From Myxococcales bacterium (GTDB lineage: Bacteria > Myxococcota_A > Polyangia > Polyangiales > Polyangiaceae), in contig JANXLV010000011.1 of NCBI GenBank assembly GCA_025355005.1, forward strand, positions 1 through 50,171: a stretch of 50,171 nucleotides of DNA, written 5' to 3'. The position numbers were made by a program, and so were the translations under genes. Position 1 is the stretch's first letter. Every line of letters starts with the position of its first letter. The notes under the pieces are model-generated. The model was not told where the DNA came from and did no database searches. It saw only the letters and a list, made by a program, of their open reading frames with translations. This document shows, piece by piece, positions 1 through 50,171 of this stretch.

Positions 1-2
1 GG

Positions 3-701
3 ATGGGCCCCCTTCCGACCAGCAGCAATTACATCATTCCCGCTCCCTGGAACCCGACCCAGCCAGGCCAGCCGGGCCAGCCGGGCCAGCCGGGCCAACC
101 GGGCCTGCAGCCGGGGCAGCAGCCTCCCTGGCAGCCGAACCCAATCCCGGGCCAACCCGGCGCCGGCCAGCCTGGATATCCGCAGCCCGGTCAACCAGGC
201 GTGTACCCACAGGCCGGGCAGCCCGGATACCCGCAGCCAGGACAGCCCGGCATGTATCCGACCCAGCCGACCCAGCCCGGCCAGCCGACCCAGCCTGGTC
301 AGCCCGCTCAGCCTGTCTACCCGACCCAGCCTGGCCAGCCGCAGTACCCAGGGCAGCCCGCACAGCCGCAGGCGGGTCAACCTGGTTACCCCTATCCAAA
401 CCAGCCCGGTCAGCCTCAGCCTGGACAGCCTCAGCCTGGCCAACCCGGCAATACTCCGGGAAACCAGGTCGTGGCACCAGGCAACCCAGCGCCTCCTCCC
501 GGCTCCGCCTCGGCGCACACGACCCAAGGCGGGTTCATCACCAGCGAGCGCCGCGCGGTGGATGCTCTGGCCTCTGGCGATGCGCCGCTTGCCCTCGCCC
601 TGTACGCCCAGCTCATGCGTGAGCATCCCGAGAACCCCGTCTTTGCGGATGCGGTCCGGATCCTCAGCGCACGTGTTGATGCCGGCGCCCCCATACGCTG
701 A
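3..701 (+). CDS. Pro/Gln-rich low-complexity repeat protein, C-terminal part (gene runs off the 5' window edge); TPR-like helical C-terminus
   Basis: ORF open to the window start. Long [15 protein letters not shown] repeat run followed by a non-repetitive helical tail ([23 protein letters not shown]). High GC3 in this frame. Confidence 0.5.
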
Positions 702-1079
702 GCTGGTACGGCTGAGCTCCGCTGAGAGTTGCCCGGGAGCTGGCCGGCGTGGAGATGTAGTCAGTATGGCTACATTTCCACGCAATGGCCCCGGGCTTCT
801 CAGGATCCGTGGGCCTTCGGAGGGCGTAGCCCCCTGGTGGTGGGGGGCGAGACCCGCATGGACCAGAGGGATCCACGCGATACCTCAATGCGACGCCAGC
901 GCTCGCCCGAGGAAATCGGGACCTCGGGTTGGGCTGGAAGTGGTTCCATCCAAGGGATCAGGCAGGATCCACCGAGGGGTGTCGCGTGCCGGTATCACCA
1001 GGGAAAATTCAATGATTACGGATAAAGACACCCGGGCGCATCCTGTGCATGCCTTTCACCCCTTGGGAGAATTTGCCTG

Positions 1080-2333
1080 ATGAAAACCTCGCGAAATGTG
1101 CGCTCCATCTTGGTCTTCTCCACCATCCTGACCGGTGTAGTAGGGGCCTTTGTCGCCTGCGGCGATGGTGGGGGCGATGGGAACTTCAACGGGTATGATC
1201 CCAACCATCCCCCTGGTGGCGGAGAGGGCGGAACAGCTGGCGGCGAGGGGGGCGGGCCCGGAACGGGCGGCGTTGACCCTGCCGAAGCGCTCTATCGCCT
1301 CTTGGAGAAGGATCTTGTTACGAAATGTGGCGGTCCCGGTGGCGGTTGCCACGTGAGCGCGACCTCGTTCTCGACCGCTCCCAAGTTCCTTGCGGCGCCC
1401 GACTCCTACAAGTCAATCAAGGCCTTTACGGGGATCGTCGTGAAGGACGTTTTCACGAGCGCTATCATCACGAAAGGCGTTCACGAGGGCGGCAGCATCT
1501 ACGACGACGGCAGCGACGCCGGGACCTCTCTGGGCAAGCGCGTGGAGGCGTGGCTTTACCAGGAATCCGCCGAGCTCCAGGCCATCAAGCGCCCCACGAC
1601 GGACCCCTTCGCGGTCACCATCGGCGCCGATAATGATGTGGACTTGAGCAAGCTTGCGACCGGCGTGACCGGCGTTCACCTGAAGTTCAAGGCGCAGCTG
1701 GTCGGTACGACCCTCGAGCTCACGAATGTCTCGCTCACGACAGCGGCGGGCTCTGGCGTCCACCTTCAGCACCCGATCTTCTACCGAGTGCCTGCAAAGA
1801 AGGCGAATCCTGCGGATCCCGACAACCAGGACCCGCAGGATACTTTCTCGAATACGGATGTGACCGTGTCCGGCGGCGCCACCACGCCACTGCCGGTTCC
1901 CTTTGCGATCTTCAGCGGTTTCGACCCCTGGATGCCGACGGACAAGCTCCGTATCGAGGCCTACAAGCTCGAAGCGGGCATCGTGAAGGAAGCAGCCGTC
2001 GCTGCAATGTGCAGCAATCCCACGAACTTCCAGAACATGGTCGCCCCGTCGTTGACCGGCGCGGGCAACAGCGCACCTCTCAACTGCTTGAATTGCCACA
2101 ACGCCGGCGGCAGCGGCAACGGCGCGCTCAATCTCTCGGGCCTCGGAAATACGAAGGACTACCCCGGTGCTTGCGCGGCCGTTCTGAACAAGATCGACAA
2201 GACCACGCCCATGAACAGCCGGATCATCCAGAAGCTCGATGGAACGATGGGCCACGCTGGTGGCGCCGTTACCAACAAGGCTGGCTGGCAGACCGACTGG
2301 AAGGGCTTCATCATGGGCGGTACCATTTTCTAG
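1080..2333 (+). CDS. Secreted lipoprotein with CXXCH (CLNCH) and CX6CH motifs; possible N-terminal half of a DUF1592/DUF1595-type PSCyt-like protein
   Basis: ATG preceded by GGGAGA. Signal peptide plus lipobox (FVAC-G). Heme-binding-type motif CLNCHN and a second C(x6)CH (KCGGPGGGCH). Co-directional and tightly spaced with the next three genes. Confidence 0.7.
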   Translation: MKTSRNVRSILVFSTILTGVVGAFVACGDGGGDGNFNGYDPNHPPGGGEGGTAGGEGGGPGTGGVDPAEALYRLLEKDLVTKCGGPGGGCHVSATSFSTAPKFLAAPDSYKSIKAFTGIVVKDVFTSAIITKGVHEGGSIYDDGSDAGTSLGKRVEAWLYQESAELQAIKRPTTDPFAVTIGADNDVDLSKLATGVTGVHLKFKAQLVGTTLELTNVSLTTAAGSGVHLQHPIFYRVPAKKANPADPDNQDPQDTFSNTDVTVSGGATTPLPVPFAIFSGFDPWMPTDKLRIEAYKLEAGIVKEAAVAAMCSNPTNFQNMVAPSLTGAGNSAPLNCLNCHNAGGSGNGALNLSGLGNTKDYPGACAAVLNKIDKTTPMNSRIIQKLDGTMGHAGGAVTNKAGWQTDWKGFIMGGTIF

Positions 2334-2438
2334 TCAGACTCTAATCGCAGCCCTGCTCCAAAGATGGAGCGGTAGTTGCTTTATGTTCAACCACGCAGAC
2401 AGCATGTTGCTGGCCGCAGATGGAAAGGTAGGGAGACG

Positions 2439-3698
2439 ATGCGACGAGGCTCATGGCAGCAAGGCCGGAACGGCGCACTCGGCATCGCATTCGCGCTCGG
2501 CTTGGCCGCGTGCGGCGGTGGCGACAGCTCGGACCAGCTCAATAACGGGACGGGTGCAACCGACCCCAACGCGCCCGGCTCCGTCAATCCGAGCCCTGGG
2601 GGCTCAACCCCTGGCGGTGGTACCGGTGGTGGCGCAACGCCGACCCCGACCCCCGTCCTCGACACCCGCGTGGTCGACTACGGCGAGGCGCTCCGAATCG
2701 CGAGCCTCAAGCTGACCGGCGACCTTCCGACGCTCGACCAGATCAATGAGATCGGTTCGGCGGCGGATGCGAAGACGGCGAAGGCGGCGTACGAGAAGGA
2801 TGTCGACGCGATGATCGCTGACAAGCGATTCACCGCGATGATGATTCAGTGGTGGCGTGACACGCTCAAGACCGGTGGGCCTCCCCCCGCGATGGGCATG
2901 CCGAGCTTCGACACGGCGGCGACATTCGCTGCAGAGGTCGTCATCAACGACCGTCCGTATTCGGACCTCTTCACGGCCGCGACCAACACGTGCCCGACCT
3001 ATACGGCGGCCACGAACGCCTTCGCGGATGCAGCCTGCACGGGCACGCAGCCGACGGCCGGTCTCCTCTCGGACCCGGGCATCCAGGCCCAGTACTTCTC
3101 CAACATGGCGATGCGCCGAACGCGCTTCATCCAGGAGACGTTCGTCTGCTCCAAGATGCCGGCGGAGTTCTCGAGCACGCCGAAGGCGATGGGCGCCGGT
3201 TCCTATACCAGCCCCTGGAACTTCAACAGCATCACGGGCGGCACCACGGCGAAGATCAACTTCCTCGACACGTCCGCTGTCATCTGCGCGAACTGCCACA
3301 CGACCATGAACCACATGGCTCCGCTGCTTGGTCACTTCGACGGCAAGGGTGTGTACGACGGCACCAAGTTCGCCGTCCTCGTCCCCGTCCCCGGAAACCC
3401 CGCCGCGCAGCTTCAGGATTGGCTCCCCGCCTCCGAAGGTTTCGCATGGCGTAACGGAGTCACCGTCACGGACATCCCGAGCCTTGGCGCTGCCATCGCG
3501 AAGGATCCGGTCGTCGCCACCTGCGCGGTCAACCGCGTGTGGAACTGGGCGATGTCTCGCGGCGATGTCGTGAACGATCTGGCTACGGTGCCTCTCACCG
3601 TTACCCAGCAGTACGTTGCGGACTTCAACAAGAACGGTCAGAAGCTCAAGGCCACCATCGCGGCGGTCTACAAGAGCGATGACTTCGTGAAGTTCTAA
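2439..3698 (+). CDS. Secreted lipoprotein with CXXCH (CANCH); DUF1588/DUF1585-like
   Basis: Internal ATG at codon 22 of ORF 2376..3698, preceded by GGGAGA. Signal peptide with lipobox (LAAC-GG). Motif CANCHTTMNHMAPLLGHFDGKG resembles the C-terminal CXXCH block of planctomycete-type DUF1588 proteins. Confidence 0.7.
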   Translation: MRRGSWQQGRNGALGIAFALGLAACGGGDSSDQLNNGTGATDPNAPGSVNPSPGGSTPGGGTGGGATPTPTPVLDTRVVDYGEALRIASLKLTGDLPTLDQINEIGSAADAKTAKAAYEKDVDAMIADKRFTAMMIQWWRDTLKTGGPPPAMGMPSFDTAATFAAEVVINDRPYSDLFTAATNTCPTYTAATNAFADAACTGTQPTAGLLSDPGIQAQYFSNMAMRRTRFIQETFVCSKMPAEFSSTPKAMGAGSYTSPWNFNSITGGTTAKINFLDTSAVICANCHTTMNHMAPLLGHFDGKGVYDGTKFAVLVPVPGNPAAQLQDWLPASEGFAWRNGVTVTDIPSLGAAIAKDPVVATCAVNRVWNWAMSRGDVVNDLATVPLTVTQQYVADFNKNGQKLKATIAAVYKSDDFVKF

Positions 3699-3724
3699 CC
3701 AGGGAAGGGAGAAGAGGAAAAATC

Positions 3725-4444
3725 ATGAAAAAACTTGCTCTCACCCTGATCAGCTCGGCGCTCCTAGTGCTCGCCGGCTGCGACGGAACCAACGACTCAC
3801 TCAGCAATGGCGGCGGTGCAGAATCCGTCGCCACCAACACGGACCAAGCCGGCGGCGGCGGTCCCAACGGCGAGAACCACAGCCAGGACCCGAACGGTGC
3901 GGACCCTACCGCTCCCTTCGCGGCCCCGGACCCTGCTCAGAAGCGGGTGGATGACGCGACCTCGGGCTCGCCCGAGACCATCGCTCGCCTCCACTCCTGC
4001 GGCAAGGTCACCGTGCAGTCCCTTTCGTCGATCCTCGCTACGCGCGGTGTCAACGTGAACGGCGGCGCGGGCTCGGCAGGTGGCATCTACAAGGCGGGTC
4101 TCGCGACCCTCGGCCAGGCGAACTACGCCAGCCGCGTTCCGGAGGCTTCGTTCGCGACTGCTTCTGGTATGACCAAGCAGATGGACATCTTCGCTGCTGC
4201 ATCGACCGAAGTCTCCAATGCGGCCTGGGCTCCGACGGGTTGCACGTCGGGCGGTATGCCGGTGAAGCTGTTCGATGCTTCGGGCGCCTTCACGAAAGAC
4301 GGCATCTCGTGCCTTCTCGGTAAGCCGGCGCGCCAAGAGCACGTCGACCTCGCGAACGCCGCCGTCACTCAGGCATCCACCCCCGCGATTGGCAAGAACA
4401 TCGCGATTTCCGCGCTCCTTTCGGCTGCGCACACCTGCGAATAA
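3725..4444 (+). CDS. Lipoprotein of unknown function
   Basis: Strong RBS (GGAGAAGAGGA). Signal peptide with lipobox LAGC-DG. In the operon between the DUF1588-like and DUF1552-like genes. Confidence 0.65.
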   Translation: MKKLALTLISSALLVLAGCDGTNDSLSNGGGAESVATNTDQAGGGGPNGENHSQDPNGADPTAPFAAPDPAQKRVDDATSGSPETIARLHSCGKVTVQSLSSILATRGVNVNGGAGSAGGIYKAGLATLGQANYASRVPEASFATASGMTKQMDIFAAASTEVSNAAWAPTGCTSGGMPVKLFDASGAFTKDGISCLLGKPARQEHVDLANAAVTQASTPAIGKNIAISALLSAAHTCE

Positions 4445-4456
4445 GGAGTCACGACC

Positions 4457-5851
4457 ATGGGCATCGACGATCGTTTGAAAGACCTTCGAGGCACGGGCCG
4501 CCGCGACTTCATGAAGTGGAGCGCGACCCTGGCCGCCGTGCTCGGTCTCGAGCGTGCTCGCTTCCTCAATGTCATGAATGACATGGGCGGCAGCGCACTC
4601 GCGGACAACACCTCCTGCACCAAGAGCTTGAGGTCGTTCCACCTGGTCGCCGGCAACGGTGGCTTCGCGTGGTTCAACCTTCTGTTCCCGCAGAACGTCA
4701 TCGCCAAGGGCACGGACCCGAACTACTCGTTCCACGCGCTTGGTAAGGCCACGAAGTCCACGCTGACGGACAACGAGCTCTACTACGCACCGGAGAGCCC
4801 GTTCCAGAAGCTCGGCAAGAAGTTCCAGGTCACGGCGTACATGGCCGGCACCAACGAGACGCATACGTCGACGCCCGCGTCGGCCGCTACGCCCTCGGGC
4901 ACCGCGAGCATGCTCGCAGGTATCGCCGCCATCCAGCAGTCGGACCCGACGCTTCTCCCCGTCATCGCGATCAACCCGTTCACGTTCGGCGCAGCTCCTG
5001 GAGCTCCGGCGACCGCGGCGGTCGGAAACGCGGCGGGCCTCGTCGACCTCTTCAACAGTGCTGCGTCCAAGACGCTGCTCGCGGTGCCCGGCGATGCCGC
5101 GCTCCACGAGGCCTACTACAAGGCTTTCCTCGGCCTCAACCGCGCCGCCGGTCGCTCGACCGTCGCGAAGGGCTACGAGACCGGCAAGGTCGCAGCGAAC
5201 CTCCTCGGAAAGAACCTTTCCGATGCGCTTCGTCCGACGACCGCTGACGACGCTGCCTACGGCATCGTTGCCGGCACGCCGACGAACGTGCTCGAGATCG
5301 CACACTCGATCATCACGGGCATCAAGGCGTTCAAGCTGGGCTTGACCTCCTCGATTATCATCCCCGCTATGCGCGACGACCCGCACGGAGCGTTCGCTGG
5401 TGGTGATGCGATGCCGACCGCCATGGCCGCGCGCCTCGGGAAGATCTTCGACGCGATGATGGCAGATGCATCCGCGTCCCCCGATCCGAGCTGCTCGTCC
5501 AAGTCGCTCGCCGACAACATCATGTTCACCATCCACGGTGACACTCCGAAGACGCCGCTCAGCCGTAACGGCTGGGGCGACGGTACGCCGAAGAACTCGA
5601 ACTGGCTGTACGTCATGGGCAACGGCTACCTGAAGACCGGCTGGTTCGGCGGCGTCAACGCCGACCAAACCACCGACGGCTTCGACCCTGCAACGGGTAA
5701 CACCGTTCCCGGCCAGGCCAGCTCTGTGACTGCGGCGAACGCAGCGACCGCGGCACTCTACGCGGCAGCAAAGGGCGACTCCCGCCGCGTCCAGGACTTC
5801 TCGCGCGCCGTAATCGACGGCCTCGTGAATCCGCTCGCATCGGTGCAGTGA
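4457..5851 (+). CDS. TAT-signal secreted protein, DUF1552-like (usual partner of DUF1588/DUF1592 proteins)
   Basis: RBS AAGGAG 8 nt upstream. Twin-arginine motif GRRDFMKWSATLAAVLG at the N-terminus. 464 aa, the typical size of DUF1552. Adjacent to DUF1588-like genes as in planctomycete/verrucomicrobial loci. Confidence 0.75.
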   Translation: MGIDDRLKDLRGTGRRDFMKWSATLAAVLGLERARFLNVMNDMGGSALADNTSCTKSLRSFHLVAGNGGFAWFNLLFPQNVIAKGTDPNYSFHALGKATKSTLTDNELYYAPESPFQKLGKKFQVTAYMAGTNETHTSTPASAATPSGTASMLAGIAAIQQSDPTLLPVIAINPFTFGAAPGAPATAAVGNAAGLVDLFNSAASKTLLAVPGDAALHEAYYKAFLGLNRAAGRSTVAKGYETGKVAANLLGKNLSDALRPTTADDAAYGIVAGTPTNVLEIAHSIITGIKAFKLGLTSSIIIPAMRDDPHGAFAGGDAMPTAMAARLGKIFDAMMADASASPDPSCSSKSLADNIMFTIHGDTPKTPLSRNGWGDGTPKNSNWLYVMGNGYLKTGWFGGVNADQTTDGFDPATGNTVPGQASSVTAANAATAALYAAAKGDSRRVQDFSRAVIDGLVNPLASVQ

Positions 5852-5855
5852 CGGC

Positions 5856-5884
5856 CAGTGACGATACCGCAGTGACGATACCGC
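5856..5884. repeat. Tandem direct repeat (c)agtgacgataccgc x2, plus a partial third copy overlapping the upstream stop codon
   Basis: Read directly from the sequence in the convergent intergenic region 5852..6075. Confidence 0.6.
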
Positions 5885-5976
5885 CTGGCCACTGAGCGCT
5901 TCGCGCTGGTGGTCAGATGGGAGAGGGACCGACCCCCAGGGAGCTCACGCTCACTGGGGGTTCGCGTTTAAGCGGC

Positions 5977-6006
5977 GTCAACGTCAACATCAACGTCAAC
6001 GTCAAC
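5977..6006. repeat. Hexanucleotide tandem repeat (gtcaac)x5, one copy atcaac
   Basis: gtcaacgtcaacatcaacgtcaacgtcaac in the convergent intergenic region. Confidence 0.7.
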
Positions 6007-6075
6007 GAGCATCGGCAACGGCTCCCGGCAGGTCGAGATGCGCCGCCGTCTATGCGTGTGTGCTCGCGCCCTGGG

Positions 6076-6630
6076 TCAGGGTTGGGTCTTGGCTTTGTCG
6101 CAGAAGGACTTGTCGTTGGTGCCCAGGGCGACGGTCGGATCTTGCGGGAGGCGGAGCCACGCGGTGATGCAGCGGTAGGGCGCGCTCTCTTTTGCGAAGA
6201 GGGCGCCGCCCTTGTGTCGCTCGAGGTTCATCGCCTTGCGGAGGAAGAGCAGGATGTCGGCGTTCTGCCCGTTCTGCGCCATCACGCGGTTGAACGTCTC
6301 GGGCTCGACGGAGATGAGGGCGAAGTAGTTCGCGTTGATCTCTTCTTGCGTCGTCTGCTGGATGCCCGGGATCAGGCCTGCTTCCTGGCTGTAGAGCCGG
6401 AGGCCGCGGAAGCCGTACACGCGGAAGCCGCGGCCGGGCTCACCATGGCAGTCGAGCGTGCCGCACTGCTTCTCGATGTAGGGGTCGACCGAGTCACGGA
6501 ACGCCGGGTAATTCGGGCCGATCAGCGCGGTGAATCGCTTGTCGTCGGGGACCGATGCGCACGACACCGCGGCCGTTGCGCTGGAGAGCGCGCCGAGCCC
6601 GACGGCGAGCGTGAACATGCCCATGAGCAT
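6076..6630 (-). CDS. Lipoprotein with CX4CH motif (QCGTLDCHG), unknown function; paralogous to domains in the genes at 1080 and 10369
   Basis: Start moved to internal ATG (MLMGMFTLAVGLGALSSATAAVSCAS) by codon arithmetic; the N-terminal extension of the ORF is Arg/Pro-rich junk. Signal peptide plus lipobox. Confidence 0.6.
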   Translation of the reverse strand: MLMGMFTLAVGLGALSSATAAVSCASVPDDKRFTALIGPNYPAFRDSVDPYIEKQCGTLDCHGEPGRGFRVYGFRGLRLYSQEAGLIPGIQQTTQEEINANYFALISVEPETFNRVMAQNGQNADILLFLRKAMNLERHKGGALFAKESAPYRCITAWLRLPQDPTVALGTNDKSFCDKAKTQP

Positions 6631-6680
6631 CTTCGTCTTGATGGTCCTGCCGGACTTGCCGGGATCGCTGGAGGTGTTCA

Positions 6681-7349
6681 CTAGAAAAGATCCTCCGGGC
6701 ACACGAGGGGTGGGTCGGGCTCGACGGCGGGTGGGCACTGCACCGGCGAGTTTGGCGGGTTCTGGTTCACAGCCACGTGGCCTGGCGAGTCGAAGAACGA
6801 CGGATCCTTGTGGCAGTTCGCGCACGATGGCTCACGCCCCACGTGCCCGACCATCGCGACGACGGGCTGGTTGCCAGTGCCAGAGGTCTTCTGCACGCTC
6901 ACGAGGAAGGGGAATTTGAGGCCTTTCGCGCCGAGCCGGTCGGGCGTCGCGCGGAAGTTACCCATGCAGTTGGTGACGAAGCAGAGGTTTGCGTTATCGG
7001 CGGTGAGGATGCGCACGAACGCCTGGTCCACCGGTACCGGCACCTTCGGGTTCGCCGGGTCGTACTTCTGATAGAAGACGGTGCCTGCGATCGCGAACAC
7101 GTTCTTCGCGGGACCCTCGCCGCCGTGACAGACGGTGCACGGCTGCCCGCCGCGGTGATACTGGCCCGCGGGAATGTTCGGGTCCTCGCCGCCGAGCGCC
7201 TTGACCTGGCCGTCGTGTACCGGGTCGAGCGAGCAGCTGGAAGCAAACGAGGCGACGATGGCGAGCGCGGCCATCGAGAGACTGGCCTGCACCAGGCGCT
7301 CGTTTTGGGGCATCGCGGAGTGGGCTTTGGGTTCGGTGTTGCTGCGCAT
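6681..7349 (-). CDS. Diheme c-type cytochrome lipoprotein (two CXXCH)
   Basis: CTVCHGG and CANCHKD motifs. Signal peptide with lipobox (FASSC-S). GGAG RBS before ATG 7349; alternative ATG at 7313. The start abuts the stop of the upstream 768-aa gene. Confidence 0.7.
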   Translation of the reverse strand: MRSNTEPKAHSAMPQNERLVQASLSMAALAIVASFASSCSLDPVHDGQVKALGGEDPNIPAGQYHRGGQPCTVCHGGEGPAKNVFAIAGTVFYQKYDPANPKVPVPVDQAFVRILTADNANLCFVTNCMGNFRATPDRLGAKGLKFPFLVSVQKTSGTGNQPVVAMVGHVGREPSCANCHKDPSFFDSPGHVAVNQNPPNSPVQCPPAVEPDPPLVCPEDLF

Positions 7350-7351
7350 GA

Positions 7352-9658
7352 CTAGAACTCCACGTCGAACGCTACGGTCCCGTACACACCAGTACGCGTG
7401 GTGACGAAAAGAGATTTCAAGAAGCGCGTGTACATGACGTCGCCCGCGAGATTGAGGCCGTACTGCACCTCGCCCTCCGGGTTGCCGAGCGCGATGCGTG
7501 CGCCGCCGCCGCCGGTGACCGTGATGAGCGGCGCGAGCTCGCGGTCGCCGGAGCGGTACGTCGGCAGGAGGAGCGTGCCGCCCTGATCCACGAAGCCGCT
7601 GTACGCGAGCTGGTAGAAATTAGTGCCTGTTTGACCGTGAAAACGCAGGTGCGGCCACACGCGAAGGTGCTTGGAGAGGTCGACCATGTAGCGCGCGTCC
7701 GTGGACGACGCCTTGGTCTGCCAGCTGTCGAAGTAGATGCGCTCTTCGATGCGGAACGTGGAGCTGCCCAACCGCTTGTTGTAGCGGCCGCCGACGGCGA
7801 AGCGATCGCGCTCCGTGGGCAGCTGCTCGAGCGGGCGCGGGGGCAGGCGGACGCGATTCACCAGGTCGACCGTGGCGCCGGTGGGCACGAACGGCGCGAC
7901 GCCTTGCGGATCGAAGATGGGGACGTAGCGATAGGGCTTCGACTGATCGCCGCGCTCGAACTGCGCGGTCCCTCCCACCAGAAGGATCGACGTGGGCGAG
8001 AGCACGAACGTCGTGCTCGCCTCGATCTCATGCGTGGTGAGGACGCCCTTGTGATCAGGGTCGATGTCACCGAGCCAGTTACCCGCGAACAGACCACTCG
8101 AGCCCGGGCCAGCGGGACCGCGGCCGATCTTGTCGTAGCTGAACGAATACGAGAGACGTGGCGTGCTGAGCTTGTCGTTCACGTCCGCCGTGACCGCGAG
8201 GCCGACGGTGGTCGACAGGTAGTCGGGCTCGCTCGAGACGTTGAAGTTCGCCTGCGCACCGTAGAGCCCAGGCTTGTAGCCGCCCGTGATTCCGCCTGCG
8301 TGGCGAGCCTCGTGGAACGGCGGGGATGCCTCCGACACGAGGTCGGGCGAGGCCGCGCTGACGACGTCCAGGATGTAGTGGCCGCCCACGTTCCAGCCCG
8401 ACGTTGGCGAGATGACCGCTGCGTTGATGCCGGGCGTGACGACGTTGACGTGGTTTGTGTCGGAGTAGGCGCTGAAGTCCGCGCCGACCTTGATGACGAG
8501 GTTCTTGCGATTCTGGGGGAGGCACTTCTGCACCTCCTCCTGGTTTTTCGCCTGGAGCATGCACTGGATCTGCGGGCCCGTGATGATCTTGGAGCTCTGC
8601 GACGGCTTCAGCGTGAGGCGGACCGTGATGAGGTCCTTCTCCTTTACCTCGAGCTCTTCCTCGTACGTGGCGGGGAAGCCGTTGACCGTGCCTTCGGCGA
8701 GGACGGTGTGCTTGCCGGGATCGATCGAGAACTTCTTGGTGAGCGCCTCGGTCGGGACCTGGCGGTCGTCGAACTTGACGGACAGGTCCGTGACGCCAGC
8801 GGGGGGCGCGAACGTCACGTGAGGGATGCGCTCGATGAGCTCCTTCACGCGGTTGCGCGACACCTTCATCACGCCCGCATCCTTCTTCGCGATGCCGACC
8901 TCAAGCGCCTTCTGCGCGTCACGGAGCGCGTCGACGAGCTTGTTTGCGCGCGACTCGCACGACGCGAGGTGGAGGCGCGTGCGGGGCTGCTCCTCGGCCT
9001 TGAGTGATGCTTTGTCCTTCTCGATGCACTCGTCCAGCTTGCCGTCCTGATCGGCCTTGAGGCCTTCGAGGGCGAGCTTGAATGCGTCGACGCTGGTCCA
9101 GCCAGGCGGAGCCTTGCCTCCGGGGTTCTCCTCCGGCGGCGGGTCTCCACCACCACCTCCGCCAGCGCCGCCCGCGGTCGAAGCGGCGCCGGACACCGCG
9201 GCCTTCACGTCGGCGAACTGCTGCTTGATGTTGGGAGTGGCGCCGCTCGACGGGAGCTTTGCGTCCGCGTCAGCCTTGATCGCCGTCTCGAAGTTGGTCT
9301 TCGCTTCGTCCGCGTTGCCGAACTGCGACGCGACCATGCCGAGCGCGATGTAGATCTGCGCCTTCGTGGGGGCGGAGCAGCCCTTCTTCAAACAGCCAGA
9401 AAGAAGCTCGTTCAGCTTGGTCTTGGCTGGGCCGAGGTTCGCCGGGTACTCCTCGGTCATGATCTGCTGGAGCTGATCGGACGTCGCGTCGGCCATCGCC
9501 ACACGCGGAGCAAACGCGACCACGCTCGCTACGAGGACGCACAGCGCGAAGAGCGCAAGCCGAGCCGAGCCGACTCTCGCGCTGCGAGGGGTGGCTGCTC
9601 GACGCGAACGTCGATCACGAGACAAAGGTGCCCTATGGGCACGGGGCGTCCGATTCAC
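7352..9658 (-). CDS. Large outer-membrane protein: signal peptide, TPR-like N-terminal region, C-terminal beta-barrel ending in F (DUF3570-like)
   Basis: 768 aa. Arg-rich n-region followed by a hydrophobic signal. The C-terminal half has alternating amphipathic strands and the terminal residues ...VAFDVEF, typical of OM beta-barrels. The exact start is uncertain (GTG 9658, or an in-frame TTG downstream). Confidence 0.7.
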   Translation of the reverse strand: MNRTPRAHRAPLSRDRRSRRAATPRSARVGSARLALFALCVLVASVVAFAPRVAMADATSDQLQQIMTEEYPANLGPAKTKLNELLSGCLKKGCSAPTKAQIYIALGMVASQFGNADEAKTNFETAIKADADAKLPSSGATPNIKQQFADVKAAVSGAASTAGGAGGGGGGDPPPEENPGGKAPPGWTSVDAFKLALEGLKADQDGKLDECIEKDKASLKAEEQPRTRLHLASCESRANKLVDALRDAQKALEVGIAKKDAGVMKVSRNRVKELIERIPHVTFAPPAGVTDLSVKFDDRQVPTEALTKKFSIDPGKHTVLAEGTVNGFPATYEEELEVKEKDLITVRLTLKPSQSSKIITGPQIQCMLQAKNQEEVQKCLPQNRKNLVIKVGADFSAYSDTNHVNVVTPGINAAVISPTSGWNVGGHYILDVVSAASPDLVSEASPPFHEARHAGGITGGYKPGLYGAQANFNVSSEPDYLSTTVGLAVTADVNDKLSTPRLSYSFSYDKIGRGPAGPGSSGLFAGNWLGDIDPDHKGVLTTHEIEASTTFVLSPTSILLVGGTAQFERGDQSKPYRYVPIFDPQGVAPFVPTGATVDLVNRVRLPPRPLEQLPTERDRFAVGGRYNKRLGSSTFRIEERIYFDSWQTKASSTDARYMVDLSKHLRVWPHLRFHGQTGTNFYQLAYSGFVDQGGTLLLPTYRSGDRELAPLITVTGGGGARIALGNPEGEVQYGLNLAGDVMYTRFLKSLFVTTRTGVYGTVAFDVEF

Positions 9659-9764
9659 GCGTGTAACGTACCTTGGTTGCGTGGGTTTTACGTTTGGATT
9701 TTATGGCGAGGGGGCGGGGTTCACCCACCTGAAGTGCTTCTCGCTTGCTGACTCGGCGGAATGA

Positions 9765-9800
9765 CCTGAATCGCCTGAATCGCCTGAATCGCCTGAATAC
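9765..9800. repeat. 9-bp tandem repeat cctgaatcg x3, plus a fourth copy cctgaatac
   Basis: Lies between the stop of the small lipoprotein gene and the start region of the 768-aa gene on the minus strand. Confidence 0.7.
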
Positions 9801-9806
9801 GCCAGC

Positions 9807-10028
9807 TCAGTTACAGCCGCAGCCGCCGCCGCCGCCGCCCACGCCGCCAGCAGCCCCTTCGGAGACCGCTCGCACGTGCTCGTCCAGGCCGATCGAGGGA
9901 TCGTCCGTGCTCATCGTTGGGTGAGCGAGGATGCCGCGCTCGTACGGTGCCACGTGCGTGCACGCCGTCCCAAGCGCTGCAATGAGAAGCGCTCCTGTGA
10001 GCGTGATGAGCTTCCTTGCTTTGGTCAT
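9807..10028 (-). CDS. Small lipoprotein (73 aa) with C-terminal GGVGGGGGGCGCN tail; DUF4266-like
   Basis: Only the last 73 codons of ORF 9807..10754 are credible. ATG is preceded by AAGGTGAT. Lipobox LGTAC-T. The mature peptide is ~50 aa and ends in a poly-Gly run followed by CGCN. Immediately upstream of, and co-directional with, the beta-barrel gene. Confidence 0.65.
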   Translation of the reverse strand: MTKARKLITLTGALLIAALGTACTHVAPYERGILAHPTMSTDDPSIGLDEHVRAVSEGAAGGVGGGGGGCGCN

Positions 10029-10368
10029 GTCGATCACCTTTTCGCCTGGTTCGTTTGGGTGGAACGCGCCCCCAGTCGAGAGTAGCAGCGCCCCCACTTT
10101 GCTGTCAGTGGTAAAAATCGATCCATCGGACTTGCTGTGGCTTGCGGCGGGTTTTTGCCGCTGATTCCAGCCGCTCCATCCGCCGCGCGAGGTCAACACG
10201 AGAGGCGAGATGCACACGAGACGCTGAAGTGAGCGACGCCGCGCCGTTGATCCGGAGTGGCCTCTCGGCCGTAGAAGAGACCAGGAATCGACACGTGGAG
10301 CAACATTCACAGGTTCTCCGAAACGACTTGCGCAAGGTCGTGTTTGCTTCCCACAATGAGGGGCCGCC

Positions 10369-10959
10369 ATGAAACGAATTGCCGCACTCGTGTTTTTCGG
10401 CGCCTCGGCGCTGGCCTTCATCGTCCACTGCAGCGAGCCCGTGCACGAGTGCGGAAAGGACGTCAACTGCGGCGACCCTGGAGACCTGTCTGGCAAGACC
10501 GCGCCAGGCCCGCCCAACGCGCAGGGCGCTGACTCCAACAACAACAACACGACGGCAGGCGCCGACGCGAGCATCGCGAACCTCTGCGCGCCGCTCGCCG
10601 GCGACGGTGGATGCAGCATCAGCTTCACCAAGGACATCCTCGGGAAGAAGCTCGGCGCTGCGGGAACGTGGGGATGCGCCGCGTCCGGCTGCCACGATCC
10701 GCAAGGCGGCAGCGAGCCGAAGATCAACGTCGACGATCCCTCGTTCACGTACAAGCACCTTTACACGAACGGCGCGGGCGGCCTGCCGTACGTCAATCCG
10801 TGCTCCACCGATCCGGCGAAGAGCGCCTTCGTGGGCAACCTGTCGAACCCGTCGACTGCGGGCAATCACATGCCGCTCGGCAACACGGCGCTGCCCGCCC
10901 AAGCCGACATCGACACGATCATCAAGCCGTGGATCCAGTGCGGCTCGCCGCTGAACTGA
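10369..10959 (+). CDS. Secreted Cys-rich protein with CX4CH motif (GCAASGCH), unknown function
   Basis: ATG preceded by GAGGGG. N-terminal signal peptide. Ten cysteines. Its C-terminal region resembles the CXnCH domains of the genes at 1080 and 6076. Confidence 0.65.
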   Translation: MKRIAALVFFGASALAFIVHCSEPVHECGKDVNCGDPGDLSGKTAPGPPNAQGADSNNNNTTAGADASIANLCAPLAGDGGCSISFTKDILGKKLGAAGTWGCAASGCHDPQGGSEPKINVDDPSFTYKHLYTNGAGGLPYVNPCSTDPAKSAFVGNLSNPSTAGNHMPLGNTALPAQADIDTIIKPWIQCGSPLN

Positions 10960-11037
10960 GCTGACCCGCAAGCCGCCCCACGCAAATCGACGCGCAAATC
11001 GACGCTTGCCGCGGGCTGCTGCGCTAAGGTCTCCCGC

Positions 11038-11823
11038 GTGGAAAGACTCCTCGCACGCCTCGAACGCAAGGTCGGCAAGTACGCCATCCCGAACCTGACG
11101 AACTACATCGTCGGCGGCATGGCGATGGTGTTCGTCCTCGGCTTCGTACGGCACGAGTTCATCGCGTGGCTCACGCTCGACATGGACGCCGTACGCGAGG
11201 GCCAGGTCTGGCGTCTGGTCTCCTATCTCTTCATCCCGCGCAGCATGTCGCCGTGGTGGGGAGTGATGTCGCTCTTCTTCACGCTCTTCGTGGGCCGGAG
11301 CCTGGAGAGCGAATGGGGCGCCTTCAAGTTCAACGTCTACTATCTCGTCGGGATGATCGGGACCACGGTCGCCGCGGTGATCGTGGGCCATGGGGTCGGC
11401 AACGAGTGGCTGAATCTGTCGCTGCTCTTTGCGCTGGCCACCGTGTTCCCCGATCACGAGATCATGATGCTGATCCTGCCCGTGAAGGTGAAATGGCTCG
11501 GCCTCCTGTCGCTCGCGTTCTTGCTGTACGCAGCGGCAACGGGTGACTGGGCCACGCGTGCGGCGATAGCCTGTGCGCTGTCGAACTACCTCGTGTTCTT
11601 CGGCGGTCACTGGCGTGCGCGCCTTCGCGATCGCAATGTTGCCGTACGCCAGGGAGCCCGTCGCGCAGGCTGGAAGGAGAGCGCGCCACCAGCAAAAGCC
11701 GAGGGCAAATCCTGCGCGATCTGCGGAGCACGGCAGGACGACGGCGCCGACATCCGCGTGTGCTCGTGCGAGAAGTGCGGGCGTCCGCGCTCGCTGTGTC
11801 TCGAGCACGCCAGGAACCACTGA
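11038..11823 (+). CDS. Rhomboid-like polytopic membrane protein (canonical catalytic Ser/His apparently absent) with C-terminal CxxC...CxxC zinc ribbon
   Basis: GTG start. Motif QVWRLVSYLF.. and TM spacing resemble the rhomboid core. GMIGTT occupies the place of GxSG. C-terminus CAICGARQDDGADIRVCSCEKCG. Stop is 6 nt before the HK start. Confidence 0.55.
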   Translation: MERLLARLERKVGKYAIPNLTNYIVGGMAMVFVLGFVRHEFIAWLTLDMDAVREGQVWRLVSYLFIPRSMSPWWGVMSLFFTLFVGRSLESEWGAFKFNVYYLVGMIGTTVAAVIVGHGVGNEWLNLSLLFALATVFPDHEIMMLILPVKVKWLGLLSLAFLLYAAATGDWATRAAIACALSNYLVFFGGHWRARLRDRNVAVRQGARRAGWKESAPPAKAEGKSCAICGARQDDGADIRVCSCEKCGRPRSLCLEHARNH

Positions 11824-11829
11824 GCGCGC

Positions 11830-12882
11830 ATGACGACGGAGACATCGCGCACGAAGAGCGAGTCACCGCCCACGGCTCGCGTGCGGCCCACGCGCAACTG
11901 GCAGCGCCTCGGCTACCGGCGCATCGTGCAGCTGCTCGTCTATCTGGTCATCATTCCGACGGTGCTGCTGCTCGCGATCGGCATCATCACGTTGTTCCTC
12001 GAAGGCCGCATCAACCTGGTCTTCGGGCTCTTGACGATCAGCTTCGTGGCGGTCGTGGTCACGGGCGTCGTGCTCGTGATCGTGTTCGTCAATCGCGAGG
12101 CGAACCTCTCCGAGCTGCAGGCCGACTTCGTGTCCAAGGTGAGCCATGAGCTCCGCACGCCGCTCACCGCCATCCGACTCTTTGCGGAGACCATGGAGCG
12201 GAACAAGGGCGATCAGGAGACGATCGATCAATGCTTGCAGCTCCTCGTGGGCGAGTCCGAGCGGCTCACGCGCCTGATCGAGCGCCTCCTCGACTGGGGA
12301 CGCATGGAGGCCGGTCGCAAGATCTACGACCTGCGCACCGAGAACGTGCAGGACATCGTGGACGACGTGGTGCGCGCCTACGCTCCGCACAAATACGCCG
12401 ACGACGCGCTCACGTTCGAGACCCAGGTCGCGCCGCACCTGCCATGCGTGCGCGTGGATCGCACCGCCGTGGTCGATGCGCTCGTCAACTTGCTCTCCAA
12501 CGCGCGCAAATACGGCGGCACCCCGCCAGTGGTCACGCTCGATGTGAAGCAGAATCCAGACGGCGACGTGGCGTTCGAGGTCACGGACAACGGCGCTGGC
12601 ATCGACCTCGCCGAGCAGCGCCGCATCTTCCAAAAATTCTACCGCATCGACGATCGCCTCTCGCGCACGCGCGAGGGAAGCGGACTGGGCCTCGCGATCG
12701 TGAAGCACATCGCGCGCGCGCACCACGCAGAGGTCGGTGTCCGCAGCGAAAAAGGCAAAGGCTCAACCTTCAGCTTGATCCTGGAGAGGTCCATCAGTAG
12801 TCAGGACACTGACGCGCGGGGAAAGGGCGCGCCTGCACCCCCCGATGACGCAGACGAACGCGAAGACAAAGCCAAAGCATAG
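11830..12882 (+). CDS. Sensor histidine kinase (two closely spaced TM helices, no periplasmic domain)
   Basis: H-box ELRTPLTAIRLF. N, G1 and G2 boxes (DNGAGIDL, GSGLGLAIV). Two TM helices separated by a very short loop. Confidence 0.9.
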   Translation: MTTETSRTKSESPPTARVRPTRNWQRLGYRRIVQLLVYLVIIPTVLLLAIGIITLFLEGRINLVFGLLTISFVAVVVTGVVLVIVFVNREANLSELQADFVSKVSHELRTPLTAIRLFAETMERNKGDQETIDQCLQLLVGESERLTRLIERLLDWGRMEAGRKIYDLRTENVQDIVDDVVRAYAPHKYADDALTFETQVAPHLPCVRVDRTAVVDALVNLLSNARKYGGTPPVVTLDVKQNPDGDVAFEVTDNGAGIDLAEQRRIFQKFYRIDDRLSRTREGSGLGLAIVKHIARAHHAEVGVRSEKGKGSTFSLILERSISSQDTDARGKGAPAPPDDADEREDKAKA

Positions 12883-13552
12883 AGTGCTCGTCGTCGAGGA
12901 CGACAGCAGCATCTCGCTTGGCCTCCGCATCAACCTCACGAGCGAAGGCTACGACGTGCGCATCGCCGACGATGGAGAGCGCGGGCTTGAGCTCGCGCGC
13001 AGCGAGCGCCCCGACCTGGTCATCCTGGACATCATGCTCCCGAAGATGAACGGGCTCGAGGTGCTGGACACGCTCCGCAAGGAGGGCTTCACCATGCCCA
13101 TCATCGTGCTGTCCGCGCGCACGGGAGAGATGGACAAGGTCACGGGCCTCGAGCTCGGTGCAGAGGACTACGTCGCGAAGCCGTTCAGCCTGGCGGAGCT
13201 GCTCGCGCGGGTGAAGGCAGCGCTTCGTCGCAGCGCGCAGCCGTCGCGTGCAAGCGCCGTCACCTTTGGCGACGTCCTCGTGGATGTGGATGCGCGCACC
13301 GTGCGCCGTGCGGGTGCAGAGGTGGAGATGACCGCCACCGAGTTCGACGTCCTCGTGTTCCTGCTCTCGCAGCGCGGCCGTGTGCTGTCGCGCGACGCGA
13401 TCTTCTCGCACGTGTGGGGACCGAACCATCACGGCACGCCGCGCACGATCGACAACTTCATGCAGCAGCTCCGCGCGAAGCTGGAGATCGACCCGACCGC
13501 GCCGAAGCATTTCCAGACCGTGCGCGGCGTGGGCTACAGATTCGACGGATAG
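12845..13552 (+). CDS. OmpR/PhoB-family response regulator
   Basis: Receiver motifs (VLVVEDD, DLVILDIMLP, KPF). Winged-helix output domain (TVRGVGYRF). Overlaps the HK end by 38 nt; alternative GTG start at 12884. Confidence 0.9.
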   Translation: MTQTNAKTKPKHRVLVVEDDSSISLGLRINLTSEGYDVRIADDGERGLELARSERPDLVILDIMLPKMNGLEVLDTLRKEGFTMPIIVLSARTGEMDKVTGLELGAEDYVAKPFSLAELLARVKAALRRSAQPSRASAVTFGDVLVDVDARTVRRAGAEVEMTATEFDVLVFLLSQRGRVLSRDAIFSHVWGPNHHGTPRTIDNFMQQLRAKLEIDPTAPKHFQTVRGVGYRFDG

Positions 13553-13572
13553 GCTCCGCCAGGAAAGACAAC

Positions 13573-14040
13573 ATGGACGCAAACCTCCTTCGCCAGTACC
13601 TCGCCACCGTCTACGAGCTCCCCACCGTCAACGGGCCCCTCCGTGCGTCCATGGACGGGGATATCGTGACGGATCCGTCGACGCTGCCCGAGCTCCTCAC
13701 GAAGCCGTTCGTGGTCCTGACCGCGTTCAACCCGCGCTCGATGCTGCTGCCGCGCAAGGTGAACGACGCGCGCCACAACGTGATGCGCGATCTCCTCATC
13801 CTGGGCTGTTACCGCGTGGAGATGTGCGTGGGCTACGAAGAGGATCCGGAGGGCACGTGGCGCGAGCCGTCGTGGCTCGTGCACGGCATGGAGCGAGACG
13901 AGGCCGTCGCGTTCGGCCGTGTTTTCCGCCAGAACGTGATCATCGCGTGCCGCAACGCCCGACCGGAGGTCGTGGTCACGGACCCCACGTGCGACGAGCT
14001 GTCGAAGACCATCGTCGGCAACTGGCGCGTGCGCACCTGA
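13573..14040 (+). CDS. Conserved hypothetical protein, DUF3293-like
   Basis: Internal ATG (MDANLLRQYL) 21 nt after the RR stop, by codon arithmetic. Motif VLTAFNPRS resembles the ITAWNP signature of DUF3293. High GC3. Confidence 0.55.
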   Translation: MDANLLRQYLATVYELPTVNGPLRASMDGDIVTDPSTLPELLTKPFVVLTAFNPRSMLLPRKVNDARHNVMRDLLILGCYRVEMCVGYEEDPEGTWREPSWLVHGMERDEAVAFGRVFRQNVIIACRNARPEVVVTDPTCDELSKTIVGNWRVRT

Positions 14041-14077
14041 GCCCGCGCGCTCCCGTTCGGGCCGCGGATAAAGGTGT

Positions 14078-14341
14078 ATGATGCACTTGTCTCCCGCGGA
14101 GATCTCCCTTCTGCGCGAGGTCCGTGTGTCGGACGAGGACCACGGCGGCCTTCGTGCGTCCGAGCTGGACGCGGAGGAGCTCGCGCTGCTGACGCGGCTG
14201 TGCGACCTGGGCCTCGTGGAGGTGCTGATGGAGTACGGCGAGGCTCCCGATGGTGAAGAGGACGAGCGCGACGCGGGCGACAACGGGAACGCGTACCGCA
14301 TCACGGGCGCCGGCGTGGCGGTGCTGCGCGAGCTAGCGTGA
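14078..14341 (+). CDS. Small acidic hypothetical protein (87 aa)
   Basis: ORF with high GC3, following the DUF3293-like gene. No recognisable motif. Confidence 0.4.
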   Translation: MMHLSPAEISLLREVRVSDEDHGGLRASELDAEELALLTRLCDLGLVEVLMEYGEAPDGEEDERDAGDNGNAYRITGAGVAVLRELA

Positions 14342-15127
14342 GAAGCGGACGCTCTTGCCTGGACTGCGCATGAAGAACGAGCCGCGATCCGCCGATGCGA
14401 TCACGGCGATGACGGGATAGCCGCCAGTGGTCGGATGGTCGGGCCCGAGCACGATGGGCTCGCCCGACGGCGGCACCTGGATCGCGCCGCGCACCATCGG
14501 CGCCGATGGGAGAGGGTCGTCGCCGACGCGCTGTATGTGCGCGCCCGTGAGGAGCACGCCTGCGCGGTCGCGTCGCGCTCCGATGCGCCACGTGACATCC
14601 GTGAGCTTTGCGAGTCCGCGCTCGAACCGCGCCACGTCGGGGCCGGCGAGCACGCGAACCAGCGCGGTGGCGCTCGGCGCGTCATCGAGCGAGGTCTCCT
14701 CTGACACCGCTTCGCCGACAGGCAGCACGTCGCCTTTCGCGAGCACGCGCCCATCATGTCCGCCGAGCTTCGCGACGAGGAGTGTGCCCCGCCCGCCGAG
14801 CACGACGGGCACCGCGAGTCCTCCGCGAACAGCGAGGTAGCGAACGTGCGGACTGGGCGCGAGCACGAGGGTCTGACCCGCGTCGACCTCGTGGGAGTGT
14901 CCGTCATCGGTGCCCATGTAGAGCGCGTTCTCCGCCCGAACGGTGATCGCACCCACGAGCTCGATGACCGCCTCCGACGCGCGATTTCTGGCGGCGGCGT
15001 TCGCGCGCGCGCAGAGCTCTGGCACCAGTGCACCGCCCACGGGCACGCCCATGTGCATGAACCCCGGGCGCCCGAGGTCCTGTACGGTGCACAGGCCTGC
15101 CACTTGGAGAACGGAGAGATGGTTCAC
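14333..15127 (-). CDS. pxpC: 5-oxoprolinase subunit C (PxpC / KipA / allophanate hydrolase subunit 2 family)
   Basis: C-terminal 265 aa of ORF 14333..15802 match the KipA family (HLSVLQVAGLCTVQDLGRPG..., GGYPVIAVI). Start set to GTG 15125-15127, which forms a GTGA overlap with the upstream stop. The upstream 220-aa extension is Arg-rich junk. Confidence 0.8.
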   Translation of the reverse strand: MNHLSVLQVAGLCTVQDLGRPGFMHMGVPVGGALVPELCARANAAARNRASEAVIELVGAITVRAENALYMGTDDGHSHEVDAGQTLVLAPSPHVRYLAVRGGLAVPVVLGGRGTLLVAKLGGHDGRVLAKGDVLPVGEAVSEETSLDDAPSATALVRVLAGPDVARFERGLAKLTDVTWRIGARRDRAGVLLTGAHIQRVGDDPLPSAPMVRGAIQVPPSGEPIVLGPDHPTTGGYPVIAVIASADRGSFFMRSPGKSVRFSR

Positions 15128-16416
15128 GGCGCGACCTCGAAGCGCACGCGATCGCCAAGAGCGAGCGTGGCCCCGCGGCAGGGATCCCACGCCACGAAGT
15201 CCACCACGCGGCCCAGGAGGTTCCACCCGCCAGACGACGCGAACGGATAAATACCCGTGTAGTGTGCAGCTATTCCCACGGCGCCTGCAGGCACGCGCAC
15301 GCGGGGCACCTCTCGCCGCGGCACCCGCAGCTCTTCGGCGAGGGAGCCGAGATAGGCGAATCCAGGCAAAAAACCGACCATCTGCACGTCGTAGGTGGCC
15401 AGCGTGTGGCGAGCGATCAGCTCCGCTTGCGTGAGGCCGCAGGCGCGCGCCACCTCGGCGAGATCTTCGCCGTCGTAGCGGACGCGGACCACGTGCGTTT
15501 CCGGCGTGGCTGCGTTGTCCACGCCTCCCTTGCCGGGGCCGTCCGTGGCCGCGCCGAGCGCCGCGTGCACCGCGCCGAGGTCCACGTCCCCGTAGATCGC
15601 GACGCCCGCGTCCGTGATCACCACGTCCTCGGCATGGGGCAGCGCGCGCAGCCGAGAAAAGAGCGCTCGCACGTCCGCGCCCTCGGGAAGCGCAGCTACC
15701 CACGCGCGGTCCCCGAGCTGCGAGAAGCACGCGAGCATGTCCAGCTCCGCCCGCACGGCCCGGGCGATCGCGAGCGCGCCCGGCGAGTCCCCGTGCACGC
15801 ACAGCGTGTCCATCGCGCCGCCGAGCGCGAGCGCCCTGGCCTTCTGCGCAGCAGCGCCCGGCTCCGCGATCAGCGCGCCGGGCTCTCCGCGGGGGACAAG
15901 AGAGCCATCTGCGCGCGTACCACGATCGGCAAAGCCCTCGCGCGCGTAGCCGAGGCCTGCCTCACGCGCAGCCACGGACAGCGCGCCCTCCGCCGGTCCG
16001 ACGATCACGATCTGCGGATCCAGCGCGTTCTTCGCGGCCTCCACGATCGCGCGGGCGAGCTCCAGATCGCGGTTCGCGGCATGGTAGAGCGCGCCGTGCG
16101 GCTTCATGTGAAAGAGGCGCATGCCGCGCTGGTCCGCGAGCTTCCGTAGCGCCGCGCACTGTCCAAAGACGGCGGTCGCGAGGATCGGAACGGGCATGTC
16201 CACCTCGCGCCGGCCAAAGCCCTCCCGGTCCCATGTGGACGGGTGCGCGCCCGCGCGACATCCGTGCAGTTTGCACATATCCAGCGCGTGCCCCATGGAC
16301 ACCAGGTCTCCTGCATGACCGCCGCACGCGATGCTCACGCCGTGCGCCAGGGCATAGAGCTCAGGCGCCTCGTCCGGTAGCTCGCCTGCATCCACGTTGA
16401 GCCAGGGCCCGCGCAT
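15124..16416 (-). CDS. pxpAB: Fused 5-oxoprolinase subunits A+B (LamB/YcsF PxpA domain N-terminal, KipI PxpB domain C-terminal)
   Basis: N-terminus LNVDAGE...IACGGHAGD...HGALYHAA matches the LamB family. C-terminus HVVRVRYDGEDL...MVGFLPGFAYLG...YPFASSGGWNLLGR matches the KipI family. Confidence 0.85.
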   Translation of the reverse strand: MRGPWLNVDAGELPDEAPELYALAHGVSIACGGHAGDLVSMGHALDMCKLHGCRAGAHPSTWDREGFGRREVDMPVPILATAVFGQCAALRKLADQRGMRLFHMKPHGALYHAANRDLELARAIVEAAKNALDPQIVIVGPAEGALSVAAREAGLGYAREGFADRGTRADGSLVPRGEPGALIAEPGAAAQKARALALGGAMDTLCVHGDSPGALAIARAVRAELDMLACFSQLGDRAWVAALPEGADVRALFSRLRALPHAEDVVITDAGVAIYGDVDLGAVHAALGAATDGPGKGGVDNAATPETHVVRVRYDGEDLAEVARACGLTQAELIARHTLATYDVQMVGFLPGFAYLGSLAEELRVPRREVPRVRVPAGAVGIAAHYTGIYPFASSGGWNLLGRVVDFVAWDPCRGATLALGDRVRFEVAP

Positions 16417-16434
16417 CGACTACAGTCTACACGG

Positions 16435-17505
16435 GTGAGCCAGAGAGCCGCATTTCCGCCTCCTCCGCGTGGTCTCCGTGGACGCCGCGCAGAGCTCAAG
16501 ACGCTCGCGCATGCGCTGACACCGGGCGCACGCATCGCGCTCGTGGGCTCGGGCGGCAGTGGCAAGTCGATGCTGGCGGCGGCGCTCGCGCATCGCGTGG
16601 CCCCGCGATTCGGTGGTCGGCTCTTCTGGTTTCGCATCGGCGCATGGGACTACCGCACGCTCGTCGAGATGCTCGCGCTGCGCTTCGGGACGACGCGTGA
16701 TCGCGCGAAGGTCGTTCGCGGTCTGTGCTCGGCGCTCGCGGAGCCGAGCCTGGTCGTGCTGGACAATCACGAGGACGACGCAGCCACGGCGCGCCTTCTG
16801 ATGGCGCTCGCGCCTTCGCCCACCACGTTCATCATCACCGCGCGTCGATGTCTGTTGTCGGGCGTGCTGCTCTTTCCCGTGACGGCTCCCGAGGTCACCT
16901 CCGGAGAGAGCGCATTTTCCCGGGTGGCGACGCTGACGCGGCGTCTGCGGTGGAGCCCGCTCGCGCTCGACATCGCGGACGCGTTCGTGGCCTCGCGCGC
17001 GACGACCGCGCCGGCGCTCGCGCAGTTTCTGGACGCGCACGGCGTGTCGGACGTGCATGTGATGGAGCACGAGGACGATCTTCCGGAGGTCGCGCTCCTC
17101 GTGTCATGGGCATGGTCGCGGCTCTCCGCGGGGAGCCGCCGCGCGCTCGGGGTTCTCGCGCATGCGTTCGGGGACGACACGGACGTGGCGTCGCTCATGA
17201 AGCTCGCACGCACGCGCGACGCGGCGGACATCAGCGCGCTCGAGGGGTGGCATCTGGTGCAGGAGGTGGCGCAGAACCGCCTCACCGTTCACGCGGTGGT
17301 GCGACACGCGGTGAGGAAGCGCACGCGACCCATGCCGGAGGTCATCTTCGAGCACTACGTTTCGATGCTCGAGCGCGACCCGTCGCGCGTGCTCACGGAG
17401 CAGACGCACCTCTTCGCGGCCATGGACCACGCCCACCGCGTCTCGGACATGCAAGCCATGCTGCGCGTCGAGAAGCTGCTCTCCCGCCTCGAACAGAGCG
17501 CCTGA
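16435..17505 (+). CDS. P-loop NTPase (short STAND/NB-ARC-like or AAA-like), unknown function
   Basis: Walker A LVGSGGSGKS. Walker B-like LVVLDNHED. High GC3 from about 16480 onward. The only in-frame starts are GTG 16435 (18 nt from the divergent pxpAB ATG) or a GTG inside the P-loop. The N-terminus is uncertain. Confidence 0.55.
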   Translation: MSQRAAFPPPPRGLRGRRAELKTLAHALTPGARIALVGSGGSGKSMLAAALAHRVAPRFGGRLFWFRIGAWDYRTLVEMLALRFGTTRDRAKVVRGLCSALAEPSLVVLDNHEDDAATARLLMALAPSPTTFIITARRCLLSGVLLFPVTAPEVTSGESAFSRVATLTRRLRWSPLALDIADAFVASRATTAPALAQFLDAHGVSDVHVMEHEDDLPEVALLVSWAWSRLSAGSRRALGVLAHAFGDDTDVASLMKLARTRDAADISALEGWHLVQEVAQNRLTVHAVVRHAVRKRTRPMPEVIFEHYVSMLERDPSRVLTEQTHLFAAMDHAHRVSDMQAMLRVEKLLSRLEQSA

Positions 17506-18519
17506 TCACAGGTCTTTGGCGCAGCGGAGGCCCGTCATGAGGAGACGGAAGTACCCTGGATGGTGGACGCGGTTCGACGAGCGCAGGCCTTCGGCTCCGT
17601 AGTTGTAGGCGCCGCCGCGGATCGATTTCTCGCACTCCACCGGGATCGGATTGGAGCCTGTGTAGCCCTGCTTGTGATCGCGTCGCAGCTCGTCCTGTGC
17701 GCGCCTTATCTCTTCGCACGTTCCAGGAATGCCCTTGTCCGCTCCTGCGCGGCGATACGCGTACGGATCGTAGTCGTCCTGCATCCACTCCCAGACGTTG
17801 CCGGCGAGGTCGTCGTGCCCGTACGGCCCGCGGCCCTTCGGATGCGCGCCCACATCGTCGGGCCACGACGTACCGAACACCGTGATCTCCGGCGTCGCGA
17901 GCTCGTTGCCCCACGGATAGCGACGCGCATCGGTTCCGCGCGACGCCTTCTCCATCTCGGCCTCGCGCGGCAACCGCTTGCCGCTCCAGGTGCAGTACGC
18001 GCGCGCGTCGAACCACGAGACCCCCGTCACGGGCTTCCGCGGCCCCCGAAACTTCGCCCCACCCTTCACGACCGTCCCCGGATCCGGCGCGGTGCAAGCC
18101 TTCGCAGCGACACACGCCTGATACGCGGACTGCGTCACCTCCGTGCGATCGAGGAAGAACCCCGCAAGCTCCACCTGATGAGCAGGATGCTCGTCCTCCT
18201 CACCGATCGAATCCGAGCCCATCGTGAAAGGACCAGCGGGAACGAGGAGCATGTCCGGGGGAGGGGAAGGGGAGGAGGGTGAGGGTGAGGGTGAGGTCGA
18301 GGGTGAGGGTGAGGTCGAGGGTGAGGGTGAGGTCGAGGTCGAGGTCGAGGTCGAGGTCGAGGTCGAGGTCGAGGTCGACCCGGCGCTCGCTAGCGTGCCT
18401 ATGAACGACGTCCTCGTCCCTTCTCCCGCTCCCGCTTCATTCCGCACGCAGTGCACCCCTACGCTGGCGAACACGGCCAGCGTTAGTAGCGTCTCTGCCC
18501 TGAGCCCTGAGCGCCGCAT
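17506..18519 (-). CDS. Secreted formylglycine-generating-enzyme (FGE/SUMF1)-family protein with (ST)n/(SP)n linker
   Basis: Only the C-terminal 337 aa of the 902-aa ORF are real. Signal peptide MRRSGLRAETLLTLAVFASVG. FGE-sulfatase motifs (GVSWFDARAYCTWSGKRLPREAEME, GNVWEWMQD, RGGAYNY). The upstream part is antisense to ABC genes. Confidence 0.8.
   Translation of the reverse strand: MRRSGLRAETLLTLAVFASVGVHCVRNEAGAGEGTRTSFIGTLASAGSTSTSTSTSTSTSTSTSPSPSTSPSPSTSPSPSPSSPSPPPDMLLVPAGPFTMGSDSIGEEDEHPAHQVELAGFFLDRTEVTQSAYQACVAAKACTAPDPGTVVKGGAKFRGPRKPVTGVSWFDARAYCTWSGKRLPREAEMEKASRGTDARRYPWGNELATPEITVFGTSWPDDVGAHPKGRGPYGHDDLAGNVWEWMQDDYDPYAYRRAGADKGIPGTCEEIRRAQDELRRDHKQGYTGSNPIPVECEKSIRGGAYNYGAEGLRSSNRVHHPGYFRLLMTGLRCAKDL
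18262..18380. repeat. Coding microsatellite: (gagggtgagggtgaggtc)x3 followed by (gaggtc)x~8, encoding a Ser/Thr/Pro linker on the minus strand
   Basis: Read directly from the sequence; lies inside the FGE-like CDS. Confidence 0.8.
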
Positions 18520-18594
18520 GACTACCTGGAAATTAGGCCGAATCGACGCCATACGAAACTTTTCTGCGTGGTATACGGAGGGACAAGGCCGTTC

Positions 18595-19581
18595 GTGATC
18601 TCCGTCCGCAACCTGGTGAAGCACTACGGATCGCACGTTGCGGTCGACGACCTCTCGTTCGAGGTCGAAAAGGGCAGCGTGGTCGGGTTCCTCGGGCCGA
18701 ACGGGGCCGGCAAGAGCACAACGCTCCGCATCCTGTCCGGCTTCCTCGGTCGGACCGCCGGTGAGGTCACGATCGACGGCCACCAGGTCGACACCTACGA
18801 CGCCAAGCGCGCCACCGGCTACATGCCGGAGGCCGTGCCGCTCTACCCCGAGATGCGCGTCGTCGAATATCTCCGCTTCCGCGCCGAGCTGAAGGAGGTC
18901 CCGCGCAAGGATCGTCGGCCCTTCGTCGACCTCGCGATGGAGCGCGCGCGCGTGACCGACGTCGCGACACGCACCATCGGTGACCTCTCGAAGGGCTACC
19001 GACAGCGCGTTGGGCTCGCGGACGCGCTCGTCGCCAAGCCACCGCTCCTCATCCTGGACGAGCCCACCGCAGGCCTCGACCCGAACCAGATGCGCGAGGT
19101 CCGCGACGTCATCAAGGGCCTCGGCAAGGAGCACACGGTCCTCTTGTCCACGCACATCCTCTCCGAGGTCGAGGCCAGCTGCGACGAGGTCGTCGTCATC
19201 AACAAGGGCAAGCTCGTCGCGCGCGGCACCAAGGAAGAGATCCAGAAGAAGCGGCGCTCCGCCGGGCTCTCCTTCGTGGTGCGCGGCGACAAGGCCACCT
19301 GCGTGCGCGTGCTCACGCAGAGCGGATCGTTCGGAAAGATCACGACGACGCCCGACGCCCAGGATCCCGCGCTCCTCAACGCAGAGGCGCGCTGGAAGAA
19401 GGGCCTCGCGGAGCCGGGCCTCGCGACCGAAGCCGCCGTGGCCGCGCTCTTGGGCGCAGGTCTGTTCGTTCGCTCCGTCACCGTCGAGAAGAGCACGCTC
19501 GAGGACGTCTTCGCGGAGCTCACGCGCGCCGCGGTCCCCACCAGCGCCGACGCGGTGGAGCCGGAACAGGAGGACGAATAG
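18595..19581 (+). CDS. ABC transporter ATP-binding protein (ABC-2/GldA-like)
   Basis: Walker A GPNGAGKST. Signature LSKGYRQRVGLA. Walker B LLILDEPTAGLD. Start set to GTG at 18595 (MISVRNLVKHYG, GGAGGG upstream); ORF-track GTG at 18568 is the alternative. Confidence 0.9.
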   Translation: MISVRNLVKHYGSHVAVDDLSFEVEKGSVVGFLGPNGAGKSTTLRILSGFLGRTAGEVTIDGHQVDTYDAKRATGYMPEAVPLYPEMRVVEYLRFRAELKEVPRKDRRPFVDLAMERARVTDVATRTIGDLSKGYRQRVGLADALVAKPPLLILDEPTAGLDPNQMREVRDVIKGLGKEHTVLLSTHILSEVEASCDEVVVINKGKLVARGTKEEIQKKRRSAGLSFVVRGDKATCVRVLTQSGSFGKITTTPDAQDPALLNAEARWKKGLAEPGLATEAAVAALLGAGLFVRSVTVEKSTLEDVFAELTRAAVPTSADAVEPEQEDE

Positions 19582-20337
19582 ATGCGCGGCTTCTGGCCAA
19601 TCCTCAAGCGGGAGGTGTTCACGTTCTTCGTGACGCCGCTCGCGTGGGTCCTCATCTGCGTGTTCCTGCTCGTGCAAGGCATGCACTTCTACTTGCTCGT
19701 CGATCACTTCTCGAACCAGGCAGAAGTGATCAGCGATCAGACGCCGCTGCAGGCGTTCTTCGGCAACACCGTGCTCCTCTACCTGGTGCTCTTCCTGCTG
19801 GTCCCGCCGATCACGATGCGCCTCTTCGCCGAAGAGCGACGCAGCGGCACCGTGGAGACGCTGCTCACGGCGCCCGTGTCGCCTGCCGCCGTCGTGCTCG
19901 CGAAGTACGTGTCCGCGCTCGTCACGTACGTGTCCATGTGGGCGCCCACGGTGCTCTATCTCGTCATCCTGAATCGCACCGGCCCCATCGACTGGCACGT
20001 CGCGTCCGCCGCTTACCTTGGCGTGTTCTGCGTGGGCGCGGGGTACCTGTCGCTCGGCCTCCTCATGAGCGCGCTCACGAAGAGCCAGTTCTTGGCGCTC
20101 ATCCTCACCGCCATGTGCATCATGGGTCTCTTCATCCTGGGCGTGGGTGAGTTCGTCACGCACGAGGGCCAGACCCTCCACGACGTCTGCGCGCACGTCT
20201 CCGTCTGGGCGCACATGAACGACTTCGGCAGCGGCATCATCGACTCGCGCCGTCTTGTCTTCTACGGAAGCATCGTCGCGCTGTCGCTCTTCTGCACCAC
20301 GCGCGTGGTGGACTCCTGGCGCTGGGGTGACGCTTGA
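19582..20337 (+). CDS. ABC-2 family permease (GldF-like)
   Basis: AGGAGGA RBS. Six predicted TM segments. ATG immediately after the ATPase stop. Confidence 0.85.
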   Translation: MRGFWPILKREVFTFFVTPLAWVLICVFLLVQGMHFYLLVDHFSNQAEVISDQTPLQAFFGNTVLLYLVLFLLVPPITMRLFAEERRSGTVETLLTAPVSPAAVVLAKYVSALVTYVSMWAPTVLYLVILNRTGPIDWHVASAAYLGVFCVGAGYLSLGLLMSALTKSQFLALILTAMCIMGLFILGVGEFVTHEGQTLHDVCAHVSVWAHMNDFGSGIIDSRRLVFYGSIVALSLFCTTRVVDSWRWGDA

Positions 20338-21896
20338 GGCGCTTCCTGGGTCCCGGACAGGCGGGCAAGCTGCTCAGCGTGGTCTTCGCGTTCGTCGCGA
20401 TGGTCACTGCGAACGTCATCGGCGCGCGCCATTTTTCGCGCTGGGACATGACGGAGAACAAGCGCTACTCGCTGTCGCGGCCAACCATCGAGACCCTGCA
20501 TTCGTTGCCCGGCACGATGGAGGTCTGGGTCCTCATGGGCCCGGGCGATCCGCTCGGTGAGAGCGTGAAGCAGCTCTTGGTCTCCTACCGGGCAGAGACC
20601 GACAAGCTGGATGTAAAATACATCGATCCCGATCGCGACACCGCCAAGTTCGAGGACGTGAAGCGGCGATTCCACATCGAGGCCGGTCGCACCGAGGACG
20701 GGCGCCTGGTCGCGGACGCAGTCATCGTGGTCGCGCGAGAGGACAAGCACTGGTTCGTCACGGCGAGCGATCTCTTCGAGGTGAGCGGCACGAGCGAAGG
20801 CCGCGCAAAGCCGCGCGAAGAAGAGGCAGTCACCGGCGCCATCCGCAACGTGCTCGGAGGCCAGAAGTCCGTGCTGTGCTTCTCCGTCGGCCACGGCGAG
20901 ATGTCCCTGGACGACGGCACGGACCGCGGGCTCGGCCAGCTGCGCACGCTCCTCGAGAAGGACAACTACACCGTACATCCGGTGGACACGACACAGAGCG
21001 GCGCCGAGCGCGCGTGGGAAGGGTGCGACGTCGCGGTGATCGCCGGCCCACGCGGCCCATGGAAGAAGGAAGAGGCAGACGCGCTTCGCACCTTCGCGAT
21101 GTCCGGCGGCAACGTGCTCGTGGGTGTCTCGCCGATCACCGGGGATTCGCCCACCGGCATGCAGTCCGCGGGCCTCGACAGCGTCCTCTCGCCGTTCGGC
21201 GTGAAGCTCGAAGATGCGCTCGCTGTCGAACGTGACCCGAAGAGGGTGATCGAGGGCGAGGGCCTCGGGTTCTACGCGGAGGTGCGTCCGCACGCGGTCA
21301 CCAGCGGCTTGCTTCCATCCGAGGACGGGCAGAAGACCACCCCGCGCGTGAAGGTGAAGTTCGCGCGCGCGCTCAGGCACGCGAGCGAGCCCGGCGCAGC
21401 CTCCGCGCTCGATCTCCTGGCGACGACCGATCAGGCGTTCGGCGTGACCGACGTCTCCGGCGCGGCGAGCTGGAGCGGCCCACCGGAGCGGAAGGGCACG
21501 GACGTGCCGGGTCCTGTCATCCTCGCCATGGCGAGCGAGCGACCGAAGCTCGTCGCGAACGCGCCGCACGGTCCCCGCATGATCGTGATGGCCAGCGCGA
21601 GCTTTTTCGTGGGACAGAACTGGCGCGAGACGCTGGCCGATCGCGGCGCGGCGCTCTTCCTGGACAGCGTGGTCTCGTGGCTTGCCGCGAAGCCGGTGGT
21701 GCTGGACATCCCGGAGCGTCAGAGCCTCTCGCTCGGCGTGAAGATGGACGAGGCGAGCATCGCCGACGTGCGCCGCTACGTGCTCATCTACATGCCCCTC
21801 GCGATCGCCATCCTGGGCGGCACCATCCTGTACCTCCGCAAGAAGGGCGAAGCCCCGAAGAGCAAGAAGCCGAAGCCGAAGCGGAAAAAGCCGTGA
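20334..21896 (+). CDS. GldG-like ABC-transporter auxiliary protein
   Basis: N-terminal TM, large periplasmic domain, C-terminal TM plus Lys/Pro tail. Typical GldG-family start region (RWDMTENKRYSLS). TTG start overlaps the permease stop. Confidence 0.8.
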   Translation: MRRFLGPGQAGKLLSVVFAFVAMVTANVIGARHFSRWDMTENKRYSLSRPTIETLHSLPGTMEVWVLMGPGDPLGESVKQLLVSYRAETDKLDVKYIDPDRDTAKFEDVKRRFHIEAGRTEDGRLVADAVIVVAREDKHWFVTASDLFEVSGTSEGRAKPREEEAVTGAIRNVLGGQKSVLCFSVGHGEMSLDDGTDRGLGQLRTLLEKDNYTVHPVDTTQSGAERAWEGCDVAVIAGPRGPWKKEEADALRTFAMSGGNVLVGVSPITGDSPTGMQSAGLDSVLSPFGVKLEDALAVERDPKRVIEGEGLGFYAEVRPHAVTSGLLPSEDGQKTTPRVKVKFARALRHASEPGAASALDLLATTDQAFGVTDVSGAASWSGPPERKGTDVPGPVILAMASERPKLVANAPHGPRMIVMASASFFVGQNWRETLADRGAALFLDSVVSWLAAKPVVLDIPERQSLSLGVKMDEASIADVRRYVLIYMPLAIAILGGTILYLRKKGEAPKSKKPKPKRKKP

Positions 21897-23995
21897 CGGT
21901 CAGGAAGCACGCGTCGCTCATCGTGACGGGAGTGCTCGCAGTGGCGCTGCTCACGTACGCGTACGTCGATCGCAACAACGTCACCGACATCGAACGCACC
22001 GCGCGCGAGGGAGATCTTTTTCCTGCGTGGCGTCGCGACCAGGTGACGCGTTTCGAGCTTGTTTTTCAGGATGAAACGCTCACGCTCGACAAGCACGGCG
22101 ACGACGGCGGCGTGGGCACATGGACCATGACGGAGCCGCGGCCCGACCAGGCCGACTACGCGAGCGTGGAGAGCTTGCTCATCTCGCTGGAGCACGGGCG
22201 TCCGATCCGCAAGTCGTCCACCGACGTCGGCGGGTGGGACAAGCCTCGCGTGCGCGGCAAGGTCTTGATGGGCGCGATCACGTTCGACTTCGAGGTCGGC
22301 GCGCATGCTCCCACGCCCGAGGGGGCGAGCTACTTCAGATTGAAGGGCCAGGAGCCCGTCGTGATCTCGAAGGAGGTGACCGACGCGCTGCTCGCGCACG
22401 GCGAGCACTACCGGAGCCGCGCCGTCGTACCGTACCTCTCACTGCAGCTCGACTGGGTGGAGGTCACGTCGCCGGCGGGTCCGTGGAAGCTCACGCGCCT
22501 GACGCCGATCGCGTTCAAGATCGAGCCGCTCGGGGTGCGTGCGTCGCGGACGAAGATCGATCGCATGTGGGGCGCGCTCGCGGACCTGCGTTCCGAGGCC
22601 TATTTCCCCACGGATGAAGCGAAGCGCCTGACGGAGAACCCCGTGCTGCGCGTGGCCATGAAGCCCACCGAAGCGCAAAAGCCCGCGGGGATCTTTCGCG
22701 TCGGCGGCACATGCCCGGGGCAGCCGGAGCAGCTGATCTTCTATCGCGAGGCGCCCGATCCGATGGGGGCTTGCGTGCCGAAGGGTGCCGTGGAGCGCCT
22801 GTCCGCGACGCCGGATGCATACGCCGACGAGGGCGCGTTCACCTATCGCTTCGACGAGATCGAGGACGTGATCCTGACGTCTGGCGACAAGACCGTGGAG
22901 CTCGCGCGGACGGGCAGCGGCTTCCACATGCGCGCACCGGAGGATCGCGCGCTAGACGTGGACGAGGCGCGCGTCGCGAGCCATCTGCTCACCATCATCG
23001 ACAAGACCGAGGGCGCGAGCTTCGTGCGCGGCTTCTCGACGGACGAGCCCGCGCTGGGCAAGGTGCGTGTCCGCACGGCCGTGGGTGACGAGGAGATCGA
23101 GATCGGGCGCGCGCACATCCGGCGGCTCATGGACGGCGCCGTGCTCTCCGCGAGCGAGACGCTCACCACCGCGCTGCTCCCGCGCAGGACGCTGCTCCGT
23201 GCGCCGCGTATTTTCTCCGAGGCCATCGACGCATCGGAGATCTCCCAGGTGACCCTGGACTGCGGCGCGCTGCAGGTCTTCGAGCGCGATCCGAAGAACC
23301 CGCGCGCGTTCGTGATGCTCGCACCGCCAGGCTTTGCGGTGGACGAGCCGGGGCTTTCCGGCCTGGCCGAGAACCTCACGCGCCTGCGCGCCGACGCCTG
23401 GGTCGCGGACGAAGATCGCGGGGCCTGGAAGACGAAGACGTCGTCGTGCAAGGTGTCGTTCCGGAGCAAGGACGAGGCGGGCACCACGACCCACACGCTG
23501 TCCCTGGGCTCCGCGGGGCAGGGCGGCATCTTCGCGCGGGTCGACGAAGATCCCGCGGTCGCGGTGGTGCCCGTGTCCGTGTCTGATCTGATGCATGCAA
23601 TCTACATTGATACGGAGCTGCCGCATCCGCCGGGCGCCCTCGTTGCGATCGAAGTGAAGCAGGGTGGCAAAACGACCACGCTGCGACCAGGCGACGAGTC
23701 GGGCGAGGCGTTCGCGCAGCTGGAGTCGCTCGCGTTCGATCGCGTGCTGCACCTGGGCGCGCCCGTGGCTGACGATGGGATGAGCACGCCCACGCTGGAG
23801 CTCGGGCTCACGTACGCGAGCGACGCCGGCAGAACCGCGAAGCTCCGGCTCGTGCTGGGCGCCAGGAAACCCAAGGGCTACACCGCTGTTGTCGGCGATG
23901 CGGGCGCAGTGTTCCTGGTCTCGCCGCGGAGGCTGGGCGCGTTCTTCCCCGACGAGCTGCGCAAGCCGACGGACGCGGGCGCCCCGCAGCGCTAG
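21893..23995 (+). CDS. DUF4340-like membrane-anchored periplasmic protein (usual partner of GldG)
   Basis: GTG start forming a GTGA overlap with the gldG-like stop (codon 73 of ORF 21677..23995). N-terminal TM helix, 700 aa. The upstream 72 codons are Arg/His-rich junk. Confidence 0.65.
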   Translation: MTVRKHASLIVTGVLAVALLTYAYVDRNNVTDIERTAREGDLFPAWRRDQVTRFELVFQDETLTLDKHGDDGGVGTWTMTEPRPDQADYASVESLLISLEHGRPIRKSSTDVGGWDKPRVRGKVLMGAITFDFEVGAHAPTPEGASYFRLKGQEPVVISKEVTDALLAHGEHYRSRAVVPYLSLQLDWVEVTSPAGPWKLTRLTPIAFKIEPLGVRASRTKIDRMWGALADLRSEAYFPTDEAKRLTENPVLRVAMKPTEAQKPAGIFRVGGTCPGQPEQLIFYREAPDPMGACVPKGAVERLSATPDAYADEGAFTYRFDEIEDVILTSGDKTVELARTGSGFHMRAPEDRALDVDEARVASHLLTIIDKTEGASFVRGFSTDEPALGKVRVRTAVGDEEIEIGRAHIRRLMDGAVLSASETLTTALLPRRTLLRAPRIFSEAIDASEISQVTLDCGALQVFERDPKNPRAFVMLAPPGFAVDEPGLSGLAENLTRLRADAWVADEDRGAWKTKTSSCKVSFRSKDEAGTTTHTLSLGSAGQGGIFARVDEDPAVAVVPVSVSDLMHAIYIDTELPHPPGALVAIEVKQGGKTTTLRPGDESGEAFAQLESLAFDRVLHLGAPVADDGMSTPTLELGLTYASDAGRTAKLRLVLGARKPKGYTAVVGDAGAVFLVSPRRLGAFFPDELRKPTDAGAPQR

Positions 23996-24125
23996 CCTTG
24001 ACCCGGCGTCGCCGTCTGCGCAGAAATGGAGCGCGCGACCGCTCCACTACGGAGCGCGCATGTCACCACAGTGGGTGAAAATAGGCCGAGTTCGCGTCGG
24101 CACGGCGCCTGCTCAGTGACGGCCC

Positions 24126-26183
24126 ATGAGCGAACGCGACGCACGTGAACGAGACATTCTGGTTGCACCCTCCGAGTACGCCTACGTCCAGGACCTGACG
24201 AAGGGGGACATTGTCCTCTACGTGGGTCCCACGAAGATCAGCCTCTCCAACACCGAGCGCATCGTGGAGCTGCGCGAGAACCGCTTCGTCCCCGTCCGCG
24301 CGGACGACCCGAGCTTCGGCGTGAGCCCGTTCGTGTCGGCCTCGTCCTCGCAGTACATCGTGCTCGAGAATCCCGTGCTGGAAGGAAAGGAGGCGCGCCC
24401 CATTCGCGGCGGCAACACGGCGGTGGACCTCGCCGTGGGTCGCAAGGTCGTCGTGGCCGGACCGACGATGTTCCCGCTGTGGCCCGGTCAGCGTGCGCGC
24501 GTGATCGACGCTCACCCGCTGCGCGAGGACGAGTACCTGATCGTGCGCTACTACGACCGCGTCCCCGAAGATCCGCATCCCATCGGCTCCGAGCTGGTCG
24601 TGCGCGGCGCGGACGTGTCGTTCTACGTACCGCGCACCGGGCTCGAGGTCGTCCCCGCGGAGGTCGTGCCCGGACGCTGGCGGTACGTGCGCAAGGCCAC
24701 GCGCTTCCCGAGGCCCGGGGGCTTGCACGTGCGCGTCACGAAGCAGCTCACCGCAGATGAATGGCACGCCCTTCCCGCGGGGACGTACGCGGCCGGCACG
24801 GACGTGTTCTTGGCCGATCGCGACGGCTACTTCTTCCCGGACGAGAACGTGGAGGTCATCGCTCTGGTGTTGCCCGTTCCGATCGCGGAGAAGGAAGGGC
24901 TCTACGTGCGTGATCGCCCCACGGGTCGCATCGCGACGATCATGGGCCCGGCGAACTACCTCTGCGATCCGACGCGTGAGGAGCTCGTGCCCCGCGTGCT
25001 GTCGCCGGAGCGCGTGAAGCTCTATGGCCTCGCCCATCACGACCCGATGCGTGCCGTCGCGGTGAACGTGCCGCCCGGCTTCGCGGTGCTTGTCACTGGG
25101 AAGACGAAGCGCGAGGTCGTGAAGGGACCGGAGACGCGCATCCTGGACTTCGACGAGGAGCTGACGGTGCAGCGTCTGTCAACGGGTCGCCCCAAATCGG
25201 ACGAGAGCACGCTCGAGACCTGCTTCTTGCAAGTGGAGAGCAACAAGGTGAGCGACACGCTCTCCGTGCGCACGCGCGATCACGTGGAGGTGCAGATCTC
25301 CGTGTCCTACCGTGTGTCGTTCGAAGGGCAGGACAGGCAGCGCTGGTTCCACGTGAAGGACTACGTCGGTCTCCTCTGTGATCACGCGGGCTCCATCCTG
25401 CGCGCCGCGTCGCGCACCACGAGCATCGAGCTGTTCCAGCGCGAGGCGACCGAGATGTTGCGTACCGCGATCCTGGGAGAGCGTCGCGACGTGGAGGGGG
25501 AGGGCGCGGGACCGCCGCGAAGGCCTGGGCGTGCGTTCACCGAGAACGGGATGTGGGTCTACGATCTGGAGGTTCTGGACGTGCGCATCCTGGACGCGGA
25601 CGTCAAGAAGCTGCTGGACGGCGCCCAGCGCGCGGCCATCGTGAGCGACGCGAAGCGGCGCGAGGAAGAGCGTCGCCTGTCCGAGGAGCGACTGCGCGCG
25701 GAGGTCGATCGCGAGGTGGGCGACGCGCAGATCCTGGCGCTGGCGAAGGCGCTGGAGGTGGAGGGCGCGCGTGCGGCGCTGGAGGAGCGTCGGGCTGCGT
25801 CGCTCGTTACGGTCGAGCGCGTCACGCGCGTGGGCGCGGCGGAGGCGGAGGCGCGCGCGCTTACCATCGAGCGCGACGCGGAGGCGCAGTCACTCGAGCG
25901 TCGCGCGGAGCTCGGTCGGAAGACGCTGGAGGCGCAAGTTGCGGCGTTCGAGAAGCAGATGGCTGCGCTGGCGCCGGAGCTCATCTCCACGCTCACCACG
26001 CTGGGCCATCAGAAGCTTGCCGCGGAGCTGTCCCTGAACGTGGGCCCGCTCGCGGTGCTGGGCGGCGGAAGCGTCACGGAGATCGTCGAGAAGCTCCTCG
26101 GCGCGCTCCCCGTGGGCGCAAAGAAGACGGTCGCGGACGTGCTCGTCCATCGCAACGGAGCGGCCATTCCAAAGTCCACCTGA
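24126..26183 (+). CDS. Major vault protein (MVP) homolog: MVP repeats, SPFH-like shoulder and coiled-coil cap helix
   Basis: N-terminus APSEYAYVQDLTKGDIVLYVGPTKISLSNTERIV parallels eukaryotic MVP ([35 protein letters not shown]). Shoulder motifs EGLYVRDRPTGRIATIMGP and LSTGRPK parallel EGIYVQDVKTGKVRAVIGS and LSAGRPK. Arg/Glu-rich coiled coil in the C-terminal third. 685 aa, so fewer repeats than the 9 in human MVP. Confidence 0.85.
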   Translation: MSERDARERDILVAPSEYAYVQDLTKGDIVLYVGPTKISLSNTERIVELRENRFVPVRADDPSFGVSPFVSASSSQYIVLENPVLEGKEARPIRGGNTAVDLAVGRKVVVAGPTMFPLWPGQRARVIDAHPLREDEYLIVRYYDRVPEDPHPIGSELVVRGADVSFYVPRTGLEVVPAEVVPGRWRYVRKATRFPRPGGLHVRVTKQLTADEWHALPAGTYAAGTDVFLADRDGYFFPDENVEVIALVLPVPIAEKEGLYVRDRPTGRIATIMGPANYLCDPTREELVPRVLSPERVKLYGLAHHDPMRAVAVNVPPGFAVLVTGKTKREVVKGPETRILDFDEELTVQRLSTGRPKSDESTLETCFLQVESNKVSDTLSVRTRDHVEVQISVSYRVSFEGQDRQRWFHVKDYVGLLCDHAGSILRAASRTTSIELFQREATEMLRTAILGERRDVEGEGAGPPRRPGRAFTENGMWVYDLEVLDVRILDADVKKLLDGAQRAAIVSDAKRREEERRLSEERLRAEVDREVGDAQILALAKALEVEGARAALEERRAASLVTVERVTRVGAAEAEARALTIERDAEAQSLERRAELGRKTLEAQVAAFEKQMAALAPELISTLTTLGHQKLAAELSLNVGPLAVLGGGSVTEIVEKLLGALPVGAKKTVADVLVHRNGAAIPKST

Positions 26184-26221
26184 CGCTGGGAAGGTGGCGG
26201 AAGGTGGCGTAAGGTGGCGTC

Positions 26222-27097
26222 GTGGATGTGAAGCCGATCGTGAAGTGGGCGGGCGGAAAATCGTGGCTGGTGCCAGCTCTCCGCCCGCTCATTCCGAAGA
26301 AGATGCGGACGTACGTGGAGCCGTTCGCGGGTGGCGCGGCCGTCTTCTTCGCGCTCGCCTCGGAGACGCCGCGTCCGTTCAAGCGTGCGATCCTGGTCGA
26401 TCAGAACGAGGAGCTCGTGGCCTGCTACCGCGCCATCAAGGGCGAGGTGCCCGCGCTGCTCAAGAAGCTGGGCGAGTTCGTCTACGACAAGGAACAGTTC
26501 TACGAAGTGCGCGCGTGGAAGACGTCGAAGATGAGCGACGTCGACCGCGGCGCGCGGCTGATCTATCTCAACAAGACGTGCTTCAACGGTCTCTGGCGCG
26601 TGAACTCCAAGGGTGAGTTCAACGTGCCGTTCGGACGCATGCAGAACCCGAAGATCAAGGACGAGCCGAACTTGATGCGCGCGTCCAAGGCGCTTGCTCA
26701 CTGCGACATTCGTCACGGTGACTTTGCCTCCGCGCTCCAGGGCCTTGGTCCCGAGGACTTCGTCTACTTCGACCCACCCTACGCGCCCGTCTCGAAGACC
26801 GCGAATTTCACGTCCTACGCGAGCGGCGGCTTCAGCGCGGACGATCAGCAACGCCTCGTGGACGCCATGGTGAAGCTTCGCGGCGATGGCGTCGGAGCCG
26901 TCCTGTCCAACGCCGATACGACGGAGACGCAAGCGCTGTACGCGCGCTTCAAACACGAAACCGTCCTCGCGCGGCGCTCCATCAACTCCAACACCAAACG
27001 TCGCGGCCCCACCGGTGAGCTCGTCGTCCAGAACGTGCTCGCACCAGAGAAGAAGAAGAGCAAGAAGAAGGCGGTCGCGCGGGCAGCGCGTACATGA
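26222..27097 (+). CDS. Dam-family (D12 class) DNA N6-adenine methyltransferase
   Basis: Motifs KWAGGK, EPFAGGAAV, YLNKTCFNGLWRVNSKGEFNVPFG, DPPY. GTG start 38 nt after the MVP stop. Confidence 0.85.
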   Translation: MDVKPIVKWAGGKSWLVPALRPLIPKKMRTYVEPFAGGAAVFFALASETPRPFKRAILVDQNEELVACYRAIKGEVPALLKKLGEFVYDKEQFYEVRAWKTSKMSDVDRGARLIYLNKTCFNGLWRVNSKGEFNVPFGRMQNPKIKDEPNLMRASKALAHCDIRHGDFASALQGLGPEDFVYFDPPYAPVSKTANFTSYASGGFSADDQQRLVDAMVKLRGDGVGAVLSNADTTETQALYARFKHETVLARRSINSNTKRRGPTGELVVQNVLAPEKKKSKKKAVARAART

Positions 27098-27723
27098 CTG
27101 GCGATCGCGATGGCGTCGATGCGGAGCCGACCGCCGAAAGCGTCCTCGCGCACAAAGTGAAGGCGGAGCTGCGGAAGCGCCTGCGTGCGCTGCGTCGCAC
27201 GTCCACCGTCGAGGCATGTCGGCAACGTTCGGAGAAGATCATCGCCGCGCTCCTCGCACGCGACGAGATCATCCGGGCGAAGAGCGTCGCGCTGTTCTGG
27301 CCCATCGAGGAGAAGCGCGAAGTGGACCTGCGACCGCTCGGGGATGCGCTCGGCGCGCGCGGCGTTCGCCTGGCGTATCCCACCATCGATCAAGACTCGC
27401 GGGTGATGACGTTTCGTTTCGCGACTCACCCTCCCGCGCTCGAGGAGCGTGGCATGGGCTTCTGCGAGCCGCATCCAGACGCCGAGGAGGCGCAGACGCT
27501 GGACGTGGTCGTGGTGCCCGCGATCGGAGTGGACCCCATGGGGCATCGCATCGGTTACGGCGCTGGATACTACGATCGCACGCTGCCCCGCTTCTGCCCG
27601 CCTGCGATCGCGATCGCGGTCGCGTTCGACTACCAGCTCGTGATCGAGGTCCCGAAGGGGCCGCACGACGTGGCAGTCAACGCAGTGGTCACGGACCTAC
27701 GCGTGATCGACGTCCCGCTCTAG
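27094..27723 (+). CDS. 5-formyltetrahydrofolate cyclo-ligase (MTHFS)
   Basis: ATGA overlap with the dam-like stop. Family motifs (VALFWPIEEKREVD, PAIGVDPMGHRIGYGAGYYDRTL). Confidence 0.85.
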   Translation: MTGDRDGVDAEPTAESVLAHKVKAELRKRLRALRRTSTVEACRQRSEKIIAALLARDEIIRAKSVALFWPIEEKREVDLRPLGDALGARGVRLAYPTIDQDSRVMTFRFATHPPALEERGMGFCEPHPDAEEAQTLDVVVVPAIGVDPMGHRIGYGAGYYDRTLPRFCPPAIAIAVAFDYQLVIEVPKGPHDVAVNAVVTDLRVIDVPL

Positions 27724-27749
27724 ACAGCATCGTCTCCACGCGTTTCTGT

Positions 27750-28172
27750 TCAACGCGTGCCGGAGGCGCGGTTCAGCTTTGCCTGGCAGCTCGCGCAGAC
27801 GCCGTACATCTCGTGCTTGTGGCTGAGGAGGCGGAAGCCGTGCTGGTCCGCGACCTCCTCCTGGATGCGTTCGATGCGCGGCTCCTCGAACTCGATGATG
27901 CTCTGGCACTCGACGCAGATGAGGTGGTCGTGGTGCGACTCCTCGTCCGCGAGCTCGTAGCGCGTGAGGCCGTCGCCGAACCTGCGCTCGAACGCCACGC
28001 CGCACTCCGTGAGGAGCTTCAGCGTGCGATACACGGTGGCGTAGCCGACCTTCGGGTCCTCTGCGCGCACGTCAGCAAGCAGCTCCTCGATGCTGACGTG
28101 GTTCGCCGACTTGAAGAACGTCTCCACGATGAGCTTGCGCTGGTCCGTAGACCGCAGGCCCTTCTTCGCCAT
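27750..28172 (-). CDS. Fur-family transcriptional regulator
   Basis: Start moved to internal ATG (MAKKGLRSTDQRKLIVETF). Winged-helix N-terminus. HHDHLICVECQ and CASC metal-site motifs. Confidence 0.85.
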   Translation of the reverse strand: MAKKGLRSTDQRKLIVETFFKSANHVSIEELLADVRAEDPKVGYATVYRTLKLLTECGVAFERRFGDGLTRYELADEESHHDHLICVECQSIIEFEEPRIERIQEEVADQHGFRLLSHKHEMYGVCASCQAKLNRASGTR

Positions 28173-28313
28173 GTGGTTCGACAGTAGCGAGCGGAAGTGG
28201 GTGAGGCTCGCCGCGGTCGGCCTGTGATCGTGCTTGTTCTTCGCCTTCAAGACTACCCTCCCCCTTGCCTGAAAACGTCGCTTCGAACGGTCGCGGCGTC
28301 AAGGCGCAAATCC

Positions 28314-29276
28314 ATGACGCTGGGCAGGCCGCGTGGTATTCGCCCATGCGTGGGCGCTTTCAAGCATCGATGGCCGTCGAAATGCGTCGCCGCCGTCTCG
28401 ATCGGCGTGGCCCTGACGGCCGCGCACGAGGCACACGCAGAGCCGCAGGGGGAAGCAGCGGCCGTCGCGCCTGCTCCAGAGCCAGAACGTCGACCGGTCC
28501 GCACGTCGAACGAGCTTCGCTATTCGCTCGCGATCGATCTCCCCGTCACCATCGCCGCCGCTGGCTGGCTCCTCGGCAGCGAAGCGGGCAAACAGGATCT
28601 CGTCCCGAGCGCGTGCGCCATCTGCGAGATCGGCAACAACGGCTCCGACCATCTGAACGGCTTCGACGCTTACTTCCGGCAGGCGTTCGTGCGGCGTGAC
28701 GGCGCCGCCGCAGACGTCACGAGCAACGTCCTTGGCTACGGCGTGGCCCCGCTGTCTGCGATAACCCTGCTCGCGCTCGCCGCGCAGCGTGACGACGGAT
28801 CATTGCAGAATACACCTATTGATTTGCTGCTCACGGCGGAGGCCACGCTCCTCTCCATGGACGTGAACCAGGTGGTGAAGCTCCTCGTCCCGCGCGAGCG
28901 CCCGTACCTGCACTTCGCCGACGCAGACTCCAGGCAGGGCCCACAGAGCGCGGAGTCCCGTGTCTCATTTTATTCACTCCACACGTCTGCCACCTTCGCG
29001 CTTGCCGTGTCCGCCGGGACCATCGCCGAGCTGCGCGGATACTCCATTGCCCCACTCATTTTTGGCTCCGGCTTGCTCTTGGGGGCCACCACGGGCTACA
29101 TGCGCATGGCCGCTGACAAGCACTACATGTCCGACGTGCTCGTGGGGGCAGGGATGGGCTCGCTGATCGGGTTCGTCGTTCCGTATACGTTCCACCGACC
29201 TCTACCTGGAAACCTCCGGCTTTCAGGATCACCGTTGCCCGGCGGCGGTCTCCTGGGAGCGTCTGCGACGTTCTGA
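28314..29276 (+). CDS. PAP2-superfamily phosphatase, secreted/membrane-associated
   Basis: Internal ATG at codon 40 of ORF 28197..29276 (MTLGRPRG...), then a signal peptide. PAP2 motifs KLLVPRERPY, SFYSLHTS, DKHYMSDVLVGAGMG. Confidence 0.75.
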   Translation: MTLGRPRGIRPCVGAFKHRWPSKCVAAVSIGVALTAAHEAHAEPQGEAAAVAPAPEPERRPVRTSNELRYSLAIDLPVTIAAAGWLLGSEAGKQDLVPSACAICEIGNNGSDHLNGFDAYFRQAFVRRDGAAADVTSNVLGYGVAPLSAITLLALAAQRDDGSLQNTPIDLLLTAEATLLSMDVNQVVKLLVPRERPYLHFADADSRQGPQSAESRVSFYSLHTSATFALAVSAGTIAELRGYSIAPLIFGSGLLLGATTGYMRMAADKHYMSDVLVGAGMGSLIGFVVPYTFHRPLPGNLRLSGSPLPGGGLLGASATF

Positions 29277-29286
29277 AGTACACTCC

Positions 29287-30588
29287 ATGATGCGCCGTAG
29301 CCTGGGTCTCGTTGTGATCGGTTTGGTCGCGATCGCGTGCAGCTCCACCGCGACACAGAGCGGGGACACGAGCGGCGCCGACGGCGGAGACAGCGAGGGC
29401 GGAGCGGGCGCGAACGACGGCGGCGTTCCGACGGACAAGGACAGCGGCGGTCCCGTTGGCGGTGGCGGCATGAGCGGTCCCGCGGATCCCGTCGATCTCG
29501 GCAAGGGAATGCCGCAGGTGCTCCTCGGCAGCAAGGGCGCGACGGCGGTCCTCGTTTCGCCCAAGGTGACCGCGCTCACCTACGACAACGACACGAACCG
29601 CGCGGAGATCGAGGCGTTCCTGCCTGCCTTCGCCAAGTCAGTCGCCTGGTCGTCCACCACGAAGGAGTATGGGGTCTCCGCGCTCACCGTCTCGGCGCCC
29701 ATTCACCTCACGGGGAACGCGCCCACGTCGATGACGGACACGCAAGCGAAGGCGGTTCTGAAGGCGCAGGCCCCACTCGACGCGAGCACCATCTACACGC
29801 TGTTCCTGCCCAAGGGCACCCTCATCGACGACGGAACGGGCGCGAAGTGCTGCACCGACTACGACGGCTACCACGGCAACTACACGACAGGCGGCGTGAC
29901 CGCCCCGTACGCGATCGTGTGCGCGTGCCCTGGGTTCGACGGCAAGGCGATCACCGACCTGCAGCAGATCACAGTGGCCGCCGCACACGAAACGGTGGAG
30001 GCGGCGACCGATCCGTTCGACAAGACGCCAGGGTACTCGCAGCCTGACAACGCGCACATCGCGTGGTCTCTGGTGACCGGCGGCGAGACCGCCGACATGT
30101 GCGCGCTCGCGGACTCCGCGTACTGGATCCCGTCGGACATGAAGTACATGGTGCAGCGCAGCTGGTCGAACGCCGCCGCATCCGCGGGCCACGACCCGTG
30201 CACTGGCGATCCCACGACGCCCTACTACACGACCATTCCGACGCTGTCAGACACGGTCACGCTCTCGGACTATGCCGTCACGACGAGCAGCATCAAGATC
30301 GCCAAGGGCGCGACCGGCACGCTGAAATTGAAGGTCTACGCCGACACCTCCACCGCCGGAGAGTTCAACGTCCAGATCGACGACTTCGCGGGCAGCGGCT
30401 ACATCACCGCAAAAAATCCGACCGCCACCTTCAAGTCCGGAGACGAGCTCGCAATCGACATCACGGTGGTGAACGCCGACCCCAACTACGCCGTAGCAGG
30501 CGGAGGAGCCGAGATCTTCCAGATCACCACCACCCCGTCGAACGGCAAGGGCCCATCCGTCTACTACTGGGGCCTGGTCTCCCAGTAG
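29287..30588 (+). CDS. Lipoprotein of unknown function (beta-rich)
   Basis: Signal peptide plus lipobox (IACSS). High GC3. No recognisable catalytic motif. Confidence 0.6.
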   Translation: MMRRSLGLVVIGLVAIACSSTATQSGDTSGADGGDSEGGAGANDGGVPTDKDSGGPVGGGGMSGPADPVDLGKGMPQVLLGSKGATAVLVSPKVTALTYDNDTNRAEIEAFLPAFAKSVAWSSTTKEYGVSALTVSAPIHLTGNAPTSMTDTQAKAVLKAQAPLDASTIYTLFLPKGTLIDDGTGAKCCTDYDGYHGNYTTGGVTAPYAIVCACPGFDGKAITDLQQITVAAAHETVEAATDPFDKTPGYSQPDNAHIAWSLVTGGETADMCALADSAYWIPSDMKYMVQRSWSNAAASAGHDPCTGDPTTPYYTTIPTLSDTVTLSDYAVTTSSIKIAKGATGTLKLKVYADTSTAGEFNVQIDDFAGSGYITAKNPTATFKSGDELAIDITVVNADPNYAVAGGGAEIFQITTTPSNGKGPSVYYWGLVSQ

Positions 30589-30642
30589 CCCGCGTCCGTT
30601 CCTGCCTTCAGGCGCACGACCTGGCCCGTTCCGCCCTGAAGC

Positions 30643-31341
30643 CTATCTCTCGATCTTCCTGCCGTCGGCTTCCCACGCGAGCATCCCGCCCTCGAGGAAG
30701 TTCACGGGCACTCCCTGCTCCGTGAGCGTAGCCGCGAGCTCCTTGGTCTTGTCCCCCGAGCGGCAATAGAGCACCGGCTGACCCGCGAGCATGTAGAGCT
30801 CCGCGAGCCGTCCCGCGATCTCCTCCAGCGGTATGTGCTTCGCGCCAGGCAATCTCGCGCGCCCATAGGCCCCCGCGTCGCGCGTATCCACCGGCACCAC
30901 AGCGCCCTGCTTCAGGAGCTCCGCGAGCTCCGCTGGCTTCAGCGCGCCCTGCATCCGCGGCAGGAACGGCTCCACCATGGCGCGCATCTCCTTGCGGCCG
31001 ATGGGCCCGGCCTGCGCGTCCGCGATCTTCTGCTCCGCGAAGAGCATGAACGTGGGCACGGTCTGCACGCGGAGTTGCCGCGCGATGACGGGCGACTTCT
31101 CCACGTCGATCTTGACGACCTTCACCTTGCCCGCCATCTCGCTCGCGAACGCGGCCAGATCTGGCGCGATCGCCTTGCACGGCTGTGAGCGCTCCATGAC
31201 GAGCACCATGAGCACGGGCACCTCGCTCGTGAGGACCACGCTCTCGAAGTCGCGCTCCGTCACAAAGGGGACGTCTGCGCCCGCACTGCCGCCACCACCG
31301 CCACTGCCCGGACCGCCGAGGGGTCCACCGATGAGAGTCAT
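30643..31341 (-). CDS. Thioredoxin-like domain fused to rhodanese domain
   Basis: N-terminal Trx-fold region with a single Cys (SQPCK, no CxxC). C-terminal rhodanese active-site loop CRSGDKT. ATGA overlap with the upstream permease gene. Confidence 0.7.
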   Translation of the reverse strand: MTLIGGPLGGPGSGGGGGSAGADVPFVTERDFESVVLTSEVPVLMVLVMERSQPCKAIAPDLAAFASEMAGKVKVVKIDVEKSPVIARQLRVQTVPTFMLFAEQKIADAQAGPIGRKEMRAMVEPFLPRMQGALKPAELAELLKQGAVVPVDTRDAGAYGRARLPGAKHIPLEEIAGRLAELYMLAGQPVLYCRSGDKTKELAATLTEQGVPVNFLEGGMLAWEADGRKIER

Positions 31342-32339
31342 GGCGTGTTCTTATCACTCCTCGTGCGCGGATCCAGAGCGTCTCGCAGGGCCTCACCCAG
31401 CACGTTGAACGAAAGCACTGCGATGATGAGGAGCGCGCCCGGGAAGATCAGCATCCACCAGGCCGTGGGGTTGTCGCGCACCTCGCTCAGCATCTCGCCC
31501 CACGAGGCCACGCTGTTGTCGTGGCCGGCGCGAAGGAACGTGAGGGACGCCTCCGCCAGCATCACGGAGCCCAGACCAAACGTGGCGCTGACGATGGCGG
31601 CCGTGCGCGCGTTCGGGAACACGTGGTTCAAGAGCACGCGGAGCGGCGTCGCGCCGAGCGCCTTGGCCGCTAGCGCGAAATCGGAGCTCTTCGCGAGCCT
31701 CACCTCCGCGCGCGTCAGCTTCGTCACCTCGGCCCAGCGCGACAGCACGATCGCCATGAAGAGCGTGCTCACGGTGGGCCGCGGCACCATCGCCTGCACG
31801 CCGATGGCGAGGACCAGCGTGGGGAACGAAGACATGGTCTCCACCGCGCGCGTCACGATCGCATCGAGTGTCCCGCCGAAGAAGCCCGTGAAGGCTCCAA
31901 GGAACAGGCCCACCATCACGAACACGAACGTGGATAGCACCGCGAACGACAGCGTGGTCCGCGTGCCGTGCACCGTGCGCGCGAAGACGTCACGACCGAC
32001 CGCGTCCGTTCCGAGCATGTGACCTGGCGCCATGGGCGGAAGCAGCGCCTCTGCCGGCGCCTCATCCAGCGGGCCGTGGCACGTCACCGGTGTGAGATAG
32101 ACGTGGCCGGCCTTCTGGATGTCGTCGCACGACAGGCCGTCTAGCTCCTTCGGGTGGGTCACGTTCGGTAGCACCCACAGCTGTTGATGATAGTTGCACA
32201 ATACAGGCAATGGGCTCGCCAGGAGGTCGGCGAAGATGGTGACGAACGCCAGGAACAGCACAGCGATGGCCGCAGCGCGCGCCGTGTTCTTCTTGCGCAT
32301 GCGCGTGAGCGCGCCGCGGAATCCAAGCGTGAAGCTCAC
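31338..32339 (-). CDS. ABC transporter permease, OppC/DppC-like
   Basis: N-terminal TM, periplasmic loop, 5 further TMs. EAA-like loop SRWAEVTKLTRAEVRLAKSSDFALAAKALGA. Confidence 0.85.
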   Translation of the reverse strand: MSFTLGFRGALTRMRKKNTARAAAIAVLFLAFVTIFADLLASPLPVLCNYHQQLWVLPNVTHPKELDGLSCDDIQKAGHVYLTPVTCHGPLDEAPAEALLPPMAPGHMLGTDAVGRDVFARTVHGTRTTLSFAVLSTFVFVMVGLFLGAFTGFFGGTLDAIVTRAVETMSSFPTLVLAIGVQAMVPRPTVSTLFMAIVLSRWAEVTKLTRAEVRLAKSSDFALAAKALGATPLRVLLNHVFPNARTAAIVSATFGLGSVMLAEASLTFLRAGHDNSVASWGEMLSEVRDNPTAWWMLIFPGALLIIAVLSFNVLGEALRDALDPRTRSDKNTP

Positions 32340-33868
32340 AGTTCACCCGAATGGAGCGCGGTGTCGCGCGCGCGCGGATCCAGGATGCTGGTCGCCAGGT
32401 CGCTGGCGATGAGCATCAGCATGGTCATGACGGCCGAGAACAGCACGACGGCCACGAGCCACGCGGCGTCGTGTGTCTCGATCGCGCGCAGGGTCTCCCA
32501 GCCGAGGCCCTGGATGCCGAAGACCTCCTCCACGACGAACGTGCTGCCGAGCATCAGCGGGAACTGCAGGCCCGCGAGCGTGGTGGTGGAGACGATCGCG
32601 TTCCGGAGCGCATGCACCACGAGCACGCGGAACGTGGAAACACCCTTTGCGCGCGCGGTGCGCACGTAGTCGAGCGAGAGGACCTCCGCCATGCTGCCGC
32701 GCTGGTGGCGCGAGAGCGCGGCGGCCCCACCGGCCGTGAGCGTGAGGATCGGCACCGCGAGCCCGAGCAGATTGTCCCGCGCGAAGAGGCCCGAGAGCGC
32801 CTGCGCGAGGACGAAGACCGGAATCGAATAGACCAGGAGGAGGAGGAGCGCGAAGGTGGCGTCCACGGCCTTTCCACGCCGCCATGCGCTGAGCACGCCT
32901 ACGGGGATCGCTACGAGGTACGACGCCAGCATGGCTATGAAGGTGAGCGCGAACGTCACGGGCGCGCGCGCGATGAGCTTCTCGTTGATGGGCACGCCGT
33001 CGCGCGTGGAGAGACCCAGCTGCGAGGTGACGGCGCCCAGCATCCAGCGCCCGTAGCGCGTGTCCGTGACGCTGGCGGCGACCTTGGTGGCGCCGTCGTA
33101 CGCGACATAGTCCGAGCGGTGGATGAACCACCAGGAGCGCCAGTCCTCCTCGGCGCGTACGAAGGCCGCGGCTGGCGCACCTTCGTCCGGGACGATGCCG
33201 CGGCCCGACGCCCGCGCCGCCACGCTCATGAGCCTGCGCAGCGCGGCCAGATCCGTGACGCGCGGCATCGCCTCGATGACGGTGGCGAGCGCGAATGTGT
33301 CCACCTGCGACAGCTCCGTCTCGCGCTGCGTGGAGTCGCGGACGATCAGCCGGTCCACGGTCCGGCGCACGCTGGGCTCCGTGAAGTCAGTGGAGTGCTC
33401 GTCCCAGTAGCGCGTCCAGAAGATGGGCGCGGACGCTGGATCTCGCAGCGCCACTGCGTCGCCTTGACCCATGCGCACCGCCACGGGCGCGAGCGCGACC
33501 GCGACGCGACTCTTTGCGGCCGCCGGCATCGTGTCGATCTGCGGCATGATGAACGGAAGCGCCGCGCCACCGAGCCGCGCCAGGCGCGCAGCCGCTACCT
33601 CGCGCTGCTCGTCGTCGGCCACGAGGTGGAAGAGGATCTCGTCCGTGCGACCGTGGATGTCGAGCGGCTGCGTGTTGAAGAACCGCGGGAGGTCGACGAA
33701 GCGCGCGCGCGCTCGATCCTCTTCCGCGAGGACGTTCTCCGGGTCGACCTTGCCGAGATCCGCGGGCGGCGGCACCTCGATGAGCGTCGTCAGCAAGAAG
33801 ACGACCAGGCTGATCCCGAAGAGCGTCGGAATCGCCCACAAAACACGCCTGATGGCGTACGCGAACAT
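32336..33868 (-). CDS. ABC transporter permease, OppB/DppB-like, with unusually long periplasmic insertion
   Basis: Start MFAYAIRRVLWAIPTLFGISLVVFLL. EAA loop LDYVRTARAKGVSTFRVLVVHALRNA. 510 aa versus ~310-340 typical. ATGA-type overlap with the downstream permease. Confidence 0.85.
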   Translation of the reverse strand: MFAYAIRRVLWAIPTLFGISLVVFLLTTLIEVPPPADLGKVDPENVLAEEDRARARFVDLPRFFNTQPLDIHGRTDEILFHLVADDEQREVAAARLARLGGAALPFIMPQIDTMPAAAKSRVAVALAPVAVRMGQGDAVALRDPASAPIFWTRYWDEHSTDFTEPSVRRTVDRLIVRDSTQRETELSQVDTFALATVIEAMPRVTDLAALRRLMSVAARASGRGIVPDEGAPAAAFVRAEEDWRSWWFIHRSDYVAYDGATKVAASVTDTRYGRWMLGAVTSQLGLSTRDGVPINEKLIARAPVTFALTFIAMLASYLVAIPVGVLSAWRRGKAVDATFALLLLLVYSIPVFVLAQALSGLFARDNLLGLAVPILTLTAGGAAALSRHQRGSMAEVLSLDYVRTARAKGVSTFRVLVVHALRNAIVSTTTLAGLQFPLMLGSTFVVEEVFGIQGLGWETLRAIETHDAAWLVAVVLFSAVMTMLMLIASDLATSILDPRARDTALHSGEL

Positions 33869-33920
33869 CGGCGTGGGAGCTTAGCCCAACGCGCGCATCG
33901 TGGCGGACTAAGCGCGCCTC

Positions 33921-35732
33921 GTGGCCTTCCCAGGCATCTGGGTTCGGTCTAAGACGGTCCTCATGCAAGCCATCATCAATCGCGCTCGCGCCTGGCTCGA
34001 CGGCGACCCGGATCCCGAGACGCGCCGTGAGCTCACCGCTCTGCTCGCAGAGCCCGAGGCGAATCGCGTGGAGCTCGCGGACAGGTTCGCCGGTCCGCTG
34101 GAGTTCGGGACGGCGGGCCTGCGCGGCGTGATCGGTGCGGGCGAGAATCGCATGAACCGCGCGGTGGTGCGTCGCACGACATACGGCCTGGGGCAGGAGG
34201 TCCTTGCCCTTGCAACGAAGCAGCCCGAGTGGTCGAACGCCTCCGGTGACGCGCCGGTTGTCGTCATCGGCTACGACGGGCGAAGGCAGAGCGACGTCTT
34301 CGCGCGAGACGCGGCGATGGTGCTCACCCGGATGGGCATCGGCGTGCGCCTCTTCTCGGCGTGCGGTCCCACTCCGCTGACAGCGTTCACGGTGACGAGG
34401 CTGCACGCCTCCGCGGGCATCATGGTCACGGCCAGCCACAACCCGCCCGAGTACAACGGCTACAAGGTCTACTGGAAGAGCGGCGCGCAGATCGTGCCTC
34501 CGGTGGATGCCGACATCAAGCAGCGCATCGACTCGGCGCCTGCCGCGAAGGAGATCGCGCTCGACGATCTCGAGGGCGCGCTCGGCGACAAGCGTCTGCA
34601 GATGCTCGGCCCGGAGGCGTGGGATGCCTACAAGGTCGGCGTCCTCGGGCTCGGTCGCAAAGGCGGCGATCGCAGCCTTCGCATCGTGTACACGGCGATG
34701 CACGGCGTGGGAAACCAGCTCGCGATGGCGGCGCTCGCGGAGGCCGGCTTTCCGAACGTGACCAGCGTGCCCGAGCAGAAGAATCCCGACGGCGCGTTTC
34801 CCACCGTCGCGTTCCCCAACCCGGAGGAGAAGGGCGCCATGGACCTCTCGTTCGCCCTCGCACGCAAGGAGAGCGCGGACCTGGTGCTCGCGAACGACCC
34901 GGACGCGGACCGGCTCGCGGTCGCGGTGCCGCAGGCAGGGTCGCCCACGGGATACATGCAGCTTACAGGTAACGAGGTAGGCGTCCTGCTCGGTCACCAC
35001 GTGCTCACGCGCGATCCCGAGGACTCGAGCCACTCACGCGTCGCGCTCGCGTCCATCGTGTCGTCGCCCATGCTCGGCGTGATCGCACGCGCCCTGGGTG
35101 TGCGCTACGAGGAGACGCTGACCGGCTTCAAGTGGATCGAGCACCGCGCCATGCAGATCGAGGCGGAGCGCGGCGCGAAGCTGGCGTTCGGCTTCGAGGA
35201 GGCGCTGGGCTACACCGTGGGCACGCTGGTGCGCGACAAGGACGGCATCAGCGCGGCGCTGGTGTTCGCGGAGCTCGTCGCGCAGCTGCGCGCGGAAGGA
35301 AAGACCGTGCAAGACAGGCTCGAGGAGCTCTTCCGCCGCTTCGGGCTGTTCGTGAGCACGCAGGTGAACGTGACCAAGAAGGGCCCGGATGGGTCGAAGG
35401 AGATCGGCGCGATCATGCAGAAGCTCCGCGCGCACCCGCCCACGGAGCTCGGTGGTCTGGCCGTGGTTGGTCACGCCGACTACGACTCCGGCTTGCGCAC
35501 CAAGAAGGACGGGACCAAGGAGTCGCTCGGGCTGCCCCCATCCAACGTGCTCGCCTACGATCTGGATGGCGGGAGCCGCGTCATCGCGCGTCCAAGCGGC
35601 ACGGAGCCGAAGGTGAAGTTCTACTTCGACGTGTGCATGGCCATGCGCGAGGGCGAGCCCATGGCCGACGCGCAGGCGCGAGCAAAGGAGACGCTCGAAC
35701 GCGTGCGCGACTCCTTCACGGCGCTCGTCTAG
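33921..35732 (+). CDS. Phosphoglucomutase/phosphomannomutase-family phospho-sugar mutase
   Basis: Active-site loop TASHNPPEYNGYKVY. Metal-binding and sugar-binding loops. Alternative ATG start at 33963 (MQAIINRARAWL). Confidence 0.85.
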   Translation: MAFPGIWVRSKTVLMQAIINRARAWLDGDPDPETRRELTALLAEPEANRVELADRFAGPLEFGTAGLRGVIGAGENRMNRAVVRRTTYGLGQEVLALATKQPEWSNASGDAPVVVIGYDGRRQSDVFARDAAMVLTRMGIGVRLFSACGPTPLTAFTVTRLHASAGIMVTASHNPPEYNGYKVYWKSGAQIVPPVDADIKQRIDSAPAAKEIALDDLEGALGDKRLQMLGPEAWDAYKVGVLGLGRKGGDRSLRIVYTAMHGVGNQLAMAALAEAGFPNVTSVPEQKNPDGAFPTVAFPNPEEKGAMDLSFALARKESADLVLANDPDADRLAVAVPQAGSPTGYMQLTGNEVGVLLGHHVLTRDPEDSSHSRVALASIVSSPMLGVIARALGVRYEETLTGFKWIEHRAMQIEAERGAKLAFGFEEALGYTVGTLVRDKDGISAALVFAELVAQLRAEGKTVQDRLEELFRRFGLFVSTQVNVTKKGPDGSKEIGAIMQKLRAHPPTELGGLAVVGHADYDSGLRTKKDGTKESLGLPPSNVLAYDLDGGSRVIARPSGTEPKVKFYFDVCMAMREGEPMADAQARAKETLERVRDSFTALV

Positions 35733-35750
35733 TTCACGGCGCTCGTCTAG
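35715..35750. repeat. Perfect 18-bp tandem duplication ttcacggcgctcgtctag x2 spanning the stop codons of two convergent genes
   Basis: Copy 1 supplies the TAG of the mutase gene. Copy 2 supplies the TAG (as CTA on the + strand) of the convergent porin-like gene. Confidence 0.75.
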
Positions 35751-37390
35751 AAAATATAGAAGAGGGCGAGCTGCGCGCGGTGGTTCACCGCGTTCTTGCC
35801 GTCACTGTAGTGGTCGTGCGTGTTCGCGTACTCGGCTGCGGTGCGCACGGCCGGCGTGATGTCCACGAACAGGTTCACGTCGAACCAGTCGAGGTCCGAG
35901 CGGACCTTCGCGGGCGGGCCGAACCGCTGGATGTTCGAAGAGGTCATGCGGCTGTAGTTGCCGCTGACCCACACGTGGCCATCCATCACGGGCAGGTAGT
36001 ACTGCACGCCGACGAGCCAGCTGGTCCACTGGATGGAGTGCAGCGCGCCGCTCCCGTCGTACTGCACGATGCCCGGGTCGATGTCCGCTGAATACACGGG
36101 CGCTGGCGTCAGGTTGGTCGGGTTCGGCAGCGCGGGGTACGCCGTGCCGGCAGCGCCGAGCCCCGTGTAGAGATCACTCGTGCCGTACCCGTTCGCGTAC
36201 TCCGCGTTCAGCGAGAGGGAGTTGCCCATCTTGCCCTTGTCGCCGGGGATGACTGGCAGGAAGCCGTCCACTGCGATCGCCGTCGCGAGCTTCTGCTTCA
36301 CGTCCTTCGGCGCCGCCGAGAGCTCCGGCATGCGCACCTGGCGCGCGTCACCCGTGACGGCGATGGACGCCGGCTGGATGATCGTGTTGGTCGAGCCGAA
36401 CGTCCCCGGCCCCGTCCACTTGTCGTATGCGAATCGGATTCCAGCTTGCCCCTCCGGCACCGCGGAGTCGCGCTGCGGGGGCCGCATGCCCGCGACCGCC
36501 GCCTCGAACGTGAACGACCTGGTCTTGATGGTCTTCGACAGACGCAGCTGCACGTTCCGGTTGTAGAGCTCGCCCGGCACGCCTTGCGGCTGGACGGTGT
36601 TCGGGTGGTACGTCGCGCCCCAGCCGAAGAGCGCCCAGTACTGACCCATGAGGATGTCGACGTACGGCGTCTCCACCTTCACGTTCGCGTGACGCGCACG
36701 GAAGGTCGGGTTGGTGAAGAACGAACCCTCCGTGCCGTTGTACGCGGCGGATGCGGTTCCAAGCGGCGCGATCGGCGGCTGGTTGCCGAAGAAGTCCATC
36801 TCGAGCTGCATGCTCGCGCGGATGCCGTGGTACTCCGGCGCCTTCGAGCGGACGCCGAAGCGCGTGTTGCGGATCGACATCTGCGCGCGGTCGTGGTCGC
36901 CCTGGTACGTGCCCGCCCTGGCGATCTGCGTCTGGCCCTGGACCTCGTTGTAGCTCTGTGAGGTGTCGTAGATGCCATCGGCCTCGACGAACCCGTAGAG
37001 CGTCGTCGCGAACTTGCCGACGACCAGCGTGCTCGAGTCCGCCGCTCGTGCGCCGTTCGACTGGGAGATCTCCTTCACCGCCGACTCGTACTCGGCGTCC
37101 GTGATCATGCCCTTCTCGCGCATGATCCGGAGCGTGGTGAGCTCCGCGAACGGCTTCACGTCCGCCTTCGGCTCCTCCGCCTTCGGTGGGTCGACCCTTG
37201 GCTCCTCCGTCTTCGGTGGCTCGGCCTTCGGTGGCTCTGGCGTGGTGGGCGGCTCGGGCGCGGCGGGGGCCGTCTCGGGCTTCGCATCGTCGGCGAGGGC
37301 GGCGCCTTCGAGCGTCAGGACGCCAAGCGCGAGGAAGAGGGAGCTTATCGTGGGCAACCTGAACGACAACCTTCTGGATGAGTTCCTCAT
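35747..37390 (-). CDS. Outer-membrane porin-like beta-barrel protein with Pro/Glu/Lys-rich N-terminal linker
   Basis: Start moved to MRNSSRRLSFRLPTISSLFLALGVLTLEGAALA (signal peptide). PEPPKAEPPK repeats. C-terminal 430 aa is beta-rich and ends ...LALFYIF. Confidence 0.6.
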   Translation of the reverse strand: MRNSSRRLSFRLPTISSLFLALGVLTLEGAALADDAKPETAPAAPEPPTTPEPPKAEPPKTEEPRVDPPKAEEPKADVKPFAELTTLRIMREKGMITDAEYESAVKEISQSNGARAADSSTLVVGKFATTLYGFVEADGIYDTSQSYNEVQGQTQIARAGTYQGDHDRAQMSIRNTRFGVRSKAPEYHGIRASMQLEMDFFGNQPPIAPLGTASAAYNGTEGSFFTNPTFRARHANVKVETPYVDILMGQYWALFGWGATYHPNTVQPQGVPGELYNRNVQLRLSKTIKTRSFTFEAAVAGMRPPQRDSAVPEGQAGIRFAYDKWTGPGTFGSTNTIIQPASIAVTGDARQVRMPELSAAPKDVKQKLATAIAVDGFLPVIPGDKGKMGNSLSLNAEYANGYGTSDLYTGLGAAGTAYPALPNPTNLTPAPVYSADIDPGIVQYDGSGALHSIQWTSWLVGVQYYLPVMDGHVWVSGNYSRMTSSNIQRFGPPAKVRSDLDWFDVNLFVDITPAVRTAAEYANTHDHYSDGKNAVNHRAQLALFYIF

Positions 37391-37489
37391 GCGGCGCGAG
37401 GCTAGCCGGCCCGGGGTGAAGACTGAACAAATAGTAGGTGCCACCGGGGTGCCAACGGGGATGACGGCCCCGGTAGTGGGCGGGCGTGC

Positions 37490-37518
37490 TTGACAGCGCC
37501 GCGGGTTTTCGCCATAAC
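37490..37518 (+). promoter_or_regulatory. Candidate sigma70-type promoter for rpmI-rplT: TTGACA, 17 nt spacer, CATAAC
   Basis: Exact -35 hexamer, 17-nt spacer and a 4/6 match at -10. About 75 nt upstream of the rpmI ATG, which has an AGGAG RBS. Sequence-only call. Confidence 0.4.
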
Positions 37519-37597
37519 CCTCGGCCCCGCATCTACTCAGGCATCAAACCGCTCCATTCCTTGGCGCGGCCTGCTCGGAGCGGTCAGGAGCACGACA

Positions 37598-37795
37598 ATG
37601 CCCAAGATGAAGACCAGAAAGTCCGCCGCGAAGCGATATCGCATCAGCGGTTCCGGACGCGTGCGTCGCCCCAAGTGCGGTGGCAACCACGGCATGCAGG
37701 AGAAGTCGCGCAAGCGTCTTCGCCGCCTTCGCAACAACGACATGGTCCACAAGACCATGCAGAAGCATGTAAAGCGCATGCTTCCCTACGGCTGA
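37598..37795 (+). CDS. rpmI: 50S ribosomal protein L35
   Basis: MPKMKTRKSAAKRYRISGSGRVRRPK... matches the canonical L35 sequence. Internal ATG of ORF 37490..37795. Confidence 0.9.
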   Translation: MPKMKTRKSAAKRYRISGSGRVRRPKCGGNHGMQEKSRKRLRRLRNNDMVHKTMQKHVKRMLPYG

Positions 37796-37813
37796 AAGCG
37801 AAAGGACCAGAAC

Positions 37814-38185
37814 ATGCCCCGCGCAAAACGAGGATTCAAGGCCCGTCGCCGTCGTAACCGCATCCTGAAGCACGCTTCGGGTTTCCACAGCGCGCGCTCG
37901 CGCCTCTTCGCGTACGCGAAGGAAGTCGTGATGAAGGCGTGGGTCTATGCCTACGCTCACCGCAAGCGCAAGAAGCGCGATTTTCGTCGCCTCTGGATCG
38001 CACGCATCAACGCAGCAGCGCGTGCGAACGGCACGACGTACTCGCGCCTCATGCACGGCCTGAAGAACTCGAAGATCGCCCTCGATCGCAAGGTCCTCTC
38101 GGACATCGCGATCCAGGATCCGAACGGCTTCACGCAGGTCGTGAAGGCCTCCGGCGCCACCAAGCCCGGCGGCGCTACCGCGTAG
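37814..38185 (+). CDS. rplT: 50S ribosomal protein L20
   Basis: [37 protein letters not shown]... matches the canonical L20 sequence. Confidence 0.95.
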
Positions 38186-38228
38186 CTCCGAGAGCCACGG
38201 CGTCACGCTGTCACGACTGGGGCCGGGC

Positions 38229-38266
38229 TCTCGCGAGTCCGGCCCTTCGTCTTTGCGGGGACAGAA
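38229..38266 (+). terminator. GC-rich hairpin (gggccgg/ccggccc stem, 12-nt loop) followed by ttcgtctttg; possible rplT terminator or pheST leader attenuator
   Basis: 7-bp perfect GC stem read from the sequence between rplT and pheS. The U-tract is weak. Confidence 0.35.
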
Positions 38267-38285
38267 GCTGTGGTAAACCCGGCGC

Positions 38286-39353
38286 ATGTCCGAGGCAGAC
38301 GACAAGAAGGCCGAGATCGACCGGGCTCTCTCCGCGCTCTGTGAAAGTTTTCCTGCCCGCTTTCTTGGCGCCGAGACTGAGCAGGCGCTCCGTGACGAGA
38401 ACGCCAAGATCCTCGGCAAGAAGGGCGAGCTCTCCGCGATCTTGAAGGAGCTCGGTCGCGTGGCGCCCGAGGCGCGCAAGGCGATCGGTGAGGCGGCGAA
38501 CGCGGTGAAGGCCAAGGTCGAAGCTGGCTTCGAGGCGCGCCTACGCGAGCTCGCGATGAGGAAGCGCGACGCGGAGCTCAACGCGCGTCCGTTCGATCTC
38601 ACGTTGCCGGCGCGCGTCCCTCTGCCGCGCGGTCATCGTCATCCGATCTCGATCGTGCGCGAGGAGCTCGTCCAGATCTTCCGCAGCATGGGCTTTGCCG
38701 TGTTCGACGGTCCCGACATCGACACGGAGGAGAACAACTTCGGCAAGCTCGGTTACCCGCCGGATCATCCCGCGACCGACATGCAGGACACGTTCTACAC
38801 GGACAAGGGCCACCTGCTCCGCTCGCACACGAGCAACATCCAGATCCGCGCCATGTCCACCATGAAGCCGCCGTTCGCGTTCATTGCGCCGGGAACGGTG
38901 TTCCGTCGCGACGACGACATGACGCACTCGCCGATGTTCCACCAGCTCGAGGCGTTCCTCGTGGACGAGCACGTCACGCTCGCGCACCTGCGCGGTGTCC
39001 TCAGCGAGTTCGCCGCGCGCCTCTTCGGCGACGGCACGCCCGTGCGTCTGCGGCCCAGCTACTTTCCGTTCGTCGAGCCTGGCGCAGAGGTCGACCTTGG
39101 CTGTCCGTTCTGCAAGGACGAGAAGACCGGCAAGCGCCTGGGCTGCGGCGTGTGCAAGCACACCGGCTTCATCGAGATCATGGGCTGCGGCATGATCCAC
39201 CCCACCGTGTTCGAGGCATGCGGCATCGATCCGGAGAAGTACTCCGGCTTCGCGCTGGGTCTCGGCCTCGAGCGCACGGCCATGGTCCGCTACGGCATCC
39301 CCAACCTGCGCATGATGTTCGAGAACGATCCGCGCTTCCTGTCCCAATTCTAG
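38286..39353 (+). CDS. pheS: Phenylalanine--tRNA ligase alpha subunit
   Basis: Class II aaRS motifs (FRSMGF, GYPPDHPATDMQDTFY, FPFVEPGAEVD, GCGMIHP). Confidence 0.95.
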   Translation: MSEADDKKAEIDRALSALCESFPARFLGAETEQALRDENAKILGKKGELSAILKELGRVAPEARKAIGEAANAVKAKVEAGFEARLRELAMRKRDAELNARPFDLTLPARVPLPRGHRHPISIVREELVQIFRSMGFAVFDGPDIDTEENNFGKLGYPPDHPATDMQDTFYTDKGHLLRSHTSNIQIRAMSTMKPPFAFIAPGTVFRRDDDMTHSPMFHQLEAFLVDEHVTLAHLRGVLSEFAARLFGDGTPVRLRPSYFPFVEPGAEVDLGCPFCKDEKTGKRLGCGVCKHTGFIEIMGCGMIHPTVFEACGIDPEKYSGFALGLGLERTAMVRYGIPNLRMMFENDPRFLSQF

Positions 39354-39363
39354 GCCGCTCAAA

Positions 39364-41781
39364 ATGCTTGCATCATACAATTGGTTGAAGGAGCTCTGCC
39401 CGGGCCTCACGCTCTCCGCGAGCGAAGTGGCGGACAAGCTCACTGGCGCGGGCATCGAGGTGGAGGGCCAGAAGCCCTACGGCGCGCCGGACGAGTGCAT
39501 CGTGGTGAAGGTCGTCGCCATGCGTCCGCACCCCACGAAGTCAGGGCTTCGGCTCGTCACCGTGGACACGGGCGCGGCCCAGCAGGAGATCGTGTGTGGC
39601 GCGCCGAACGTGCCGGAGCCGGGCGGGCTCGTGGTGCTCGCGCCGCTGGGCACGCATCTACCGGCGAAGAACATGACGATCGGGAAGCGCGACATCGGCG
39701 GCATCCCGAGCGAGGGCATGCTCTGTAGCGACTCCGAGCTCGGCCTCTCGGAGGAGTCCGACGGCATCATCATCCTGGACCAGGGCAAGCGCGGGCAGCG
39801 CGTCACGGAGGTCGTTCCGAACGACGTCATCTTCGAGATCGGCCTGACCCCGAACCGGCCCGATGGCCTTGGTCACATCGGTCTCGCGCGTGAGCTCGCC
39901 GCGCTCGTCGGCATTCACTGGAAGCCGCCGTTCGTCGTGGAGACCGAAGGGCGCGACACGATCGAGCTGCTCGGCGTGAAGGTCACGATCGAGGACGGCG
40001 TGCGCTGCCCGATCTACGCCGCGGCCGGCGCCATCAACGTGAAGATCGGCCCGTCGCCCGCGTGGGCACGCTACCGCTTGGAGTCGCTGGGCGTTCGCGC
40101 CATCTCCAACGTCGTCGACGTGACGAACCTGGTCATGCTGGAGACCGGGCACCCCATGCACGCGTTCGACTACGATCACGTGCAAGATGCACATATCATC
40201 GTGCGCCGCGCGCGCGAGACGGACGCGATGAAGACGCTCGATGGCGTCACGCGCGAGCTCTCGGAGGACGACCTCTTGATCTGTGACGGTCGCGGCCCCG
40301 TGGCGCTCGCCGGCGTGATGGGCGGCGCGGACAGCGAGATCGGCGACGACACCACGCGTGTGCTCTTCGAGTGCGCATACTTCGACGCGCGCGGCGTACG
40401 CCGAACAGCGCGCCGCCACGGCCTGCACACCGAGTCCAGCCACCGCTTCGAGCGCGGCGTGGACTGGGACGACCACGCGTACGTCCTCGCGCGCGCGGTG
40501 GACCTCACGTCACGCCTGTCGCCCGGCACGAAGCCACTCGCGGGGCACATCGTGGTCCACGGCGAGCCGCTGTCTCGCAAGGTCATCCGGCTCCGTCACG
40601 CGAAGATCCGCGGTCTGCTCGGCGTGGACGTGCCCATGGCGGAGGCGCTGGCAACGCTCACACGCCTTGGCTGCGTCGTGACGTCGTCGTCTGCGGGGAA
40701 CGCCACGGAGGCTGACGTCGAGGCACCTTCGCACCGCCCCGATCTGCTTCGCGAGGTCGACCTCATCGAAGAGGTGATCCGCGTGCGCGGCATCGACACC
40801 GTCCCCGCCGAGCTCCCGGCCGTGCGCCCCACGCGCGACGTGGGCGGACGTGAAGCCGCGTTCTCCCGCGTGCGCGAAGCAGCGGTGTCGCTCGGTCTCT
40901 CCGAGGCGGTGACGTTCGCGTTCACCACCAAGGAGTCGCTGACGAAGCTGCACGCGCCCGCGCCCTCGGTCACTCTGAAGAATCCGCTCTCGGAGCTCCA
41001 GGCCGTCATGCGGACGAGCATGCTCGCCGGGCTCATCGACGCGTTCGGGAATGCGCGCCGCCACGGCGAACGCAGCGCGCGGCTCTTCACCGTGGGTAAC
41101 ACCTACGAGGCGCGGAACAACTCGTCCGAGCTGCGCGAAGCAGCGGACAATCTGCCCGTCGAGACGGCGCGCTTTGCGGCGTTGCTCGCGGGCGATGCCC
41201 CCGCATACCTGAAGAAGCCGCGCCCCGTCGACGTGTGGGACGCGCTCGGCATCGCGGAGGAGATGGTCTTACGGGTCACCGGCACGCGCGCGGACCTCCG
41301 CCGCGACACCTCGTTCGCGCATCTGCACCCGCGTGGATCGGCTGCGATATATGTGCATGATACACTCGTTGGTCGCGTGGGCCCGCTCCACCCGGATGTC
41401 CTCGAGGCATTCGACCTGGGCACCGACGTCATGGTCGTGGAGCTCGACGTGATGCCCCTCGCCAGGGCGCAGGCGGTCCGGTGCGTTCCGCTCCCGCGCT
41501 TCCCGAGGAACACGCGCGACATCGCGCTCGTCGTGTCCGACGACGTCCCCGCAGGCCTCGTGCTCTCCGGCGTGAAGAAGGCGGCCGGCGATCTCTGCGA
41601 GGAGGTCTCGCTCTTTGATCGCTTCACGGGCGACAGCATCCCGAAGGACCACGCGAGCCTCGCGTTCCGGGTCGTCTATCGAAGCAAGGACAAGACGCTG
41701 ACGGACGCGGAGGTGGATGCCGTCCACACCCGCGTCATCTCCGAGGTCAACGCCGCCTATGGGGCGAAGCTCCGAGCCTGA
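39364..41781 (+). CDS. pheT: Phenylalanine--tRNA ligase beta subunit
   Basis: MLASYNWLKEL N-terminal tRNA-binding domain. B3/B4 and FDX-ACB C-terminal domains. 805 aa. Confidence 0.95.
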   Translation: MLASYNWLKELCPGLTLSASEVADKLTGAGIEVEGQKPYGAPDECIVVKVVAMRPHPTKSGLRLVTVDTGAAQQEIVCGAPNVPEPGGLVVLAPLGTHLPAKNMTIGKRDIGGIPSEGMLCSDSELGLSEESDGIIILDQGKRGQRVTEVVPNDVIFEIGLTPNRPDGLGHIGLARELAALVGIHWKPPFVVETEGRDTIELLGVKVTIEDGVRCPIYAAAGAINVKIGPSPAWARYRLESLGVRAISNVVDVTNLVMLETGHPMHAFDYDHVQDAHIIVRRARETDAMKTLDGVTRELSEDDLLICDGRGPVALAGVMGGADSEIGDDTTRVLFECAYFDARGVRRTARRHGLHTESSHRFERGVDWDDHAYVLARAVDLTSRLSPGTKPLAGHIVVHGEPLSRKVIRLRHAKIRGLLGVDVPMAEALATLTRLGCVVTSSSAGNATEADVEAPSHRPDLLREVDLIEEVIRVRGIDTVPAELPAVRPTRDVGGREAAFSRVREAAVSLGLSEAVTFAFTTKESLTKLHAPAPSVTLKNPLSELQAVMRTSMLAGLIDAFGNARRHGERSARLFTVGNTYEARNNSSELREAADNLPVETARFAALLAGDAPAYLKKPRPVDVWDALGIAEEMVLRVTGTRADLRRDTSFAHLHPRGSAAIYVHDTLVGRVGPLHPDVLEAFDLGTDVMVVELDVMPLARAQAVRCVPLPRFPRNTRDIALVVSDDVPAGLVLSGVKKAAGDLCEEVSLFDRFTGDSIPKDHASLAFRVVYRSKDKTLTDAEVDAVHTRVISEVNAAYGAKLRA

Positions 41782-41881
41782 TCTCCTCATGAGCGCCGTC
41801 GCAAATGGTGGGAGCGCTCGCGCTGAGAAGGCCAAGGCGGCGCTCAAGCTGCTCGCGTGACGCGGCATCGCTTCGGATCGG

Positions 41882-43066
41882 TCAGAATGAAAGGACCACT
41901 GGCCCGGGGCTGAAGCTCGGTGTGCCTGTGGGCGCCTTCATGGAGCGAAGCCAGATGCGGCCCACCGCGCCTCCCCCTCCGCCGCTCACGCTTGCGTTGG
42001 TGGTGTCCGCGACGCCGTCGGTCGGTGACACCGCTGCGACGCCCCCGCTTCCGCCATTCGCGCCGCCATCTCCTGCGAGTCCGCCGGGCGCCGCCTTCTG
42101 CGACGTGAGCCCGTCGACTCCCGCCGTAATCCCTGCTCCGCCACCGCCACCGCCGTTCGCGCTGACGTCGGTGCTGATCAGGAACGCCGCGAGCGACTCG
42201 AGGAAGATCGTTCCGCCCGACCCTCCGCCCCCCGCGGAAGCGCCCGTGCCGCCGGAGCCGCCACCACCAGCCGCGCGTAGTGACCCCGCAGGAAGCACGA
42301 GCAGCGACGTCGCGGACGAGAGCTGTAGCGCGCCTCCTCCTCCTCCGCCTTGCACGCAGGCGCTTCCACCTCGCGAGCCGCCGACGAACTGGCCGGCGTC
42401 CTCACCATAGAACATGCCCCCAAAGGCACCGGGCGCTCCGCCACCGTCACCACCAAAGCCCGCGCCCGCGCTCGCGCCTGTGCCGCCGTCGCATGGGCTC
42501 GCGCTGCCGACGCCTCCGCCAACGTCGAGCGCGCCAGGACCCGCCGCGGACGCCTTGCCGGACACGTCGACGGCGCCCTCGACGTCCAGCTCACCGGCCG
42601 ACACGATCGCGAGCGCGCGCGTGCCAGTGACCTTCACTGCCTGCGTGATGTCGAGCGAGAAAACCCAGAGCACCGTCGCGTTCTGCGCGTCCACCACCAT
42701 GAGGTTCGGCGGCGACGAGGTTTGCCGCGCACCGCCCTTCGGACACAGCGTCACGGATGGGTTCGTCGTCGTCGAGCCCGTGTCGACAGCGCAGAGATCG
42801 TCCAGCCGCGCGACCATCACGGGAGGAGTGAGCGACGAGAAATGTGCCGGAAAACCAGCCGGAAGCGCGGGGAACACGAGAGGCACGAGGCCGCCGCCCG
42901 CATCGCCGGGACCACCGCCATCGTTGAAAACGCCATCGCCGTCGAGCAGCGTCACGGCATCACCGCTGGCATCTGCGCCACCATCCGCCGCGTCGCCGGA
43001 GTCACCGCAGCAGAGGAGAGCAAACACCACGAGTGATGCAGCGAGCGCGGTGAGAGCAGATCGCAT
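41882..43066 (-). CDS. Gly-rich secreted lipoprotein of unknown function (C-terminal Phe)
   Basis: Signal peptide with LLCC-G lipobox. GGGGSGGTGASAGGGGSGG-type repeats. Ends VVLSF. Confidence 0.5.
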   Translation of the reverse strand: MRSALTALAASLVVFALLCCGDSGDAADGGADASGDAVTLLDGDGVFNDGGGPGDAGGGLVPLVFPALPAGFPAHFSSLTPPVMVARLDDLCAVDTGSTTTNPSVTLCPKGGARQTSSPPNLMVVDAQNATVLWVFSLDITQAVKVTGTRALAIVSAGELDVEGAVDVSGKASAAGPGALDVGGGVGSASPCDGGTGASAGAGFGGDGGGAPGAFGGMFYGEDAGQFVGGSRGGSACVQGGGGGGALQLSSATSLLVLPAGSLRAAGGGGSGGTGASAGGGGSGGTIFLESLAAFLISTDVSANGGGGGGAGITAGVDGLTSQKAAPGGLAGDGGANGGSGGVAAVSPTDGVADTTNASVSGGGGGAVGRIWLRSMKAPTGTPSFSPGPVVLSF

Positions 43067-43089
43067 GGACGAACTCTAGCACCGAGGCG

Positions 43090-44286
43090 CTACGTGTCTG
43101 CCCTCGCTGCTTCGAGCCTCTTCTCTCCCTTTTCCCGAAATCCAAGACGCGATGACAGCCTCGTAGTTGGCTTGTTTTCGGCCAGATCCGCGACGTGGCG
43201 CGCGAGCGCTGGGGCAAACTTGAACATGTGGCCGCTTCCTCCTGAGGCCACCATCACGCCCGGACGATCCGGGTGATGATCGATGAAGAAGTCCCCATCG
43301 AACGTGTCGCAGTAAAGGCAGAGGCGCGTTCGCACCACGGGTGCATCTGCGGCGGCTGGCATTGCTTCGCGCAGGAACGCGCGGAACTTCGCCTCCATGT
43401 CCGCTGGCACCACACGAGGGCCGCGCGGATCCGAAACGACGCCGCGGCCGTGGTTTGCGATCTTCAGCACGCCCTCGTGGAACGGGAAGCCATAGAAGCC
43501 GCTCTGCGCGATGTCAGCCGCCCATGGCAAGAACGTGGGCGCGGTGAAGAGCGCAGGGTCCTTCGGCGCGAAATGGAAGACGGACTGTCCGACCGGCGTC
43601 ATGCGGTCCGCGAGCTCCGGCAACAGCAGCGGCGTGAAGGCGCCTGCCGCGACGATCAGCGTGCCGAACGCTATCTTCTCGTCTGCCTGGGTCAGCACGA
43701 AACGCGCGTCGCTCGGCTCGCGGAGCGCGCGCAAGGGTGGCGCGAGCGGGGCGAGCGGGCGCACCGACACGCCTTCGCGGATGACCACGCCCTTCGCGAT
43801 CGCCTCCTTCGCGAGCCGTGCGACCAGCTTGCCGCTCTCGGCCCAGCCACCGCGCTCGTTCACGTAGGCCTCATGGTACGCGCCGTCGCGGATGGCCGGG
43901 ATGCGTGCGGCGATCTCCGCGCCGTGAAGCCGCGTCAGCGGATAGTCGCGCTTCGAGAGCAACGAGAAGCTGTCGCCTTCGAAGCTGCCTTCCGCGAGCG
44001 CGGACTTGCACAGGACGAGCAGTCCGGTCTCGTGGAAGAGCGGCTCACCGAACAGCATGTTCCAGGCGCGAAAGCCCTCGAAGCTGTCCTCCATCAGATC
44101 ACTGTAGAATGCATCTTTCGCGTAGTCGGCGCGAACCAGCTTGCTGATGTCCGTTGACGAGGCGTCGGGGTGGGGAAGTGGCCCGGGCTCCAGCACCGTC
44201 ACGCTCGCGCCGCGTTTCCGCAGCTCCAGAGCCGACGCAACGCCAAGGATCCCGCCGCCCACGATCACGATGTCCGAGGTCGCCAC
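43090..44286 (-). CDS. FAD-dependent oxidoreductase (DAO/sarcosine-oxidase-like)
   Basis: N-terminal Rossmann dinucleotide motif DIVIVGGGILGVASALELRKRG. GTG start. 398 aa. Confidence 0.8.
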   Translation of the reverse strand: MATSDIVIVGGGILGVASALELRKRGASVTVLEPGPLPHPDASSTDISKLVRADYAKDAFYSDLMEDSFEGFRAWNMLFGEPLFHETGLLVLCKSALAEGSFEGDSFSLLSKRDYPLTRLHGAEIAARIPAIRDGAYHEAYVNERGGWAESGKLVARLAKEAIAKGVVIREGVSVRPLAPLAPPLRALREPSDARFVLTQADEKIAFGTLIVAAGAFTPLLLPELADRMTPVGQSVFHFAPKDPALFTAPTFLPWAADIAQSGFYGFPFHEGVLKIANHGRGVVSDPRGPRVVPADMEAKFRAFLREAMPAAADAPVVRTRLCLYCDTFDGDFFIDHHPDRPGVMVASGGSGHMFKFAPALARHVADLAENKPTTRLSSRLGFREKGEKRLEAARADT

Positions 44287-44326
44287 GCCACGAATGTAGC
44301 GCCTCTCTCCCCGGTCAGGCAGTCCC

Positions 44327-44866
44327 TCAGGCCAGCTTGGCGCGGAGGAAGGACTTCAGCTTGATGAGCGTCTTGGTGTCGCGCGTGAAGGAGGGGACCT
44401 GATAGCCGTCGGCCCAGGCACCTACCTCGTGCAGGAACGTGGAGCGCATGCTGTCGTCACCGAGGATATCGTCGACGGTGCGGCCGCGCGCGGCGCCCTT
44501 GCGGAGGTTCTTCACGTAGGTCTCGAGCTTTTCGTACACCTCGTCACCGAGGAACGACTTCACGTCAGCGACGTCCTCGCCGAGCTTTCCGAGCGGGCTC
44601 GCCTTCGCCGCGTCGTCGCCCTCACACGCGAGGCTCGCTGCCACGCGCAGCACGAATGCGTCGTCGCAGAAGCCCAGGTCGTCGACGCCGTCGGGGATGA
44701 GGTCGAGCGACTTGAAGATGTAGTTGAGGCCGGCGGCCGCATACTTGCGGGACTCCTCGGAGCCCGCACCGCCCACGACGCCGGCGAGCGCGCGCGCGTC
44801 GTCTCCGAGCGAGCGCAGCCAGTTGGGGAAGATGTCCAGGTACTTGACGTCGACGGTGTCGCTCAT
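44327..44866 (-). CDS. DUF1232 (YkvA-like) domain protein
   Basis: Start moved to MSDTVDVKYL. Motif LNYIFKSLDLIPDGVDDLGFCDD matches the DUF1232 signature (Y.I.P.DLIPD...G..DD). 41 nt upstream of the FAD oxidoreductase gene. Confidence 0.6.
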   Translation of the reverse strand: MSDTVDVKYLDIFPNWLRSLGDDARALAGVVGGAGSEESRKYAAAGLNYIFKSLDLIPDGVDDLGFCDDAFVLRVAASLACEGDDAAKASPLGKLGEDVADVKSFLGDEVYEKLETYVKNLRKGAARGRTVDDILGDDSMRSTFLHEVGAWADGYQVPSFTRDTKTLIKLKSFLRAKLA

Positions 44867-44946
44867 GAGCTCTCCAAATTCGAGCCTCACCCTACCAAGA
44901 CCCCCGGAGGCCCGCAATCTGTGGTTCGCCGTGGTAGAAACGTTGC

Positions 44947-45339
44947 GTGCGGCCGGCGATTCTTCCGATGAACCTGCTCCTGGCCTCTGGCCTCGCGCTA
45001 TTGTGTGTATCCTGCAAGGAACGGCCGCTCACGGACGAGGAGCTGGACGTCGCCCTGCGGAACGCGCGCGTGGGCATCGCCACGGAGTGCCTGAAGCTGG
45101 AGGCCCCCGGAGCGAACCCCGCCCATGAGGTGACCGTCGCGATCTCGATCGACGTGAACGACAGCGGAGAGCCGCGCTACGTGCGCGCGACGTCTGCAGC
45201 GCTCACGCCCAAGGCAGCGACCTGCATCCAGGAGAGCCTCATGCGCATCCGCTTCCGCCAGGGCGGCACGAACGGGCCGCGCACCCGCGAGATGATCGTC
45301 AACATGAAGGACGACCTTCCGCCGTCACTCACCTGGTGA
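44947..45339 (+). CDS. Small lipoprotein of unknown function
   Basis: Signal peptide plus lipobox LLCVSC. 130 aa. Confidence 0.5.
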   Translation: MRPAILPMNLLLASGLALLCVSCKERPLTDEELDVALRNARVGIATECLKLEAPGANPAHEVTVAISIDVNDSGEPRYVRATSAALTPKAATCIQESLMRIRFRQGGTNGPRTREMIVNMKDDLPPSLTW

Positions 45340-46946
45340 TCCCTTCACGCCCACGATGATGACGTATGCACCGCGTCGCCGCTTCTCCACCGTGAGGCCC
45401 AGGCGCTGGAGCTCCGCCGCGTAGTCGCGATCGAGCGCGGCCCCGAGCAACACGCGGTTCACGCCGACATAGAAGGGACGAAGCCACGCCCACGCCCCGC
45501 GTCGCTCGATCTCCTGTTCCAGCACCACGAAACGCCCGCCCTCTCGAAGAAGGCTCGCGGCGCGCGCGCTGGCCTCGCGCCAGTGCGGCATCACGCTGAG
45601 CGCGAACGAACAGATCACCGCATCCGCGCGGGTCTCGGGTAGCGGTGCCTCCGCGCCGTCGCCCTCCACTGCGACGAAGGTGAGGCCCGCGCGACGTGCG
45701 TTGCGCGCTGCGACCGCAAGTGAACGGCCGCTGGGGTCCACACCAACAACGAGCGCCCCGGGCAGCGCGCGTCCCAGCAGCGAGAAATGAAAGCCCGTCC
45801 CGCAGCCAAGATCGAGCACCGTCCTGGGCTCGGCCGAGGTCGCGGAGTCGGTGTCAAGGAGCGCGAGGATCGCCTCGCCACGCACGCGGTTCTCGAAGAA
45901 GAGCAGCCGCGAGACGAGATCGTAGAAGGGCGCGCCCACGTCGTACACGCTGGGCCACGAAAGCTTCCAGAGCGCCGCGATTGCCGGCACCACGCCGAAC
46001 ACCACGAGCACCAGCAGGACCAGACGGCCGTTCGCCCACGCAGAGGGCAGCGACGCCGCGAGCGTTCCACCCGCGCCGAGGACGAGCACGTGGAACATGG
46101 GGAACGTTCGCCCCATCGTGCAGAGGGCGCGCGCATCCGTGGCAGCACGTACGGTGAGGCGACCTGCGCGCACCGCGAGCGGCAGCAAAACGAGCGCGAC
46201 GAGACCTGCGCCGCGTGGCAACACGCCGAGCGCCGCGAGCAGCACCAGGGAGAGCACGGACGCCGCGACCGCGACGTAAGCGATCCACGCCGCAGTGGCC
46301 GCGCCGATCTTCACGACCAGGGTGCGCTTGCCCGCGCGCGCGTCGTCCTCGCGATCGACGATGTTGTGCGAGAGCCCCATCGCGAGCTCCACCAGGCCAA
46401 ACGGTATGCCCACGGCAAACGCACGCGCGTCGAGCCGACCCGTGGCCACCACCCACGCCTCCGCTGCCATCAACGGACCCATCACGAGCCCTTGCAGCAC
46501 CTCGCCGAGGCCACGATACGAGAGGCGCAGCGGCGGCATGGACCAGAACGCCCCGCAGACGGCGCCGACCACGCCAACGACAAGCCCGCCTTCACGGGTC
46601 CACGCGTACGTGATGTGCGCGAAGAGCACCGTAGCGAGCGCGCCGATCGCAAATGCAGCATGTTTCACGGCACGCGGTGGCAGTGCGCCTTCCGCCAGCG
46701 CGCCGCTTCCGCCCGTCCATGTCTGGGCGCCGTCCTTGCGCTTGTGCGCTCCCTGCACGAAGTCGTAGTAGCCGTCCGCGAGCTCGAGTGCGGCCTGCGA
46801 CAGGACGAGCATCAGGGTGCTGGCGGCGAACCATGTAAGATGCACGGATCTCCCGCTCCACGCAGCCACGGCGGCGGAGGCGCACCACACGAGCAGGCTG
46901 TCGAGCTGGAACTCGAGCCTGAGCACGCGCCACCACGCGTGGCGTG

Positions 46947-46950
<4 letters not shown>
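45325..46950 (-). CDS. Fusion of UbiA-family prenyltransferase (N-terminal, polytopic) and class I SAM-dependent methyltransferase (C-terminal)
   Basis: GTG start forming a GTGA overlap with the kinase stop. UbiA-type motif NIVDREDDARAGKRTLVVKIG within ~9 TM helices. MTase motif I VLDLGCGTGFH and post-I/II motifs. Confidence 0.7.
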
Positions 46951-48377
<1,427 letters not shown>

Positions 48378-48439
48378 ATGGGGGGGTGGCGACGAAAAGG
48401 TTTGAATGAGGCTGAAAATAAGCAGATTGTTGAGATGCC

Positions 48440-49894
48440 ATGAAACATCGCTCCACCCTCATCTTCATCGCGTCCATCATCTCGCCCCTTCCGTTCGTGG
48501 CGTGTGATGACGCAAACACGGATGCCGCGAAGGATGGTGGCAGCGACGGGACGACGGCCCAGTCCGACGGCTCCGTGCTTCCCGCTGATGACGCTGGCCT
48601 GCCCGACAACTACATTCCTAACCAGGACGCCGGGCAAGATGCCGGTCAGGACGCGGGCCCGCCCACCACCGCCACGGTGATCGTCACCAAGGGCGGAGCG
48701 CCGGACGTTGGCGTCACGGTGGTGTTCGAGGACGCAGCCGGATCGCTGGTGGGGTCCGTCGTCACTGGCGCGGCTGGCAAGGCCACGAACACCGTCACGG
48801 CCGGCAGTCAGCTGACCGTGGCGCTCGGCGCGGCAGGTTCGCGCCAGCTAATCACCTACCTGGGTGTGAAGCCGGGCGACGTGATCAATGTCGCGGAGCG
48901 GGTCTCGCGTGATCTCTCCATCACGCAAACCGTGTTCGGAGGTGGTGGAGGCGACACGATCGTCGCAGGCAATCTCAACTGTTCCACCAACGCGCTCTCC
49001 ACGGGGAGCGTCGTCGGCATCACCCTCACACCCGATTGCATCAGCGGCGCCACGTTCCCGATCCTCTCGCAGCTCTATCAAGGCGGCAGCTACTACAGCT
49101 TCAAGAAGGCAAACGCGCTCGCGGCCGCTGGAACAACGAACATCTCCGGCCTGTCGGCGTGGGTCCTCGGCACCGCGTTCACCATGAACGTCTCCAACGC
49201 GCCGAACGGCGGCGGCGTGAACGTCCTGCTCGGTCAGATCGCGAACAACCAGTCGTACGCGACGTCACCGGACAACGCGTTCTCGCTCATGGGGGGCGCG
49301 GGCACCGCGAACTTCACCACCGCCACGGGCTATCCGGACGCGTTCCAGGGCGAGATCCAGTTCAACTCGTTCGTCGCCGGCGGCTTCACGCAGACGACGA
49401 CATTCGCAAAGCGCATCGCGAGCGGCGTGGCCGTCCAGGCGCTCGATCTCACCGCTGGTCTCCTCCCCGGACTGACGGCGCCCATGACCTCGGCGCCAGG
49501 CGCGCGCCCGGTGATCTCGTGGACGGCCGCGGCTTCGCTTGCCGGTACTGACAGCGGCGTCGTGGACATCTCGTTCCTGCAACCCGTCGATGGTGGTGGC
49601 AACGAGAACGTCGAATGGACGTTCATCGTGCCGCCTGGAACACTCTCGGTCACGGCGCCGCAGCTGCCTGCGCAGCTCGCCGCGTTCCAGCCTTCCGCCG
49701 CATCGGTGCTCGGCACGCCGAACGTCGCGTTCTTCGAGAGCGACCTCATCGCGAGCTACGACGTGGTCCGCCAGCAGGCCGGTGCGTTCGGTCTCACCCG
49801 CGTGCCGGTCGGCGCCTTCTCCAACATCCAGTCGCCAGCGCTCCCGGCAGCAGGCACCCTACGGATCACGGCCGTCACCCCCGGCGGCGGTTAG
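48440..49894 (+). CDS. Secreted lipoprotein, Gly/Thr/Ala-rich, unknown function
   Basis: Signal peptide plus lipobox FVAC-DD. DAGQDAGQDAG repeat. Beta-rich body of 484 aa. Confidence 0.6.
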   Translation: MKHRSTLIFIASIISPLPFVACDDANTDAAKDGGSDGTTAQSDGSVLPADDAGLPDNYIPNQDAGQDAGQDAGPPTTATVIVTKGGAPDVGVTVVFEDAAGSLVGSVVTGAAGKATNTVTAGSQLTVALGAAGSRQLITYLGVKPGDVINVAERVSRDLSITQTVFGGGGGDTIVAGNLNCSTNALSTGSVVGITLTPDCISGATFPILSQLYQGGSYYSFKKANALAAAGTTNISGLSAWVLGTAFTMNVSNAPNGGGVNVLLGQIANNQSYATSPDNAFSLMGGAGTANFTTATGYPDAFQGEIQFNSFVAGGFTQTTTFAKRIASGVAVQALDLTAGLLPGLTAPMTSAPGARPVISWTAAASLAGTDSGVVDISFLQPVDGGGNENVEWTFIVPPGTLSVTAPQLPAQLAAFQPSAASVLGTPNVAFFESDLIASYDVVRQQAGAFGLTRVPVGAFSNIQSPALPAAGTLRITAVTPGGG

Positions 49895-50171
49895 AAGGCT
49901 GCTGTTTTTCGCCGATAGCTTCGCGCTGGCCGCGCTTTTCCCTGCGCTGCGTCCTCACGGCCGGAAGGCTCATGATTCGTCGGATCTTCGAGCCGCGTTG
50001 AGGGAGAACCGTGAATCGCATTGGCGGTGGGCGCCCGCATGTCCGGCCTGTGCGCGCATCGCGTCGTCCGCAGCCGTGGACTCGATCGGGGGCGCGACGG
50101 CTGGCGAGGTTGTTTCGTGCCGATCCGACTTTGTCCGAGCTCGCCCCCACCCGTGGACTCGTTCGCGACGA

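Follow-up and report, generated by a model that had tools for sequence, protein, structure and literature searches.

Pairs of PSCyt/PSD proteins with DUF1501 or DUF1552 proteins are conserved modules of unknown function, for which electron transfer combined with a Tat-exported enzyme has been suspected (PMC3542564, PMC5615132); the Tat export of DUF1501 was read by Kamneva et al. as a sign of a redox cofactor (PMC3542564). In one group of these "planctomycete cytochrome" systems the large protein carries DUF1587/1595/1592/1588/1585 and its partner DUF1552 (Pfam HXXSHH), and such pairs occur in Planctomycetota, Verrucomicrobiota and some Proteobacteria, including on Sphingomonadaceae plasmids. 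In the other, PSCyt1-PSCyt2-PSD1 (DUF1549/DUF1553) is combined with DUF1501, and four-gene versions of this module have been described. Canonical reference pairs were verified by Pfam. The DUF1552 gene lies directly 3' of the large gene at every canonical locus where both genes are complete, and every canonical protein scanned has PSD3 and PSD5 between the cytochrome module and PSD4. A PSCyt1-type module is fused at the N-terminus of the large protein (in some together with a CBM), and these N-terminal modules match both PSCyt1 and Cytochrome_CBB3 in Pfam. A preliminary description of the present locus had called the large proteins giant, but not all of them are: Sphingobium has one with the full PSD3-PSD5-PSD4-PSCyt3-PSD2 set in 551 aa. 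Also relevant is Cbp2D of Cellvibrio japonicus, a modular protein with annotated c-type-cytochrome-like domains and DUF1587, whose X183 cytochrome domain is able to donate electrons to LPMOs (PMC8981238).

The locus considered here lies in a 50,171-nt stretch of contig JANXLV010000011.1 of a Myxococcales bacterium (the window), and its features are as follows.

1080-2333, + strand: gene A, open reading frame of 417 aa; Shine-Dalgarno-like site GGGAGA, 9 nt 5' of the ATG
1326..1352, + strand: haem-type motif of the A N-module, C83-GGPGGG-C90-H91 (expanded spacing), with conserved distal S127...H135
1602..1979, + strand: central beta-sandwich of A, residues about 175-300
2085..2099, + strand: CXXCH of the A C-module, C336-L-N-C339-H340 (CLNCH, residues 336-340), with conserved distal S380 and H392
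2334..2438: spacer between A and B, 105 nt long; two in-frame stops and, at 2353-2372, a weak hairpin resembling a terminator
2439-3698, + strand: gene B, open reading frame of 419 aa (alternative TTG start at 2376); Shine-Dalgarno-like site GGGAG, 3 nt 5' of the ATG
3285..3350, + strand: CXXCH...FDxxG signature of B, C283-A-N-C286-H287 ... G298-H-F-D-G-K-G304
3725-4444, + strand: gene C, open reading frame of 239 aa; Shine-Dalgarno-like site GAGGA, 6 nt 5' of the ATG
4457-5851, + strand: gene D, open reading frame of 464 aa; Shine-Dalgarno-like site AAGGAG, 8 nt 5' of the ATG
4499..4516, + strand: twin-arginine motif of D, R15-R16-D-F-M-K20 (GRRDFMKW)
5933..5960: GC-rich hairpin, CCCCCAG...CTGGGGG, flanked by convergent genes

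The preliminary description proved accurate in its inventory of 1080-5851, i.e. four co-directional genes, each preceded by a Shine-Dalgarno-like site (read from the sequence), of which A and B encode lipoproteins with CXXCH-type motifs, C a lipoprotein of no known family and D a 464-aa protein with a Tat signal. Its interpretation of these genes is partly supported. The hairpin at 5933..5960, read directly from the sequence, is a probable bidirectional terminator of the cassette, which the consensus terminator scan did not call because of its long loop. The scan detects hairpins such as that at 2353-2372 at chance frequency (3 found vs 3.8 expected); given its position inside the A-B spacer, A may be transcribed separately.

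The order A-B-C-D, with all genes co-directional, is found at 66 of 69 related Polyangia loci (counting those with enough upstream DNA), including those of the cultured Polyangium aurulentum, P. fumosum, P. jinanense and Minicystis rosea. A is missing at two loci (L035 and L037) and D is on its own at one (L054), and no other neighbouring gene is common to more than about 20% of the loci. The cassette is conserved across, and specific to, the myxobacterial class Polyangia, and this order together with the invariance of motifs across homologues excludes chance. Conservation is highest in D, with 45-67% identity across related loci (the near-identical L003, at 98%, excepted) vs 25-42% for A. Experimental data on any of the four protein families were not found in the literature.

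A and B share a reading frame and lie 105 nt apart, as would be expected if a sequencing error or a recent pseudogenising mutation had broken a single gene; the preliminary description had itself raised a frameshift. However, two in-frame stops lie between them (TAG 2331-2333 and TAG 2373-2375) and B comes with a Shine-Dalgarno site and a conserved lipoprotein signal peptide of its own, from which it follows that A and B are two genes. In addition, the A family keeps the same C-terminus (...IF/VFF) in 26 homologues, and about 66 independent assemblies, complete genomes among them, have A and B as separate genes. With the order conserved at 66 of 69 loci the separation must be genuine, so that a frameshifted single A-B gene is refuted and breakage retains practically no probability.

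B is a lipoprotein (lipobox LAAC25, with a K/R n-region and lipobox in 30 of 36 homologues) whose Pfam matches are all sub-threshold: PSCyt2 at residues 79-175 (28.9 bits, cutoff 29.8), PSCyt3 at 208-306 (24.2 bits vs cutoff 27) and PSD2 at 340-416 (18.5 bits vs cutoff 25.8). With hhalign, B aligns to the canonical profile over PSD4+PSCyt3+PSD2 (probability 98.3, E 2e-14) and to the canonical Sphingobium protein (probability 98.2, E 5.4e-14; B 74-411 to reference 194-524). In these alignments its CXXCH...FDxxG signature (CANCH, residues 283-287, and GHFDGKG, 298-304) falls on the canonical PSCyt3 sequence CASCHRKTDPLGLGLEQFDGAG, and none of 36 homologues deviates at C283, C286 or H287. B homologues, about 410-440 aa long, number at least 683; a precomputed PF07583 match exists for most, and NCBI names one of them DUF1549 domain-containing protein. 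Neither Pfam nor profile comparisons detect PSD3 or PSD5 in B. Judged by these comparisons, B is clearly homologous, if remotely, to the PSD4-PSCyt3-PSD2 core that canonical DUF1592/1588/1585 proteins have, in the form of a compact, trimmed PSD4/PSCyt2-like + PSCyt3 + PSD2 core.

A is a lipoprotein as well (lipobox FVAC27), with a Gly-rich tether to about residue 65; a K/R n-region and lipobox are present in 19 of 26 homologues, and several of the A, B and C homologues without them are N-terminally truncated. Its architecture is a cytochrome-c-like module, a beta-sandwich and a second cytochrome-c-like module. In the N-module, C83, C90 and H91 occur in at least 90% of members and H135 is invariant (alignment A2), and in the C-module all 26 homologues keep C336, C339 and H340, 21 of them having CXXCH and the rest CX4CH. 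Both modules resemble the canonical PSCyt1-type module, residues 62-172 with E 2.2e-4 and a score of 26.1 (shuffled 10.1+-1.7) and residues 305-417 with probability 92.3, E 5.6e-7 and a score of 39.5 (shuffled 9.2+-2.0, max 14.8), while A-family members match Cytochrome_CBB3 weakly in Pfam. Spacing in the N-module motif varies across homologues from CX2CH to CX6CH, which is non-standard for a haem motif and counts against the main reading given below. The A family stands alone at about 400 aa: nearly all of the best 150 of 975 profile matches are 370-430 aa long. PSD3, PSD5 and PSD4 are not detectable in A by Pfam or profile comparisons, and a canonical counterpart of its beta-sandwich and second cytochrome module was not found, some canonical proteins having a CBM insert in the region equivalent to the beta-sandwich. 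On sequence grounds, A is a separate family and not the missing PSD3/PSD5 half.

C is a lipoprotein (lipobox LAGC19; K/R n-region and lipobox in 10 of 15 homologues) with a conserved Cys-containing core of ~170 aa (residues 69-239). In an alignment of 22 homologues the mean column identity is 44%, and C92, C173, C196 and C238 are conserved. It has no match in Pfam and no sequence match in the PDB, its similarity to A, B, D and canonical proteins is confined to the signal peptide, and canonical loci with both genes complete have no C-like gene in between.

Tat targeting of D is well marked: R15, R16 and F18 are invariant, RRxF[LM][KR] is present in 38 of 38 homologues, and 36 of these match Pfam TAT_signal (best E 2.8e-6). 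Its identification as a DUF1552-like partner holds for Tat signal, size and downstream position, but not for Pfam, motif or profile. None of the 38 members has a Pfam DUF1552 match at E<=10 and the HxxSHH motif is absent; the mature-domain profile scores against DUF1552 as the shuffled null does, a global alignment does no better than shuffles, and two Pfam-confirmed DUF1501 proteins show no similarity to D. Full-length D does reach E 6e-4 to 1e-3 against DUF1552/DUF1501, but this drops to null without the N-terminus, the likeness being confined to the Tat-signal/first-strand region. With no sequence relationship beyond that region, common ancestry of D and DUF1552/DUF1501 could be argued solely from position, size, Tat export and the presumed fold, which counts against the main reading.

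In the preliminary description A and B appeared as the N-half and C-half into which a single ancestral DUF1587/1595/1592/1588/1585 protein had been divided; C would be a later insertion and D a diverged form of DUF1552. B does equal the canonical C-terminal core, A has PSCyt1-like modules as at the canonical N-terminus, and the canonical large gene is interrupted at two loci (overlapping ORFs at L084, an in-frame stop at L141). However, B by itself spans the conserved core, so that there is no cut between an N-half and a C-half, and the kinship with DUF1592/1588/1585 proteins stands for B, not for A. PSD3 and PSD5 are undetectable in A, B and C alike, A is an independent ~400-aa family with parts that lack a canonical counterpart, D fails every DUF1552 test, and the L084 and L141 interruptions look like frameshift/stop errors rather than conserved splits. 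Cytochrome-c modules are mobile and common, and one common module is therefore no proof of fission. A strict split thus seems unlikely.

The predicted fold of D is that of the alkaline-phosphatase superfamily. Its structural neighbours are all hydrolases, transferases or mutases of this superfamily, at 5-14% sequence identity, while none of the 38 D-family members is matched by a Pfam model of this superfamily, and D falls in no Pfam family. The Asp/His clusters DDPH and HGD are invariant, and a helical insertion of ~100 residues (190-295) is partly low-confidence in the model. The site following strand 1 that, by analogy with the superfamily, would hold the first metal ligand appears to be GNG and not Asp. 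D could then be an inactive phosphatase-fold scaffold of the PbgA/YejM type in a set of structural or envelope proteins without catalysis, in which CXXCH would be a thiol or metal site rather than a haem site, in line with the variable CXnCH spacing in A. The very strong conservation of D with its two invariant clusters, and the invariant CXXCH of B at the position it has in canonical PSCyt3, make this very improbable.

Redox enzymes that carry a cofactor are typically exported via Tat. For D this route could indicate a redox-cofactor carrier rather than a hydrolase, with the phosphatase-like fold as a mere scaffold, A and B forming a short periplasmic electron chain; Kamneva et al. made the same argument for DUF1501 (PMC3542564), A and B together have up to three haem-type motifs, and the X183 domain of Cbp2D can feed electrons to LPMOs (PMC8981238). 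Yet D has no CXXCH and no Cys-rich or nucleotide-binding motif, C54 being its sole invariant Cys, and its neighbours all belong to the superfamily named above, so that a pure electron-transfer or oxidoreductase module is decidedly unlikely.

It seems moderately likely, instead, that the cassette is a self-contained extracytoplasmic four-protein module, an unbundled relative of DUF1588/DUF1552 (or DUF1549/DUF1501) pairs. A, B and C are lipid-anchored via long flexible tethers and D, being Tat-targeted, would cross the membrane already folded; the four would form one membrane-tethered complex at the periplasmic face. Catalysis may lie with D, as a metal-dependent subunit for a substrate of ester or related type, with B as its obligate partner, whose CXXCH...FDxxG site would bind haem or another metal centre. 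A might relay electrons to or from B, or dock substrate via its beta-sandwich, and C could be an assembly or anchoring accessory. We infer haem binding by A and B from their motifs. A Tat-exported phosphatase-fold protein would thus have haem-motif proteins as its partners, and from these parts and putative roles the cassette would function like a DUF1588/DUF1552 (or DUF1549/DUF1501) pair unbundled into single-function genes.

Compared with known systems, the cassette shares with DUF1588/DUF1552 pairs the core homologous to B including its CXXCH...FDxxG motif, a downstream gene whose product, about 450-460 aa long, has a Tat signal, and a PSCyt1-like module plus beta-sandwich, here on gene A. 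It differs in lacking PSD3 and PSD5, in having its cytochrome modules duplicated on a separate lipoprotein, in the extra lipoprotein C between core gene and Tat gene, in its three non-Tat proteins all being lipoproteins, in a Tat partner that fails DUF1552, and in the first domain of B, whose best Pfam match is PSCyt2 and not PSD4. This best score with PSCyt2/DUF1549, and the theme of a cytochrome-motif protein with a Tat-exported partner, recall the DUF1549/DUF1553 + DUF1501 pairs; however, B has no PSD1/DUF1553 and does have PSCyt3 and PSD2 (hallmarks of the other group), and D is unlike DUF1501. Relative to the alkaline-phosphatase-superfamily enzymes compared (ENPP/NPP phosphodiesterases, S1 sulfatases, PafA/PhoK phosphatases and phosphoethanolamine transferases), D appears to differ at the first metal-binding Asp. 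Like Cbp2D as described, A is exported and joins a small class I-like cytochrome-c module with a beta-sandwich, which suggests an electron donor towards an extracytoplasmic enzyme, although A has no recognisable CBM family or DUF1587 and the cassette no LPMO gene. The cassette is therefore not a new kind of system but a compact relative of the uncharacterised "planctomycete cytochrome" pairs, and a real, modestly useful variant of them.

Four open reading frames on the forward strand (A to D) make up the cassette, each with a purine-rich Shine-Dalgarno-like site on its 5' side and with spacers of 105 nt (A-B), 26 nt (B-C) and 12 nt (C-D), in a window of 64-71% GC:

1080-2333, forward strand, A, ORF of a lipoprotein
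2439-3698, forward strand, B, ORF of a lipoprotein
3725-4444, forward strand, C, ORF of a lipoprotein
4457-5851, forward strand, D, ORF of a Tat-signal protein
5933-5960, GC-rich hairpin between D and the convergent genes, read from the sequence

A promoter and terminator scan gave a yield at chance level. Just 3' of the D stop lies a 14-nt perfect tandem duplication (AGTGACGATACCGC, twice; 5857-5884), and the convergent intergenic region holds a run of CAACGT/CAACAT hexamers (~5976-6008).

The N-termini of A, B and C consist of a K/R-rich n-region, a hydrophobic core and a lipobox (FVAC27, LAAC25 and LAGC19, respectively), followed by a Gly/Pro/Thr-rich tether of ~40-50 residues. By a pattern test only, the lipobox cysteine is conserved in 19/26, 30/36 and 10/15 homologues, which agrees with the lipoprotein signals that the preliminary description had assigned to these proteins. 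Its TAT signal on D (GRRDFMKW) likewise holds, as RRxF[LM][KR] occurs in 38 of 38 D homologues and the Pfam TAT_signal model matches 36 of them.

The closest public relative of the window is a Polyangiales metagenome-assembled genome (JBBRNJ010000105.1), with identities of 95% for A, 93% for B, 95% for C and 98% for D (locus L003; L-numbers denote loci gathered for comparison, i.e. Polyangia cassettes or canonical pairs). Homologues amount to at least 883 clusters for D and at least 683 for B, and for A to 25 by word search and 975 by a full profile search; in source records they are named 'hypothetical protein', 'DUF1549 domain-containing protein' or 'twin-arginine translocation signal domain-containing protein'. 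Look-ups showed that A-B-C-D stand in this order in the complete Polyangium aurulentum genome too, and on a MAG contig of 7 Mb, and a scan with a single genome for each species yielded 80 loci, all of Myxococcota type (Polyangiaceae, Polyangium, Byssovorax, Minicystis, Labilithrix and Kofleriaceae). The co-occurrence of A, B, C and D is strict: tblastn and HMM searches placed them co-directionally and in this order in 66 of the 69 loci with sufficient upstream DNA, the exceptions being L035 and L037, where A is undetectable, and L054, where D stands alone. ORFs upstream of the A-less L035 and of the lone D, and the neighbours of the latter in general, had no Pfam match. Identity to the window proteins decreases from D (45-67%) over B (43-65%) and C (33-49%) to A (25-42%). 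Further conserved neighbours were not found, flanking genes other than A-D each being common to at most about one fifth of the loci; since the order is kept and other flanking genes are rarely shared, the cassette itself is the unit. Some MAGs carry two or three paralogous D genes or whole cassettes (L039/L082, L040/L081, L015/L054, L020/L044, L022/L036/L050 and L019/L041).

A and B lie in the same reading frame, which raises the possibility of a single frameshifted gene or a pseudogene. This is ruled out by two in-frame stops, by conservation of both the A C-terminus and the signal peptide that B itself has, and by the presence of A and B as separate genes across the loci, so that A and B are indeed two genes, as had been described.

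For comparison, 'canonical' refers to Pfam-verified large PSCyt/PSD proteins, with DUF1587 (PSD3), DUF1595 (PSD5), DUF1592 (PSD4), DUF1588 (PSCyt3) and DUF1585 (PSD2), and a DUF1552 partner gene. Verified comparators came from plasmids, searched with B, and then from metagenomes, scanned with an alignment of DUF1552. One pair, from Sphingobium, consists by Pfam of a 551-aa PSD3-PSD5-PSD4-PSCyt3-PSD2 protein followed by a 450-aa DUF1552/HXXSHH protein. It lies on plasmid AP027331.1 (L083:4972-7979), where its neighbours are a TonB-dependent receptor and an AraC regulator, both of its proteins are annotated as 'hypothetical protein', and the larger has no cytochrome N-module; the family is thus neither planctomycete-specific nor necessarily giant. 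A second pair is on a Planctomyces plasmid, and the metagenome scan added 80 canonical loci, in which the upstream gene is almost always one ORF of 740-1500 aa, from PSD3 to PSD2. The N-terminal cytochrome module of the canonical large proteins matches PSCyt1 and Cytochrome_CBB3, and one large protein carries a CBM60 between PSD3 and PSD5. Two canonical loci have an interrupted large PSCyt1-PSD3...PSD2 gene: in L084 (1726-5810; Planctomyces sp. SH-PL62 plasmid) the annotation divides it into two overlapping ORFs, a DUF1587 protein and a DUF1592 protein, and in L141 (1725-4967) it is split by a single in-frame stop. Both have the appearance of pseudogenes, or of frameshift or stop errors, rather than of conserved splits.

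The Pfam matches of B follow the canonical order and are all just sub-threshold: PSCyt2/DUF1549 at residues 79-175, PSCyt3/DUF1588 at 208-306 and PSD2/DUF1585 at 340-416. The PSCyt3 match (PF07627) scores 24.2 bits (E 4.2e-5), below the gathering cutoff of 27, and precomputed PF07627 matches are present in some close B homologues. In hhalign, the B-family profile matched the Sphingobium protein with a probability of 98.2% (E 5.4e-14; B 74-411 against reference 194-524), and a canonical profile of 62 large-protein ORFs and fragments with 98.3% (E 2e-14), the alignment to canonical proteins spanning PSD4, PSCyt3 and PSD2. CANCH (283-287) and GHFDGKG (298-304) of B align with CASCH...EQFDGAG in the reference PSCyt3, and the CXXCH residues (C283, C286 and H287) are invariant in 36 homologues. 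Canonical PSCyt3 is not known to carry covalent haem c at this motif. PSD3 (DUF1587) and PSD5 (DUF1595) had no Pfam match in B, residues 1-75 are signal peptide and low-complexity tether, and the hhalign match begins at the PSD4 region. The assignment of B as a DUF1588/DUF1585-type protein was therefore borne out, and B is the conserved PSD4-PSCyt3-PSD2 core alone, lacking PSD3 and PSD5.

A had been regarded as the other half, i.e. the N-terminal part of the same split protein. It has no family match in Pfam or NCBIfam, and its 26 family members have no Pfam match to PSD3 or PSD5 at E<=5. No similarity of A to PSD3, PSD5 or PSD4 was found, and hhalign probabilities against the Sphingobium protein, the Planctomyces PSCyt1-PSD3 protein and the canonical profile did not exceed 5.5%. 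The best 150 of 975 matches of the A profile among 1.8 billion representatives are nearly all stand-alone proteins of 370-430 aa. The AlphaFold model of A (pLDDT 74, pTM 0.43), for which Foldseek retrieved nothing from the PDB at E<=1e-3, has three parts:

residues 67-168, helical module (N-module)
residues ~175-300, beta-sandwich
residues 312-417, helical module (C-module)

Against an alignment of CXXCH-containing N-terminal modules from 34 canonical large proteins (PSCyt1-type), the C-module reached a probability of 92.3 (E 5.6e-7), with a score of 39.5 compared to 9.2+-2.0 (maximum 14.8) for column-shuffled versions; the N-module scored 26.1 (E 2.2e-4; shuffled 10.1+-1.7), and the two modules matched each other with E 6.5e-5. 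The Pfam PSCyt1 model itself matches none of the A family, and Cytochrome_CBB3 is matched weakly by 12 of 26 homologues (best E 1.6e-4). In the C-module, the haem motif is CXXCH in 21 of 26 members and CX4CH in the rest, with C336, C339 and H340 invariant, and in the N-module it ranges from CX2CH to CX6CH, the latter being found in the window protein. Because S-x-[IL]-[IL]-x-K...H-x-G is kept in both modules beyond the haem motif, the predicted distal ligand is a histidine (H392 and H135), which would differ from the Met-Pro-Pro of the canonical modules. Neither the beta-sandwich nor C could be connected to the variable inserts of canonical proteins, as hmmsearch gave no match. A is thus not the proposed N-half in the PSD3/PSD5 sense; what it carries, in trans and in two copies, is a cytochrome module of the type that forms part of the canonical proteins in cis, together with a beta-sandwich.

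C has a core of ~170 residues with four conserved cysteines. No relatives were found in Pfam or the PDB, and outside the signal peptide C resembles none of A, B, D, PSD3/PSD5 and the canonical inserts. The possibility that C is the missing PSD3/PSD5 piece was dismissed (hhalign probability <=1.3%). C lies between B and D in all cassettes, and in canonical loci that are complete for both genes the large gene is followed by DUF1552 without another gene in the middle. C is an addition specific to the Polyangia.

The identification of D as a DUF1552-like partner could not be maintained. D has the Tat motif, and its position is one gene away from the PSCyt3 gene, with C in between. TAT_signal was the only Pfam match among 38 members at E<=10; DUF1552 (Pfam HXXSHH, PF07586) was found in none of them, using a tool that gave E 5e-47 and 1e-82 on reference DUF1552 proteins, and none has an H..SHH or H..[ST]H[HE] motif. 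Against DUF1552 profiles of 4, 25 and 72 sequences, only the stretch from Tat signal to first strand aligns (E 5e-3 to 6e-4), the mature domain scores 15.9 versus 16.7+-2.5 for block-shuffled sequences, and the global alignment falls below the shuffles, for which reason a collinearity of motifs seen by eye (GNG, LF, AF..T, L.DN and G..L.TG) was discounted. DUF1501 (PF07394), which we take to belong to the alkaline-phosphatase clan of Pfam, was rejected as well: there was no Pfam match, and hhalign gave a score of 14.6 (E 0.59) against two members confirmed by Pfam (E 5e-145 and 5e-132). With the same hhalign method, DUF1552 and DUF1501 match each other with an E of just 0.0025, so the negative comparisons of D are weak evidence against shared ancestry. 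The predicted fold of D has the alpha/beta core of the alkaline-phosphatase superfamily, with invariant G66/G68 after the first strand, H136, D307-D308-P309-H310 and H360-G361-D362; H136, DDPH (307-310) and HGD (360-362) are plausible candidate metal ligands. Nothing significant was retrieved from the PDB by sequence when A, B, C, D, DUF1552 and a DUF1501 protein served as query profiles, and NCBIfam likewise yielded no match.

Several other genes of the window were noted as well:

3-701, forward strand, Pro/Gln/Gly-rich repetitive protein (PGQPGQPGQ...) with TPR-like C-terminus, possibly cut by the window start
6076-6825, reverse strand, small exported protein with CGTLDCH
6681-7349, reverse strand, small exported protein with CTVCH and CANCH
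11830-12882, forward strand, histidine kinase (HisKA + HATPase_c), ~6 kb downstream of the cassette
17506-20214, reverse strand, 902-aa protein with C-terminal FGE-sulfatase (formylglycine-generating-enzyme-like) domain (E 5.6e-43)
24126-26183, forward strand, 685-aa protein with Major Vault Protein shoulder (E 6.5e-23) and vault repeats

The protein at 3-701 has weak homologues upstream of the cassette in eight related loci. The two small exported haem-motif proteins adjoin a 768-aa TPR and DUF3570 protein (Pfam E 4.5e-19 for DUF3570), the trio occupying 6076-9658 on the reverse strand, with DUF3570 presumably being an outer-membrane barrel family; in L001 a DUF4266 gene follows this trio. 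As the cluster is downstream in just 11 of 82 loci, all of them close relatives, it reflects lineage synteny rather than a functional part of the cassette. No conserved association of the histidine kinase with the cassette was seen among related loci. The FGE-sulfatase gene lies 12 kb from D, whose predicted fold is sulfatase-like, but a link is not evident because D lacks the C/S-x-P-x-R motif. The gene at 24126-26183 is a bacterial MVP-like gene.

PSCyt/PSD and Tat-partner systems occur in dozens of copies in the genomes of planctomycetes and verrucomicrobia and, to our knowledge, have gone unexplained ever since their first description in Rhodopirellula. They are among the largest conserved bacterial exported families lacking a known function and are still presented as such in the literature searched, where the canonical modules are seen as cytochrome-like and carbohydrate-binding partners of a Tat-exported enzyme of unknown function (PMC3542564, PMC5615132). 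In parallel to this view, the four proteins may come together on the periplasmic side of a membrane, where D would be the metal-dependent catalytic subunit and B, with a haem or metal centre, its dedicated partner, A could dock substrate or relay electrons, and C might aid anchoring or assembly. Cellvibrio Cbp2D, with annotated c-type-cytochrome-like domains and DUF1587, offers a possible parallel, as its X183 cytochrome domain, when isolated, is able to reduce LPMOs (PMC8981238), but this is a lead only. The literature on the relevant DUF, PSCyt and PF terms yielded no functional study and no account of the A-B-C-D arrangement. The architectural and evolutionary statement on the cassette is very probably correct; the specific mechanism, a 'redox-assisted esterase-type enzyme', is rather unlikely. 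A wider reading, less likely than not, is that the cassette is a minimal, one-function-per-gene PSCyt/PSD and Tat-partner system, in which D would found an unrecognised clade of the alkaline-phosphatase superfamily, as a true, extremely divergent counterpart of DUF1552/DUF1501, and C would be a new obligatory subunit. If so, the cassette could expose the chemistry of the whole superfamily, since its parts are small and separate and cultured strains of Polyangium and Minicystis have them.

The cassette helps to delimit the domains more sharply, and its proteins, which are small, separately expressible and from culturable hosts, lend themselves to biochemistry, although by itself it does not reveal the function. 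It defines three families for which Pfam has no model (A, C and D), whose members number in the hundreds and come from Polyangia of soil and freshwater. The conserved core can be reduced to PSD4-PSCyt3-PSD2 (~345 mature residues), a separate protein can provide the cytochrome module in trans, and the partner position can be filled by a phosphatase-fold Tat protein without detectable sequence similarity to DUF1552 or DUF1501. The cassette overall is closest to the DUF1588/DUF1552 pairs, and the first domain of B leans to PSCyt2 of the DUF1549/DUF1501 group; PSD3 and PSD5 are absent, and D matches neither DUF1552 nor DUF1501.

What the first reader, a model, noticed from the sequence alone, without database searches (positions are those of the whole stretch)
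24001..27723. Bacterial major vault protein homolog co-transcribed with an orphan Dam methyltransferase and MTHFS
The 685-aa protein at 24126..26183 aligns by eye with eukaryotic MVP across the N-terminal repeat (PSEYAYVQDL / VGPTKI / TERIV), the shoulder (EGLYVRDRPTGRIATIMGP, LSTGRPK) and a long Arg/Glu coiled-coil cap helix. It is about 200 aa shorter than human MVP, consistent with about 6 rather than 9 repeats. Vault particles are a eukaryotic hallmark. Bacterial MVP-like ORFs occur sporadically in databases but are, to my knowledge, uncharacterised. Here it sits 38 nt upstream of a Dam-class N6-adenine MTase (KWAGGK...DPPY), unusual in this lineage, which in turn overlaps a folate-recycling MTHFS gene by ATGA. 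The arrangement suggests one transcription unit, possibly horizontally acquired.
Basis: partly seen in the sequence, partly recalled or inferred. Interest (0 to 1): 0.78.

Follow-up and report, generated by a model that had tools for sequence, protein, structure and literature searches.

The report
Myxobacterial vault-protein homolog, incidental gene neighbours
A Polyangiales-type (myxobacterial) genome encodes a shortened but genuine relative of the eukaryotic major vault protein with its own sigma-54 promoter; bacterial relatives of this kind are already known from sequence surveys, and its position next to a DNA adenine methylase and a folate enzyme comes from a recent single-gene insertion, not a functional unit.

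Summary
ORF 24126-26183 (685 aa) is a true major-vault-protein (MVP) family member: Pfam MVP_shoulder 6.5e-23, PDB MVP 1e-50 with a family profile, and a full-length Foldseek match to human, rabbit and rat vault structures at 1e-32. It has about 7 beta-repeats rather than 9, an SPFH-like shoulder, a 125-residue cap helix and a conserved cap-ring-like tail, with no membrane segment.

Dam (26222-27097) and MTHFS (27094-27723) are real, with the stated 38-nt gap and ATGA overlap.

In Polyangiales-type relatives the ancestral order is ABC transporter-GldG-DUF4340-Dam-MTHFS, without MVP. The MVP gene with its promoter is a ~2.26-kb insertion found only in the window's sub-clade. In 14 other Myxococcota loci the MVP gene has unrelated neighbours.

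Dam is therefore a conserved resident, not unusual here. Codon usage gives no sign of recent transfer.

New here: 17 of 18 MVP-like loci carry a sigma-54 (-24/-12) promoter just upstream, so the gene is an independently regulated, activator-dependent unit.

Bacterial MVP homologs have been described in silico since 2013, and none has been characterised experimentally. Verdict: a new member of a known kind, of moderate interest.

The parts
18568..23995 (+). Conserved upstream cluster: ABC ATPase (18568-19581), ABC-2 permease (19582-20337), GldG-like ABC auxiliary protein (20334-21896) and DUF4340 protein (longest ORF 21677-23995; the true start is probably near 21893). This is the ancestral left neighbour of Dam.
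   Evidence: Pfam hits. The same gene order is found in L001, L017, L018, L019, L022 and the contig from sample 3300047160. The ATPase is assigned by synteny only.
23952..26208 (+). Approximately 2.26-kb segment present in the window, L001, L022 and L023 but replaced by 67 bp in L017. It is a single-gene insertion carrying the MVP-like gene and its promoter region. Boundaries are approximate.
   Evidence: In blastn of window vs L017, homology stops at 23951 and resumes at 26209. The outgroups lack the gene at this site. Clade structure comes from flank identities.
24024..24045 (+). Candidate enhancer (activator-binding) site: AAAT-GGAGCG-CGCGAC-CGCTCC, an inverted repeat about 55-75 nt upstream of the -24 element. 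Tentative.
   Evidence: Sequence read directly. Similar A/T-rich+GGAGC (half-)palindromes occur at -40 to -120 in other loci; a strict regex hits 9 of 18 loci against 0.02 expected per locus. The motif was defined post hoc.
24098..24113 (+). Sigma-54 type -24/-12 promoter CGGCACGGCGCCTGCT (GG at 24099-24100, GC at 24111-24112). The predicted transcript start is about 24124, so the mRNA would be nearly leaderless, with no Shine-Dalgarno before ATG 24126.
   Evidence: Scores 10 of 12 consensus positions. Equivalent elements lie upstream of 17 of 18 MVP-like genes, against 0.046 expected per 200 nt. Anchored view. Also present before the long-form relative L025.
24126..25241 (+). MVP-like protein, aa 1-372: array of about 7 five-stranded beta repeats. 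R1 is nearly invariant in the family, and the last two repeats correspond to MVP R8-R9.
   Evidence: AF2 secondary structure; Vault_3 at aa 327-368 and Vault_2 at aa 74-122; Foldseek match to the murine R1-R7 crystal structure at 3e-11; hhalign; invariant columns.
25242..25595 (+). MVP-like protein, aa 373-490: shoulder domain (SPFH/band-7-like alpha/beta fold).
   Evidence: PF11978 at 6.5e-23, matched by 36 of 36 family members. Second-tier Foldseek hits to flotillin, HflK/C, prohibitin and stomatin cages.
25596..25970 (+). MVP-like protein, aa 491-615: a single 125-residue Ala/Glu/Arg-rich cap helix.
   Evidence: AF2 helix H491-615; composition; colinear with MVP cap helix 647-~802.
25971..26183 (+). 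MVP-like protein, aa 616-685 plus the stop codon: conserved C-terminal tail that aligns with the MVP cap-ring region. Low model confidence.
   Evidence: hhalign extends to MVP residue 852; many invariant columns at 607-664; pLDDT <50.
26190..26219 (+). Three tandem 10-nt units (GAAGGTGGCG, GAAGGTGGCG, TAAGGTGGCG) in the MVP-Dam spacer. The last unit contains the Dam ribosome-binding site.
   Evidence: The TAAGGTG before Dam is conserved in L001, L017 and L023.
26222..27097 (+). Orphan Dam-family N6-adenine DNA methyltransferase, probably GATC-specific.
   Evidence: TIGR00571 1.2e-78 and PF02086 4e-56. The closest solved structures are DpnM (1e-58) and E. coli Dam (1e-36), with the motif NGLxRxNxxGEFNVPFGR conserved. 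No restriction-enzyme gene is adjacent. GATC O/E is 1.01.
27094..27723 (+). 5-formyltetrahydrofolate cyclo-ligase (MTHFS), translationally coupled to Dam (ATGA).
   Evidence: TIGR02727 1.3e-41 and PF01812 5.6e-33. The Dam-MTHFS pairing is conserved in L001, L017, L018, L019 and L022.

Best explanation
ORF 24126-26183 encodes a soluble member of the major-vault-protein family. It belongs to a short (about 650-720 aa) sub-family that is common in Myxococcota.

Shown:
- It keeps the MVP module order: beta-repeat array, SPFH-like shoulder, long cap helix, cap-ring-like tail.
- It has about 7 repeats instead of 9.
- It has no membrane anchor.

Inferred: like MVP and the related SPFH cage proteins, it self-assembles side by side through the shoulder and cap helix into a large cup or closed shell in the cytoplasm.

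Shown by comparison: the gene is an autonomous unit driven by a sigma-54 promoter conserved across the family. Its expression should therefore depend on an enhancer-binding activator and a specific signal, rather than being constitutive.

Shown by synteny: in this window's sub-lineage the gene and its promoter were inserted into the spacer between DUF4340 and Dam, within a conserved housekeeping cluster (ABC transporter-GldG-DUF4340-Dam-MTHFS). The adjacency to the orphan GATC-type Dam and to MTHFS is therefore incidental.

Inferred: Dam and MTHFS may now receive read-through transcription from the MVP promoter, but they are not functional partners of the MVP-like protein.
For: MVP membership:
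- Pfam MVP_shoulder 6.5e-23 and Vault_3 above its cut-off.
- 36/36 relatives hit MVP_shoulder and Vault_3, and 32/36 hit Vault_4.
- PDB MVP at 8e-27 for the single sequence and 1.3e-50 for the profile.
- hhalign q136-660 vs MVP 275-852 at probability 99.9.
- AF2 model with about 7 beta repeats, a shoulder and helix 491-615.
- Foldseek full-length hits to human, rabbit and rat vault at 1e-32 to 1e-27; SPFH cages reach only 1e-7.
- No TM segment; maximum KD-19 hydropathy 1.25.

Family size:
- At least 404 clusters at 90% identity, with the listed names mostly Myxococcota (Labilithrix, Haliangium, Polyangiales).
- 1071 representatives at 50% identity, mostly 800-950 aa.

Own promoter:
- A -24/-12 element in 17/18 loci, against about 0.8 loci expected.
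- The long-form relative L025 also has one.

Insertion:
- The outgroups L017/L018 (Dam 85%), the contig from sample 3300047160 (67%) and L019 (55%) have DUF4340 directly followed by Dam-MTHFS.
- Window, L001, L022 and L023 have MVP in between.
- blastn breakpoints are at 23951 and 26209.
- Flank identities are L001-L022 82.8% against 78-79% to L017.

No conserved neighbours in the other MVP loci. No compositional anomaly. The window is core chromosome, with pheT, PGM and similar genes.
Against: - Assembly into a cage is not shown. Only a monomer could be modelled.
- The first ~110 residues and the last 70 have low confidence.
- Internal sequence repeats are not detectable by hhalign, so the repeat count rests on predicted secondary structure and colinearity with MVP.
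- The sigma-54 assignment is a consensus match plus conservation, with no transcript data. A 13-nt distance to the ATG implies a leaderless mRNA, which is unusual.
- Absence of a predicted terminator leaves co-transcription with Dam and MTHFS possible. Intrinsic terminators are in any case poorly predicted in 67% GC DNA.
- The direction of the indel (insertion versus loss in L017) rests on parsimony with three outgroup contigs.
Confidence: 0.7

Rival explanations
1. MVP-like, Dam and MTHFS would form one functional operon, so that the vault-like shell works together with DNA adenine methylation and one-carbon recycling. The unit might have been acquired as a block by horizontal transfer.
For: All three genes lie on the same strand, with a 38-nt gap and then a 4-nt overlap. 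There is no terminator-like site between MVP and Dam. The arrangement is kept in L001, L022 and L023.
Against: The linkage exists only in relatives with MVP at 87% identity or more. The closest outgroups have DUF4340-Dam-MTHFS without MVP. Fourteen other MVP loci lack Dam and MTHFS. MVP has its own sigma-54 promoter. Codon usage and GC3 are typical for the window, and MVP and flank divergence are commensurate.
Confidence: 0.05
2. The protein is functionally an SPFH-type scaffold, like flotillin or HflK/C. It would form a single membrane-apposed dome that organises or sequesters a membrane protein, rather than a free two-halved vault.
For: The shoulder domain is SPFH-like. Foldseek gives second-tier hits to flotillin, HflK/C, prohibitin, stomatin and QmcA cages at 1e-7 to 1e-5. 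4/36 relatives hit Band_7 weakly. JGI names many relatives 'HflC (stomatin/prohibitin superfamily)'.
Against: There is no transmembrane or hydrophobic anchor. The 370-residue beta-repeat array and the cap-ring-like tail are MVP-specific and colinear with MVP. MVP hits are 25 orders of magnitude better than SPFH hits. The N-terminal R1, which forms the half-half waist in vaults (established knowledge), is the most conserved part of the family.
Confidence: 0.15
3. The gene is a recent horizontal acquisition, for example from a eukaryote, a phage or another phylum, landing in a core gene cluster.
For: It is a single-gene insertion relative to the outgroups. MVP-like genes occur on 30 IMG/VR viral contigs next to phage replication genes.
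Against: GC3 is 0.87 against a window mean of 0.86, with typical synonymous codon usage. The closest relatives are all Myxococcota short forms at 49-96% identity, whereas the viral copies are long forms at 27-38% identity. A 73%-identical MVP copy and a 67%-identical MVP-less Dam locus come from the same metagenome on different contigs, which suggests relocation within a lineage. The sigma-54 promoter is shared with other Myxococcota loci. No integrase, transposase or flanking repeats were found.
Confidence: 0.07
4. The protein does not assemble. It would act as a soluble binder or sequesterer, for example of nucleotides, as the 2019 preprint speculated for bacterial MVP-like proteins.
For: This rests on in-silico ligand-pocket predictions reported in 10.1101/872010. 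No assembly data exist.
Against: Conservation of the 125-residue cap helix, the cap-ring-like tail and R1 is best explained by inter-subunit contacts. All structurally characterised relatives (MVP and SPFH proteins) are obligate high-order oligomers (one search hit list; established knowledge).
Confidence: 0.08

Closest known systems
Eukaryotic major vault protein (human, rat or rabbit MVP; vault shell, 78 copies as two 39-mer halves)
   Same: The module order is the same and is colinear from R6 to the cap ring: beta repeats, SPFH-like shoulder, long cap helix, cap-ring region. There is a full-length structural match at 1e-32. The protein is soluble with no membrane anchor.
   Different: It has about 7 repeats instead of 9 (685 vs 861-893 aa) and a cap helix of about 125 residues instead of about 155. 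Sequence identity is only about 20-28%. The host is bacterial, the gene has a sigma-54 promoter, and no vault RNA, TEP1 or PARP4 is detectable in the window. Particle formation is untested.
Previously reported bacterial MVP homologs: Corallococcus coralloides H8MNI3, Plesiocystis pacifica A6FXM1/A6FXE2, Enhygromyxa salina A0A0C2D5V5, Saprospira, Microscilla and Oscillatoriales (Daly et al. 2013, PMC3762200; Sokolskyi 2019, 10.1101/872010)
   Same: They are the same kind of protein in the same phylum (Myxococcota). They are known only in silico and were predicted to fold and dock like MVP.
   Different: The window protein belongs to a short-form clade that collapses to very few 50%-identity clusters, while most relatives are 800-950 aa. 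Neither paper, as read, mentions sigma-54 promoter conservation or the variable genomic context, and no paper in the library pairs 'sigma-54' with 'major vault protein'.
Asgard archaeal MVP homologs (Nat Microbiol 2026, PMC12962969)
   Same: They are prokaryotic MVP homologs with a reduced repeat number (five) plus shoulder and cap helix, modelled as closed cups.
   Different: They are from a different domain of life and have a different repeat number. The relationship to the window protein was not tested.
SPFH/band-7 cage proteins (HflK/C, flotillin, prohibitin, stomatin, QmcA)
   Same: They share the shoulder-like SPFH domain followed by a long helix that builds a multimeric dome.
   Different: Those proteins are membrane-anchored and lack the N-terminal beta-repeat array. 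Their match is 25 orders of magnitude weaker than the MVP match.
Phage-encoded MVP homologs (10.1101/2023.11.10.566534) and the 30 IMG/VR contigs found here
   Same: They have full-length MVP-like architecture.
   Different: They are long forms (803-1058 aa) at 27-38% identity with GC of 25-62%. They are not the source of the window gene.
E. coli Dam / DpnM (M1.DpnII) GATC methyltransferases, and bacterial MTHFS (YgfA)
   Same: Dam has the D12-class fold, the KWAGGK, FxGG and DPPY motifs and the conserved DNA-contact loop. MTHFS scores above the equivalog cut-off.
   Different: Dam scores below the gamma-proteobacterial Dam equivalog cut-off (158 vs 441 bits). Here Dam is fixed in a Polyangiales-specific cluster and translationally coupled to MTHFS.

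Membership tests
Major vault protein (MVP) family | MVP shoulder domain (PF11978) | tested here: met
   E=6.5e-23 and 81 bits against a cut-off of 25, aa 373-490. 36/36 relatives match.
Major vault protein (MVP) family | N-terminal array of vault beta-repeats | tested here: met
   Vault_3 scores 29.9 bits against a cut-off of 28.8; Vault_2 is sub-threshold; Vault_4 is matched in 32/36 relatives. AF2 shows about 7 five-strand repeats. Foldseek matches the murine R1-R7 crystal structure at 3e-11. The classic PF01505 model is not hit, and internal sequence repeats are not detectable.
Major vault protein (MVP) family | Nine repeats (R1-R9), as in animal MVP | tested here: not met
   There are about 7 repeats. 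Query residues 1-135 stand in for MVP residues 1-274. This defines the canonical eukaryotic form, not the superfamily; Asgard homologs have 5.
Major vault protein (MVP) family | Long cap helix directly after the shoulder, followed by a cap-ring segment | tested here: met
   A single helix spans aa 491-615. hhalign is colinear through MVP residue 852. The tail has low pLDDT.
Major vault protein (MVP) family | Self-assembly into a closed two-halved vault particle (39-fold halves) | not testable with these tools
   Only monomer prediction was available, and there is no experimental report for any prokaryotic homolog.
Vault ribonucleoprotein (complete particle) | Associated vault RNA, TEP1 or PARP4 | tested here: not met
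   No Rfam family reaches gathering score in the 50-kb window, and no TROVE or PARP genes occur among the neighbours. The rest of the genome is unknown.
SPFH/band-7 membrane scaffold family | Band_7 domain above threshold plus a membrane anchor | tested here: not met
   No Band_7 hit for the window protein, and only 4/36 relatives at E<1. No hydrophobic segment.
Sigma-54-dependent promoter | GG and GC elements exactly 10 nt apart matching TGGCACG-N4-TTGCW, upstream of the gene | tested here: met
   Window 24098-24113 scores 10/12. The element is conserved in 17/18 loci against 0.046 expected per locus.
Sigma-54-dependent promoter | Dependence on RpoN and an enhancer-binding ATPase; upstream activator site | not testable with these tools
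   A candidate inverted repeat lies at 24024-24045, with related elements in other loci. No activator gene is linked.
Dam-family (D12 class) orphan GATC methyltransferase | D12 domain with the FxGxG and DPPY motifs | tested here: met
   PF02086 at 4e-56 and TIGR00571 at 264 bits against a cut-off of 115. Motifs located.
Dam-family (D12 class) orphan GATC methyltransferase | GATC specificity | tested here: inconclusive
   The best solved relatives are both GATC enzymes (DpnM 1e-58, EcoDam 1e-36), and the K of KWAGGK and the NGLxR...NVPFGR loop are conserved. There are no methylation data.
Dam-family (D12 class) orphan GATC methyltransferase | No cognate restriction endonuclease (orphan) | tested here: met
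   The neighbours are MVP or DUF4340 on one side and MTHFS on the other in all loci. GATC is not avoided, with O/E 1.01. Only 50 kb was examined.
5-formyltetrahydrofolate cyclo-ligase (MTHFS) | Equivalog HMM above cut-off | tested here: met
   TIGR02727 scores 142.5 bits against a cut-off of 84.9.
Conserved operon MVP-Dam-MTHFS | Gene adjacency conserved across diverged genomes | tested here: not met
   The adjacency is found only in 4 closely related contigs. It is absent in 3 outgroup contexts and in 14 other MVP loci.

The most novel reading that the evidence does not exclude
The short, about 7-repeat MVP of Polyangiales-type myxobacteria would assemble into a genuine closed, vault-like protein shell in the bacterial cytoplasm. 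Its production would be switched on by a dedicated sigma-54 enhancer-binding activator in response to a developmental or stress signal. That would be the first prokaryotic vault and a genetically tractable route to the unresolved function and origin of vaults.
Probability: 0.3. Interest if true: 0.75.

Novelty: new member of a known kind. Interest (0 to 1): 0.36.

Why it matters
The function and evolutionary origin of vaults have been open questions since 1986. Prokaryotic MVP homologs are known only from sequence surveys.

This analysis adds nothing categorically new about the protein itself, but it clears away a misleading operon inference and provides three usable facts:
- A compact 7-repeat form is widespread in Myxococcota.
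- It is an autonomous gene with no conserved partner genes.
- It sits behind a conserved sigma-54 promoter, so its expression is signal- and activator-dependent.

The third fact gives experimenters a concrete handle for finding when bacteria make the protein: identify the activator, then use rpoN or activator mutants and promoter fusions in cultured myxobacteria. Particles can then be looked for under those conditions.

The analysis also shows that an orphan Dam coupled to MTHFS is a stable feature of a Polyangiales gene cluster.

Tried and rejected
1. Internal-repeat detection by hhalign on seven slices of the family alignment gave no significant pair (best r1-r6, probability 35%). The repeat count therefore rests on the AF2 secondary structure and colinearity with MVP.
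2. Rfam at gathering threshold over the whole window found nothing, including no vault RNA or 6S RNA.
3. The sigma-70 promoter scan of 23500-28400 found nothing, and the terminator scan found three weak sites, none between MVP and Dam. This is uninformative in 67% GC DNA.
4. PADLOC gave no defence-system model for the MVP-like, MTHFS or DUF4340 proteins; Dam hits only generic MTase and orphan-MTase models.
5. NCBIfam has no model for the MVP-like protein.
6. A search for conserved neighbours of MVP across 16 genome loci by all-vs-all BLAST found none.
7. The AFDB Foldseek library was unavailable, so no UniProt-named nearest structures were obtained.
8. BFVD gave only SPFH-type viral hits.
9. 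I looked for repeats or mobile-element scars at the insertion boundaries by eye and found nothing convincing.
10. The TolA relationship proposed in the 2019 preprint was not pursued. It concerns the low-complexity Ala/Glu/Arg/Lys helix and is not needed to explain the data.
11. A multimer structure prediction was not possible with the tools.

Full report
**1. Observation**

- MVP-like protein at 24126-26183 (685 aa).
- Dam at 26222-27097 (291 aa).
- MTHFS at 27094-27723 (209 aa).

The MVP-Dam spacer is 38 nt. The Dam TGA overlaps the MTHFS ATG as ATGA. KWAGGK, FAGG and DPPY are present in Dam.

The window has 62-72% GC. Its nearest public relative is a Polyangiales MAG contig, JBBRNJ010000135. 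That contig shares the gene order, with 96% protein identity for the MVP-like gene and about 91% nucleotide identity over 7.6 kb. The surrounding genes are ordinary core genes such as pheT, phosphoglucomutase, Fur, PAP2 and ABC transporters.

**2. Is it an MVP homolog?**

Yes, by every test available.
- Pfam gives MVP_shoulder at 6.5e-23 (aa 373-490) and Vault_3 above its gathering score. Vault_2 falls just below its cut-off.
- All 36 aligned relatives hit MVP_shoulder and Vault_3, and 32 of them hit Vault_4.
- Against PDB sequences, the only hits are major vault proteins. The single sequence gives 8e-27 and the family profile gives 1.3e-50, with profile positions 148-594 aligned to human MVP 292-776.
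- hhalign of the family alignment against human MVP is colinear from query 136 to 660 and MVP 275 to 852, at probability 99.9. The aligned span covers R6-R9, the shoulder, the cap helix and the cap-ring region.
- The AF2 model has mean pLDDT 74, rising to 80-92 for residues 110-350 and the shoulder. It shows successive five-stranded beta units up to residue ~368, an alpha/beta shoulder, one uninterrupted helix at 491-615 and a poorly defined tail.
- Foldseek against the PDB returns human, rabbit and rat vault chains over the full length at 1e-32 to 1e-27. The murine R1-R7 fragment follows at about 1e-11. Only then come SPFH cage proteins (flotillin, HflK/C, prohibitin, stomatin) at 1e-7 or weaker.

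The protein has no hydrophobic segment; its maximum Kyte-Doolittle 19-residue mean is 1.25.

The repeat count is about 7. Query residues 1-135 take the place of MVP residues 1-274. This count is an estimate, because sequence-level internal repeats are not detectable.

Even so, residues 7-45 are almost invariant across the family.

**3. How common, and already known?**

The word-indexed search found at least 404 clusters. The listed ones are 620-725 aa, and those that carry names are mostly from Myxococcota: Labilithrix, Haliangium, Polyangiales, 'Deltaproteobacteria' and one 'Planctomycetes' MAG.

The exhaustive search of 1.84 billion representatives found 1071 clusters at E<=1e-3 and 492 at E<=1e-30. 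Nearly all are 800-950 aa. The short form is therefore a narrow clade within a larger, mostly long-form family.

The literature already covers prokaryotic homologs in silico:
- Daly et al. 2013 list bacterial homologs that include the myxobacteria Corallococcus and Plesiocystis (PMC3762200).
- Sokolskyi 2019 analysed Myxococcales, Cytophagales and Oscillatoriales proteins.
- A 2023 preprint reports two phage copies.
- A 2026 paper reports Asgard homologs with five repeats.

I found no experimental characterisation of any prokaryotic homolog. The protein is therefore a new member of a known, uncharacterised kind.

**4. The gene neighbourhood is incidental**

Among 16 genome loci encoding relatives, only the 96%-identical MAG shares any neighbour with the window. 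The other 14 loci, at 49-66% identity, have neither Dam, MTHFS, DUF4340, GldG nor Fur nearby. An all-against-all comparison finds no neighbour family shared among them. Annotated examples confirm unrelated contexts.

Dam orthologs tell the opposite story. At 85% (L017/L018), 67% (a contig from JGI sample 3300047160) and 55% identity (L019, Polyangiaceae GCA_046351415), Dam lies in the same conserved block each time. That block runs ABC ATPase, ABC-2 permease, GldG-like, DUF4340, Dam, MTHFS. DUF4340 is directly followed by Dam, and no MVP gene is present.

MVP sits between DUF4340 and Dam only in the window, L001 (96%), L022 (87%) and L023 (88%).

At the DNA level, homology between the window and L017 stops at 23951 and resumes at 26209. 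About 2.26 kb in the window corresponds to 67 bp in L017. The Dam ribosome-binding site TAAGGTG is kept in both states.

Flank identities are L001-L022 82.8%, against 78.2% and 79.2% to L017. This places the MVP-containing contigs in one clade with L017 outside it. One insertion is therefore the parsimonious history.

In sample 3300047160, a 73%-identical MVP gene lies on a different contig in a different context from the MVP-less Dam locus. This suggests, but does not prove, relocation within the lineage rather than import.

GC3 values are 0.87 for MVP, 0.85 for Dam and 0.82 for MTHFS. Together with synonymous codon usage, they fall within about one SD of the window's 35 genes, whose mean is 0.86 with SD 0.036. 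MVP divergence (87-96%) also tracks that of the flanking genes. I see no evidence for recent horizontal acquisition of any of the three genes.

**5. A conserved sigma-54 promoter**

Reading the regions upstream of the MVP-like genes revealed CGGCACG-N4-YTGCT. This matches the -24/-12 consensus TGGCACG-N4-TTGCW.
- With GG and GC required at exact spacing and at least 9 of 12 consensus positions, 17 of 18 loci have such an element within 200 nt upstream, in the sense orientation.
- The background rate in the same sequences predicts 0.046 per locus.
- Twelve of those loci score at least 10 of 12, against 0.011 expected per locus.
- The exception is the MAG labelled Planctomycetales, which shows a sigma-70-like TTGACG-N17-TAGAGT instead.
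- A long-form (811 aa) relative from a 72% GC MAG also has the element, while a 41% GC relative does not.

In the window the element is at 24098-24113. Its -12 C lies 13 nt before the ATG, and no Shine-Dalgarno sequence is present. The transcript should therefore be nearly leaderless. The same holds in L001, L022, L015 and L006, whereas other loci have 27-50-nt leaders with GGAGG.

A partly palindromic A/T-rich+GGAGC element lies 40-120 nt further upstream in many loci. In the window it is AAATGGAGCGCGCGACCGCTCC at 24024-24045. It is a candidate activator site, but I defined the motif after seeing the data, so it is tentative.

No paper in the library links sigma-54 with MVP.

The consequence is that the MVP-like gene is an autonomous, activator-dependent transcription unit that carried its promoter with it into the DUF4340-Dam spacer. 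Read-through into Dam and MTHFS is possible because no terminator-like site lies in the 38-nt spacer. Such read-through would be a by-product of the insertion.

**6. Dam and MTHFS**

Dam is a D12-class enzyme (TIGR00571, 264 bits). Its closest solved relatives are the GATC enzymes DpnM (1e-58) and E. coli Dam (1e-36). The lysine of KWAGGK and the NGLxRxNxxGEFNVPFGR loop, which contact DNA in E. coli Dam (established knowledge), are conserved.

No restriction-enzyme gene is adjacent in any locus. GATC occurs at its expected frequency in the window, with O/E 1.01. This fits an orphan methyltransferase. Its stable position across Polyangiales-type contigs argues for a housekeeping role rather than a defence role.

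MTHFS passes its equivalog threshold. It is translationally coupled to Dam in the window and in L017. The Dam-MTHFS pairing, not the MVP-Dam pairing, is the conserved one.

**7. Most likely mechanism**

Shown:
- MVP architecture without a membrane anchor.
- Strongest conservation in R1, the cap helix flanks and the tail.
- An independent sigma-54 promoter.
- No conserved partner genes.

Inferred from the behaviour of all structurally characterised relatives: the subunits associate laterally through the shoulder and cap helix into a high-order cup. If the conserved R1 mediates waist contacts as it does in vaults, two cups could form a closed shell smaller than the eukaryotic one, made on demand when an enhancer-binding activator fires.

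The main rival is a single, membrane-apposed SPFH-like dome. Cargo and physiological role remain unknown. Sigma-54 control in myxobacteria is typical of development, motility and stress regulons (general knowledge), which points to where to look.

**8. Verdict**

The MVP identification is right and well supported. The operon, HGT and 'unusual Dam' inferences are not supported. The protein is a new member of an already noted but unstudied class. The additions here are the conserved sigma-54 promoter, the short-form clade and the insertion history. Interest is moderate.

Noticed in passing
L026-L055 (IMG/VR viral contigs): Thirty viral contigs (13-501 kb, GC 25-62%) encode full-length long-form MVP-like proteins (803-1058 aa, 27-38% identity to the window protein). 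In L026, L027 and L028 the neighbours hit PHROG DNA polymerase, primase and endonuclease VII families. The MVP-like ORF itself has no PHROG family. Only two phage MVPs appear to have been described so far.
   Followed up: partly
window 26190-26219: The MVP-Dam spacer holds three tandem 10-nt units, GAAGGTGGCG / GAAGGTGGCG / TAAGGTGGCG. The last unit carries the Dam ribosome-binding site. L001 has a degenerate version of the first two units at the same spacing, and the MVP-less L017 has only the TAAGGTG unit.
   Followed up: partly
window 18568-23995 and 26222-27723; L017, L018, L019, L022: An orphan Dam translationally coupled to MTHFS is a conserved tail of an ABC ATPase / ABC-2 permease / GldG-like / DUF4340 cluster in Polyangiales-type genomes, with Dam at 55-94% identity. 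In E. coli, MTHFS (ygfA) follows the 6S RNA gene instead (my own knowledge). No 6S RNA was detected in this window.
   Followed up: partly
L025:3016-3031 (long-form MVP relative, 811 aa, GC 72%) and L024 (745 aa, GC 41%): The sigma-54-type promoter also precedes a long-form MVP homolog in a high-GC deltaproteobacterial MAG (TGGCGCGCGCGTTGCT, 28 nt before the ATG). It is absent from a low-GC relative, and the Planctomycetales-labelled L004 has a sigma-70-like promoter. Regulation therefore differs by lineage.
   Followed up: partly
whole window: The tetranucleotide CTAG is strongly under-represented (16 observed against 46 expected; O/E 0.35). GATC and most other 4-bp palindromes are at expectation.
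   Followed up: no
window 24085-24101: A GC hairpin, GCCGAGTTCGCGTCGGC, is preceded by GAAAATAG and lies directly upstream of and abutting the -24 element. The scan flagged it as a minus-strand terminator-like site. An A/T-rich patch (GAAAWT) at this position recurs in several other MVP loci and might be a bending or IHF-type site for the sigma-54 promoter.
   Followed up: no
window 2365 (+) and 37454 (-): Two further sites score 10 of 12 against the sigma-54 -24/-12 consensus. They were not examined for downstream genes or conservation.
   Followed up: no
window 17506-20214 (-): The longest ORF here (902 aa) runs antisense through the ABC transporter genes. Only its C-terminal part looks like the FGE-sulfatase gene seen at this position in L017 and L019. 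It contains a long Ser/Thr/Pro low-complexity linker (STSTST...SPSPS).
   Followed up: no
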